Assembly: GCA_051294905.1 (NCBI GenBank) | Contig: CM119371.1 | Span: forward strand, 10,790,001-10,854,000 | Source: Botryllus schlosseri | Lineage: Eukaryota | Length of the DNA: 64,000 nucleotides | Reading direction: 5' to 3' | In this document: in pieces, positions 1 to 64,000 of the stretch | How the letters are laid out: the number at the start of each line of letters is the position of its first letter | How positions within the stretch are numbered: position 1 is the stretch's first letter | The notes under the pieces: generated by a model | Databases searched by the model: none | Seen by the model: only the letters and a program-made list of their open reading frames with translations | Told to the model about the DNA's origin: nothing | Position numbers and translations under genes: made by a program

Positions 1-1470
1 ACTTACAATCTAGTCAATAAAATACAATCACCTGAATGATGGCCCAAACTTATACAATACTTGAACATACAAATAATGCCAATTAGTACATTATATCCAT
101 GAATCTGGTCGAACTTCAATGCTGATTCAATCATATTACAAGCAACAAAGCGACTAAATTTCAACAAGTGTCTATCAAGACACGAAGGGAAAATCTCCCC
201 AGAGAGGGCACTATTGAACTGTGAGGCTCACAATCATTTGACCATTTTTCGTGTTACAATCCTCAGACGCCGAATACATTGTCCAGTCTGGCCTAGACCT
301 TTAAGGCTTACGCTTATATTCCCTTGCAAGTCCTCGTCGAAATTGTTGGCAAAGCAAAGTAAGATATTGATTTTTTGGGATCATTTTATCATTTTGATTG
401 CCCCAGTTGATACATTTAGCGACGTTTGAAACGTCTATATGTACTTCAGCATTGTGGCATTATGAGATCCGAGTTGTCGCTAGGTATCGTGTTCATTCAG
501 GCTATCACTGCATTTAAATATCGGGTTGGAAGTGGCAATATGACGTCACGTGACGTCATGAGGTTCACGTTAGCGTTCACAGAGAACCCTTCAAAAAGGT
601 TCGCCTTCACACGAACCTTAACCTTTCAGAGGTTCAGACCATCCTTAATCACAATCGAAAAAAATGTGAAATCGGGCGCTAAACCGAGATGGATACCAGA
701 TTAAGAGACCGCAGCTGGTCGCTTCGGCATCCCTCAATCCGTTCATTACATCGCATTCAGTTTTGTATATATCATTTTACATTGTGTGTGTCTTGATCAG
801 TTGAGAATATATATTCTGACGACCATAACCCACCCACATTATCCGGAGAGCAACCTGCACCCAAAGGATAATGGCGATATTGGATTAATTTTTTAAAATT
901 TCAGTAATACAGTCAAATTGTTATTCCTATGCAATACATGGAGAAGTCAGATTACATAATTGCTGTAGATGAAAATTGGCAAGAGTTACAGAGCAGAGGT
1001 AGAGATGATTGAAAATGAAGAGTTTAAATTACAGAAATTATGCTGTGATTCACGCGCACAAGTGTAATTTTAGTCCAGTGGTGCATTCAAGGCCTTCCGA
1101 AGAATATGCACAATGCCCAATAACGTGATCTTTTGGATCATGTTGAATCGAACGTTATCATTATATTCTTTATTCCCAGTAAAAAATTGGTAAATGCACA
1201 CATAATCCGGGGAAATTTTATGATTTATTCAATCTTCAAAATAGTCTCATCGAGTCGCCAGATTAAATTTAACATCGACTTGTCACTGTGTCACCGCTGG
1301 AGTGGATTTAACCAAGTCAAATTTATAGACCCTAATGTGAAATAGCCTAAGGGATAATAGTGCACAAAAGTACAAAGGTAAAATACTCCAAGATGTGGAA
1401 ACCAAATGTAGTGACCAAATTCTTTTAGCAAGCTACTCAATGATTTTTTCCTCGATCCATAATATTAAAG

Positions 1471-4400
1471 GTTCTTTCAACAATTTTCTGTGAGCGCATA
1501 TTATGATTATGAATTTACCGGAAGAATATGCGTCGTCGTTTTCAGAAATGCCAATCACAATAGGTTTGTAGGTGTGGTGTGATTATTTGATTGACATGAT
1601 TTGATATGTAATGTTGTATGTATTTGCTAATTTGCATCTATCTGCTTTTAACGACAGACTAACGGAGATACGTTTCAATTATTCATATCCGTGGATCACT
1701 TGCAGTGCAGAATACTACAACCTAAATCTCATTGATTGCGATGTTTGGTGAGTAGGCTAACGTTTATGAAATCATTTGGCTTAGCCCACTAGATTGGCGA
1801 AATATGGTATCTGAGTTTCTGAAAAAAGGCTCTATTAGAAACCAGTAGGTGATCGGTGAAGAATCGTCAAATGCGGTGGTTCACTAACTGGGAGCGTGAA
1901 AGCATCTGAGCGGGGTCGCAAAGCCGCCCGAGAAAAATCATGTTCATGGCACTCGGAATAAGTTTCATTTGCACTGAAACTTTCAAGTTTAAGCGACGGC
2001 AATACAACGTAATTTCGGTGTTTCGGTGCTGGACCAGTCAATTGCGTCATGGCAGTCATACTATAAATTCCTAACATACTCCCGTAGGTTTGTAATCTGT
2101 AGCAGTGCCCTTCATCCTTTTTCGTCGTGTGGTAGATCCTTTTGATGTTTACTCAAAACTGGTCCACCGAATACCACATTTTACACCGATTTCGTAGGTG
2201 TAAAATCCACAGGTGGTCAAAGTAGTCAAGAATGCTACTCAAGTAGAAGTCAAAGTAGCGACGGAAAAATCTATTCCATTAGCAACCTATAACTACTTGA
2301 AGTTGAATTAGAATTCACTGACTTTAAATCTACTCAAATAAGTAAGTAGCTGTGAAAACGATCGTAATTCGCTGGCATGGATTTTTAAAAGCTGCAAGTT
2401 GAGCTATGCGAAAAGTGCAGACCTTGCATTATATTCATGCATACCAGGAGGTATCCAATTTTCGACAGTATAAGCATTCGTCCACATCATGTGAAGAAAA
2501 TGATAGTTTTGATGTGGAAATGCGATATTAATCCTCTGTTTGCTCGAACAGCCCGTTTTAGAAAATATCATGGTATGGCGCCCCCACCCCCATATTATAA
2601 GGCCCTTGCTGATTTAGTCGAAGAGCAATACGGAGAAGTTTTATCGGATTCGGTGTAAACACTCTGCGTAATTAGTAAACGGTAATTAATAATATGGTGG
2701 ATCGTAAAAATACCATATTGTGTAGCTTTATTTCCGGAAATTAAAGGCATTACAACATTTTCTTTTGTACTTCAACATGCATGTTCTGCTGACAAAAGAA
2801 CTGAAACTAACTAGAACTCAAAGTTTAATACTGGGATTTGAAAGAGAAATACAAATACTACTACTAAAAGCGGAAAATTTTTTCATGACTTTAGTCCGGA
2901 AGGTTTCGAAGTTGATATGCTAAAACTGGTCTAAAGCTAAAAAAAAGTCCAGTTTTCCTGATTGGGACACGCCATGCACTGCTAGATTACGATATAAGTA
3001 AATGCTAGATTGTGAAACATCAGATTCAAACGTTTCGATAGGCCGTATATACTGTGATGAAATAGTTCATATGGGTGACAATGCGGTGTGAATGAAACCA
3101 CGCAGCCCGCTACCTAAATTATATTCACCGATACCTTCATGAAATCATACTGGTCACTCAATATTCATTGTGCGAGAAGCGCGATGAAAATCTGGGCTTT
3201 ACTCAACATTTATGAAATTTAAATGTTAATACTCCAGGAAAACAGCCCCGAAATTCCCCAGGCTATCGTGCTGAGGGGGGGGGGGGGATTAAACTACTTC
3301 TACTTTACAAACTGAAAGTACCCAAATAGCGGAAAACTACTTGAGTACTTCAAAGTAGAAGTACTTCGTTATTGACCACCTCTGGAAAAATCTGTTTGCT
3401 ATCTACGGTCACATTCCGGAGGAGAGTCATCATGTTCCAACAGGACGACAAATACCATGTTAAATTGATTATACTGGAAGCATTTTTTCAACTGAAAATC
3501 GGCTCTTGATTCACGAAACGCCCCGTTTCGCTTCCACGTTTCCACTTCCATTAAAATGGATGAGTTATGGCTGTCTCTTCCAAATTCTATGTTATATTTT
3601 TAGGTACGACTGCACCAAAGTACCCTATCAAAACGTATCGATGATTAAGGAATGCAAAAATGAGGTAAATGTAGTGACATGGTGAATGGAAATATGCGCT
3701 TCCATTGCATAGTTAAATTGAAAATACGCACTAATCTTTGTTGGCATCGTTAAGATATATGCATGAACGAAGACCGCAGAATTTTGGTGATTGTCATGAT
3801 CGAATTTCTTGTCGGACCGACTTCTAAAATCACAGAATTACTGTTTTGTTAGTTACTGTAATATAACACCGTCAGGTCTTTTCATTAAATATAATGAAAT
3901 TAATGTATTCACTTTTACATATATTTATAGGTTACCGACTCTTCCGGTGAATATGTTACTGTCCCGTGCAATTGCACCTATTTCCAATGTGACGACGATA
4001 TCGGTGAGAAGTATATTCATGGAAGAGCGGTAAGGAATAATTTTCTTTGGTCAGATCAGAATGAAATAATACAAAGTAAATTATTGCATATTTTCAGTAA
4101 TTGACAGTGATATCATCGACAGTGATGTCATTAACAGAGTCAAAAACTACGACAAACAAACTACTAAATTTTCATATTCATTCCGCTATAGTCGTCAGGT
4201 CTTAAGCATTTTGGAACTAACATGCCTTGGATGGCCGCGCAGTCTTCACTGTTTCATTTTACCTCATTGTAGCAAATAAATCTATAGCAGTGTAGTTGTA
4301 TCGGTACTTCAACCTCTATTTGATGCCTAGTCCAGCATGTGATAAAAGTCACCGTAAATTACCAAAGAACGGGCTTTGTATGGTGGCAACAAAATTGAGA

Positions 4401-7400
4401 TCTTCAGCAGAGAAGAACGCCGCCGCCATAACACTGAAACTTATTGTGGGCCAGGACTATTTATTTACACGCCTGATATAATTCGACCTAATAAATACGT
4501 TTCTCGATTAGAGAATATGAATGCCTAGTCAGAACTAACGGAAAATGTGTAGCCTACTTCAGATATTGTAATAGTCTACGCTACCAATATAGGATCGTAG
4601 AATATATATAAATATCGTACCTTAACAATGATGCAATGAAACAATTTGAGGATAAATCTCTGAAGTCACGTACAGTAAGTTCACATTTTTCGTTTATACT
4701 ATTTTTGGTCTTGCGGGCTCACGCGACTTCTGTTACTGGTAACGACGGCGAAAACGACCAAGACTGTATTATGCATACTAATAACTGAACGCGAGTGACT
4801 TCCGCGATACAATTAATTTATGAATCGGAAAAATATTGATCAGAATTTATAATTTGCTTCGCATTTAAGCAACGTTTGACCTTTCCGAAGTATACACTAC
4901 CAGTGAGACAGGAGTGCTACCAGTTCCAAGGGACTAGGAATCGTCAATGTAGTATTGAACACACATTCTACGTCAGATTACTCGCGACATAATTACAGCC
5001 CGTGGATGAAGTTAATCAGGCATTCAGTGACATTCATTATTGTGGAACCGCAGGCAAGCACGGATTCATATACTCTCAAAAGCTCATGCTATAGCAAATG
5101 TAAATGCGACTGCTCTTTTTTTAAACAAATATATCATGTCCCTGAACAAATTTCACCCTTTCGCTCGCTTTGCTGTTCCAGATTTTGTTATCTTACCTTC
5201 GCAGCAAACCATTTGTGCCAAACTGATCTCGGTATATTTAACTAGTGATAAAACTAAAACAGTGACTAAATGCACTTTTTAACTAGTAACCTCTGATGCG
5301 GTCGGTATAGTGAGTGGTACATGAGCTCAATAAAAATACTCGAAATTGGACGCGAATAGAAAAACTTTGGGAATCAATGATGTAAAGGAGTACTGTTTAC
5401 GCTTGCTAATCTGGTATTCCTCCTAGTATGCATATTATAGTGCGGTGAAAGACTGCTAAAATCATTGATACAGAATTATCGGTATCAATACCAGTGACTA
5501 ATTTCCGCCTTTTAATGAATATCGCCTCCTCAGTCGCTATAGATATGATTGGATTTGTCTTCATATGTTTGGCGAGTTGAAAAAGTACGGTGGGCACAAA
5601 ATCGTTACAGTCAGTTGGTCATAAACCACTTCACATCAACAATATGCATAATTTCGTATCTCATCGTACCCCAAAAAACATCGCTTCAACTTAAGGTGTA
5701 TATAGACCAGGGTTACCAACACGTGGCCCGCGAGGTTACATTTTGATGGCCCGCGATATGGTTTCCGATTTCGGAAATACGCTAAGTAGAGCATTTTGAA
5801 ATGCTGAAACAGATTTCAGTTGTTGTTGCTTCGACACAAGCTATTATTTTCTGTGCCATCACTAATCCGCAAAAGTTGAGAAGGCTTCGGCGATGACAAC
5901 AGCATTCCTAGGGAAAATAGTTTAATGTGAATGCACATAATATCCCGACGTGCAATGACCCAGGCGGGCTGTAACGCTTAGCAAATGGCTTTAGGCTTCC
6001 TCACAGGATCAAGCTTTTGGGGATGATAGTATTTCAGCTAGCACCGTGTATCAATATCTCCAATATCGATTTCTTAGTTGAGGAAAAGCGTCATCAGTAG
6101 GGCAGTTGTTTGTTGCAATAAATTCGTGAGAAAGTTATACTTATTTTTAACAAAATTTTCAACAAAAATTTGCATATCTTCACAAATATTTTTCAATTAG
6201 GCTAATTAGGATATGAGATATTCGAAAGGTTTCGTTGTATATAGCCCAACAGCTTAAGATTTCTAGGCTGTCTGCTTCTTCCCATTCTTCCTCCGCCATT
6301 CAATTGATCATGCATACATTTTTATGTTCTGCATCTTTGAAACGTTCATGACAGCACTTCGCCGTCTGCTCATTCATAGCTGTCTAGCTGCCGTTGACGA
6401 AAAAAGGCTTAGTCAGCCATGACATCAATCTTTATGTTTTCAAGGTATGCGACGGATTCAAGGACTGTAGATCAGGAATAGATGAATGTCAGCCAGGTTG
6501 CATCATTAGTGCATTTTCCGATGAAAAGTCGATGATTAGAAACAAAGGTGTAATGGTGCTTGTATGGATATTCAGTAAGTCTCCGCTCTGAAATTTATGA
6601 ATTATGCCAACGGTTCAACCATTTCGTTCTTTGCGAGCCCCTTATCATCCGCCACGAACCCCGCACCTTTCCTAGAAAAATATCAGTTGATATTCGGATC
6701 AAATATCGTGCAACCGTGATCTGCCTGCTGCGAAAACAAACTGTAGGCTAGCGATAAACTCAAACAAATTTGAATGTTCTGGAAAATAATATCATACTAC
6801 ATGCATATATTGTGGAGACATTTGTTGTTCCTAAGTGAATTGCACAGCTGCATTTGTCGAATTACGTGGCCGTGTCTTGAAACTCCGCGATTTTGATTTG
6901 ACATGAATGGAAGCCGTAAATCTAATTCCACAAGAATAGGTCAGAAGAATTGAATAGTATCTCGTAACTCTTCCGACGACACCTTTCGGTGTATTCGCTA
7001 CATAAACGGAACGAAAATTGAGAACCTTATTGTTCTTTTGGTAAAGTGGTTATGTATATCACGGGTGAAATGGAATTCGTTGCGAGTTCTCAATCCCTTT
7101 CGAATAGATCAGGAAAAAAATTCAGGACATTTATATTTTAAACGACTGTTTACTAATTTGCCGAGGCTGACCACTCCTAATCTAATGAGAAGTTACTAAT
7201 GTAAACAATGAGTAAATACCCCGATAATCCGTTCTGTTTCAACTTTTTAATTTTCCCAAAATCCCAAAAGCACATCTCTAAACAGCAATAGGCTTGTATC
7301 GGTAGGCCTACCTATTGGTAATTAAAATAAGTGGGTCTCCAGATGAAAATTACTGATCTATCCATTTTGCAACATATCGTTATTCAGTATCACCAAATCA

Positions 7401-10400
7401 GTTTTCTAAACAAGTGGTTTGAATATTACTTCTACTCGAAAATGAACACTTAGCACAATGACGTGAACTCGGACACGGGTCTTAACAGCAGTTTAACTCG
7501 ACCCTCTGTACCCGACTCAGACTCGGACTTGACACGGGGATGAATTGGAAATGACACGAGTTGAATCGAGTTGAAACTACAAAAGTATGATTGACTTGGG
7601 ACTCGCAACCTTCAGACTTAACTGCAACCCTGATGTAATCTAATCAACGATTTTTCAACATAAGATCTTCCCATGCAAAGGGCTTGCACAATATTACATT
7701 ATCCTGGCAGAAGGGAATAGGGATACAATATGTCCTCTTATATGAGGATTTGTCTACTTTTTTCAAGAAATCAAAAGTGACTTCCGCGGACGCACAAATG
7801 TCCTCTTTTATCAAATAGTGTCGTCTTTTTCGAGAAAAATTGTTAAATAGATGTGAAAATTGGTTTGGCAGGGTTGGCTAAGTAAACTACGAAAGTACGC
7901 CCCAATAGGTCTTTCGGGAGTTTTCCGGAAAATAACCCGTTTTCTTAGTCAATCCAATAGGATTTTCCAAGTTACATGAATTCTCGTCCGATATTATACA
8001 TTTTGTAACTGGTAAAATGTATCCTCTTTTCGGATCTCAAAATAGAATATGGTAACCGTGCATGATTGGGTATATGATTTTAAACTCGTGAATCGTGGGT
8101 AAGTGAACTATGAACCGGTATATTTCAAATATTTTACTCGAATCAGCATAGCGCCATTATGGAGAAAAATTATTCTGATAATAGTAAAAAGTGAACTAGT
8201 AACAATCTAAAAAATATGTAATATTTGAATAAATATGTATATATGCTGATATCCAATAAAATCCTGGATGGTCACGAGGAAGTTTCATTTGCCTACACCA
8301 AATATCTATTTTACGGATCAACTTGAAGCAATAAATTTTAATGAGCGTTAGGTCCATGTCATCTCTATATCATGATATCATATCCAAATATATCGTTTGC
8401 ATGTTTGAATAGTTTTTACAGGTATAGAATTAAATCTCGAAAACATCGTTTTTCAATTTTCAATACAATCTAGGAAACTGAAGCATAATAAACTTTCGTG
8501 TGCCCAGGGCCGTAACAGCACTTCGTCAGCCCCCCCCCCAGAAAACGTTGGTCTCGGGTCCCCATAGGGTGATAAACCGAACCGGACCCCCCTCCGACTA
8601 TTCGCAGTTTACATTTGGTATACGCTGTTACTTCATTGGGTGTCCGTTTAGTGCAGTGGTTCTTAATCTTTTTTTCCTCCAGCGCCCCCTTTCAAGAATT
8701 ATCTTGCTCCAGCGCCCCCCAACCTCATATTGTAAGGAATGTAATAAAGACAATGAGTAAGAGGGAGGGCCGTAACAGCACTGCGTCAACCCCCCTAAAA
8801 ACGATTGCCTTGCGCACCCATGGCGTGATAAACCAAACTTCTGAAGGCTTTGCCCCTAAGAACCCCGTAGCGTGATTTCGATGGTCAGCAAAGTTTGTGT
8901 GGCCTGGTCGCCCTAGGTACCAAAATTTTCTATAATGCATGAATGAATAGCTGGTAATTACATATATAAGTCGCTATAAACTTTCATTTAAAAGTGTTGG
9001 AGTCTACTATTATTCAGATGAGCAAACCTATTTTATGCAGACAAAAAGATTTCCTCTATAACCTACAAATTTCTCATTAGTGCGTGTTGTTCCGTGCGTG
9101 TAATTGTTTATTTACAAATTGTGCTACTACTATGGTACCGTATGTCCGATGTCCGTATACTTCATAGTTTGTTATTGGTACAATGCGAATTTCATGGTCT
9201 GTGATTTTGATTGTTCTGTCATACTTTGCCTTTTCAGTTTTGCTTTTAAATCTGTTTAAATCCCTTTAGTGTGCCGATAACTCTTGAAAAGAGGCACCCG
9301 AAAAGTCTTCGAGTTTAATAAATGTAGTAATATACTGCTACAATCGATGTTGTATTGAAAGTTATATTCAAGTTCTGTACCACGAACCAGCTATATATGT
9401 CTTTTGTAGGCTATATATAACGAAGTTTCCGGTGTTAATTTATTCTGAATACTCATTAGGGATATGTGACATGTGACATATCATATGTCCTACCACAACA
9501 TCATCTACTGCAAAGCCATTTTTCTCCAGCACCCCCATACCGCCCCCCTTAGCCCAGCGCCCCCATGTCGACCCCTGAGCGTTTCCGCCCCCTTCAAAAT
9601 CGCCAGCGCCCCTTGGGGGGCGCTTGAGGCAAGGTTAAGAACCACTGGTTTAGTGAGTCTGCTTTGCTTGCCTAATCGTGCGAAGCTGGAGAAATTTATA
9701 TAATTCATGACTCAATCGGTCAATATGACACTGTTTATACATTGGGTGTCCGTTTAGTGAGTCATCCTTATATGCTTAATCGCGCGAAGGGCGAGAAATT
9801 TCCATAATTCATGAGTGAATCGGTCAATATGATCGGTATTGCTTCTAAATCGCTATCAATTTTTATCCTATCTCTGCTCCCGTAATCTGATTTACCGGTA
9901 GAGCTGAGTGAGGTGTCTTTGAAACTGTAGAGCTCGTAAATAATGATTAAACATCTTTTGACGGGTGGACTCGTTGGTATGACTTCGTTACATGATGTTA
10001 TTTCGTGACTTCCTGTCCACTATATCAAAAAATAAAGAGTAGCCCAAACGTTCTAAACTAAAAGATCACACGATTTCAAATTGGTATTTCTTCACTGGCA
10101 TCTAATTTTTTCCTGCGGGATGGTATTTGTCTTGTGAGGTTCAGATTACCAAGACAGGAACATTAGGCGCCAGTCATTTAGGCGCCTATGGACAAATAAA
10201 CCTATATATGTATTTCGTATATATAACGAAGTTTTCGGTCACCATAATGGCAGTCCTTTTGTTGCATAATGTTGCAGGAAAAGTTGCATAATGTTGCAAA
10301 AAATACTCTATTATTTATGCTAATTCACCAAAAAAATTTGGGGCCCCCTTCGAGCTCGCCCCCCCCCCCCCAAATTGGGGGGTTTAGGGTGCGGCAGTTA

Positions 10401-13400
10401 CGGCCCTGCGCGTGTCTTCGGTATTTTCCAGGTATTACCGCGATCATTGGATGTACCACAGTAGTTGCTTCAACAATGCATCATATCGTTAAACCCATTG
10501 GACGTGTTAACTCCTCGCATTCAAGCATCAACAAATTACTTATCATGAGTTTATCTATTTCTGATTTACTTGTCGGGGTATGATATTTAAGTCGAATTGT
10601 GCGTGTCAACGGCGTCATCAATTTTGCATTAATAGATATACACCATGTCCATATGTGTGAAGGCCGTTGAGGTGGAAGGGAGATATTGCGACGTTGATAT
10701 TGAATGGAGAGCAAGCACCACGTGTTCCATTTTGGGAGCGTTGCTGATCATCGGTTCTGAGCAATCTGTTTTCACGATGGTTTTGATAACGAAATATCGT
10801 TTGAATGCTGTTGCGAGGTATGGATGAGAATGAAAAGCCTAAAACTATTCATCATTACGGATCAATTTGCAAATAACATGTACAAGCTCAATTATTTGTT
10901 AAGACGGAACTCGGTCAGGATATGTCTTTCTTTTTTCCATATTTTGATCGGAATAAACACTCTTGAAGGAAAGATTGTGTATTCCCATCCAAAAGGTGGT
11001 ACACAAGAACAGAACCTAACATGGAATAATATCGCGGTTATAAATCCTACGTCCTTTTCAACGCGCACTCGTACATGCGAATAAGTCGTACGGCTTCGGA
11101 GATATCTAACTAAATGCGGAGTATATTTATGTCAAGTTTTCATGGCTTCTTTTATTCATAAGTGAATTCGATAATTTCAGACCACTCCACCGACCGACGT
11201 TCAAACGGGCAACATTGGTGGTGTTGATATCCTGGCTTATTTCCATCCTGATAGGATTAACACCATTGATACCTTCTTTCGAAGATTACTTTTTGAAGGA
11301 CGTGTCGTGAGTACATCCATTTCGCAATCATGGAAGGACCGATGTATTATGCTCATGTTGTTAATTTATATTGACTTCTAACAATGGTTACTTGGACGCT
11401 GACTTCTAATGATGGAATTTTAGCTGGGATAAAGGCGTTTGGTAGTATTCAGCTATGTACAGCAGTGGTTCTACGCATTGTTCTTACCGCGTTCCACCTC
11501 AAGGTTCTATGATTTGTTGCGTAGCAACGAATTAACGAAAAACTCAACATTTATTCGACATGTCTATGTGATTATCATGAGCATGGGCTGATAAGCAAAT
11601 AAGTCGACCTGGAAATCTCGAAACTCGAAATCTCGTGAGGTCGACAATGTTGAAATTAGCTGTTTTAGACACTTCCAGTATATCTTACACACGTGTAATT
11701 TACTGGCAGTAACATGAATGCATGTGATAAGTGATACTCTCTAGAAGTCCAAATATCTTTCGAGTCTATTACCCACATACATTAAGTCACTGTAATGCGT
11801 TGGCCAAGTCGACAGTAATGAGTCATTTATATGAGCGACGCCGTAAATACTGAAAATCGTGATGGACAGGTTTAATGACACTGCGATCTTCAAAACAAAG
11901 GTCAATCGGAACGACAAGCATCATCTTATAAACTGGTTACGCTTTCTCAACAACGGCACGATTCATGAACATGGCGACAGGTATAGCCAACCACATTTCC
12001 CGCTCATTTCAGTGCGAAATTACGTCAATGAGGTCAATTGATTACACAGCACGGAATGGGGCAAATTGAGGAGACTGATCTCTCAAATTAATGTACACAG
12101 TCCCATAAAAGCTACCTACGAGTTCGGGTTTTATTCAAGTCACACCGTTTGCCTGCCAACATTCTTTCCCGACCGGAACAAAGACGGATCATGGGTGTAT
12201 TCATTAATTCTTCTGATGCTGAACTTCCTGGCATTTGTCTTCATGCTCCTGTCCTACATCGTATTGTACAGGTAGGGAATTTTATGCATATTTAGGTTGG
12301 CCATATCCCTCACATTTTCGTGAAGCAAACATTAATATATATCCATCGCATCGAGTTTTATACCAAGATCTTTGTATAATAACTGACGCGAGCTGATATA
12401 TTACTGTTTTGGAGAGTTATATCCACTCTGAACTGACATATAGTCAGGAGTAGTGTGGTATGTATGTTTTTCGACCGGAGGGTGCTTCCTACTTATGGAT
12501 CATGTCCATGTCCTGAGACACCTGGACATTGATCGTGGATATTTCTATATATTGTAATAATATTACTCGCATGGCATGTATTCCACAGAAAAGCCACCGA
12601 AAGAAAGATTGTGGCATCGTCAACGACTCCCAGCAAACTGGACAAACGAGATACGGCAATGCAGCGCAAACTTTCCGGGATTCTCGCCACTGATTTCATT
12701 TGTTGGTTTCCAGTCTGCATAATGGGTATTATGCAATTAGGAGGTATAAAAACTCAGAATTTATAATTTTCACATTTTAATACTATATATTTGAACTCCA
12801 GCTAAATCACCTGAAGTGATACTTTTTGATAAGTTTATTTCATGTTAACATCTTGCGCAGAAACTAGGAAAAGTAAATCATCCTATTTAAACTAAAAAAA
12901 TCTCACATCGGGAGTGCGTTCACGTCTTTCGGTTACTCAGCGATCATGTCTTATATCATTATAACTGAGTGTCGGACAGACTTAAACACATCCATTCCGT
13001 GATGACTGACTATTAGAGGCAGACGTTAAGACACCGCAGGCACTCTACATACATGATACTCGGCCTACCACTAAATTTAGTGGATTACTAAATTAGAGGT
13101 AATAGTGCCTTCATGGAGACCTATTTGGGAAGTTGATTACTGCTAAACAGAGGCCGCCACTTTCGAGGCCTGGTTGAAAATCACTGCCGTAAACAGAAAA
13201 TCTCTCTTCCCTACTGAAGACAAATTCATGACTAATAGTATAGTGGGTAATCGCTCATAGCTTGAAAACTCCGTGTCAGACAGGCTTGAACATATTTCCA
13301 GGAATCACGATCCCCTTGGATGCCTATCTCCCGACCGGTCTACTCATCATCCCGATAAACAGCGCGCTGAATCCATTTCTTTACTCTGACCTTCCAGATC

Positions 13401-13630
13401 TGATACTAAGCCGGGGAAGTATATTTATTTCATGGTTGACAGATGCGATACGTAGGTGGAGAAGTAAAGGTCAGCATGCCGCTTTTAAAGTCATCAACCG
13501 TGCTCTAACAAGACAAATTTCGGTCGCAAATTTCGTATTTAGAAAGAACTCCGCACCAGGTCGTACCGCTGGAACTACGGAGCTGAATAGGAGTCGCGCT
13601 GCAGAGATGGGAGGAGCTGACAAGATGTAA
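1471..13630 (+). CDS. LDLa-domain class A GPCR, LGR/RXFP/GRL101-like 7TM without LRRs; 5' end incomplete
   Basis: Phase-consistent GT-AG exons: 1471-1563 (weaker), 1658-1747, 3604-3664, 3931-4029, 6445-6574, 10432-10577, 10636-10817, 11181-11306, 11870-11980, 12050-12271, 12589-12743, 13302-13630. LDLa-like FQCDDDIGEKYIHGRA|VCDGFKDCRSGIDEC; TM2 LSISDLLVGIY; ECL1 WRASTTC; ECL2 FYSSHTVCLP; TM6 ATDFICWFP; TM7 PINSALNPFLY. Confidence 0.9.
2208..3384. mobile_element. Non-autonomous hAT-like element in GPCR intron
   Basis: Ends CACAGGTGGTCAA / TTGACCACCTCTG; flanks gtaaaatc / gaaaaatc (7/8). A related end occurs near 58820-58854. Confidence 0.7.
8505..10408. mobile_element. Non-autonomous hAT element (CAGGGCCGTAAC family)
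   Basis: TIRs CAGGGCCGTAAC / GTTACGGCCCTG; flanks cgtgtgcc / cgcgtgtc. Body recurs at ~18150-18920, ~35200-35760 and 37600-38576. Confidence 0.8.
8654..9647. mobile_element. hAT MITE nested in 8505-10408
   Basis: TIRs CAGTGGTTCTTAA / TTAAGAACCACTG; perfect TSD gtttagtg. Confidence 0.9.
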
Positions 13631-13767
13631 CTTGAAACAAGAAACAACCGTTGACAATTTACAAGAATGTCACAGTATAATGACAAAACACTAACAACTT
13701 TATATCAGAGGTGTTCAACTTTTATGCTATTCACGGCCACAGTTGGATCACTTATATACCCTACGGC

Positions 13768-13960
13768 GAATGTTCCCTCCAAGCTGCGCAAATGCGAAAC
13801 GCGCAGTGCTTTCACGGTATCTGCGCACAGAAAATCTGAGATGCGCACAAAAAATCCGAAGTGATGATATTTTTTCTAGTCGTAACGCACTGTTTTCCAA
13901 GGGTTTGCGCAGTGAGTTGGTGAGTGTGCGCAGACTCGTCAAAAATTAGAGGGAACATTG
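13768..13960. mobile_element. Short hAT-like MITE
   Basis: AATGTTCCCTC / GAGGGAACATTG ends; TSD cctacggc / cctacggt. Related fragments at ~25510-25606 and ~48150-48295. Confidence 0.75.
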
Positions 13961-15319
13961 CCTACGGTCACAGCTGATAGTCGTAACAGACCGCCTGGAC
14001 GCCAAATACCTATGTTAAATAGCCAACTTGAGGACTTCGTATCGCGGACAGCCCGTGTGATTTTACCCGCCATCAGTTTTTCCTTGTGAAATACACTGCG
14101 CACGAAAGTTAATAATTTATAATGTAATTATATATTTATCGTGAGCATCATCGGACCTGCTGAGAAAACAGCATGCGAAACCTAAAACAATCAGATAGCG
14201 CTGTATCCAGTGTCCATCGACAAGGTATAGGCAGGGCTAGTGACGTAGGAGCATATGCTGCCGCCCATGGCTTTCGTTGAAAATGCCGCCCACATTTTGA
14301 ATTAGTTTGTTGTGTTGACATAACAAAATGTATTTTTCAATACTTCTATAACAGTGACTAAAGTGTTTTCCTAGCAGCCCGCTGCCCATGGCGCAGATCC
14401 GCAAGCGCCAAATGGCTATTACGCCACTGGGCGGGACTACAACAACAATTCGTCAGATCCCCCCTACCCCAACGTTGATATTGAACCTCCATGTAGTGGT
14501 CAACAATCCTTCTCATGGTGAACGACCAACTTTTCCGTGATACTCCCCTTCATGGATACCATTCCAAAAAAGCTGACACGCAATGTATCCGACGTATGTC
14601 AGGTATAGATTAGGCCAGTGTCGAAGGTACCGGAACATGTGGCGGTGAACTCCAGACCATAAATCTATATATATTGGCTTACTATACGCCCCGAAATCGC
14701 AAGTGTTAATGTGATGAAAATATGGCTGGCTAGTGGCGTGGAGCGCCAAATATTTTGCATATTCATGAATTAATTTCGTTGATGATATTAGTTGTTGCAC
14801 ATACTATTATCAAATATTTAATATTTCTGCGCTCATGTGATCAGATTAACCATCATTTTCCAAATAGTCGGGAGTGTCATTAATATTAATCGCTTTGTAG
14901 TATGTGGTTGATTCTTGACCCCCCCCCCAACCAGCCGTCAGGATTGTCAGTATAGTCAAAATATATTGTAATCTCAAACTCGTGCAAGAGGAACTTCTTT
15001 CGTGAGACGCACACGATTTCAAATTGATTTTTTTTTATGGAGCACATTACTTTCTCTGCCGTTCCCATATGCGCTGTGGGGCTCAGATTGCAAAGACAGT
15101 ATCGTATAAAATTTAAACACTGAAATCTCCCCGAATCACGCGAATCGCGAAGAGAATTTTCGACTGGAATTGAGATATTTCGATAAATTGAGAGCCGATT
15201 CGAAAATTTAAATTGCATGTTGACGACGGCTAACACTCGTTAAATGAATTACGGGCTGCATAATCATGCTGCTGCGGCCGAAGGCTATCCACCCTTGCTT
15301 TATATCATAACTTGACTAG

Positions 15320-16506
15320 GCCCGTATTCAGAGACACACGTCTCTATCTCAAACTCAAGTCGCGCTCAGAGGAGCAAAGGCCGAGTCCAGCTAGATTTGA
15401 GAGAGCGTTTGGTATTCGGTTAGGATTTCGAGCGTTGCTCGGTTTCGAGTCGAGTCAGTAGCTCGATAGATTTGACAGCTTGATGACTGCTTGCAGACGT
15501 CTGTGGTTTTGTTAATTGCTCGCGATCTGGCAATCCGCGGCTTCAGATGTTGGCTACATTGCCTTCAATTACGTCGTTACATTATATTAGAATTATACGC
15601 TGGATGTATAGACGAAATAACACCGCTCAATAACATGACTATTTGACATATTGTAGTAGCCAAAGCATATATTTTCAAATAATGAAACATCAGACTTCAT
15701 CCTGAAGTCTTCAGGCATAAGCACAAGCTATTTATTGGATTACTGATGATGGGTATTGGTACCGCGTTGTTGATATTTCCGCCATACACAGGGACGGACG
15801 GTTTTATCAACTGTATTGCGATAATCTAACATCGCGTACATTCATAAAGCGCCAGGTCATCAACCATGGTGTATTGCATTTGTCCGCGTAGCCGACGATT
15901 CGGTTCTTGTTAGGATTGGAAGATCGCTATTGTAGACAACAGCCTGAGCGTGGTTTTTCAGTAACATCCATCTTCCATTCGTTTCTACATATCTATAGGC
16001 TACGTTTTATATTAAGTGATAAAACATAGCGTTGTGAGGAATTGACCGATTTCGCGAATCCATTGAAAACCTTTCTGATGAAAAATGTTCGCAGATTTAT
16101 GAATAGGCCATACGCAGCCAACGATGAAGCCATTCGGCGCTAGAACATGATTTCCTTCTTATAACGGTGCTTTATATTACAGTTGAAATTGTAAATTCAG
16201 GCAGCAAACATGCCCACAGCGCAATTTTCACAATATATTCACTGCCAAACGGTAAAAAAGGGAATGAGTAAGGCCTTGAGTCTGCCCACGACGTGACTCG
16301 GAAAACTCTTGCTCAAACGCCGCATTTAGAGATCGACTCCAACCTCAGATCGTCATTGAATACTAAAACCACAAAAGTACAACTCGAAAGAGCACCAAGT
16401 TCGACTCCAGTTGAACTCAAACTCGCTTCGCTTTCTGAATACCGATTCTTACGCAATGTTGCCGCAGAATGAGTTTCAGCACTGAGTAAGGTTCTTGAAT
16501 ACGGGC
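15320..16506. mobile_element. Probable PIF/Harbinger-like non-autonomous element
   Basis: TIRs GCCCGTATTCA / TGAATACGGGC flanked by tag / taa 3-mers; subterminal ctcga/aactc repeats. Confidence 0.55.
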
Positions 16507-18041
16507 TAAATAAAGGCAAAACTTTGAACAGTCATCGTATACAGAGTTGTCAATGCTCGAGATCGTGCCCATCTCATACCTTGAAACCAAAGACTGGTTA
16601 TTGATTACTCAGATTCTATCGCGTGAATAAAATCATTTACCGAATCATTTGTTTTTGCAAGACTACTGGTCGGTTGAGGTCAGCTATGAAACTTTAGTAT
16701 GATCTCGTGGCATACTATCGATTACAGCAGAAGACCTAGGCGATTTAAGTTGATTGGATATAGCCTACCTCTAATGAGAATATATTTGTTGGTTGTTAAA
16801 CCATGAAAAGAGGAATGTTCCGGCTAATTTCTGAAAATAAACTTCCTTGTGAACTCCATTTCATGTTATGCGCTAAATTTCATGAAATATAGTGCAATAA
16901 TAGCGACTCTGCTATAGATTCAAAATTCAATAACTGGGAAATTACGCGGTCCGCTTGCACTCTTAATGTGGGCAGGATCGATATATCGGAAATATTGCTA
17001 TGAAATATCTTCAACGTATCACTGATTGTAATCATTGGCCACGTCCTGCCTCTACCAATTCAACTTTATAAGGTAAAACATCTGTGAAGCTGCCACATAT
17101 TCGATTACTTGTTATAAACCGTACCATAGTAACTGCTCAATCGCCTCTCCTTGAAGTAGAGAACATTTGTATCCCTTCCTGAATGCGTACAACGTAATAA
17201 TATTCGATGATATCAACGGAACTTTTTTTACCCCTCACACATTGTGTACGTCACCCATTTTACGGAAATCTGTTGTGTTGTAATGTTACGTCGTACAATA
17301 AAGATCACAGCGAACATTTTATAGCAGTTCGATGACGCACACCAACTTGTATCAGAGGTTCGAATAGCATGGGTACACATCTGGGTCGTGACAGCAGCAC
17401 TGCGATCATTTAAAAACATATCATGGCGTAAAGGCAAGTTGCACGATCTTAAATTTATCATAAATTATAAGTATATAGGGCCAATAAAGATGTATATAGG
17501 CTACTACCTGTCATGAGTCCTACGAATTTTCCACTTCGGCCATTCAAAGTATTCCTCTGATTCACTATTTTCGAATTCCGCATTATAAGCTATATTCACT
17601 GAATGATGCCGAGCTTACTGATTTCAAAAAAGTGTATAGTAGTGGACAGTGCCAATATTTAACTAGTAGTAATATTCTCTAGCTTATGTGCATTGTGGGA
17701 TGCGATGTGGAATACGTTGTTCGCGGTTCGGTCGCTTTTCGATACGTTTAGGCGGTGCAGACTGCAGAGGCTTCGAATGTTGCATTCATTTCCTGTTGAA
17801 CGGTCAGCTTGATAAAATAACTTTGGAAGACCTGCGACTTATATCAGTGCTATTCGCGTAATGGCTCACTTTAGCTCCAATATTCGATAGTTTACTGTTT
17901 AATGGCCGGAGTAGAAATGGAATCGTTGGACGGTGAACCTTCAAAATCAAAATTAAATTACTTATTATTCAATGCATGCAATTCGTTCAAATTTACAATT
18001 GGAAACTGTATATAATTCTGACTTTTTGTTATTATATAGTC

Positions 18042-19005
18042 CAGTGGCTCCCAACGTGGGCGACATCGCCCCCTAGGGGGCGATTTGGCGGTCTAGGGGG
18101 GCGAAAATGACGAAGGAGGCGATGGCGCGTTAAAACGGCTATATTGGAGTCGGGACAGTAACTACCTCACCCCAAACCCCCCAATTGAGAGTGGGGGCCT
18201 GAAATCGAAGGAAGCCTAAAATTATTTCGTGAATTAACATATATGATAGAGTAATTTTTTAGAAATTCATGCGACTTTTTCCAAATTTTTGCGACTAAAT
18301 ATTTTCATGTATCTTGATGTTGGGGCCCCGTCACCCAACAAAAATACGCATGATTTATGGAAATGGGAGACTTCGGCCTCGGTCATTACTGCGCCACGAC
18401 GCACCAAGACATATGAAGTTAGAGGTCATGTAACATGAGACTCTGAGAAATGTGCCAGAACGATCAGCAACGAGAAGACCTTGGCCGAAAAGGAATGCCC
18501 TTTTGCTGACCGAAAACTTCGATATATATACATATATGTTTAATTGTCTATAGGCGCCTCAATGGCTGGCGTCGACTGCTCCTGTCCTGGCGACCTTAAC
18601 CCTACAGGACAAATGCCATCCCGCAAGGAAAAAACTATATGCCAGTGAAGAAATACCAGCATGAAATCATGTGCGTCTTTTAGTTTGGTACGTTTTGACG
18701 ATTCCCATATCTTCTGAGATAGCAGATAGCAGGAGGTCACGAAATAACATCATGTAAAGAATTCGATATAACAAAGATTCCGCCCGAAGATGTTTAATAA
18801 TTATTTAGGGGTCCTACCTTTTCCAACATACCACATGGACCACATTGACCGATTCAAGCATGAATTATATAAATTCGTCGCGCTTCGCGCGTTTAGCCGA
18901 AGGGGGCTGACGAAGTGCTGTTTTTCGGTTACCAATATTTGGGGGTGATGATCGGTGTGGAGCTTCAAAAGGGGGCGATGAGTCGAAAAAGGTTGGAAAC
19001 CACTG
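18042..19005. mobile_element. Composite hAT MITE (CAGTGGTTCCCAAC family)
   Basis: Ends CAGTGGCTCCCAAC / GTTGGAAACCACTG; perfect TSD atatagtc; homologous to 37450-38729 and 41807-42597. Confidence 0.9.
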
Positions 19006-20785
19006 ATATAGTCCATTTATACGAGGTTCTATTGATGTTTCTGTTAGGCGAAGCTCGAGAAGTCCTATTAAAGACTTATTGCTTGATGGTCACCGTTCCG
19101 TTTCCTTTGAAAGAAATGCGACTTTGCTGTGGGCTAAATCTAAAAGTTCTACTGCAGTGGTTCTCAGACTTAGGTGGTGGGTACGTGAAAACGTCTGACG
19201 GAGGTCTGACCAAGGTCACACGCTTGTTTCCACTATGCCTTATACAGTGGTTCACAACCTTTTTGTCTTCACGGACCTCTTTCGGACCGTCACGGACCCC
19301 AGCGGACTCCCACGAAGTTTTAGTTCATAGCTCAAGTGTCGTACAATCGTCATCTGCCTTTTGCAAATGATAACTGAAGGCTTATTGATACACAGCAACA
19401 AAATAACTTTTCTTGAAAATAAGATCATACACTATTCATGTAGAAATTGGGTTGACTATTATTTCGAAGCGAATTTTGCAACTGCATTTCCTGAAATACG
19501 TAGTCCTGCCTTGAAACTTCGCTGCTGCGATTTGATATGATCGAATATTCCTCAAACATAGGTGAGGGCAAATGTAATAATAACGCGTAACGATACTGAC
19601 GACACATTTGTGTATGATCGCAACAAATACGGCACCAAAATTGACAAACAAATTTCTTTAATGAACATATAACGTTATGCTTGGTCATTTGTATCCAGCT
19701 GCTTATCTGGAAGTTATTATGGCAAAAGTGGTGTTGTATATCACAGCATAAAATAGATGTTTCTAAACATTTCGAAGTCACCGTGATTGACCTTACTCAT
19801 CCAATTATTTTTCCAGAATCCCCCACAAAACATCTCTAAGCAGCAAAATGTTTGTGTCAGTAGGCTATTGGCATTTTAGCAAATAAAATGAGTCTGCACA
19901 GTAGAATATTTCATCTCAGATGGCCATTCTGTTGACGTGAGCTCTGGAGTTTTACTAGTAATGAAGCGAAACTGCCGCTTGACTTTCCGAATTAAAAAAA
20001 AATACAAATTAGGGTCAACCATTTTGAGGCTCCGCGGACCCCCTGGAAATGATTTGCGGACCTCCGGTTGAGAACCACGGAGCCCTAATATGACTAGAAT
20101 ATGACCTAAATATGCGCAATGATGGGTAGTTACACGTGTCCACCCTGACATATGCTGAATTGGCTTTGTAAAAGACTCAACCAAGAGGACATACCTAATA
20201 TATATTAGGAAGTGCAATCATTTCATGTCAAGTATAATTTGAAGCCGAAAATGCAGCATGTGCTCATAAAAATACTCAGGTAATCGTTGTTAGACGCTTG
20301 AATGACAAGTTCTGCATAACAGTTCTGCGTCAAAGCATGGAATCAATGAGACCATCAAATCCACACTTCACAAATTGACTTCCGTGAAATGAGCAATACT
20401 AATCAACCAACGTTCTTTGCGTTACTTTTTATTTGCGGTATTCTACCAGCCTCTTTTGCGCCCATCGTTAACAATGTCCGCATTCTACCATAGCCTATTG
20501 CCTTGTTCGGATAGAATCGGTACTGCAATATCAACACGAAAAATTATCTTCACGGTCTGCGATGTTGTGTCAGAATCACGGAAATGAACATATGTATGCG
20601 CAATATAACGACGGAGCAGAGCTTCGCGTCCCCAGGACCGCTGGAATATATCAAAGTGAGAACGCAGATAAATTCTATATTTTGTGGTCACTGTTTATTT
20701 GTATTTCCGTAGTCGTTCCGGCTCACTCTTTAGAGGTCGAAATTACCATTTTGCCAATCGTTGCTTTTGATGCTTATCTTACAAC

Positions 20786-21477
20786 TAGGGCAAGTTTTTC
20801 CAAATTGTTCAACTTTTTTTGCAGTTTCCGGCAGCTTTCTAAAACACTGAGACGTTATGTATTAGGCTATGTTATTTTAAGCTTTCTGGAGAAATGTTAT
20901 ACTGCAACTTTTTGCAACTTTACTCCATTATTTCCTACTTTTTGCAACTTTTTCTATTTTACACGACACATTTTGCAATTTTTTTCGATTTTTCATGCAA
21001 CCAACTTTGTACTGGAAATATTTGTCACAATATTTAAATGGATGGCTTGATAATTTTACTTTCGTTTATAAATGAGATCCGTTCTGATATGACGTACATT
21101 TAGGATAGGCCGCCGCTAATTAGATTTTCACAGGGTCCACTTTCTCAGGATATTGGTTCTGTTAAAGTTGCCAACACTGCGTTTTGCTACAGTGCGTTGA
21201 ATACGTATCGATTTGCCTGTCTCATAGCCTTATCCCTTCAAGGAACTTGTCCCTAAATGCAACTTTTCAATGCAACCTATGTGAAAAATAAATGCAACAT
21301 TTTACTGTTGATATACAATGTTCTTTCCAATTGTCTGCTAGGTGCTGACGATTACCCCTATCGAGTGTCAGCCGAAAATATTCGGGTTCATGTCAATATG
21401 AATATACTATTCAATTGCAACTTTTGTGAAAAAAGTGCAACTTTGCACGGATTTGACTGCAACAAAAACTTTCCCTA
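20786..21477. mobile_element. hAT-like MITE with TGCAACTTTT subterminal repeats
   Basis: TAGGGCAAGTTTTT / AAAAACTTTCCCTA ends; flanks cttacaac / ctgataac. Confidence 0.65.
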
Positions 21478-24400
21478 CTGATAACGTTTGTTTATTTGAA
21501 TAAAATATAATTAAATGTAGATGTGAGAGATTTGAAGCGTTCGTGTAAATATCATATTCAATCTATCTTACACTACTGGACGTAAAAAGAGAGCGATGTG
21601 ACTTCTGAATATTCTCTGTCGCACAGGCCATTTGTGATGGTTTTAACCCTTGCGATGTTTAGGTCTGAGTGAAGACGAAGATATCATGACAGTACATTGT
21701 TAAGGAAAATATATATTTCAATAAGCTTTAAATGTCTACAATACCTGAAAATAACAACAGTTACATCCTAGATTCATTTACATGGTCAGAAACAGGATGG
21801 CCTCGCAATGACCTAATCCAAAATCTGCAGCTGTATGCGTGAACTTCGTTCGGACAGTATACCGATATGACGTAATTTATGACATTCTTTTAGTCATCAA
21901 ACTCTCCGATGCTACTCTGATGACGTCAGCTGTTTTTACCCTCGGTCCCTAACTGACCTGGCGGCACCCTTGTTTAATATGATCGATATATTATAATGAT
22001 CTCACGCCATGAGCTCTTTTCCAGGCCGAGCATGTAAACACGTAATTCATTTATTCAATGCCTTCGTATGGGACGAAGACTAATTTGCGCTTATTTACAT
22101 AATATTCACAGTGTAGAACAGTGATTCCCTAATTGTGTGGCATGTGCCATCACAGATTTTGAAAACTGTTTAGATATTTCAAGTAAGGCATTCAGACAAG
22201 CATATCCGATCTTAGAGCGTTCTAACTGCTCGATTGCTGATAAATAAGCACGTATATTGCTACTATGAAACTGATTACGGTATTCCTGACAAGGTACTGT
22301 AATTACAAGTCATCATTCTGTTGCTATACTGGAATGAATGTTAACCATTCATTCTGTTAGCCTTGTCCACTACCCGGAAATGCGCCAGCAGCTGCTAACG
22401 CTGAAGAATGCCAGAATTCGAATTGCACCCTTGCGATTTGTATTTCATGATTTCGAGTTTATTTTATTAATATCTCAGATTATATCATCCTCAAAATCAA
22501 ATAAATTATGGAAAATTCTTTTCATAAAGCTATCACACCCCAACAGTAAAGGACAGCAGAACAGAATCCCAAGCTTTCATTTAAAGAGTATATATATATA
22601 TTTTAAATTATAGATACTACGTCATCTGAATGTTATTTCATGATCGGTAAAAAAGTGATCCAAATAATATTATCGATATTTTCACTTTTTTTTTCTCTGT
22701 TTGGTCTGAAACTAATAATTGTGAATGAGTGATACTGTTTGGAACTGGCAATGACATGCCGGTGTTTGTCGACATTGCAGCCTGGTTTCAATCGTGTTTG
22801 CTCATCTAAACAATCACATCTCCCGTCCTAACACGTCACGCAATATTTTCGGAGAAATGTTTCTTCTATTGGGAGTGTGGCGTGACCGTTTTATAATTTT
22901 AGTAGCATGGTAAAATCTGTAAAGGTTAGGGAGCTGCAGGTGCAACTCCTTCAACGTTTGGTTTGCCTGCGCAAACCTTTTAACTCCTAGTCTCGCATAG
23001 CGCACCCTAACTTCTCTTGCTGACCGGAACCCCTGCGTTAAGATGAATTTGACGCCCTAGACAAAGGGGCGCGCAACTTCACCAGTCAGCGGGCCTGATA
23101 TGGGAAAATGAAGTACTAAGAAGACCTGTACAAATATTAGTCGTATTTATTGTTACCTTTAGGTTTGAAGTATAGAGATTAAAACAGCAATCAATGAGTT
23201 TATTAACTTAATGTACGTAAATAGCTGTTGAAGCAAACGAGACATCTGTGGTCGATGAAAATTGTGAACAGGTGCTTTGAAATTTGACTGCATATCAGAC
23301 ACAAAAAAATAACTAAAGGGTTGCCAAATCAAAATAGGTCGCGGGTCACTTTTCAAAATTTGTAGAGACCGCGGGCCGGATGAAGTCAATATTGAAATTA
23401 AAATAGGCAATGCAGTTTGACAACCACGTTTTGATGATAACTCCACGTCAGTACAACGCGGTTCTCTCTAACATAGGCGACGGGCATAGTTAGCACAAGT
23501 AAAATAATGCTTTATTTAAAAAAATACAAATGCGACCAAAAATATGATGATCATCAATTTCATTATATTTTGAACTATGAGCTGTGCACATTACCTGACA
23601 ACAATCTGAAGCAACTAAATCAAAGGTGGCCGACCTTTTTGCCATTCACGGCCGCATTTTGATTATTTATATAGCTTGCGGCAGCATTCGAGTGCTCAAT
23701 CGTAATGAACCAAGTGGAGGCCAAATACCAACGCCGCGCGAAGCGCGATAATATTTTCATATTTTTGAATGGATTTCGTCAATAACATTAGTATAGTTTC
23801 ATATATTACTATTACATATATATATCTTTTCTCAGCGCATGTGCTCAGATTCACCGGTGGACTTCATAGTTTAGGGAGGGGGGGCTATTAATGTTGTGCT
23901 GCTCCTTTGGATGGGAAAATTGTCATTAGTCCCATTTCCCGGATGCTGCTATGTCTTGACATTCCATCAGGATTGTCGTTATGGTGGAAAGATATTGGAT
24001 TCGCTTAAACGTAGGCCTACCAGAAACAAATTTCCTTCGTGATTACAAATTGGTATTCCGTTATGGAGCGCATCATTTTCCTCTGCTGTTTGCATCTGTA
24101 CCGTGGGAATCAAATAACAAAGGACACTACTATATCAAAATCGAAAATGAACTCGCATATAACCACGCGTAACGCGAAGAAAATGTCAAGAATGAATTAA
24201 ATAATTCAATTCAATTCAAGACAATTCGTAAATTCAATTTGCATAATGAAGGCCGCCAATACATCATAGTTGAATTGAGTATCGACGGACGCATAATTTC
24301 CTTCTACCACCCCTGGTCTAAAGAATACATATTGGGGTTAGCTAGACACTGTACTTGCTGGAAAACTATTTCATCGTAAACCATGGTCTTTTAGACAGCC

Positions 24401-25096
24401 GAAATCGTTTTTAAATCGGCTCGGTATTGGCAGTGGTGGGACAATACACGTCAAGACAATATGCCCATTCTATATTAGCAAATTCCTCCTCCATGGAAAG
24501 AAATTACCATCGCCGAAGCAGTTTCAGCTATAGTGACCCCTGAACTAACGAATAACTAACAATCACTATTATTTGTGTCCGGAAAAAAGAAAAAATCACC
24601 TACAGTCCGTATTATTTGACATAATAATCAAGTATAATGGATAATTGCTGTAGACCAGTGGTTCTCAAACTTTTTTTAGACACGCCCCCCTTTTTGATGG
24701 TGGAAAATTTTGCGCCTCCTTACCGTGCATTGGAGGTAAATTGCGCGAAATACCCAGTCAACAAAATGGGAAGCGATCGCCCGACGTATAATACGCTTTC
24801 AATGCCAAAATGATGCTTCAAAAGATACAATTTTCGCACTTCAGCCGCAGACTCCTTGACCGCTAGTAACCCTGCCGCTAGTCTCGCCTCGCTACCCGAA
24901 TCGCTGTTGATTTCTAACCCTGTGTTGCAAGTCATGACAAGTTGACTCAGCATTTTCATTATCGTTTCAGTCTTATTAAAATCAACGAAAATACAAGTTG
25001 ACCGACATATGACACGATCAAAAGCGAGAGATTAGCATGATCATTTGTCAGGTTAGGATCCAAAAATACAATACATATGGGCATGGCGCTTAAGTA

Positions 25097-25756
25097 CCGT
25101 AAACCGGGGTAACTTTGGACAATTTTGCTTCATATCTTAAAAATGACTGAGTGCAGGGGAGGCAAATTTTGTGTTTTTCTGGAGTTATTGGGCAGAGATT
25201 AGAATTAACTAATTCAAAATCTTCATGGTCATAAATGAGTACCGTATTTTTGTAAATTATCCGTGTCCAAAGTTACCCCGTCCTGATAAAATTTGAGGGG
25301 GTAACTTTTGACATCACATTTTTTTTAATTGACCTAAGGGTGGGCCCGTTGAGATTTCTGACATTGATTAAGACTACTTAGAGGTATCTGCTGCCAAGTT
25401 ATGAATCTAGGACTCGCATGCTATCTATTTTTGGTTGTAAGAATATAATAACCATAAATTTTGATGAATTTGACCCCCCTGCCATTTATCAATGTTGGGA
25501 CACGGTCTCTGCGCACAAAAAATTCGAAGTAAGGACCTTTTTTTAGTCGTTACGCACCGCTGTCCAAGGATCTGCGCACACTCGTCAAAAATTAGAGGGA
25601 ACATTGGTCAAGGTTATCGAGTAGTGGACTGATTTCGCCTTTTATTGAGACTACTTGTGGTACCGTTGCCTCATGAAGAAGAATTGGACAACCGTTTTTC
25701 ATCAATAACCATTCAAATGGTTTACTTCTTAGTGTCCAATGTTACCCGGTTCATGG
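25097..25756. mobile_element. pogo/Tc1-mariner-like MITE
   Basis: TA|CCGTAAACCGGGGTAACTTTGGACA ... TGTCCAATGTTACCCGGTTCATGG|TA, with internal copies of the GGGGTAACTTT motif. Confidence 0.65.
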
Positions 25757-25908
25757 TATACACATTGTCTGGCAGTATAGGCTAATATGCAACAAGGACC
25801 CAAACTAGTTACAATTTTAACCCCTATGATCAACAACAGCAGGTGAATCCGAATGGTCACCCGACATAAAACCTATGCGGAGCATCGTCCAGTCCATCAG
25901 ATGTAAAT

Positions 25909-27636
25909 TCAACAACGTTGCTGATCTCTTGAGGGATCTGGAAAATAAAACGTAAACATTAATATTATATTTTCGCTATCAATAAGCACTGATTGTCCCA
26001 ATCATATCCTTTCTGGTTGTGCGTCATTTGATCATCTCACACCCGAGTATCTTACTTGATAAATGGCAACTCTAAACCATAACCCAACCTAACCTGAACT
26101 ATAAGAGAGATGGTTATTGCCAAGTATACTGAGCTATTTTGTCCCGTGCTTACATGTCCACATACCACATTTTCTGATAGCTCGCTAACTATATCCTGGA
26201 TCTGTGAACACCGGTAGTGGTTTTGTGGTTACTTGGTGGTCATTGATGGCCATTTCAAGGCAAAATTTTGGAAATTACGAATTACAATATACATTAATTC
26301 ATACTATTTTGAAATTAGGATAGTATACCTGAGGCAACACTATTTAATTTTCGGCGGCCTGCATCCCAATCCGGCACTCCATGTAGAACAGTTTTTATGT
26401 GCACTGAAATTTCATGATGGGTAGCGAGCCTGAATCCGGTATGCTGCAGGACAGCTGGAAAGAACTGAAGTTCAAGCAACGAAATGGAATGAAACTGTCA
26501 TACCACTCACATAAAAGATGACTCCAAAGATTTGAGCCTTGCACGGCATCTTAAATCCACCTTGACGAGAAGCACATGTCCACGAATACTTCAGGGCATG
26601 CCTTTGAGTCATAAAGTACTTGAAAAATGCGCGCACTGTAGCCCGAAGACTTGGTTTCACTATTTTCAGTGCGACAGCAGATGGGATCTAACATATATCA
26701 AAAAGATGCTTAGCTCATAGCGGTTTCTTCCGACTAATCAATTGTTATGCTGACCTGATTCTTCAACAGCATATCCAGCTCTTCTACACCGTCTGCTTTA
26801 ACAAAATCTTCCATGGAGTCGTCTTCATTGACTTTATCATGCATATGCTTCATCTCTTCCCTTAGCTGGTTAATTTCATCTTTTATCTCATCAAGCGAAT
26901 TCGACAGGTTTGTAAGAAACTCATAGGGCCTGTTTTAAATAAAAGAAGTATAAGTCTTTCACGCCTACTCATTCACAACTGCGCAATCTCTAGGCCAAGC
27001 CTCCAAACCAATGCCCTTAATGACCAACACCATGATTCAGGATTGACTGGCAAAGGCTAAAAAACCTGCATTCTCTGGTGGCGACGTTGCTATCACTTCT
27101 AATAAAATATACTACTTCTACACATGAGGTAGGAATGTGCAGTTGTCCACCTAATGGTAAAATAGCCAAAATATGCCATAATTGCTCATTGACGTTCAAC
27201 ACAACTGAGATTTTAAAATTATCTGTGAATGATCTCATCAACTTACATCTGAACAGTTCTTTGACTTAATGTTGCATATCTATCAGCTTGATAATAACTG
27301 TCACTTGACCGGCTGATTATTTTCGGATGAGTCGGGGTAGAATTTGCCCAATAGCCTGGTACTGGGAGCCCGTATGCAGATTCAAGGCACTGACTGTAAG
27401 TTACTGAAAAATATTGATAGGGAAATGATACAGACAACAACTGAACATTAGTATAACCAACCTGCAGAGCATATGACTTTACATCCATGGGCTTTCCATT
27501 CGTCTGTAGGTTGAGATGCAATCTTTGAAAGCACATTTCCTTCAGGGGGCCAAAAACACAAGCTGTTGTTGCATGCCAGCCAATTTTGTGGAACTACCTC
27601 GTTGGTGCCATCATCAAACTGCACACAGTAAAACAT
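25909..27636 (-). CDS. DUF4806-like EnSpm accessory protein, 293 aa, 7 coding exons
   Basis: Exons 27636-27462, 27403-27247, 27098-27066, 26929-26755, 26687-26511, 26464-26329, 25937-25909; 882 nt with no internal stop. N-term YCVQFDDGTNEVVPQNWL..CFWPP..P..EW; coiled coil LDEIKDEINQLREEMK; C-term TVRAFFKYFMTQRHALKYSW and ATHHEISVHIKTVLHGVPDWDAGRRK. Confidence 0.8.
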
Positions 27637-27715
27637 CACTAATGATAGGAATAGTGGCTAATACTTTATTCTTTCCTGAAAATTAAAATTCACGTTGATA
27701 CAAGTGAGCATTCAG

Positions 27716-30081
27716 CAGTGTTGGGATCAAGTCACTACCTTCGAGTCATTGCATATTTTGACTCGAGTCAAGTCAAGTCAATCGATTTTCGAAGGTGACT
27801 CGAGTCAAGTCAAGTCACTTGTTTTTTGGAGGTGACTCGAGTCAAGTCAAGTCACGAGTCAAGTCACAATTCAAGTCAAGTTGCCTTTTCGAAGTATGAG
27901 GCATGGTTACGCCATTGCATTTTGCTAGCATTTTGACATACAGATCGAGTGGTCATTGATTTTGAACCGATGAACGAATATAGAGTTAAATATACACGCA
28001 AGAAGGCGCAGTATCGGTCACATATACGTATAACCAGGGTTGCCATACCGTCCTTATTTCTAAGATTTGTCCTTATTTTGAAGGGCCACGTCTTAGAAAA
28101 CTCGACTGTCCTTATTTCTAAGAAATGTCCTTATTTTCGACTTGCGTCCTTATTTTGTCTTATTTTCAACCGCTACAAAACTTCGATCGTTTTCCTCTGG
28201 TATCTATGTTGCATGTTTCATAATATTCTAAAATTAAGCTTCTTCGTCGAGATTTTATGACATCATAAATGAAAGGAACTCTCGTGACGTACACACCACA
28301 GGATTTGACTTCTAAATGGTGAGATAGCTAGGGCAGTGAGTGGGGGTACAGCAGTTTCGGCTGCACCAAGCTACCGCAGCGGACGTCATTTTAGCAGTTA
28401 TCAGCAATGCCAGGTTACTGCTGTTTGGTCCACAGCAGAATAAGCTCAAGCTGTGGGGAAAGCCGCATTTATTGCGTAGTGAAAAAAGGCGCAGTGCAGT
28501 CGACACATTGGTTAAAAAGTAGTAAAGCTATAAATCATTGATAAATTTCTCCAAATTATATTGCACTTGCGCATATAGTTTTTGCTACAAAGAAGACTAA
28601 ATCTGATTAGTGAAATATACAGGCGTAAAAACGTTTTTCATGTCGTTTATGAGAGAGAATTCAACGGTATCTAACGAAGATTGAAGGGCGAGTGTTTCGC
28701 ACATAGCAATATCTGCAATTGTGACATTAACCTGGAGGCCATAGGAGAGACCGCTACTTCATCTTACATTGATACCCCAAAACACAAGAAGTGTGTCATG
28801 ATGATTAATTTGAGCCGAGCCAGTCGATGAATAATTTTTCTACGAGCCAGTCGATGAATAATTTTTCTACAAGTCGATCAGCACCAACGACCTCAGACTA
28901 CAAGGCAGCAGCTGCAGAGGGTACCTAGGCATTCTATACTGTCAAACACCAGCAATCATTCCTCACCAACGATTACACATCGCAATTGTTCAAAGCAATA
29001 TTCTCTGATTCCAACATTGTAAATAAGTTTTCTTCGGTCAGGAACAAGACGAAAAGCATTGTTACTGGAGTTGTTGCCCCATACGCTAAAACATGATTCG
29101 TCTAAACTTGGTGTGCGGCCTTTTTCCATCTTGGTTGACGAGGTGACGAAATTTGGTTCATCACCCCAGGTGGCACCACCAACGGTATTTTTTTTTTTTT
29201 GGGGGGGGGGGGGGGGCTGACGAAGTGCTGTTTCGGCCCTAAATAAAGGTAGATCTAGAACTGAGCTGTCGCGAGATCCATGAAGCACTTTCTAATAACA
29301 GGGAGTTACTGAAACAGATTGTTTCTGGTGAAAAGTATGGAATGTGATATGCCACGGCTCGTATAAATACAGATATATGTACAAAAACGCTTTTTCATTC
29401 TAATTTAATTTTTCGACTGTCCTTATTTTTTGGTCCATGTCGATGGCAACCCTGCGTATAACTGCTAAACTACGTAAGTAATTGCATAGCCTCAGTTTCT
29501 AGTAACCAGCCAAAATAGAGAATTGAGAAACGAATTGATAAGATGCAATACATTACCCATTTACGAAATGATATGATACAATTCCAGCCTGCGCCAATGG
29601 TTCAGGACTATATAAACTATATTCGAATTCAATTTCAATAGAACAAGAGGTTTGGTTGAGGTATAGACAGAGAACAGAAATAGACCTGTTGCTATTAAAT
29701 TACTTTACTATACTAGTTTACGACAACGTAAGCTGCAAGCTTCGATCACTTCGTTTGTGGTCAATTTAATTGTGAGAGAATAATGGAGGCTCAGTTAAAC
29801 GCACGATCATTGAATGATTGGTCGCTTTCGCAGGTTACACCAGCGTTTTGCGAACAATCCGAACATATGCAAGATACCGTGATTTTTATCGAAACCGATA
29901 ACTTGATGACTTGAAATTGACTCGTGAAATTTGCTCCGAGTCACGAGTCAATCCCCATTTCTGATACGCCGAGTCAGGTCAAGTCAAGTCATTTTAGCAA
30001 AGTGACTCGAGTCAAGTCAAGTCATACGAAAAAGATGACTCGAGTCTGACACGAGTCATGACTCGAGTCATCCCAACACTG
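27716..30081. mobile_element. Non-autonomous hAT element with GACTCGAGTCAAGTCAAGTCA subterminal arrays
   Basis: TIRs CAGTGTTGGGAT / ATCCCAACACTG; perfect TSD gcattcag. Confidence 0.92.
28035..29454 (+). mobile_element. Internally deleted hAT transposon with decayed transposase
   Basis: TIRs CAGGGTTGCCAT / ATGGCAACCCTG; perfect TSD cgtataac. Remnants of a zinc finger (ICNCDINLEAIGETA...KHKK, ~28700-28795) and AAAEGT*AFYTVKHQQSF..FSDSNIVNKFSSVRNKTKSIVTGVVAPYA (~28905-29090). Confidence 0.88.
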
Positions 30082-30504
30082 GCATTCAGATATCGGATCT
30101 ATGAAGCATTGTGGTTATAATATCACGATTGTTCTGAAGCAATGATCGGCACTTCACGGACAATGACAGACACAGATAGTAGACAGATTGAGCATATCGC
30201 ACGTCTCTTGACTGATTCATGCATTAACGATTACACTACCGGTACCAAATGATGTCGCAGTCATAACCATAACACGTCTAACCAAGTGTGGAAATAATTT
30301 CATCAATAGCTAATCCGGTCTTTTACTATTCTCAAGCACATAAATCGTCAACGTCCAACGATAACTTCATTCCTATTCCATTCCATCGTTATAACCTCGG
30401 AAATACAATTCGCCAGTAGCGGTAAACAACATCCGAAGACTGCATGACATCACAATTACTCCAAGCTCAAGTGCTCACAAATCTGTCAAAGCCAGACGGC
30501 ACGG

Positions 30505-30562
30505 TAAAGTCACGTGATAATCATGCGCGGTTTGATTGGTTAATAACGCTACCACCAATCTC
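30505..30562. promoter_or_regulatory. Candidate internal promoter of the EnSpm accessory gene
   Basis: E-box GTCACGTGAT plus CCAAT boxes in both orientations (TGATTGG, CCAATC), ~200 bp inside the TIR upstream of the - strand gene. Confidence 0.3.
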
Positions 30563-33500
30563 TTTGGCCGACGATGGGAAATAGAACAATCGATCTTTTG
30601 AATTCGAGAGCGATCAGTTTTTGTACATCAAAGGTGCCGCCTCGCTATAGTGAAAAAACGGTTGGGATCTCTTCTCCCTTTCACTATCTTCGCCTAGTTC
30701 GGCATTAAATATACACAATTTTGTTGACTGGGTATTGTTTCAGGTGACCGCTTCTTCGCGCCCCCCCCCCCCAGGTTGAGAACCCCTGCTGTAGACTATG
30801 GCCACGAGCCACATTATCATGAACGACCGGAAACTGTCTGCGAGCCGCAAAAAATTACGTCGCGGGGTGGATGTGTTCCTGCCCTAGATAGTCCCGACTA
30901 CAGACTATCAGACTAATTATATAAAATAAGACTGGAAACTCGACTTCGATATTGCGCTGCGTAGCGTGAAAGTTGGTAAAATATACCTTTTGTTTTAGCG
31001 TCAGATTCAATCAATCCGGAATCAACAACGATAACAATAGAGACGCAGACATCGCAGAAAAACGCGAAGGCTCCATATCGCATATTTTTATTTGGGATGC
31101 TATCTTTGATTATCCTCGTAATAGCTAGCATAGCTTTACTATGTGCGATTCTGCTGAACCAAATGGTAAGTTGAGAGTACTGCGAGAGATTGCTGAACTA
31201 TAAATTGGATTTATCAATCTTAGAAGCATCGAAATGAAGCAAGACTAAGTGAGTCTTGCCTCGAACTTGAACGCCACGGAGTACAGGAATCTGGACTATA
31301 TAAGCTGAATTTGTTGAAGAATGGGCAGTCGTCAGAAGTGAGTACCGTAATCCGCCGTTGTATGTAATGTGTAACTGTCTTTAGGAAATGAATTCCGATT
31401 GCGAATAAATGGATCAATGAGATGGCTAATACACACATAGCAGTATAGCCAGGTCAATGCAAAAGGGTAGTTGAGAAATCATAAGTAACTTGTTCAGCAA
31501 TACCTTGACCTCATGGATGCGCTGCGAAGTAGCGCGTAAGGATTATGGCAGAATATCAAAATGCGCCATATATTGCTAGTCACAACTTATTTAAATCCCC
31601 ACAACAGGGTTCCCAACCTAAGGGTCATTCCTTCGGGGTCGTGGAGACGAAAATTAAATACAAAATACTGTAATAAAATGCCAATTAACAGGATTCTATC
31701 ACAGGCTTGTTTCTGGAACATTTAGTTCATTTTAGTAAATAGAGAAAAATACGCCATTTGAGGAATGCGATCCCGACAACCAAGGTATCGGCGCAGTTGC
31801 ACCGACTTCCTAAGGGGCGTGGTTTGTATCTGGCCATCATTATGAAGGTAAAAATGTCGGCTTCGTACAAAGCAATAGGATCAGGACGGTGTTTACTGCT
31901 TCCCCCAGTTAAACTACAAGTTACCGGTAGTGCTATGTTTCAACAGTATACACGCTAGAGGCGGCCGAATAACCCGTGCATCGCTATTTGTATTTCGTTT
32001 GACGCCAAATGTCAAGCAGCATTACTTGAATACTTCGTTTGGATATAGATATAAATTGATCCAAAAGATCTATATACGTTGCTATAGTCTTGATAGACGG
32101 AGGTTTACAAGTTCATAATTGTATCATTATTAGGCTATTAATGCGCACATAGTCACCAGTATTCCGCATGGCCAGTGAGTATGTTTGGGACATGCTGCTG
32201 ACCATTTTGTAATAATCAGTACGCCAAACTAGGTGTTGGGTTGCAGAACATTTTCAAATATGTTTTAGGGTAGGAAACTCTGCCATACAGCCACGCCGTC
32301 GTACTGGTGCTGTTTCGGCAATTTATTTTTCTGCGACCAGTGGTTTGGGATACTATCATTTCGTATAGTTCAATGAATTATTTAGGTAGTTGAACCATAA
32401 CAGTTTCGTAAATATGTCGTTGTTTAGCACAAAACAAGATATATCGATCTCGTTGCCCTATCTCGTAATGAAGAGCATCTATCTTAATGGCGAAGGTCTT
32501 CTGCGATATGGAAACTGATGGAGGGGGATGGTCTCTCGTTGCAAGCATTCACGAGACCGACATCAACGCTAAATGCTCTTTCGACGATCGTTGATCTGCG
32601 TACATACCTGATATTCATCGCTTCAAAGGTGCGTTAAAGAATCATGATGACATCACATTATCGAAGCGTAGCATATGCGTAATGAGTAGTAGAGTGACTA
32701 TGTATATTATAGATTATGTATTGAGTATGCGGTGTCCTATACTGGGAGAAAGCCGATATTCCACCGTTGCCATCCAGTTACACCACACCAGAAATGCGCC
32801 TGTGAATGTGTATTCTATCAACGTACATAATCATGTTACATGTCGATATTTTGCTTCCGTTTAACATCATAACAGACGGATATTTGCCTAAAATAACCTG
32901 TTTTTGTTCCAGGTCAATTAAACTGGGAAAACGAAATGACATTCAGACAGGCATTATTCGATGATTATAAGAGTCCTGCGTACTATGAGATGCTTGTGAG
33001 CAATGTAATATTTATGCTATCCTTTATGACGAATTTCACCTCGCAGAAAACACAATTAGTAAAGAAATCATTGTATGATAATGCCTGGAACTTCCACAGT
33101 TACTCATATCGCAAAATCCCTCTACGATAATCTGTTGTATTAGAACTGAGTATATCACATGCATCTACGTTAAGTGAGCGTTGTCGTTCTTCCTAAACCC
33201 CTAATATTTCCTGCGTTCGTCTTCATTCAGATAACGATGGTGACATAATTCGCAATTACATAGGCTGCTTACGATAAAGTTGGCGAGTGTCAATATCTGG
33301 AAGTAGGCTATCATTTATCGCGCAGATGTAGGTTTCACCAAGGTTTTCACTGCGACCGAGAATAACTTCATGATCAATTGTCTCTCGGAGCTTTATTGCT
33401 GAATCTGATATGCAATTACGAAATTGTAGTGTAAACTAGGCATTGACTTTAACGCGCGTGAATTCGTGTATCATTCGTTGGATGATACCGCATCAAACCC

Positions 33501-34189
33501 GCCCGATTTTCCGTTCATTTTAGACCATACTATAACTCTGTATTTGTCTTCCACAGTCCACGGATGTAATGATCTGGCATTCCCCATCCTACGTATCTTT
33601 GCCTGTCGCGATGAGCCATTCGCATTTACGCTATAGAACAACCAACAACTTTCTTCGAAATTATGGAGGCAACTTGAAAACTTTATTCTCGAAGCATCTC
33701 CCATTGACTAACGTATCAAGTAAGACGACGTTTATTTTAGTTTATGCTCACACTCTTTACAATTCCATTATCGTCGACGAGGCTGCTACTTAAGGTATAC
33801 ACTAAATCGTTGAATATAGTTGCACTCGTGCTATATGCCAAATATAATGGATTATAGTACTTCGATATGGTACATAAATCGTTAACAGTTTCCAGATGAC
33901 CAACTTGAATATTTGTATCTCAAGTCATGCCTGGAACTATATGCCTACTCAAAATATCACGAGGTGATAGTGTACGCCGAAAATCATATAAGGCAGTGCT
34001 TTTCAACCTTCACATTCGCACCTGCCAGCCGGAATTTTGTTTCATAAAAAATAAAATGAGGAAACTTATTACTTTTGTATTCGAAGAGCTTCTTGAAGGT
34101 ACAGAGCTCCATTATTTTACGTTCATAATATTGTATTATTGATTAATCAAGTACTAAAATCACAGAGGTAGAAAATACACAGATATCGC

Positions 34190-36401
34190 TAGGGTTGCAT
34201 TAAAAACAAACATGCTTGAAACAAGGCCCTTGTTTAAAACATTTTTTTGTTTTTTTGAAGCCATGACGTCACGAATGTTCAATTGCGACGGCATCTCGGA
34301 TTGACATTTACAATTGAAAATATAGGGTAAATAGAGCTTCTTAGGCGAAATACCTGTACTATTGCTGTTGAATCGACTATTTTGAGCAGGCTTTGGCAAA
34401 GTGCGGCCCGTGCGCCAAATGCGGCCCGCTGAGCTATCCTGTGAGACCCGCGAAAGGATGCTTGGAATTGAAAATATGAAACCTATCTTGTTAATGCTGT
34501 TGCGTCGACTAAAACCATAGGATGTATAAAATGAACCGGAAATTCGTTTACTATCAAGCCTGTTCATTAACACGCCGCGATTACGCAGACCATACGTAGC
34601 CTATACCTCACATGCCTAATCCAGATGCAAGTAAATTGAATGTAGCAAATTATGCCGTTACAATTCAAGTCACAAGAAGTCACTAAACCTACTTTATTGC
34701 CATTGTCACATTACGCATTGCACGGTATGTGTTTTAAATTGTTACGTGATGCGTTTCCAAATCCCTAATTCGTAAAACAAGTCAATCAGTGCCCGAAATT
34801 TCAATGAGTATATCACCACCCAAAATGGATGCCAAAAAAAGAAACCCGAAAGTTTAAATTCAAAGAAGATTCGGAGGGCTAAATATTTGTTTTTACCCCT
34901 CATATCAGTAGTTAGTGACCAGCACATCGCCGTGTTTAAGGAGTATAATTTAAGTCGGTTCTATGACAAAACACTAAGACCGCTCGATCAAGGGATGGTA
35001 AATTTCGGAATAACTGCAAGCTTGGCTAAACAACAAGGCCATTTCTGCAAGCTGCACACTTCTCGGAAACCAGCTACCAAGCTACCAGCTTTATAGTATT
35101 CCCAGGACCGTAACTTTCGCACCTCAAACCCCTTAATAAGGGCCGACATCGACGGGCGCCCAAAATTGTTTCGTGATTGAACATAAATTAAGGAGTATTT
35201 CATTCAAAAACTTATGCAAATTCTTTCAAATTTAGAGAGCAATGGCTTATAGAACTGGGTATTTCGGCGTCCGCCATTACCACGCCCCGACGCACCTATG
35301 CACATGAAGTTTAGGCTAACACGGGATTACGAGAATGCGCTACAATTGTAACTGCTGATCAAATTAACTAAGTAAAGGTAAAAAAGCTCAACGGCGAGAA
35401 AACCTTGGACGAAAAGGACTGTAGTTATGTGACTGAAAACCACGATGTCCAACCGTCTATGGGCAATGTTTGCCAGTGAAGAAATACCAATTGGGAATCG
35501 TGCGCGTCTTTTAGTTTGGTTCGCTTTGGCGATTTCAATATCTTTTCACATAGCAAACGGGGGGTCACGAAATACTAACTTGTAACGAAGTAATTATACC
35601 AGTGGGTCCTCGGTAATATCTGCAAGATAGCGCCTCACTCAGCTCTAGCGGTGAGACTGAATACATGGGCTGGGAAAGGATAAAAATATAGCAATATGTA
35701 TGCAATTACCAATATTATTGAACGATTGAATAAATCATGAATAAATTTCGCGCTTCGCGCGACTAGCGCTTACAGCGATGCCATATTAGTGTATAAATGA
35801 AATCTTGCTCAGAAGTAGTGTTAAAAACGTGCACCCTGACGGGGCCTGGTCTGTCAGTTTGTTAGACTGCGTCGGCCATCCCGAATATTTGTTAATCTAT
35901 TATTAGAAAAACGCGAATAGAGGTTTGAAGATAGTTCCAAATGCATCATAATAAACATTGTTTAAAAATATGACGGCAGATAAATATCTTTTTGATAATT
36001 AACCGTCACTTTTTTATCTCCCAATATCAACACATCCACTGAGCACCATTTAGTGTAATTCACTGCTTTAAATGTTAAAATAAAATCAATACGCTGGAGA
36101 ATACAGCTAAAATTTCTGACTCGGCCCGCTAACATATTTTGTGCTTCTCATTTAACCCGCAGAGAAAAATATTCGCCCACCCCTGATTTTGAGGGCTGTA
36201 ACCATCCCATATCAATATACGTCGGCTATATTGGGTGGTAATTGTCCTTAGGGTCATACAACATGTTTTTTGGAAAGTATGTACGCAATTATTCCAGAAT
36301 TTTACAACTTGAAAAAAAAGAAATTTTTAAAGGCCTTTGTTGAAAACACTGTTTAAAACATGTTTTTAACAAAAACATTGTTTGTTTCTAATGTAACCCT
36401 A
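34190..36401. mobile_element. hAT-like MITE hosting 34387-36185
   Basis: TAGGGTTGCATTAAAAACAAACA / TGTTTGTTTCTAATGTAACCCTA ends; degenerate TSD (gatatcgc / gatattat). Confidence 0.65.
34387..36185. mobile_element. Charlie/Buster-like hAT non-autonomous element
   Basis: CAGGCTTTGGCAAAGTGCGGCCCG start, GCCCACCCCTG end; perfect TSD attttgag. Confidence 0.8.
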
Positions 36402-37449
36402 GATATTATCACACTGCCGTTGTTCTTAAGGTGTTCGTTGCCTTTTTCGGGGTTATTTCCTTCGAATCTCAAAGGGCGAACCCATGAACAATATTGACTA
36501 GCAACAATAACACTTATCCACGAAATCGGCATGGTACGTTATCGTGGTGTGAATTTATTCACATTTAGAACGCAGAAAAGAGTAAAACTGCGCTTGAATC
36601 GTAGCATCAATTTTGCGAATAGCACCTTTGGTTAATTTTCTTTCAACATTTGACAAGATGCTTCAACGTACTAAGCTGTATGTTAACTGACTGGATGGTA
36701 CGGTGGGCGTTAAAAACATAAATACAGTGCTATGCAAACCCATACAATCCGAATTATTGATGACGGTTACTTGAGAATAGGCTTAGGCTTCATTCACCTC
36801 TTATCTATGCAGTAAACAAATCTACATATCTTTTACGAAGAGCGCACATACATCAGATTCATGATTAACAGACAGATATATCGGCCAGGGTTGCCAACGG
36901 CGGAATGGCTCTTAGGGCAATCGTACAATATTGACAAACTGACTGAAATATTGCCAAATTATCTTTAATGTCCCAAATATCCCTATACATAAAGAGAAAT
37001 AACTACGGATGGTGTGAACCTCTGAAGGGTTCAGGCTCGTGTGAACGCGAACCTTTGTGAAAGGTGCTGGGTAAACGCAAACACATATTGCTAATTCCAA
37101 CCCTACATTTCAGTGACGTGATAGCCTATATCAGTGGTCGGGTGGCTAGCGAGCCATATGGCTCTTTTGGGTATAAGATATGGCTCTTTAATTTTGTACT
37201 CAATTTTATCGATATTCCAGCAACTTGTTAGTAAATTTTCATAACGACCATAATAATTATTCTGGCAGCATAAACAATAAATATGTCCTTCAGAGGTCAA
37301 GAGAATCACGTAACCATGGTTAAGGCCTCGGCTCCATTTATAAAATCCTCAAATTTAAGTTGCAGTAGCGCCAGAGACCAAGTCTTTCGCGAGTTACACG
37401 AACCCGTTATCGCGAGCCGCGTAATCTGGGATTGCACTATACGTTAAAT

Positions 37450-38729
37450 CAATGGTTCCCAACGTGGGCGATATCGCCCCCCAGGGGGCGATTTGGCGGT
37501 CCAGGGGGGCGAAAATAGCGAAGGGGGCGATAGGGGGGCGAAAACGGACGAAGGGGGCGATAGGGGGCGATGGCGCGTTGAAACCGCTATATTGGAGTCT
37601 AGGACCGCAATTACCGCACCCCAAACCCCCAATTGGGATGGGAGGCCCGAGCTCGAAGGGTCCCAAAATTTGTTCATGAATTAACATGAATTAGAGTAAT
37701 ATTTGGGAAATTTATGCAACTTTTTAAAAATATTTTCGCGCTGCGCGCGATTTAGCGATGTCACATTTCTTGCTTATTGGATAACCGTCACCCAAGAAAT
37801 AATACGCATGAGATATAGAAAAAGGCATCGCTCAGCCATTACCACGCCATGACGCAGCAAGGCATATGAAATTTCAGGCCATGTAACATGCGACTTCGAG
37901 AAGTGTGCCAGAACGAGAAAACCTTGGCGGAAAAGCACTGTCTTTATGCTGACCGACTTCGATATATGTACCATATATGATACACATATATGTGTAATTG
38001 TCCATAGGCCCCTAAATCGCTGGCGCCAAATGTTCCTGTCCTGGCAATCAGAATCCCACAAGACAAATGCCATCCCGCAGAGAAAAATCAATTGTGAGTG
38101 CAGAAATAACAATTCTAAATCGTGTTCGTCTTTTAGTTCAGTACGTATGGGCGATTTGAATATCTTTTGACATAGCAGACATGCCACGAAATGCCATCAC
38201 CTAACGAAGTCTTTATACCCACGGGTCCGCCAGAATATTTTTAATTAATAATTACGGATCCTACATTTTCCAAGACACCTCACTCAGCTCTACCGGTAAA
38301 TCTGAATACATGAGCAGAGAGAGGATAAAAAATTGACAGCAATATATATGCAATTCCCCAACATATTGACCGATCCAATCATGGATGATGGAAATTTTTC
38401 GCGTTTCACGCGAATTAAGCCGACTAACTAACTAAAGAGTCCAATAGTTTTTGCTGAGAAGTAGCGGTAAAGAGGTATCGCGGGCAAAGCCCCCCCCCCC
38501 ATACGTTTGGTTTATCACCATATCGGGGCCCAAAGACACACGTTTTGGGGGCTGACGAAGTGCTGTTACGGTCCTTTTGGAGTCAAGTCGGAGAAATGAC
38601 CTTTTTTAGGTCAAATCGTCGGCGATTACAGTTTGTATGCCTATTTTTCGGTTCCCAATATTTGGGGGGCGATGATCGGTGCGGAGCTTGAAAAGGGGGC
38701 GATGAGTCGAAAAAGGTTGGGAACCACTG
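37450..38729. mobile_element. Composite hAT MITE (CAGTGGTTCCCAAC family)
   Basis: Perfect TSD cgttaaat; inner element 37600-38576 with TSD ttggagtc. Confidence 0.9.
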
Positions 38730-40481
38730 CGTTAAATGATAGAAGAGAATTGCAGATATTGGGATTCCTACCTAACAATCAAGTTTACAAATACACATTG
38801 TCTTCCTGATCCACAACGAGAATTAAACTGCCTTTGAAGTGACATTAACAATTAAAAATCCGAATTACAAACAATACTTAGCTATCCTCGTTCTTGATTC
38901 GTAAGTAGCTTTCTTGTACTGCCGTTAAAATAAAGGCTGGTGTGTTGTGCAACGTTCATGTTACCGCTTAATAATTTGAGAATTCAGAAGTCGATCATTT
39001 TTTTTGATGAACCCAGTCATATCATATTTATTTCAGAAAGAATTGCAATACATACAAATGTAAAAGTAAAATAGAATATGTAATATTAAAAACAAAATCT
39101 CACTCACACTTTCTCAGCATACAAACGCATGAAAGGGAACAGACGCAATAAATATTCAATTCACTCTCACATTCATACTCAAACTCCCACTCGTGTATCG
39201 CAATTTTCCTTCATTCTGGTCCGACATCCTCGCTCTTGGTTCCGTCATCATTACCATCATTCCCCGCCAGTTTGGTCTCCTTTGTTTTGATCCTCGTCGT
39301 CATCGCTGTTGTTTCATCGCTCTTCTCGTCATGTTTCTTTTACCAAACGCATTTTGTCATTGTGTTGGTTCGTTTTCATCCCCGATAAAGGCTAGTTCAT
39401 ATCGGACTGGTTGTTCCTCAAGTGTATTTCTAAAGAATTTTTTCCTTTTAACTTATCCTTTCAATGTTTTTGTCGTCATTTGTTTGATTTTCTCGAACGA
39501 GTTGGTTATGACTTTGTTGGCTTTGTCCAGCGTAAATTTCTGTTTCATTATTCCTTTCTCGATTATACTAAGAACCGTCTAATCTTCAGATCCCTCTAAA
39601 CCTTTGTTATAAAAGATGTGGTCTTTTCGGAGATAATTAGTTCTCAGTTGTCTTCTGAAATTATTATATAGCTTTCTTGTGAATTGGCATTTAGTAAGAT
39701 GTGATCTAAATTATCTTCTTTCTGCTGACAGAATTTGCAGTTCGTATTCATTCTTCCTTGTGTCCCTATGTTGAATAAATTTAGTCTTCTTTTGTCATCT
39801 CCTAGGAATTATCCTTTCAGAGCCACTGTTATATTTATGATTCTTTCTTGATTTGTGATCTCGTTATTGCAAGCTTTATCCACGGTAATTTTTTCGCAAT
39901 CTTTCGGGTTTGCTGTGGGCAAAGTCTTACTTGCTGTTGACTCTTTCTTCTTCTTAATTTCTTTATATATATATATCTATGGGTGGCTTTCGCCCATGAT
40001 TCATCTGTCCAGTTCATTTTATTCGCCACCTCTATTATATTTTCCCATTCTTGTGTGATGGTTTCTTTATGTGGCGAAGAGTTATTATATAATTTTCGGT
40101 TTATTTTGAGTATTTTTGATTCTAGTTGGTAAATTGCCTCATGATGCCAAAGTTCAGTTGGCTCTTCCATTGTTTTTAGGATCTTGAATTTTTCCATTTT
40201 ACACGCTTCGAATTTACTTTTGATGCACGGTATCTTCAATTTTCCCATGATTTCAGAAGATATCGGATGTGATCTTTTTATCGCTTCCATTTGTTCCGGA
40301 TACCAGATAAATTTGAAAAACATGTTGTTCATTCTATCTATTTTTTTCTTCGGAGCTTCTCTTATTCTAGCATTGTATATTATTTTTGTTGCTGCCAAAC
40401 TTTGGAGTAATATTTCTTCTCCAAACCATGTTAGTTTTCTTTCCTTGTGCATGTGGATGAGTCTATTGATTTGTTCTATTT

Positions 40482-41715
40482 CAGGGGTTCTCAGCCCTTT
40501 CTTGGCCGTGGCCCATTTTCCTGTTTGAAAATGTGCTGTGGCCCACCTGATATCTTAGAGTCATAATCTTGTTTAATGCTTGGTCACGGACAGCGCCGAT
40601 ATGCCTATTTCTCTAAAATATGCGCGTTTTTCTCTAATGGATGATATTTAAATCTCGATCTCCCGGGATAAGAAATCGCGCCAGGCGCGAAAATTTTTTC
40701 ACATTGAATAAATATCCTCCAATAAACGACCAACGACATAATCTTGGGCCCCTTCGAGTTCCCCAATTGGGGGTGTGGGTGCGGTAGTTACGGCCCTGGT
40801 AGATCATAAGCTAAAACTCATAAGTAGACTATTTTCGTCCGCTGCTCCATTCGCGTAGCGAAACACAATGCTCAGATTCCCGCACTGTGTGATTGGGACT
40901 TTAGTGATACTATTGAAGGAATATTACAATCATTCTGTGCCGGCATCGAACAATTCATTGGTGGATGGGGTACTACAGAGAAGTGAAGAAATATTTTTCA
41001 ATATGCATGATGTACTTTGTATGTCTTGTACCAAAACAACTGAAGTTGCGATGTCAGAATATTCAATCCAATGATACAATCCATTCCTGTGACTCTTTCA
41101 TTATGTACAATGATTTCCAGGCCGGACATTTTAAACAGACTTCAACGATTATTGCGCTCCTATAAATCCTCAATCCATTAAGATTCGTTGAGGTGGTGCA
41201 GTATACCTCCGCCAGAAGTTGCTAATAATTTGCAATTATGGCTATTTTAGCTTAAAATAATACGGCCTGCCGAAGTACAGTAAATCTGTTCATCAATTTC
41301 ACTTCATTGCGAGTTCATTGCATACCCCTATCAACGGCATACGTCATATGACGCTGCCGGAATACTTGGTTACTTCAGCATTATCTTCCAGTTATTATAC
41401 GCTTGAAATTATATTAGTTGCTGTTAGCCATAGGTTGTCATAGCCAGTAGAAAAAGCAACCGTTTCTCCCTAACGTTTTCGATATGTACACGCTGACTTC
41501 ATACGTGCCACTACGTCTAATCAGGGTCGGATAAAAAGCTTTGTAGCTATGTGCCCTACGTATAATTAGATAATACGAATATATTTTTAGCGAATAACAT
41601 ATGAAATATAACTAAACCTACATTAATTCTGAAATTTTCTAAATAGCTCTGTGGTCCACCTCAAAATGTTATGTGGCCAACCAGTGGGCCATGACCCACC
41701 ATTTGAGAACGCCTG
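40482..41715. mobile_element. hAT MITE inserted in the LINE
   Basis: CAGGGGTTCTCA / TGAGAACGCCTG ends; flanks ttctattt / tcctattc. Confidence 0.7.
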
Positions 41716-41806
41716 TCCTATTCCTTTGTCCCAAGTCAAATTTATGTAGTTTTTTCCGAAGTGTTGGCCTAATGTTTTGGTTGTTGGTGTAATATTTCCT
41801 CTATAT

Positions 41807-42597
41807 CAGTGGTTCCCAACCTTTTTCGACTCATCGCCCCCTTTTCAAGCTTCACACCAATCATCGCCCCCCAAATATTGGGAACCGAAAAATAGGCATA
41901 CAAACTGTAATCACCGGCGAGTTGACTAAAGAAGGTCAACTTTTCGACCTCGAAATGTACTTTTACAGCTAAATTTTCGCGAGTTGACTAAAACAAAACT
42001 GTCATTTTTCTGGTTAGACTCCAATATAGCCGTTTTAACGCGCCATCGCCCCCTATTAGTGCGGAGCATGGACCGGAGCTGGATTTGATATCCGGCCGGA
42101 TTTTTTCAATTCTGGCCGGACCGGATTGGAGCCGGATCCGTACTTTTTCTGATACGGCCGGAGCTGGATCGTAGCCGGATCAATACTTTTTTAATAAGGC
42201 CAGAATCTTTATGGATAAGCATGACGTTTGTAACTAAATAACTACCAACGAACAACACGCCAAGTCAGTGCAAAAAGAAACGAGCCATAGTTTTGAATTC
42301 ACGGAACCACCGTACCGTGTTGGGTCGGATTTCCGGCAGGATATTTTCAGTTTTGGCCGGATCGGAGCCGGTTCAGTACTTTTTCCTGATATGGCCGGAG
42401 CCTGACCAGAGAATTGGCAAACCGGATCGTAGCCGGACCAGAGAATTTGTCGATCCGCTCCGCACTACCCCCTATAGCCACCTTCGTCCGTTTTCGCCCC
42501 CCCCCCATATCGCCCCTTCGTTATCTTTTCCCCCCTAGACTGCCAAATCGCCCCCTGGGTGGGGGTGGGGCGATATCGCCCACGTTGGGAACCACTG
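41807..42597. mobile_element. hAT MITE (CAGTGGTTCCCAAC family, reverse orientation) inserted in the LINE
   Basis: Perfect TIR CAGTGGTTCCCAAC; perfect TSD ctctatat. Confidence 0.92.
42057..42467. mobile_element. hAT-like MITE with CCGGA repeats, nested in 41807-42597
   Basis: TIRs TAGTGCGGAGC / GCTCCGCACTA; perfect TSD ccccctat. Confidence 0.9.
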
Positions 42598-44653
42598 CTC
42601 TATATTCTTCTTCATGGATTATGCCTGGTTTAGTTATGAGAATTTCTGTTTTGATTTATTTAGAATTTGTCCTGTAGCTCCGCGGAAGCAATCTAATTCT
42701 TCGAAGACTATTTGTAGTGATTTCTCGTCTTTTACTACCGCAGTAAGGTCGTCTGCATACTGCCGTAGTCTTAATTCATTTTCCCCTTTTTTAATCCATT
42801 TATATTATTATTTTTCATTATCTTTCTCGCTAAAGGGCCTGTCGTCATTGCGTACAGACACATACTAAGGGGACATCCTTGTCGGAGCCCCTGGTTATCT
42901 GTATGTTCGTAGTTAAGGTACCATTTATCTGGACCGGATGTAAGAATTTCCTTACAGATTTTCTACTAATCTTCTTATGGCCACTGGTATGCCGTAGGAT
43001 TCTAAAATTTTGGAGAGATAGCCGTGATGTACCCTATCGAAAGCCTTATCTTTATCAAATGATACTACTATTACGTCCGTTTTCCTGTAGTAGTTTAATA
43101 TCAGTTATTATGTATTCTGAGCTGTACGATGAATTACGCTATCACAGGATAAGTAGTTGTCTATGAGTTTTGACAGAGAAAATATGGCGCCAACGACGAA
43201 TTCCATGTAGTGGGTTCGATTTAGTACTGGCATGACGCCATGAATTTTCAATTGTGAGGTGCAATGGATTTACATTAATGGTTGTTTGGGAGTTAAAATG
43301 GAAAATGTAGGGCCAACATGGCTATTCAGACGATAAAGGTTCCCGACCACTGGCCTATTTTAATGTACGTGATACCTAGAGACGACTCGGGACACATACC
43401 TCCACAATGCTGAAGTACATATTGACGTTTTAAACGTCGCCAAATGCATCAACTGGGGCAATCAAATGATATATTGTTGTCCCATAAAATCAATATATTC
43501 CGTCGCTTTGCCAACCATTTCGACGAGGGCTTGCAAGGGAATATAAGCTTACGCCTTCACGGTATGGGCGAGATCGGACAATATATTCGGCGTCTGAGTA
43601 TTGCTACGTTGATATTGAGCAGAGTGTAAGACGGGTTTCTATACTTGCTACCGATATTACCCCAATAACAAGTTATACAGCCGTAACCAACACCCCAGTC
43701 GCACGTAATTGGTTTTTATGATATAATAAACATATGAAGTCAAGATTGTCCCTGTACGCCTGCTAGATTTTTTACATCAGACAACTACATCAATTTCATC
43801 GATTGGTTGAATAAGCATTATTCGCTGACTACATGTAGTGTATTTAGCTCTTGATGTTGTGTGATTGCGTGTCAAGCTCACGGCAGAGAGTCACTAAATA
43901 GTGAATATACACAAATGGAAAGCTGGATATTTCGAGCAAACTTTTGTAACAAAGCAAATAAAATATTTGAGATTGTCAAGGTGCATGCTCGTTTGGTGTT
44001 GCTTTTTCATGCGGCCAGCGGCATGCATAGAGTGGCCCGCAGTTGGAATGCAAGAAATTTCATACAAAGATGCTATAATGAAGTGAAATTGTAATATATG
44101 AAAAAGTTTCACAGTGCGGAACCTACCAAGGTTCGTTTGTGAACGTGAACCTCGAAATTTCCGAGGTTCACACACAGAACGCGAACGTGAACCTCACGCT
44201 CACACCATCCCTAGTGATAAGTTTCAACAGTCTGATGAAGCTTGATTTAGGCTGCAGAAAGAATATCGTAAGATATGAGTGTTGGTGGATATGATTTGCT
44301 CTACAGAGGGTGTTCAAGTTAAATCCGTAGAGTTCGCAATATGACAAAATTTGAAGTACAAACAATTCGGTACGAATACGAATAAGGCAAATTTATCCAA
44401 TGAATCAGCAAGCTTAGTTGCATCGTCAGATAATTATATGTAGGCCTATGCCTTAACGATCTAGACTAGGCCTGAGATCATCAGTCCAAGAACAGGAAAC
44501 GTGTCGAAGCACAAATGGTGTAGTTCGCATTACAAATAGGCTTTTGCAAGGGTCATTAGATAACATTCCAGCGACACACTTACAAGTGAATTCTGATAAG
44601 TAAGCATCTGATAAGTGCCCAGCATAACCCGCTGATTAAGCCGATCCCTAGAG

Positions 44654-46199
44654 CAGTGCTTTTCAACCTGTGTGACGGTTCGCACTTGTGCGAATGAAAA
44701 AAATTTGCAGTGCGAATGACGAAGGTGGCGCGAACAGTGCGTATGAAAATCCGGATCAAGTGCGAATGGAAATCGTGAATAATTGTTAAATTTTCTGACT
44801 TGGAATAATTCAAATAAACCTAATCGGAAATTTAAGGTCAGTTTAACTTTTGCAGTGGCGACGCAATTGTAAAAACTTGTTTACTTACGACGCACCGCTA
44901 TTCGTAGCTCTCACAAGCCGTAGTGAATGACTTCAAATTGATTTTCTGTTTTCTTTCGCTAAACAATCATCATATTTTCGTAATAACTGTTCGATTAGCG
45001 CGAGGCACGAGAATAGTAGTACATACCATCATTACAGACTCACATTTGCAAGTTACTGTAACGCAAATTTTTACCCCTTCGCAGGTAAAATATGGCTTTA
45101 TCGTGAGAATTCTTGATAAGATTTGTCCGACTTGTTTTTCTGGGATGAGTTCATTTCGAGCCAACCCCTTCTGGCTAGGGGCACATGAAGACGTACATTT
45201 TGGCCAACAAACCGCTGACAAAATGTGGTGCCAAAAACATAAGCGGCGACAAAACCTTGGTCTAAAAATGACCGATTCTGGATGGCCAAACTTCTCGATA
45301 TAGATATGCTCCGTTGTCGGCACGGACCATTCCCGTTCTTGCAATCGGAGTAAACAAGTAGTAAAACTGCGACACGCAGAGGAATTTAATTTGCCCTTAT
45401 TTGAAATCACGTGCGTCAGACATGTTTTGTTGAGCTGTGGTGGGTAGAATTGTGGTGTGCGCGTTCTGTATGTCATACATGTTCTCAAAATCGTAGCTTA
45501 CAACTGTAATATTCAAAATGATTTTTTTTTCATGGGTGAGGCTCGGGTCGCTTTACCGTTATTAAACTGTTCTGAGTTCTCAATTTAGATTGAGCTAAAG
45601 AGCAGAACACACAGCATCGTGAGCATATTTGCTCGTCTCATATAATCGCGAGACAGAAGTTAGAGTTCGCTACCATATGATCCGCTACTCCAATGTGCCC
45701 ACTCTCCTTGATCGTTTTTGCACCTTATATTCCAACACATAAGGCAAAAGCCTCAAAACAAACATGTGGTATTTTCACCTTTTCGACAAACTGGAGCCTC
45801 CGCGGGACCTTTGTGTCAGCTCTCAAATACCATTTCCGCCAGCAGGCATTTTTCACTCGCGAAAAATACGCTGTGTGTTGGATAGGAGTACAGAACAGAT
45901 TTTAAGACCTGGCCATCCAAGCACTAGTAGACGTTCTTGTAGTGTACAAAACCCAAAAACTTGTTTGGCCGAGAAGGGTTTTAGTGAAATAATTGAAATC
46001 AAAACGAGCAAAAAAAGTTGCCTTTTTAATGGGACACTTGATAGCTTAAGTTACATAGCAGCTAATTTGTTGCACATCCGAACAAAATGTTGTTAAGTAT
46101 CTTCATCTTTTTGTATAACAATTTTCGATTAGTTTGTGCGAATCAAATTTATTTTACAAATAACGTGCGAATGGAGTTCAAAAAGGTTGAAAAGCACTG
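44654..46199. mobile_element. hAT non-autonomous element with GTGCGAA subterminal repeats
   Basis: TIRs CAGTGCTTTTCAACCT / AGGTTGAAAAGCACTG; perfect TSD ccctagag. Confidence 0.92.
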
Positions 46200-46240
46200 C
46201 CCTAGAGCATTCAAAACGTCACCTATACTACAGCTTCTGC

Positions 46241-46371
46241 CCAATAAGATCACCATCAATAAGATCATCGATAATAATCCATCAATAAGATCCATAAGAT
46301 TCAATAAGACCACCATCAATAATCCATCAATAAGATCCAATAAGACCACCATCAGTAAGATCATAAGATAT
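46241..46371. repeat. Degenerate minisatellite (CCATCAATAAGAT-like units)
   Basis: Repeated aataagatc / ccatcaat units visible directly. Confidence 0.75.
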
Positions 46372-49300
46372 ACTGTCATCGGTAAGCTTTATATTGGTAT
46401 TCGCTAATGATGTATACCTTCTGAAATGGGGAATTCGTCCACCACTTGCATAAGCGCCTTTGCTTTCCCTTGATGAAAACACGGCATGTAGGCTACAGCC
46501 ATTTCCTTCACAATAAATCAGTCATGCTGTAAAAGTTTTTGTGCAGCAGCTGTTGTTTGTTCATCATGTATTTCGTACCTCAACATGTCATGAATTAATC
46601 TTGAATCCTCATCTGCCAACCTACCAATAATGCGCTTTCAGAATCCCAGCCGGTAGCAGACTCCTTGAACACCTAATCAGGAAGCTGCTGGTGTCGTGAT
46701 CATTGAAGCATATACGATTAGCCAATAAAGAGCCGTGGTTATGTGACTACGTAGTCTTATCGTCGTTCTATGATCGGCGGCACGTCCATTCTTGGGCGGC
46801 TACTTTCAAACGCTTTGATTGAAATCTTAACGGTTTCATCTGAGCTTGTTTCAGCCTCATTTTTTTTATATCAATAATCTATAGAATGAGACACGATCAT
46901 GGAGCATGAGAATCTTAATTTTGACAACCCTAATGGACAATTATCATTCGCACTCATTCGGATTTTTCATTCGCACCGTTCGCACCGCGCTTGTCATACG
47001 CACAAGTGCGAACCGTCACACAGGTTTAAAAGCACAGGTATAGGGTATATATTTCTCTATCACAGGCTATTCAACGATATTCATCGCCTCTACTAACGCA
47101 CTGCTCCCGTTTCAAAAAAACTTCGATTACTAAATACTATTTCTTCGACATTGTTTTAGTAACTTGGAGTCCACTTGATAGTTTAAGCTTGATGCGATAC
47201 GTATACGTATGAATTATATGACTCACACCATTTAACGGTGTAATTTTCATTCTTTTTCCCAAGATAATAAAAATCGAATGACAAATATTTCAACACCCAT
47301 TTAATTACACCTTACAGATTCGAACATCACCAGAAAATTCCTGAAACCGCTGATTGAATCATTCTCCGAAATCAAGCAATCGATTTCTGGATGGTATGAA
47401 TATAAAAATCTGCTGAAATTCGGAAAATCATCAATCGCAGATACAAATATGGTGGTCGAAATGACAAATAAGGTAGTAAAAAGTCATTTTAGGTTCCTAC
47501 CGCAATGCGATTATCTGTGATGGTTACCTCGTCAAGACGTGTACGAGATGTTGTATTTCCTCGTTGATTTATTTGGTTTTCAAATCGGGTATTGATGAAT
47601 ATGAGAGATGTCATTTAAAAAGTACGACACCGTAATGCAAAATGATTTCTCAGAGCGTTAAATTAATTGGACGATCCAATAATATTTTCGATAAAAGTGA
47701 GACAATGACTTATCATTGTATTGTATTTAGCATGATATTGTCATCACCATTTCAAACTTCTATTTGATGATTAACTACGTTCGCAATAAGTAACGCGAAT
47801 AACGTGTGAACCGTAATAGCAAAAATGTCCCCCAAAACGGCAATTTGCTGTTCCACCAAACTATTAATGTTATCAGTTCTAATTTGGTGCCATTTTGGGG
47901 AGTTTTCGATCGAAAACATAAATTCAGCAAAATATTGACGCAGAAATCAATATTTTCTTTAGGATGCGCGTGATGCTTAGAAAACGGCTTCGGGCTCCCC
48001 AAAAGACAAAACTTCAAGAGGAGATGGATTTCTAGGAAGTACCGTGTCTATAGTTAACCCCAATATTGATTTGTTAGTTCATGGGTGGCCATCTGGCCAA
48101 TATGCGGCGGTAGGTCCAAAATTATGCGGCCATCGACCAATGTTCTCTGTAAGTTGCGCGCGTGCACAATTGCGCAGTTCTGACACTGTTTATGACAACA
48201 AAAAATCCGAAGTGATGACCTTATTTTAGTCGTTATGCACTGTTGTCCAAGGGACTGCGCAGTGAATTGTTGAGTGCGCGCAGACTCGTGAAAAATAGGT
48301 AGTAAGATCGTCTTCTATAAATACCCTTCATCCGATTTTACTCCACCATGCGAAGCCTTGGAACCCTGATTGGCCATGTCTCAGCATACGAGTCATAGTG
48401 CAAAGCTACGAACGTTGCAGGAAATAACACATTTCCGAAGTCATGATCATCCCACAAGATTGTCAACAAGTGCAATAAAATCGGTATGGTCGAAAAAATG
48501 CCGAAGTATCTCTAATGTGACGGATAACACGCATTATGTTCTGATTGGTGGCATAAAAGGTATATATTTGAACTTTGACAGAGAACATTCTGCTGTTCCG
48601 TCATAATGAGTGATACTGAATGCTCGACTCGTTATTTAAAAGTTCAGCTGGACTCAATTGGTTCGTGGCCGATGAGAGTCGTTCAAATAGTACTATTCAC
48701 TGTTACATAAGGTTACCATATTTTAAGATCCCAAAAGAGAACACTTTTCAAAGATTCTGAAAGCTCTAGTAACAAAAATGAAAACTGGTGATTTCAAAAA
48801 AAAATTCAACCAATAGTACTGTGTTGACTAAAAAATGGCCATCACTTTGACTCGACTCCCATCTTACCCGCTTTTAACGATAAGTATGTGATGTTCACAT
48901 AAAAGGGGTCATATTTCCCAGCTCTACTCCTCCTGGAATACCCCTCGCGCCGTGTTTTTCGTTGATTGTCATGCCAACTCCGGTGTTCGCTACGAGTTGA
49001 GTTTTGAATGGCATTTTATTACTTTTCTTGAGGAAGAGGGCAAATTCTCAGAAAAAATGACATTTATGCGTCCTCCGAGTACACTTTGAATTGATTGAAG
49101 ACAAAAGAGGACAAGTCCTCAAGAGAACGTATGATAGCCCTACAGTTACAGCCGTGAAGACGCGAAAAGTTGTATGTCATCATATGAAAACTGTACTACA
49201 ATTCAACGCAAGTTGGTGGGAATGACATCCCGTGAAGCCATGATCGACCCATACATCACTGTCAGAAAGTGCAAGAAATAGGTATTGTCGAAAAACTACC

Positions 49301-52217
49301 AAATTACCTTCAAAGTGATGAAGAACCGCCGCAAAATGTTGGTTGCAAAATGTTGAAATATTTAAACTTTCAACAAGCACTCTGCATATTATTGTAACGT
49401 CATAATCACTGATACTAGATTACCGGACTTAAAGTGTAATACTTGATTCACTATCGATTCACTGTTTTTGCTCCATCCTTCTTACATAGGATGAGATATA
49501 ATTATTCGATACATTGTGAAATCATGATTCTGCTAATTCAGGAATACAAGTCCAAGTATCTTGATGCAGTATTATATGATTCTGCGTAGAAATAGTATTA
49601 AAACATTCGGACTGGAAACGAACTCAACTTGATGTAGGGAAAGCCTCTGTATGTCGAAGTTTGATAGTATCTTCAAGGGACTATGAATGTGAATATAAGT
49701 CAAAGCATAAATTTGATCATAAACCATGTGAAACTGTGGTGTCGGAGCGATCCGTGTGTACTGCATGATTGCTGAGCTGTCCGCTCACGTTCTTTTTCTG
49801 CTTTTATATGACAGCACTTGCTAAGTATATATTCCCACCACGCAGGTGTATATAAAAGGTGGGAATCCTGGTGGAATTAAGCAGTATGTGCCATATGGAA
49901 TGGAATTCAGGTAAGGAACGGGATTGCTTCGTAGCTTAGATTGTTAAATGTGAAATGATGGGTGTTGTTTGGTCTCTATACAATCCCTAAGTTTTTATCT
50001 AAAGGCATCGTATTTTTTTTATCTGTGCCCAAGGTCGAAAACCATCAACATACAAAGCGCCATTTGAACCTGCTCCCAGTCACATAATACCAATCATCTG
50101 TTCCGTCCCTAAATAAAAATCATTACACCGTTTTAATTGACTCCTAACCAAGTACATAATAATGTAATCTTGGAGTAGAGGAGTGATCCTCAACATGTCG
50201 TAGCGATATATTGCCAGTGAAAACCTTGGAAACTTCAGAAAAATGGCAAAACAACTTTCAAACTTACACGATCACAGTTTATGGAAAATAAATACATGAA
50301 ATATTATTTAGTAAAAATTATCCATGAAATATACATTTATTTTGCCTACGAAGTACCGCAACGGATTCATGAAAGAGTGCATACGGCTCGCGTGTCACGA
50401 AATGCTCACCCCATAACTATGCTCGTGCTTTGCACGTGAATTCATATCCATATATACATATTCTAAACAATTAGAGAATTCTCTCGTCCTAATTCAAACA
50501 ACCAAATTCTTTGGGATATAGCCTACCTCATACCCTATATTGACGATCTCACGGAATTATGATGTGATTAGGCGTTCAAGAGAATTCTCATCATTCGTCT
50601 TCATAATGGAAGTCGGCAGCATCCAAAAGTTACATAGTTTCTCATGATTGAGTTGGTACTATGCGATTGAAATTATTATTATTAAAGATTATGATAGCGA
50701 AGTCCGTACACGTGGTGGATACTGGCCCAAGGTGTCGTGATATTCAGACCATACGCTTCTACTGATAAGTCGCTGTCAGCGACTAAGACCTATATCGTTA
50801 TGCATGATTAATCCGTACTGTTACGTTTATTCTATGTACTGTTTATTTTTCAGAAGTGAAGATTTAGATGAAATTTCTTTTAGCGCTCTGACCACGCCAT
50901 TCACCTTTCTTATGGCTATAAGAAACGACGGGGGAAAATCAAAAATTCACGAGATCGCAGTTAGATTCGCGGATACTCCTTGTATATTTAGAATTATTTC
51001 ATGTTATTATAGGGGATTGGTGGACGCTGTAAGCTGTTGAAAACGACCAGATTCCACAACAATGTGACGAATGGAAACTTCATCATGCAGTATCATGCCA
51101 TCCAGTTCACGCCATTGGGTACAACGCGAAATACCGAATGTCGTATTCACTTTTATATTTCAAGCGACAAGGTAACTCAGATTAATTACAAATGCTGTTA
51201 CAGTAGGCTATAATCATGAGAATGTCAACGACATTTTAATATTTCTCTATATATTCTCCAGGACTGGAGATCAATACCACTATCTCAGTTTATCAAATCC
51301 CAGGATTCTGACTGCTACGCAAGTTATCGTATTGAGGGTCGGCAATCTCGGATTTTGTTTGGTTACACTTTGCTTACTAGGTAGGCTCAAGGTGTTTTTA
51401 CGGTAACAGCAGTAATGCATGAATCGATGAACGTCTATACTAGTTACCAAATGTAACTTCCATGGATGGACAAAAACGAAGCATATCTGATTAGTTACGA
51501 ATAATAAAAATCTTGCTCGAATAGCGATTTCTAACAATGCACTGCGCTCTAAATATGATTAGGTCTCGAATTAAAGATACTATTTGGAAAATTATAATAA
51601 TAGCAGTCATTTTTTCTAGAAAGCCACCGTAGGCCTATTCGAACTTCAGCTGAGAGAAAATGCACTATAGCAGACTATACGTTCTCTGTAGTGTCGAGGT
51701 TACTGGTAATTATCATCGTTATCGACTTCTGGCACGTATTGTATCTCTGTTGCAGTCTCTGGACGTGACCTCCTTCTTATAGTCCCCTTTCACTAGCTAT
51801 AGACTAACTTGGAAATCATATGAGGCGTCACTCACACTATGCCCTCTAAATTACTGCGTCTAAGGACGTTGACAATATTTAAACGCGACCAATTGATTCC
51901 CCTAATTTTGGGTTGGTCGGGCAACAATGACAGATTTTCTCATTTAAATAGAAATGGAGGGCAGGCCTACAATCAATCGGAAATTGATGATATCACCGCA
52001 CAGATACTGCAACGAGTCTCCGTTTTCCTGAATCTTATGGACGGTAAGACTCGGTCAAATATTAGCAGTATGAAGTTCAATGAAAACTGAAAGACGAATG
52101 GCAACGGCTGAATAAAAGCTATATGAGCCTAATATGAAAGCATATGGTTTTATATTGGTCTAAAACAGTTAAGCAGTAACAAGTCGACACCATTAGTGTA
52201 AACAGGTCATAGAGTTA

Positions 52218-52680
52218 AAGGTTGCAATCAAGTGACAAGACTCCGAGTCACAAGTCAATCTCACTTTTATAGTTTTGATACGAGTCAACTCGAGTCATTT
52301 TCAATTCACCGCCCAGTCAAGTCTGAGTCCGAGTCAGTAATCTGAGAGTCGAGTCCGAGTCATGGTATTATGACTCGAGTCCGAGTCCAAGTCATTGTGT
52401 TGATTGCTCAGTTTTCAGTTGAAGTCTAGTTAATCCCGCATTTTATAACTCTGTGTGGTGACATCGAATGGTTCGCATTTAGAATATACTCATTTCCCCA
52501 CCTTTAGCAGTGTCTGGTCGCATTTTCAGCACCAATAGACGACATCTCAATAGTGTGGTTATTTTACTATTCTTTGAAATTGCAATGGAATTTCGGTCTT
52601 TGCCGTCTGAGTCTTGAGTCATAATACTTGGTTCGAGTCATGCGCAATGACTCGAGTCCAAGTCGAGAATCGATTCACAA
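52218..52680. repeat. Decayed GACTCGAGTC-repeat MITE
   Basis: Clusters of gagtcgagtccgagtc; similar array at ~7460-7632 ending TGCAACCCTG. Confidence 0.55.
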
Positions 52681-54581
52681 TCGAGTAGTAGAATTATTGG
52701 GCGCAGCATAACAGGCGACTCTAATTTGAGTTTCGTCGCTAGGCCAGTGTGCATAAGGCTTAAGTCAAATATTAACAATATACTAATCCAACCCATGCAT
52801 CGAAAGTACGATGCACGGAAAATAAGCTATCGCCAAACTTGTTTTTCAGAATGGCAGGACATGGCAACAGTTATGGTGCCAGTTACATTTGACGAGGGAT
52901 CAGAAGTGAATCTTCTAAAGCGGATACCTTCCTACATGAGCCGATTCATTGTTCCGGGAAATTTGCAGTTTCGAGCCTACAACTACGGAGGATATCCAAA
53001 CGCACTATGTCCAGGAATCAGGTACGTGGCAATACTCGCAATATGCTAATGCAGGGCTGTGTCATAATTAGGGTGAACGTGAATTGTCTTTATTGCCGGA
53101 CCTTTAGTCGATTAGAAATATCAACAGTGTCAGCTACAGATTTTTCGAATAATTCAATTGGAAGGATTTGTATTTGATTTCAAAAACAATGAAATATTTT
53201 CAACTGCCATTGTCAGCGCTTATGATAACAGTATCGTATTTGTACCGTTGTTTCTTGGTCAATTCCTAATGTCATTATTGTCATATTATTTCCACAAAAT
53301 CGTTTCGATAAATGGCATAGTCGAATGAAGTCTTCATAATTTTTTTGTTATGTGCCATTCCCATCTGTCCTGTTCAACAAAGACGAAATTGCATTGGATT
53401 AGCACTTTCAACCTAGAATAATTCATCTTCAGTCTTCTCACAACGGCGAGACCGGAAGACGTGTGCATTGGGGGAATATCAAACGATATTACGACTCGTG
53501 GATCATGCGGTGACTTTGCTGGTAAGCAATCAATAGAATCTGGCGTACGGATCGTAGTATTTAGTGACTGACCTGCATTTGGTATAACGAAAACCACCAA
53601 GTAGCCTATTTGATTGCCGAAGACACGTAATGTATAGATGAGTAACTTCATCATCGTAATCTACTACGCCAATTACGGCCTTTCTTCTAGACTCCTTTCG
53701 TGGTCACATAATATTAATTAATATGTAGATAATTATATTGGGTTCTTTATTAATGAATTTTGGTAGGCGTCTCGAGTAGTAGTTAGCTATCATATATTTC
53801 TTTGTTATAACATGTTCATGCTACAACACAGAAGAAGTAATAAAGTTACTCTCGCAATGTTGTCTCACGATTTAAACCGCCTTCAATTTAATATTATATT
53901 TCGTAAATCAGGTTGGGATGAAGCATATGGAAACAGTTCGGTATCATCTGATATGTCGTCTACCATACTCATATTCTACCGATGAGACCGGACTGAAAAA
54001 GACTATCAAATTCTTGCAAATGGAGATGAATATGCATTTAATATGGAGATATTTATACACGACATATTGTATGGCTGGATTTGCAACTGGCGTTAGCAGT
54101 ATACTATCACTGTCACACCAATGACAACGAATCAATTTCAATAATGATTTTTGTTGGTGGTGTTTACAAGGTCGTTCGATTATTGACAATTTCATACAGG
54201 ATTAAGTGGTTATCAACACGATTTAACTCCAATTCGTGGTTAATGACCTGTGTATGGTCCGAGTTTCATATTTACGATCAAACTACTCGTTTGGATTGCT
54301 AGCATTCTGGTTGCATTTTGTGATATGACGATATGGGACGGTGGTCGCGAAGTTTTTCACTATCATCAAGGGGGTCGAGTCTATAAAAGTTTTGAGAACC
54401 ACTGAATGCAAAGATAATATGAGTAGGAGAAGGTATCGACGATATGTGTAAAGACTCCTTTTGTCCAAATTTGACCAACCTTTTTTGGAATCAGTATACA
54501 GTCTGACCGATGCTGTGTTTTAACAGACGGCGCCCGAGTATAACTTGACATCACACAGGAATAGAAATTATATTATATAAT

Positions 54582-57500
54582 TCAACGAGTCCCGTAAAGA
54601 ATATTTTCTTTCATAACATGTGCGACTGTACCACCATCGTTTTGTTCTGCCGACGAAACTGTGTGATCGCAGGAGCTCAGATTCACGGGATTCGCAGTGT
54701 CATCATCGGTTACATAAGTCTCGTTATTTTTGAACAAGGCCGTATCATTCTTGGTGACTACGAAGGATGCGTCCACTTCGTAAATAACATTTTCCTTGTT
54801 TTCCGCGATTACTTCCTGCTTCTTGACCCTTCTGAAAATATTTTACAGGTTATTACCCCATGACCACTATATTGAAGATCGTGTGAACTCACAATGACTA
54901 ATTCGTTCTAGTTTTGATATGAAGCACGTGATAATTCCTACTTGAGAGAGAGACAACCACCAATAATTCCAAAGATTTCGCATGTTCGCTAACGTACGAG
55001 GACATTACTAGTTGCCTGATACTTACGGTATCTAATATCTATGTTTATGAAGTCAGAGAATATACATGGCAAACAAACATTTTATTTGCGGGTGTAACGA
55101 ATGGAGATTTGAAGACTTCAGTGATGTTGTGTCTTCATTTTAATATGACAATGCAATAACGCTAATATCTAATTTGACGTAGCAGGTGATGGAAACTAAC
55201 CAAAACTGCTAGAATTCGACGGAAACTAGTGTGCAATTAGGCTACAATTGAGTCTTTTTACATATGGACCATAATTTTTGGGCGCGGCAATTTAAAGATA
55301 CAAGCTCAGATATGGAAGGTTTTGCAGTTGATCGCATGTGGCAAAATTATCACCCATGTCAAACATTTTGTATTTACATGTCTGAAATTCGGTCTACTTT
55401 TTGGCCAAGGTGTTATATCTAGTACACCTCTTTAGAATAATCGCCCCTTAAAACAGGGGCGGGCAAACTTTTGAGCTCGCGGGCCGCATTCAACATCTGA
55501 ATCCATTCGCGGGCCGCACCAAAACGCAATATTGGTATTTGATCACATAGCGAGGAAATGGAGAGGCTTAAAACCAAACATTGCTTTGATGATATCGTAC
55601 ACGCGTCAGAAACAGTGGCGAGATTTCATAGGCTGGTCGAACTCAATAACCAAAGTGTCAAAACTGTAGAGATGAAAGTCGATTGTCCCTATTCTTAGTA
55701 CAGGATTGAAATTTGAATATGTGAGCAGCTAACTGCTCATAGATTTACTAATTCCACTTTGGTTTAGTGCAAGGACACACAATGCTGACGGAATTATACC
55801 CATGTTAGCATCAAACACGCTTCTACTATATACCCTAATTCTACGCATGCAGAGAATCGGATAGTTTGATGGCATGAACGATGACGACCGTGGATGAGAG
55901 ATTTTTGAATATGAAATTCGTACTAAACACAGAGCCACAACTGAGACTGGATGTAAATCGCGCGGAGCGCGAAAAAATTTTTCATTTGAGATCAGCTTCG
56001 CGGCCCCTTTCGGTTGCTTTCACGCCCCAAGGGGGCGAGCTGCTCAGTTTGAGAACCACTGCCTTAGAATTATCATGTTGCAATATACTAAGAAAAAGTT
56101 GTATTAATTCGATTTTTAGTAAGAATTTTATCAATATTTTTAATAAGTTTCTTCAGACTTTCGCGGGCCGCACAAAACGGTGTTGCGGGCCGCATGCGGC
56201 CCGCGGGCCGTAGTTTGCCCACCCCTGCCTTAAAATGTATAGGTCGTTATTTGAGGAAAAATCTGACTGTGATGCTCTTTAGTATTTAGGACATAACTTT
56301 ATTGTATGTAAATCATATTGGCGGCTGAGCCGAATCTCAGTTTCTTACGGATATGAAAGACTGATTCCCTTCAGTTTACAGTGATAATTCAACCATTATA
56401 TCCAGGAGGTGTGCATTGAGAGAAAGGGATCAGTAAAACTTTGAATGCAGGTCAGATAGAAAAGATTTTTCTCTTCTTGTGACTAAGACTTTATTGACAT
56501 TTTATAACGCTACTGGGACATGGAAAACTGATATGCGTATGCACTAAGTCGAAAATCGCTGATAGTAAAGTTCACAAAAGAGTCCACTTACTTTCTGTAC
56601 AACAGAATGAGAGCCACCAATACAAGAATCGCTAGGAGTACGCATGCCACAATACCGACTATGACTTCATAACGTAGCGCTGATCCAGAATCTGAATAAA
56701 AATCCGTGTCGACAGCCAATCAAAACGGACTCGACGTAATTTTATTCTTGTCAACGCAGTCATATTAGCGTACTGAAAACACATCCAGTAAAGACACTTT
56801 AGCAGGCGTTAAGCGGACTGAAATATTAAAATTTTGACATTTTGTGACCTTGAAGAATTTAATTTTGACTAATTTTGACCTCGTGTATGTAAATTAGGTG
56901 TTTTCGCACATAATTTCAGAATTGTGCTACCCATCTTCATTTCTGGTTAGATCTGTCTGTCCTTGCGAAGTACTTTGGCCTAAAAAAACTTTTTTTCACT
57001 TGAAAACTGACATATTTTTACATGAAAAAACTCTATTTTAATAAAATCTGGACCTATGAAGAATTCCAGCAGTTATGTCACGCATTGTGGTAGATATAAT
57101 TAAAATTTGCTGTAGTACAACAAACAATAGTTTCCTTGAATCTCGGGTAAAAAGTGCCTGTCCTTACTAAGTAGCTTGTCAAGAATGAAGAAAGAACATT
57201 CAACAGCGGCAGTTGTTCGTTGGCAACACTGAAGTTATGCGTACACTGCTGGTGACACAAAGTTTTTTCATTCTGACAATGTTCCCTACATCAGAATTTT
57301 TCCTCATGTGCTTCTCGATAGAAGAACCAATGCCCACATAGTCTTGTTTCAGTTAGGATTAGGATGTTGAGGTACGTTGTGCATAACAGCATGTCAACCA
57401 CATTTGTTTCATTTGACCGTTTATGATTGACAATGAGCAGAGAATGGGCCATCTACAACGGTGGGTCTATAAAGTAGGCTACAAGTTATAAAATGTCAAA

Positions 57501-60500
57501 TGCTCACCGACAGTGCCAACATCTACGATATAAACGAAATGCAGGTTGCAAAAAAAATTTACTTCGTGAACTATTTTGACAATTTTTTTTTATCTAACGC
57601 TACAATTTTGACAACATTTTGATTTTTTGACATATCAAAAACATCCACCAACTAATAACTAAATGTTATATTTGCGGGATTACGGAATTGAAAAATCATA
57701 TACACGTCCAAAAATGAATGATTGATTTTTTCATTTTTGATGACAAGAAAAGGACGTATTCACGTCTTTTTTAGGAAGTTTGTAAATTAGGGATTACTGA
57801 GGGTGCGTTCTTTCGCTTATTATTTGAATCCATTTTTGAGACCCTCTTTGAGTTTGCCTCAAAGTATCCAGAATTTTATGTGAAATTGATACTAGCCTAC
57901 TGAGTTCAACGATGCCATCACGTTAATGGAATACTCACTAAATGAGGCCTCGGTGTCCACTGCGCTGTTCGGCACATACCTCTCGTCTGTTTCTGTCACG
58001 ATTAACTTGGTAGACTCTATACCTGCGTCAGTATATATGGTGGGAATATATCCGGCAGTGCTTGATAGTTCTGTTATTGGCAAGAGGTGGTCAATAGGAT
58101 TTAAGACTTAGGACATAGGACGCTGTTTATTTTTGTCCTTGATGTTTTCGCGACATATACAACTACTCAAAATATGACGCACACACGATCCGTGCGTATG
58201 CATACAATGAGTGCATGATGAGCATATGCCGCTGGACAATGAAGGTGCAGAAATTGCCGAGTAAGGATTTCTAAGTCATGCACAATCCCGCCAATGCTAT
58301 CCTGGTAAATTAAAGTAGTCGAGACACCTACTCAAGTACGGAAAAGAGTGGCGCCGCAGAATTAAACTAGAAAGCGAGTATAAGTGGTGCTTTACGAAGC
58401 AGCCAAATTTACTCGAAATGAAATTTGTTTGTAGATCTATAAATTTCAAACATTTTCCTGCTCTTTGTTTACTGCAATGAAACTGGCATGTGGGCGACTA
58501 TATACGCGATCTGAAATTGCACACGTGAATAACGCAACCGCTGTTGACCGAGACTTTTGTGAAAATTTATCGTTCATTCCACATTTATTCCGCGCAAAAA
58601 ATGACAGAACTTCGGGACTCTTCGTCAAAACAGACCCTAAATATTTCCGTATTGGTCTCTCTCTCTTTATTAAAAGTACCTAACACTGGTACTTGAGAAT
58701 CTGTAAATAGCAAAAGGTAAGTAGTTCACAAGACTTAACGAATTACAAGTGGAAGTGGCGGAAAATTAGATTTACCTGAGTAAATACTGCAAGCGGGCGA
58801 AATCTACCCGAGTACTTGGAAAAAGTAGAAGTACTTCGTCATTGACCTTCTCTGGCAATTACAAATAAATACAAATAAATATGCAAATTATTGTTCTCGC
58901 TGACATCCCGTATTCTTTCGTAATATTGAAGGTTGGTAATATGCAAATAATGTTACGTCTTTCTGAAAATTACTTGGTAACACACAGTGCCGTAATGTCA
59001 CGAGCACTGGTTGCGTGCACGACAATTGTTACCGTATAAATAAATATCCGACACCAAAAAGAGCAATAAATATTTGCTGAAAGAATCCTTCGATTGCGGT
59101 TCATCGCGCGAAAAACAATTGAGGTGGTGAACATTACCCGAAATGTTTGGTAAATAATTTTCAGGTTACCATTCGCTGAGCCCATAAAATTGGATAAGTT
59201 ATTGCTTGAAGACCAAAAAAATAATTGTGTATTGATGCTGCATATACACATTCCCATACGCGAACCCTGTACTATACCATCATGTACCGCCAGTGTTTCA
59301 GGTATCCCCGCTTGGAAACCAATCCTGGTAAATGATCGTGACTCTATATTGTTTGAGCCGCTTCTATATATCGATCCTTTTGATATGTATTGGAATGATT
59401 TATTAAATAAATAAAAATATACCTTTGGTTCCTTCAGTAGAAAATTCTCCAGTCTCGTATAGCAACTCACTTGTTTCAACCAGATATGAATCTGTTAAAG
59501 ACGGAATCCACTGTTGGACATCAAGTACTAAATTAATGATCAACTTGATTTGCCGCCGATAGGCCTTCTGTTCTGCAGTCTACAAGATTCAGACAGTAAA
59601 ACGTCACTCAAGCAAGGCCCCGATTCTGCATACTGTCTGATTTACAACCGAGATTGGTAGCGAGAAGTATACATTACGCATTTCAATTTCAAAGTGTTCC
59701 AATGTTTTTGAATGAATTATTCCACTGATTTGTGAAATTGTCGTCTGCTGCGACATCGAAATTCAACCCCTCCCGTGAAACTTTGATCGACTACCTATTT
59801 TTAACAGATTCATAATATATTTTATATGTAGGCCTAGTAAATACTACACCATAATTGGTTTTTAATATTAATAAATACGGTCGGAATAAGGTCACCCTCG
59901 ATAGTACCGTGTATGAACTATGGCGTAGGCTACCGGAAAGCCTAACGACACCAAACAAGTCGGTTGTTCGACAAGTTTACCGATTTGTGGAACCATTATG
60001 CCAATCGCCAAGCTTCCGGCTAGCGCAAATATTCGCTGAGGTATTAAAAACAAAATCCATCACGTCTAGCTACACGTACACATCTAATATAGTAGTATAA
60101 TTTACCGGTGGACAAAATGAACATTAAACATTGCATCTATCGTGTGTATTAAAAACCAATAAATGTAATTAGAATACGACGTAAGTCATTGTGGCTTTTT
60201 ATATTCCCATTCAGATGCCACTGCAGAAATGCAAGGATTCGCCTTTGCAAGTGTCATCACATTGTTCGATCGAAAAGCAAAAGCATGGCATCAATTACTG
60301 AATTGCAAATGAGCTTATAAATAGTGGAGACAGAATTAACAGTTCAGAATGACAATTTCGAAACAACCACTCCCCTGCGTTCACCCATTAAAACAGTGAC
60401 AATTCGAATGATAATTGTGCCGAATGGCCTGTAATCATTGATGGCCCAAACTGGCGTATCATCACATATCACACATATGTAATATCATGTGACAAAATTT

Positions 60501-63500
60501 TGCAAGAGTCTTAGTTAACTAAAAATTGTTATGTTCTGCGCTTTAGTATTCCAATCTAATTACAAAAATACCAATTTTTTTCCTGAAGTGTACCAAATTT
60601 TAAAGAAATGTAAATCTCTCTAATTTTTCAATTTTTCCCATAATTTCTCCGCATTAATCACAATAATTATTCATTGCAGGGAAGAAGACGCTAATGAAAA
60701 TGTTATTATGAACAAATATAGCTTATTAACTCATCAAGTAACAAATGAACACTTTAAAACTCGTCAGAAGAGGTTTTGTTTGCGTGACTTTTGTCTGTGA
60801 AATGAGAAATCTTCTCTTATTATGGACCAAAAATAACAGCATGTACCAAAATTTTGCACAATTTTATCTGAGTAAAACTTTTTATGAATTGTGGTTTGCT
60901 ATTCCAAACCGATCACTAAAATACAAAAATTTCTTTCGAAGTGTCCCTATAGTCGTTGAGATATGTCACTTGTGATTTCTCGTTTTACTCAAAATTGCCC
61001 TGTAATAATACACATAATTAATTATTGGACGTACATATGTACGAATGATGACGACCATAGATTATAAAAGGATGAAAACACTTCAACAATTTTCCAAAGT
61101 GGTATTGCTTTCATGATTTGGGTGTATAAACGGAGAAATCTGCTGGTATTACGGAATACCGTAAAAATCGATCATGTCCATTTCTCAACGAAGGACATCG
61201 TTGCCTAGTTTCACCTTGGCGTCTGAAGATTTGCACTTAATTTAGTGATTCCCGACTTTATCATCAAGTTCGTGTTAGTTACGAATGTGTGGTTTAGATT
61301 TATATCTATATAGGAGATGTTGAAGTCGTTATCAGAGTCATTTTCTGTATCTTTGGGCCCCGTCGAGTCTTCTGGAGCTTTTTTCACCTGGTAGTTTTAG
61401 CAGTGAAAACTAACTGCAATAGGAAACAGGTGCTCAAGAGTAGATGGAGTAGAAGGATATGCAATGTCAAGTCATTTTTTAGTTATTCTGAACCTTGGAA
61501 TGTCACCCATACAGAAAGAACAGTCTTCTATAAGGTTTCGACTTCCCCTTCAGCTTCTTTAATAACAAATGACATTGAATGCCAATCTCTCTTTAGACAT
61601 CCGTCCATATTTCATCCGCATGTTTCGCAGATTACATTAAATGAGCAGTTTTTATCATTGTCCCTAATCTTCATGCCAAAGTGAAGTTAATAAGCATAAA
61701 CCGTACTACGGTCTGTATTTTATGCTTAACTTGTTTCAAACAGATATACAGACCACAGATCTATCATAATCGGCCCGCAAGCATATTACATATGTGAGCT
61801 TGCTTGCTGTAGCAAATACTGACTAACTGAGACGGAGAAGATGATTATTGCTAACAACCAACTATCATGAATTGAAAGATGGATTCATGTGATGTCACTG
61901 GTCATAGGAATTTCAATGAAGGAGCTTGAAAAACGTAGTGCGGGCAGCTTATAAAGGCATTTTTTAACGACCCTTCAGGCCAATAAATGCCAGAAACATG
62001 TTTTACTAAGGAATATGTTATAGGAAATATCCAAATATCGGCTTAACTAAATTGTTGTTGCATCGTGTAATAGTTGAGCGTTCTGACCCCGAGGAAACGC
62101 CGGTTAATAAAAACCTCGTTAATACTATTTGCGTTTATTGAAAATAGTTCCAGATTTTCTGTGTTGTCAATGATATTGAAAAAAAAATACTGAACACCGT
62201 CCTGAAAATATATGAATCTATCACGACAAGTTTATAGGTGCAAGATATGCGTGGTTGGGTGGTCATGGTCAGTATGACTCGAAAATAGCCCGCGATCGCT
62301 TGCATCACTCAGTCCAGGTACTTTGAAGACGGTGCATGTTTAGGAAGTTGCCCGATTCGACTGATATTAGAATCATAGATATATGTGAACAGTCCACAGA
62401 AAGTTTTTAAATTATGGGTGCGCGCATCGCCGATTTCACGATAGGACGTTTCGCCACTAATACTAGTATTACAGTTATCATTATAGTAGGGTTACGATAT
62501 TTTGAGATACGGATAGAAGCGAGTTTTTGACAGGCTGCGAAAGGTACTACAGCGAACCAGAGAATAGGAGAATTTAATATTTATAAAGCAACTATCTTTT
62601 TGTCGACTTGAAAATATTATTTTCCGATTCGACTCCCGAAATACCCTTCGTACGTCGTTAAGGCCAACATTTCCGTCTTTCTCGTGGCCTTTTTGACTAT
62701 TTTATTCTAAAAAAGAGGACGAATTGCCAAAGAGGAGTAGATTTGGAAGAAAAGGACGACATTTCTTAAAAATGGGGAACGGACGTATGGTTACTCTACA
62801 TTCAATAGTCTAGTACTCTAGTTCATAAGATCTCATGAACTGATAACAACAGCATGATATTCCACCACATACCATCATAGCTCGATACACCTTCGTGTAT
62901 ATCGGGTGGAAATGTTGCTGTTGTTGCTGCTGATTCGTTTGTTGAACCTGAAATACAATTATGTGCTGTTAGTTCGAGTCATGGCGACGCTATTTTTGTG
63001 ATAAAACGATTATGTAGTTAACAATTGTGCTGACTTGATATTTCAGCAGTGACATAAAAGCACGACGCGACGCTGTCAAAGTAATACGTCTGAAACTCGC
63101 AATAGCCGTTACCTAGGCTTACCATATGTCCTCTTTTAGTAGGCTTTTTGCTCTTTTTACAAGAGCAGTTAATGGCCCTCCGATGACGTTAAAAATACCA
63201 TAATATCCCATTATTTGCATTTCGAGGTTGCTGGTTGTATTCGCAACCGGAATTTTGGGCGAGACGTTGTATACTTCGGGAAAAACTAGCGTATCCATGG
63301 CAAATCCAAAATTTGTGATTTTTAAAAGGTTTTCCAGCAAATTGTGAGGACCTGACGCAATTCTTTCTTCAATGCAGTCGCAATGGCGCAGAGAAATGAA
63401 GTTTTGAGCACGAGGCTGTATACAATTTCAATGATATTTTGCGTAAACAATTTCACTGTCTCATTAAAAATACCCATGCCTAATGGGCAAAATTTAAAGG

Positions 63501-63884
63501 ATTCGCAACGTATTTTTGGGCGGACACGACAAAATATGATTAGTCGTTTTTGTTCCTAATTACTTTGCTTTGTTTTGCTTACATATACCGAGGAAATGTG
63601 GAACATCATCAAACTGAAATGTAACAAGTAATCAATCGGTTGAGTTTGTTAAAAGATGCGTTTTATTATTCCAATATACCTCTATCTACACAATTGTACT
63701 CGATTTCCACATATCCCTTAACTTGTTCACAGAGTGAGGCGAAATCGTTATCATCCTTCTTCGGTAGCAGGCACGATTCGTGATTCTCGCAAGAATTCTT
63801 CAATATGTTTAGACCATCCGGTCGGTTGCATGTTTTCTTATTCCACCACCAGCCGCATCTGTGTGAATACATGCGTGTAATCAT
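54582..63884 (-). CDS. Type I membrane protein: SUEL/rhamnose-binding-lectin-like domain, Ser/Thr stalk, TM, tyrosine-motif tail; 5' incomplete, middle exons uncertain
   Basis: Lectin-like exon ~63890-63680 (C..TC..GLNILKNSCENHESC..FASLCEQVKGYVEIEYNC). Candidate stalk exons 62947-62873, 59491-59423, 59376-59278, ~58105-57900. TM exon 56691-56592 (VIVGIVACVLLAILVLVALILLYRK). Last exon 54831-54582 with ENVIY, NNETY and ENILY. Confidence 0.65.
55454..56227. mobile_element. Charlie/Buster-like hAT MITE
   Basis: CAGGGGCGGGCAAACT / AGTTTGCCCACCCCTG; perfect TSD ccttaaaa; CGCGGGCCGC subterminal repeats. Confidence 0.92.
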
Positions 63885-64000
63885 CAGGAACGATGGGCGA
63901 TTGTTTAAAAAGTGAGTATCAATATCAAAATATTGGAACCATCATGAAAACCAATGAAGAGTTCAAACGTTTACGTAGAAACATAGTTTCATAATAGCGA

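Follow-up and report, generated by a model that had tools for sequence, protein, structure and literature searches.

Intelectins have been studied as single-domain, microbe-specific chordate lectins. In the structure of human ITLN1, a linker of nine residues (4wmq_A 184–192) joins two parts of the lectin domain. Passages of PMC8324875 give residues 243, 244, 260, 262, 263, 274, 288 and 297 of this protein as its calcium- and carbohydrate-binding residues. In this review of a single locus, we describe an intelectin gene of Botryllus schlosseri in which the lectin domain is not contiguous, and in which 232 residues are inserted exactly at the point of the short linker. The gene lies in the window, the 64,000-nucleotide stretch of DNA that was analysed (GCA_051294905.1, contig CM119371.1, positions 10,790,001 to 10,854,000, forward strand). 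We consider it likely that the larger part of a ‘two-module’ intelectin gene of tunicate type lies in the window, encoding a secreted lectin with an inserted second domain—here called the module—whose motif cluster is degenerate in this copy.

Structure of the gene

The features of the gene, in window coordinates, are these:

31224..31337, + strand: intelectin exon I1, ...SCLELERHGVQESGLYKL...GQSSE; tblastn with the Styela clava protein P0022, AG/GT borders from the sequence
32496..32589, + strand: intelectin exon I2, with the fibrinogen-like signature, VFCDMETDGGGWSLVASIHE...; tblastn with five ascidian proteins, Pfam Fibrinogen_C (window 32472–32594, E 1.1e-4), borders from the sequence
32913..32995, + strand: intelectin exon I3, QLNWENEMTFRQALFDDYKSPAYYEML; kept in paralog A, borders from the sequence
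33557..33719, + strand: intelectin exon X, STDVMIWH...FSKHLPLTNVS, ending in phase 1 with one base carried over, donor GTAAGA; sequence and phmmer
33720..47317, + strand: intron between X and E1, 13.6 kb, repeat-inflated, about 2.2 kb in paralog A; collinear blastn of the window against paralog A
47318..47472, + strand: module exon E1, phase 1 to 0, N-terminal helix region and degenerate motif SSIADTNMVVEMTNK, donor at 47473 in common with the paralogs; 96.8% identity to paralog A
49846..49910, + strand: module exon E2, phase 0 to 2, VYIKGGNPGGIKQYVPYGMEF; alignment to ascidian proteins, counterparts in paralogs A, P8 and P12
50854..50959, + strand: module exon E3, phase 2 to 0, followed by a 53-nt intron (50960–51012)
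51013..51171, + strand: module exon E4, phase 0 to 0, GIGGRCK...HFYISSDK; tblastn against paralog B, E 7e-10
51262..51380, + strand: module exon E5, phase 0 to 2, DWRS...LFGYTLLT; 19 genome matches with the paralog B homologue
51952..52043, + strand: module exon E6, phase 2 to 1, NGGQAYNQSEIDDITAQIL...NLMD, donor GTAAGA; sequence and paralogs
52850..53021, + strand: intelectin exon Y, phase-1 acceptor after ttttcag, WQDMATVMVPVTFDEG...LCPGI; 18 genome matches
53433..53571, + strand: last intelectin exon, LLTTARPEDVCIGG...VVFSD, stop TGA; sequence, conserved in paralogs

Exons E1–E6 all have AG...GT borders, and add up to 696 nt (232 aa) of stop-free sequence between the end of X and the start of Y. 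The short intron after E3 recurs at the same position in paralog B, where it measures 60 nt, and in P1, where it measures 61 nt. Exons for a signal peptide at the 5' end were not found in the window; such exons may be absent, or fall beyond the stretch that was read. A search of both strands for runs of at least five G-X-Y triplets found no collagen-like exon in the window. Pfam matches nothing in four other long open frames of the window.

The insertion point

Exon X matches solved intelectins in phmmer searches (XEEL, E 2.7e-5; ITLN1, E 0.007), and its residues 3–47 align to 4wmq_A 139–183. Exon Y begins at 4wmq_A 193; its match to ITLN1 is weak (E 0.058), and spans 55 of 56 residues in the right order. 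The two exons align in this order to the canonical intelectins generally (ITLN1, 4WMQ, 4WMY and 6USC; Xenopus XEEL, 4WMO; a serum lectin, 7E1E), which have 9 residues where this gene has 232. If the module is set aside, LPLTNVS and the junction codon supply eight residues at the place where human ITLN1 has its nine, so the lectin is complete and the module has been inserted cleanly into it. Upstream, the fibrinogen-like start (CDM..GGGW.LVAS.HE) is present, with 56–66% identity to ascidian homologues. With the last exon, phmmer matched none of the solved intelectins, which leaves any calcium- or carbohydrate-binding residues there unaligned; in human ITLN1, the counterpart of this exon would hold most of the carbohydrate-binding residues (243–297, in the same passages of PMC8324875). 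The earlier note had intelectin homology breaking off after 33719 and resuming at 52850, with six phase-compatible, stop-free exons of 696 nt, bounded by phase-1 introns, in a place where vertebrates have only a short linker. All of this holds, coordinates and peptides included.

The same architecture in other ascidians

A profile search with E1 returned 65 proteins at E ≤ 1e-3. The spliced product of the window gene is collinear, end to end, with each of the following:

P0022: Styela clava XP_039250619, 613 aa, intelectin N-half, module, C-half
P0053: Ciona savignyi H2Z0U1, 594 aa, intelectin N-half, module, C-half
P0068: Clavelina lepadiformis CAK8695977, 586 aa, intelectin N-half, module, C-half
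P0071: Phallusia mammillata, UniRef entry named after LOC100185757, 485 aa
P0066: 639 aa, on a 2128-nt contig

Single reading frames that run from lectin to module to lectin occur in four ascidian species and on the 2128-nt contig, which is too short for introns, and P0066 is taken to be a cDNA for that reason. The ascidian two-module proteins, including CAK8695977/8 and the transcript-sized P0013 and P0066, have the same order as the window gene. They differ from it in two respects: they keep the motifs DGGxDM(Y/F)DxGN, GADGxG and DPS, which the window copy lacks, and a collagen-like N-terminus is seen in most of them (in P0053 by Pfam, otherwise in the sequences), for which no exon was found in the window. 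Databases name these relatives only ‘uncharacterized’ or ‘Fibrinogen C-terminal domain-containing’. Word-index protein searches with the long exon of paralog B and with exon Y (lengths ‘longer’) gave no match. Among the papers listed by full-text searches, none was found that describes an intelectin with an inserted module, and the words intelectin, lectin and fibrinogen do not occur in the main text of PMC13390645, a 2026 study of genes that tunicates gained by horizontal transfer.

The module

Across 25 aligned module sequences, I42, G45, G46, D48, D51, G53 and N54 are invariant, and the DGGxDM(Y/F)DxGN motif is present in the Botryllus paralogs P8 and P12. Paralogs on contig 7, for example around C7:24.08–24.10 Mb, retain it. 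The window copy is collinear with its relatives over the whole of the approximately 230 residues, and has I-A-D-T-N-M-V-V-E-M-T-N at the motif site, GIGGRC for GADGxG, and RNT for DPS. It keeps 9 of the 24 columns with a conservation of 90% or more; the 15 replaced include G45, G46, D48, D51 and G53. No model in Pfam, NCBIfam or PHROGs covers the module. A weak match to TagA (E 0.034) was dismissed as its identity, a sequence search of solved structures with the P8 E1 frame found no match, and the best score in the ESM Atlas, 0.89, is below the level counted as meaningful.

Relatives of the module occur in at least 163 bacterial genome stretches, and in phage proteins. The proteins that carry it are of several kinds:

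Multi-repeat proteins of tunicates, namely Phallusia/Ciona LOC104266555 (8 and 6 stretches)
Tunicate proteins in which it is joined to Sushi, WSC or CUB domains
Large bacterial surface proteins, with a T9SS sorting tail, Ig-like arrays, subtilase or dockerin
Phage and virus proteins

In these settings the module is again about 230 residues long with the same invariant motif, and bacterial identity is 24–36% over nearly its whole length. It occurs there as a tandem repeat, or as a C-terminal or internal domain, rather than inserted in another fold. The earlier note had likened the insert to an uncharacterised invertebrate domain with an I-x-DGG-x-DMYD-x-GN motif, degenerate here, and had proposed a distinct class of two-module intelectins. 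The class is borne out by the ascidian proteins, and the motif is real and lost from the window copy. The domain belongs to no named family, and its carriers that bear a name in this analysis are tunicates, bacteria and phages, rather than invertebrates at large.

A predicted structure of the Styela module (pLDDT 89.2, pTM 0.90) is a beta-sandwich with an added N-terminal and C-terminal helix, and phage proteins match this model with TM 0.60–0.76 (E 1e-10 to 8e-8). In the model, the fold appears most like galactose-mutarotase-type supersandwich domains, a likeness of fold only that shows neither membership nor function. Such domains include the N-terminal domains of GH116, GH65, GH94, GH15 and GH63 enzymes, the C-terminal domains of polysaccharide lyases, aldose 1-epimerases, and the periplasmic domain of YidC. 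They share 3–12% sequence identity with the module, Foldseek gives no match at E ≤ 1e-3, and the two terminal helices are additions of the module. In a model of full-length Styela P0022 (pLDDT 56, pTM 0.46) only the module is confident, and domain packing is not readable.

Splicing, paralogs and constraint

A search for sequencing runs named no RNA run that contains 47250–53100; the 21 RNA raw-read runs in its result are additions from the same species. Four RNA runs with the same species label, sampled at roughly 6–13%, were placed on 33600–53599. Depth was zero on every exon, intelectin and module alike; no relevant junction was seen, and only partial reads of repeat type. This gene copy may be silent in the four samples. 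The splice junctions of the window copy are therefore inferred, and the assignment of E1–E6 as internal coding exons of the intelectin gene is supported by the paralogs and the ascidian proteins.

Both introns that flank the module are of phase 1, and a direct join of 33719 to 52850 is therefore in frame. It reads ...LPLTNVS-K-WQDM..., with a linker of near-canonical length, one residue shorter than the human one. Some or most transcripts might then leave out E1–E6 as a cassette, so that the product of the gene would in part, or for the most part, be a canonical single-domain intelectin, and the loss of the hallmark residues here would suit such a cassette. We think this unlikely. In comparison with paralog A, module and lectin exons are equally constrained (dN/dS 0.46 at dS 0.10 for the module, 0.54 for the lectin exons); values of 0.4–0.5 indicate moderate constraint only. 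The module is kept at 13 or more loci, and annotated and transcript-derived relatives contain it. Nor is a module-free product needed from this gene, since intelectin loci of canonical appearance, for example at C1:19.49 Mb and C2:23.15 Mb, form a class of their own in this genome. The X-like segment of these loci lies in open frames of 131–148 aa, which is a hint, short of proof, that they have no intron at the insertion point.

The zero RNA depth, the 15 replaced positions, the unmatched last exon and the missing collagen-like exon together raise the question of whether the window copy, and perhaps its relatives on contig 1, is a silent or decaying paralog with a non-working module. We judge this to be distinctly improbable. 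Each of the 13 exons that were read is open, and every splice site is intact. Against paralog A, at dS 0.10, there are no indels in 1031 exon bases, and five indel events in 640 bases of flanking intron. Paralogs B and P1 keep the same degenerate form, with identical exon lengths and a dN/dS of 0.40 at dS 0.36—values that point to long-term maintenance, not decay—while their introns differ by 1, 12 and 249 gap positions.

The order of X, module and Y recurs in the genome. Module exons lie on the same strand, at most 11 kb upstream, at 13 of the 18 exon-Y matches. The full order is read in five of 13 paralog stretches (the window itself, A, B, P2 and P8); most others show part of it, namely module exons and Y, and in P7 and P12 nothing but module exons is seen. 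A pattern search for counterparts of E2 in B, P1 and P2 was negative, with one candidate in B at 21753–21832 (joined coordinates). This recurrence would be expected also if E1–E6 formed a gene of their own inside the 19-kb intron, which tandem duplication had multiplied together with the host gene, and the junctions that would tie them to the lectin are unseen in RNA here. The boundaries make such a nested gene highly improbable. E1 opens at a phase-1 acceptor that is homologous in 7 of 7 paralogs read, and has no conserved start codon. E6 closes at a phase-1 donor kept in 6 of 6, with neither conservation nor a shared stop beyond it. The phase-1 donor of X is kept in 5 of 5, the phase-1 acceptor of Y wherever it was read, and the distance from X to E1 in P8 is no more than about 340 nt. 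The single lectin–module–lectin frames of the other ascidians speak against nesting as well.

Finally, chance open frames as the source of E1–E6 are refuted, with virtually nothing left in their favor: free choice in 18 kb will always yield some phase-compatible frames, and E1–E6 have no Pfam match, but the protein is conserved in other species and in paralogs (36–48% identity), including a diverged one (protein E 7e-5 to 7e-10, where the intelectin exons are 50–59% identical), which places the exons beyond chance, and indels are confined to introns.

What the two-module gene would mean

We return to the two-module intelectin as the reading that we favor. The phase 1-1 block of six exons would encode an autonomous domain of about 230 residues, placed at the point of the nine-residue vertebrate linker, with exon shuffling as its putative origin. 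The mature product would be a secreted lectin, with a further beta-sandwich, a predicted galactose-mutarotase-like supersandwich, built into its intelectin domain. In canonical members of the module, the invariant acidic and glycine cluster (DGGxDMxDxGN, GADGxG, DPS) is most likely a metal- or glycan-binding site; this predicted binding function would give the lectin two recognition surfaces. In the window copy and its tandem relatives on contig 1, where the cluster is largely replaced, the module would most likely be a structural spacer, or have a drifted specificity, and drift of this kind would be expected in a fast-evolving, immune-type gene cluster. With so degenerate a copy, this locus alone teaches a limited amount. 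More tentatively, and with some doubt, we raise the possibility that an ascidian ancestor acquired a glycan-binding supersandwich domain of bacterial or phage type, which multiplied, giving the multi-repeat proteins and those linked to Sushi, WSC and CUB domains, and was shuffled, as a phase 1-1 block, into an intelectin.

The comparison puts on the map a nameless domain that has bacterial and phage relatives and no family model. If the proposals above are true, the module would be a new carbohydrate-binding family, common to the surface proteins of Bacteroidota, phage virion proteins and the immune lectins of tunicates, and the gene would encode a pattern-recognition lectin of chordates whose single fold unites two different recognition domains. 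The ascidian class, with its grafted domain, would be a natural example of how domain insertion can produce a two-surface immune receptor.

Anatomy of the gene

The domain insertion in this lectin gene is real, and the reading of the earlier note, an intelectin fold split by a foreign, six-exon domain, is supported. The intelectin gene lies on the plus strand of the window, which is C1:10790001-10854000 in a eukaryotic assembly of 495 Mb. Between two of its exons, which we term X and Y, lie the exons (E1–E6) of the inserted domain, or 'module', of 232 residues; I1–I3 are upstream intelectin exons.

Exons of the gene (phases are those at the two exon borders)
31224-31337, plus: intelectin exon I1, borders read from sequence
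32496-32589, plus: intelectin exon I2, VFCDMETDGGGW..., Pfam Fibrinogen_C match
32913-32995, plus: intelectin exon I3, borders read from sequence
33557-33719, plus: intelectin exon X, borders read from sequence
47318-47472, plus: module exon E1, phase 1 to 0
49846-49910, plus: module exon E2, phase 0 to 2
50854-50959, plus: module exon E3, phase 2 to 0
51013-51171, plus: module exon E4, phase 0 to 0
51262-51380, plus: module exon E5, phase 0 to 2
51952-52043, plus: module exon E6, phase 2 to 1
52850-53021, plus: intelectin exon Y, borders read from sequence
53433-53571, plus: last intelectin exon, TGA at end

As had been claimed, the six module exons are phase-compatible and stop-free: all have AG...GT borders, and they total 696 nt. 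RNA reads from the same species (four runs, ~6–13% sampled) gave no coverage of the gene. Exon I3 lacks, in frame, three codons present in paralog A (GDV), at the site of FG(D/S)A in other intelectins.

Two introns are enlarged by repeats. The X–E1 intron is ~13.6 kb in the window versus ~2.2 kb in paralog A, and the extra DNA (34177-46368) is repetitive. RNA reads match this DNA partially and on both strands, for instance at 38269-38935 and at 43605-44271; loose ends of TTAGGG type lie near 37453 and 37937. A 239-aa frame at 39835-40554 (minus strand) has no Pfam match. The E5–E6 intron is ~570 nt in the window versus 47–65 nt in paralogs B, P1 and P2, because of a short dispersed repeat (51539-51631). 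At least 35 of 40 scored genome matches to 50780-52140 cover this repeat alone, at 69–95% identity and on many contigs.

Reality of the module exons

The module exons are real. Eight exons were compared with paralog A, a copy of the region 2 Mb distant and 85–92% identical, and all 16 of their splice dinucleotides are kept in it. The two copies differ by no indel in 1031 exon bases and by five events in 640 flanking intron bases; by our own Poisson estimate, ~8 exon indels were expected at the intron rate. Between them, three intelectin exons give a dN/dS of 0.54, and the module gives 0.46 at dS 0.10. Paralog B, 94–125 kb upstream, is more remote, its intelectin exons being only 50–59% identical to those of the window, yet has protein matches to E1 (E 7e-5), E4 (E 7e-10), E5 (E 3e-9) and E6 (E 3e-7), placed as in the window between X and Y. 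B and its relative P1 have a dN/dS of 0.40 at dS 0.36 and equal exon lengths, versus 1, 12 and 249 gap positions in three introns compared. The E3–E4 intron occupies a common position in the window (53 nt, 50960-51012), B (60 nt) and P1 (61 nt). Introns of 47–65 nt are common in this gene family; one of 60 nt in B stays open, producing a 130-aa read-through frame that masks it.

One gene or two

The alternative that the earlier note set against its own reading, that the six exons belong to another gene, is made unlikely by conserved phase-1 borders and by the spacing in paralog P8. Exon X ends in a phase-1 donor in five of five paralogs read, and E1, which has no conserved ATG, begins at a homologous phase-1 acceptor in seven of seven. 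E6 ends in a phase-1 donor in six of six, and the acceptor of Y is also phase 1; downstream of the E6 donor, the paralogs are unrelated in sequence and have no stop in common. In P8, X and E1 are ~340 nt apart, which leaves no space for a second promoter and first exons. On these sequence features, the evidence points to one gene comprising X, module and Y.

Residues 3–47 of exon X align with residues 139–183 of human ITLN1 (chain 4wmq_A), and residue 1 of exon Y with residue 193. The linker said to be short in vertebrates is indeed 9 residues in human ITLN1; here, the end of X together with the junction codon supplies 8. Since these occupy the same place, the 232 module residues are, by this alignment, pure addition, with no portion of the lectin missing. 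Consequently, a direct 33719-52850 join would also be in frame. The product gave no alignment over the intelectin carbohydrate-binding residues named in PMC8324875.

Recurrence in the genome

Thirteen of 18 exon-Y matches genome-wide have module-exon matches within 11 kb upstream on the same strand, and at one more the module-exon matches lie farther upstream, at 32 and 52 kb. The remaining four have no module exon among the matches listed; at three of these an exon-X match lies 11–18 kb upstream, leaving room for a module. The complete X–module–Y order was read in 5 of 13 paralog stretches examined. Most others comprise module and Y; in P7 only E3/E4 were seen. P12 (C6:28230001-28240000, 6256-7363) has E1, E2, E4 and E5, retains the motif in full as DGGNDMFD and shows no lectin exon within the 10 kb examined; its module may belong to a host gene of another kind.

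At C17:2050001-2060000 (6358-6733), E3 and E4 occur alone. They share 70–76% identity with paralog B, the match contains a TAA, and the 20 kb examined hold no other exon of module or lectin; this pair is probably a gene fragment. Some 26 further intelectin-like loci (C1:7.65-7.72 Mb, C1:19.5-19.8 Mb, C13:15.68-16.28 Mb, C4, C11, C2 and C15) encode residues 133–236 of the two-module protein P0066 within one exon, and open frames of 131–148 aa contain their X-like segment. These loci appear to form a distinct class of canonical type that has no module.

Two-module intelectins in other ascidians

An E1 profile, made from two motif-keeping paralogs, was searched against 1.84 billion representative proteins and matched 65 at E<=1e-3, 10 at <=1e-10 and one at <=1e-30. 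Among these matches, the predicted architecture was found in Styela clava (XP_039250619, 613 aa), Ciona savignyi (H2Z0U1, 594 aa), Clavelina lepadiformis (CAK8695977/8, 586 and 464 aa), and P0013 and P0066 (606 and 639 aa, from contigs of 1935 and 2128 nt). We take the last two to be cDNA-derived because contigs so short cannot contain introns; P0066 is from another species, since its exons reach at best 50–73% identity in this genome. A separate search added P0071 (Phallusia, 485 aa). The distinct two-module class proposed in the earlier note is supported: the predicted spliced product of the window aligns with five of these proteins through X, module and Y.

Identity and fold of the module

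No family model (Pfam, NCBIfam or PHROGs) covers the module. In tunicates it occurs as tandem repeats (Phallusia/Ciona LOC104266555, 8 and 6 stretches) and joined with Sushi, WSC or CUB domains. The motif named in the earlier note holds up, as I-x-DGG-x-DMxD-x-GN: I42, G45, G46, D48, D51, G53 and N54 are invariant in a 25-sequence alignment. A bacterial pattern scan, one genome per species, yielded 288 matching stretches; tblastn confirmed 163 of them, and 80, from 77 loci, were retained. These are mostly from Bacteroidota, and also from Verrucomicrobiota, Planctomycetota, Chloroflexota-type bacteria and a cyanobacterium, with 24–36% identity across most of the module length. In six frames scanned, of 12 delineated, the module is part of a large surface protein that also carries Ig-like arrays, a T9SS sorting tail, a subtilase or a dockerin; no best-matching Pfam stretch listed for the six falls on it. 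The module is common in surface proteins of Bacteroidota and Verrucomicrobiota, without a family model. Certain metagenome proteins (e.g. P0078 and P0084) have an N-terminal part matching phrog_10356 (phage 'virion structural protein'), followed by the module.

The Styela module (residues 277–512) is predicted with pLDDT 89.2 and pTM 0.90 as about twelve strands flanked by one helix at each terminus; the full-length two-module model (P0022, the same Styela protein) has pLDDT 56. Foldseek found no PDB match to the module model at E<=1e-3 (best, GH65 7fe3_A, 2.4e-3). Predicted phage proteins match much better (TM 0.76, 0.68 and 0.60; E 1.5e-10 to 8e-8).

A degenerate member of the class

The motif is degenerate here, as claimed, with 9 of 24 columns kept (columns >=90% conserved in ten reference modules): DGGxDMxDxGN has become D-TNMVVEMTN, GADGxG has become GIGGRC, and DPS has become RNT. 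The module is likewise degenerate in B, P1 and P2 (contig 1); the motif is kept in P8 (contig 7) and P12 (contig 6). Full-text literature searches, seen as titles and abstract openings, returned no paper on a domain-inserted intelectin, and 'intelectin', 'lectin' and 'fibrinogen' are absent from the main text of PMC13390645 by word search. The two-module architecture is already in public protein sets, unnamed; the locus in the window represents it in degenerate form. The product would be a secreted lectin whose intelectin fold bears a second sandwich domain, projecting from one of its loops. The cluster of invariant acidic and glycine residues is the likely metal or glycan site of canonical members; with this putative site gone, the module of this copy would be a spacer or an altered surface.
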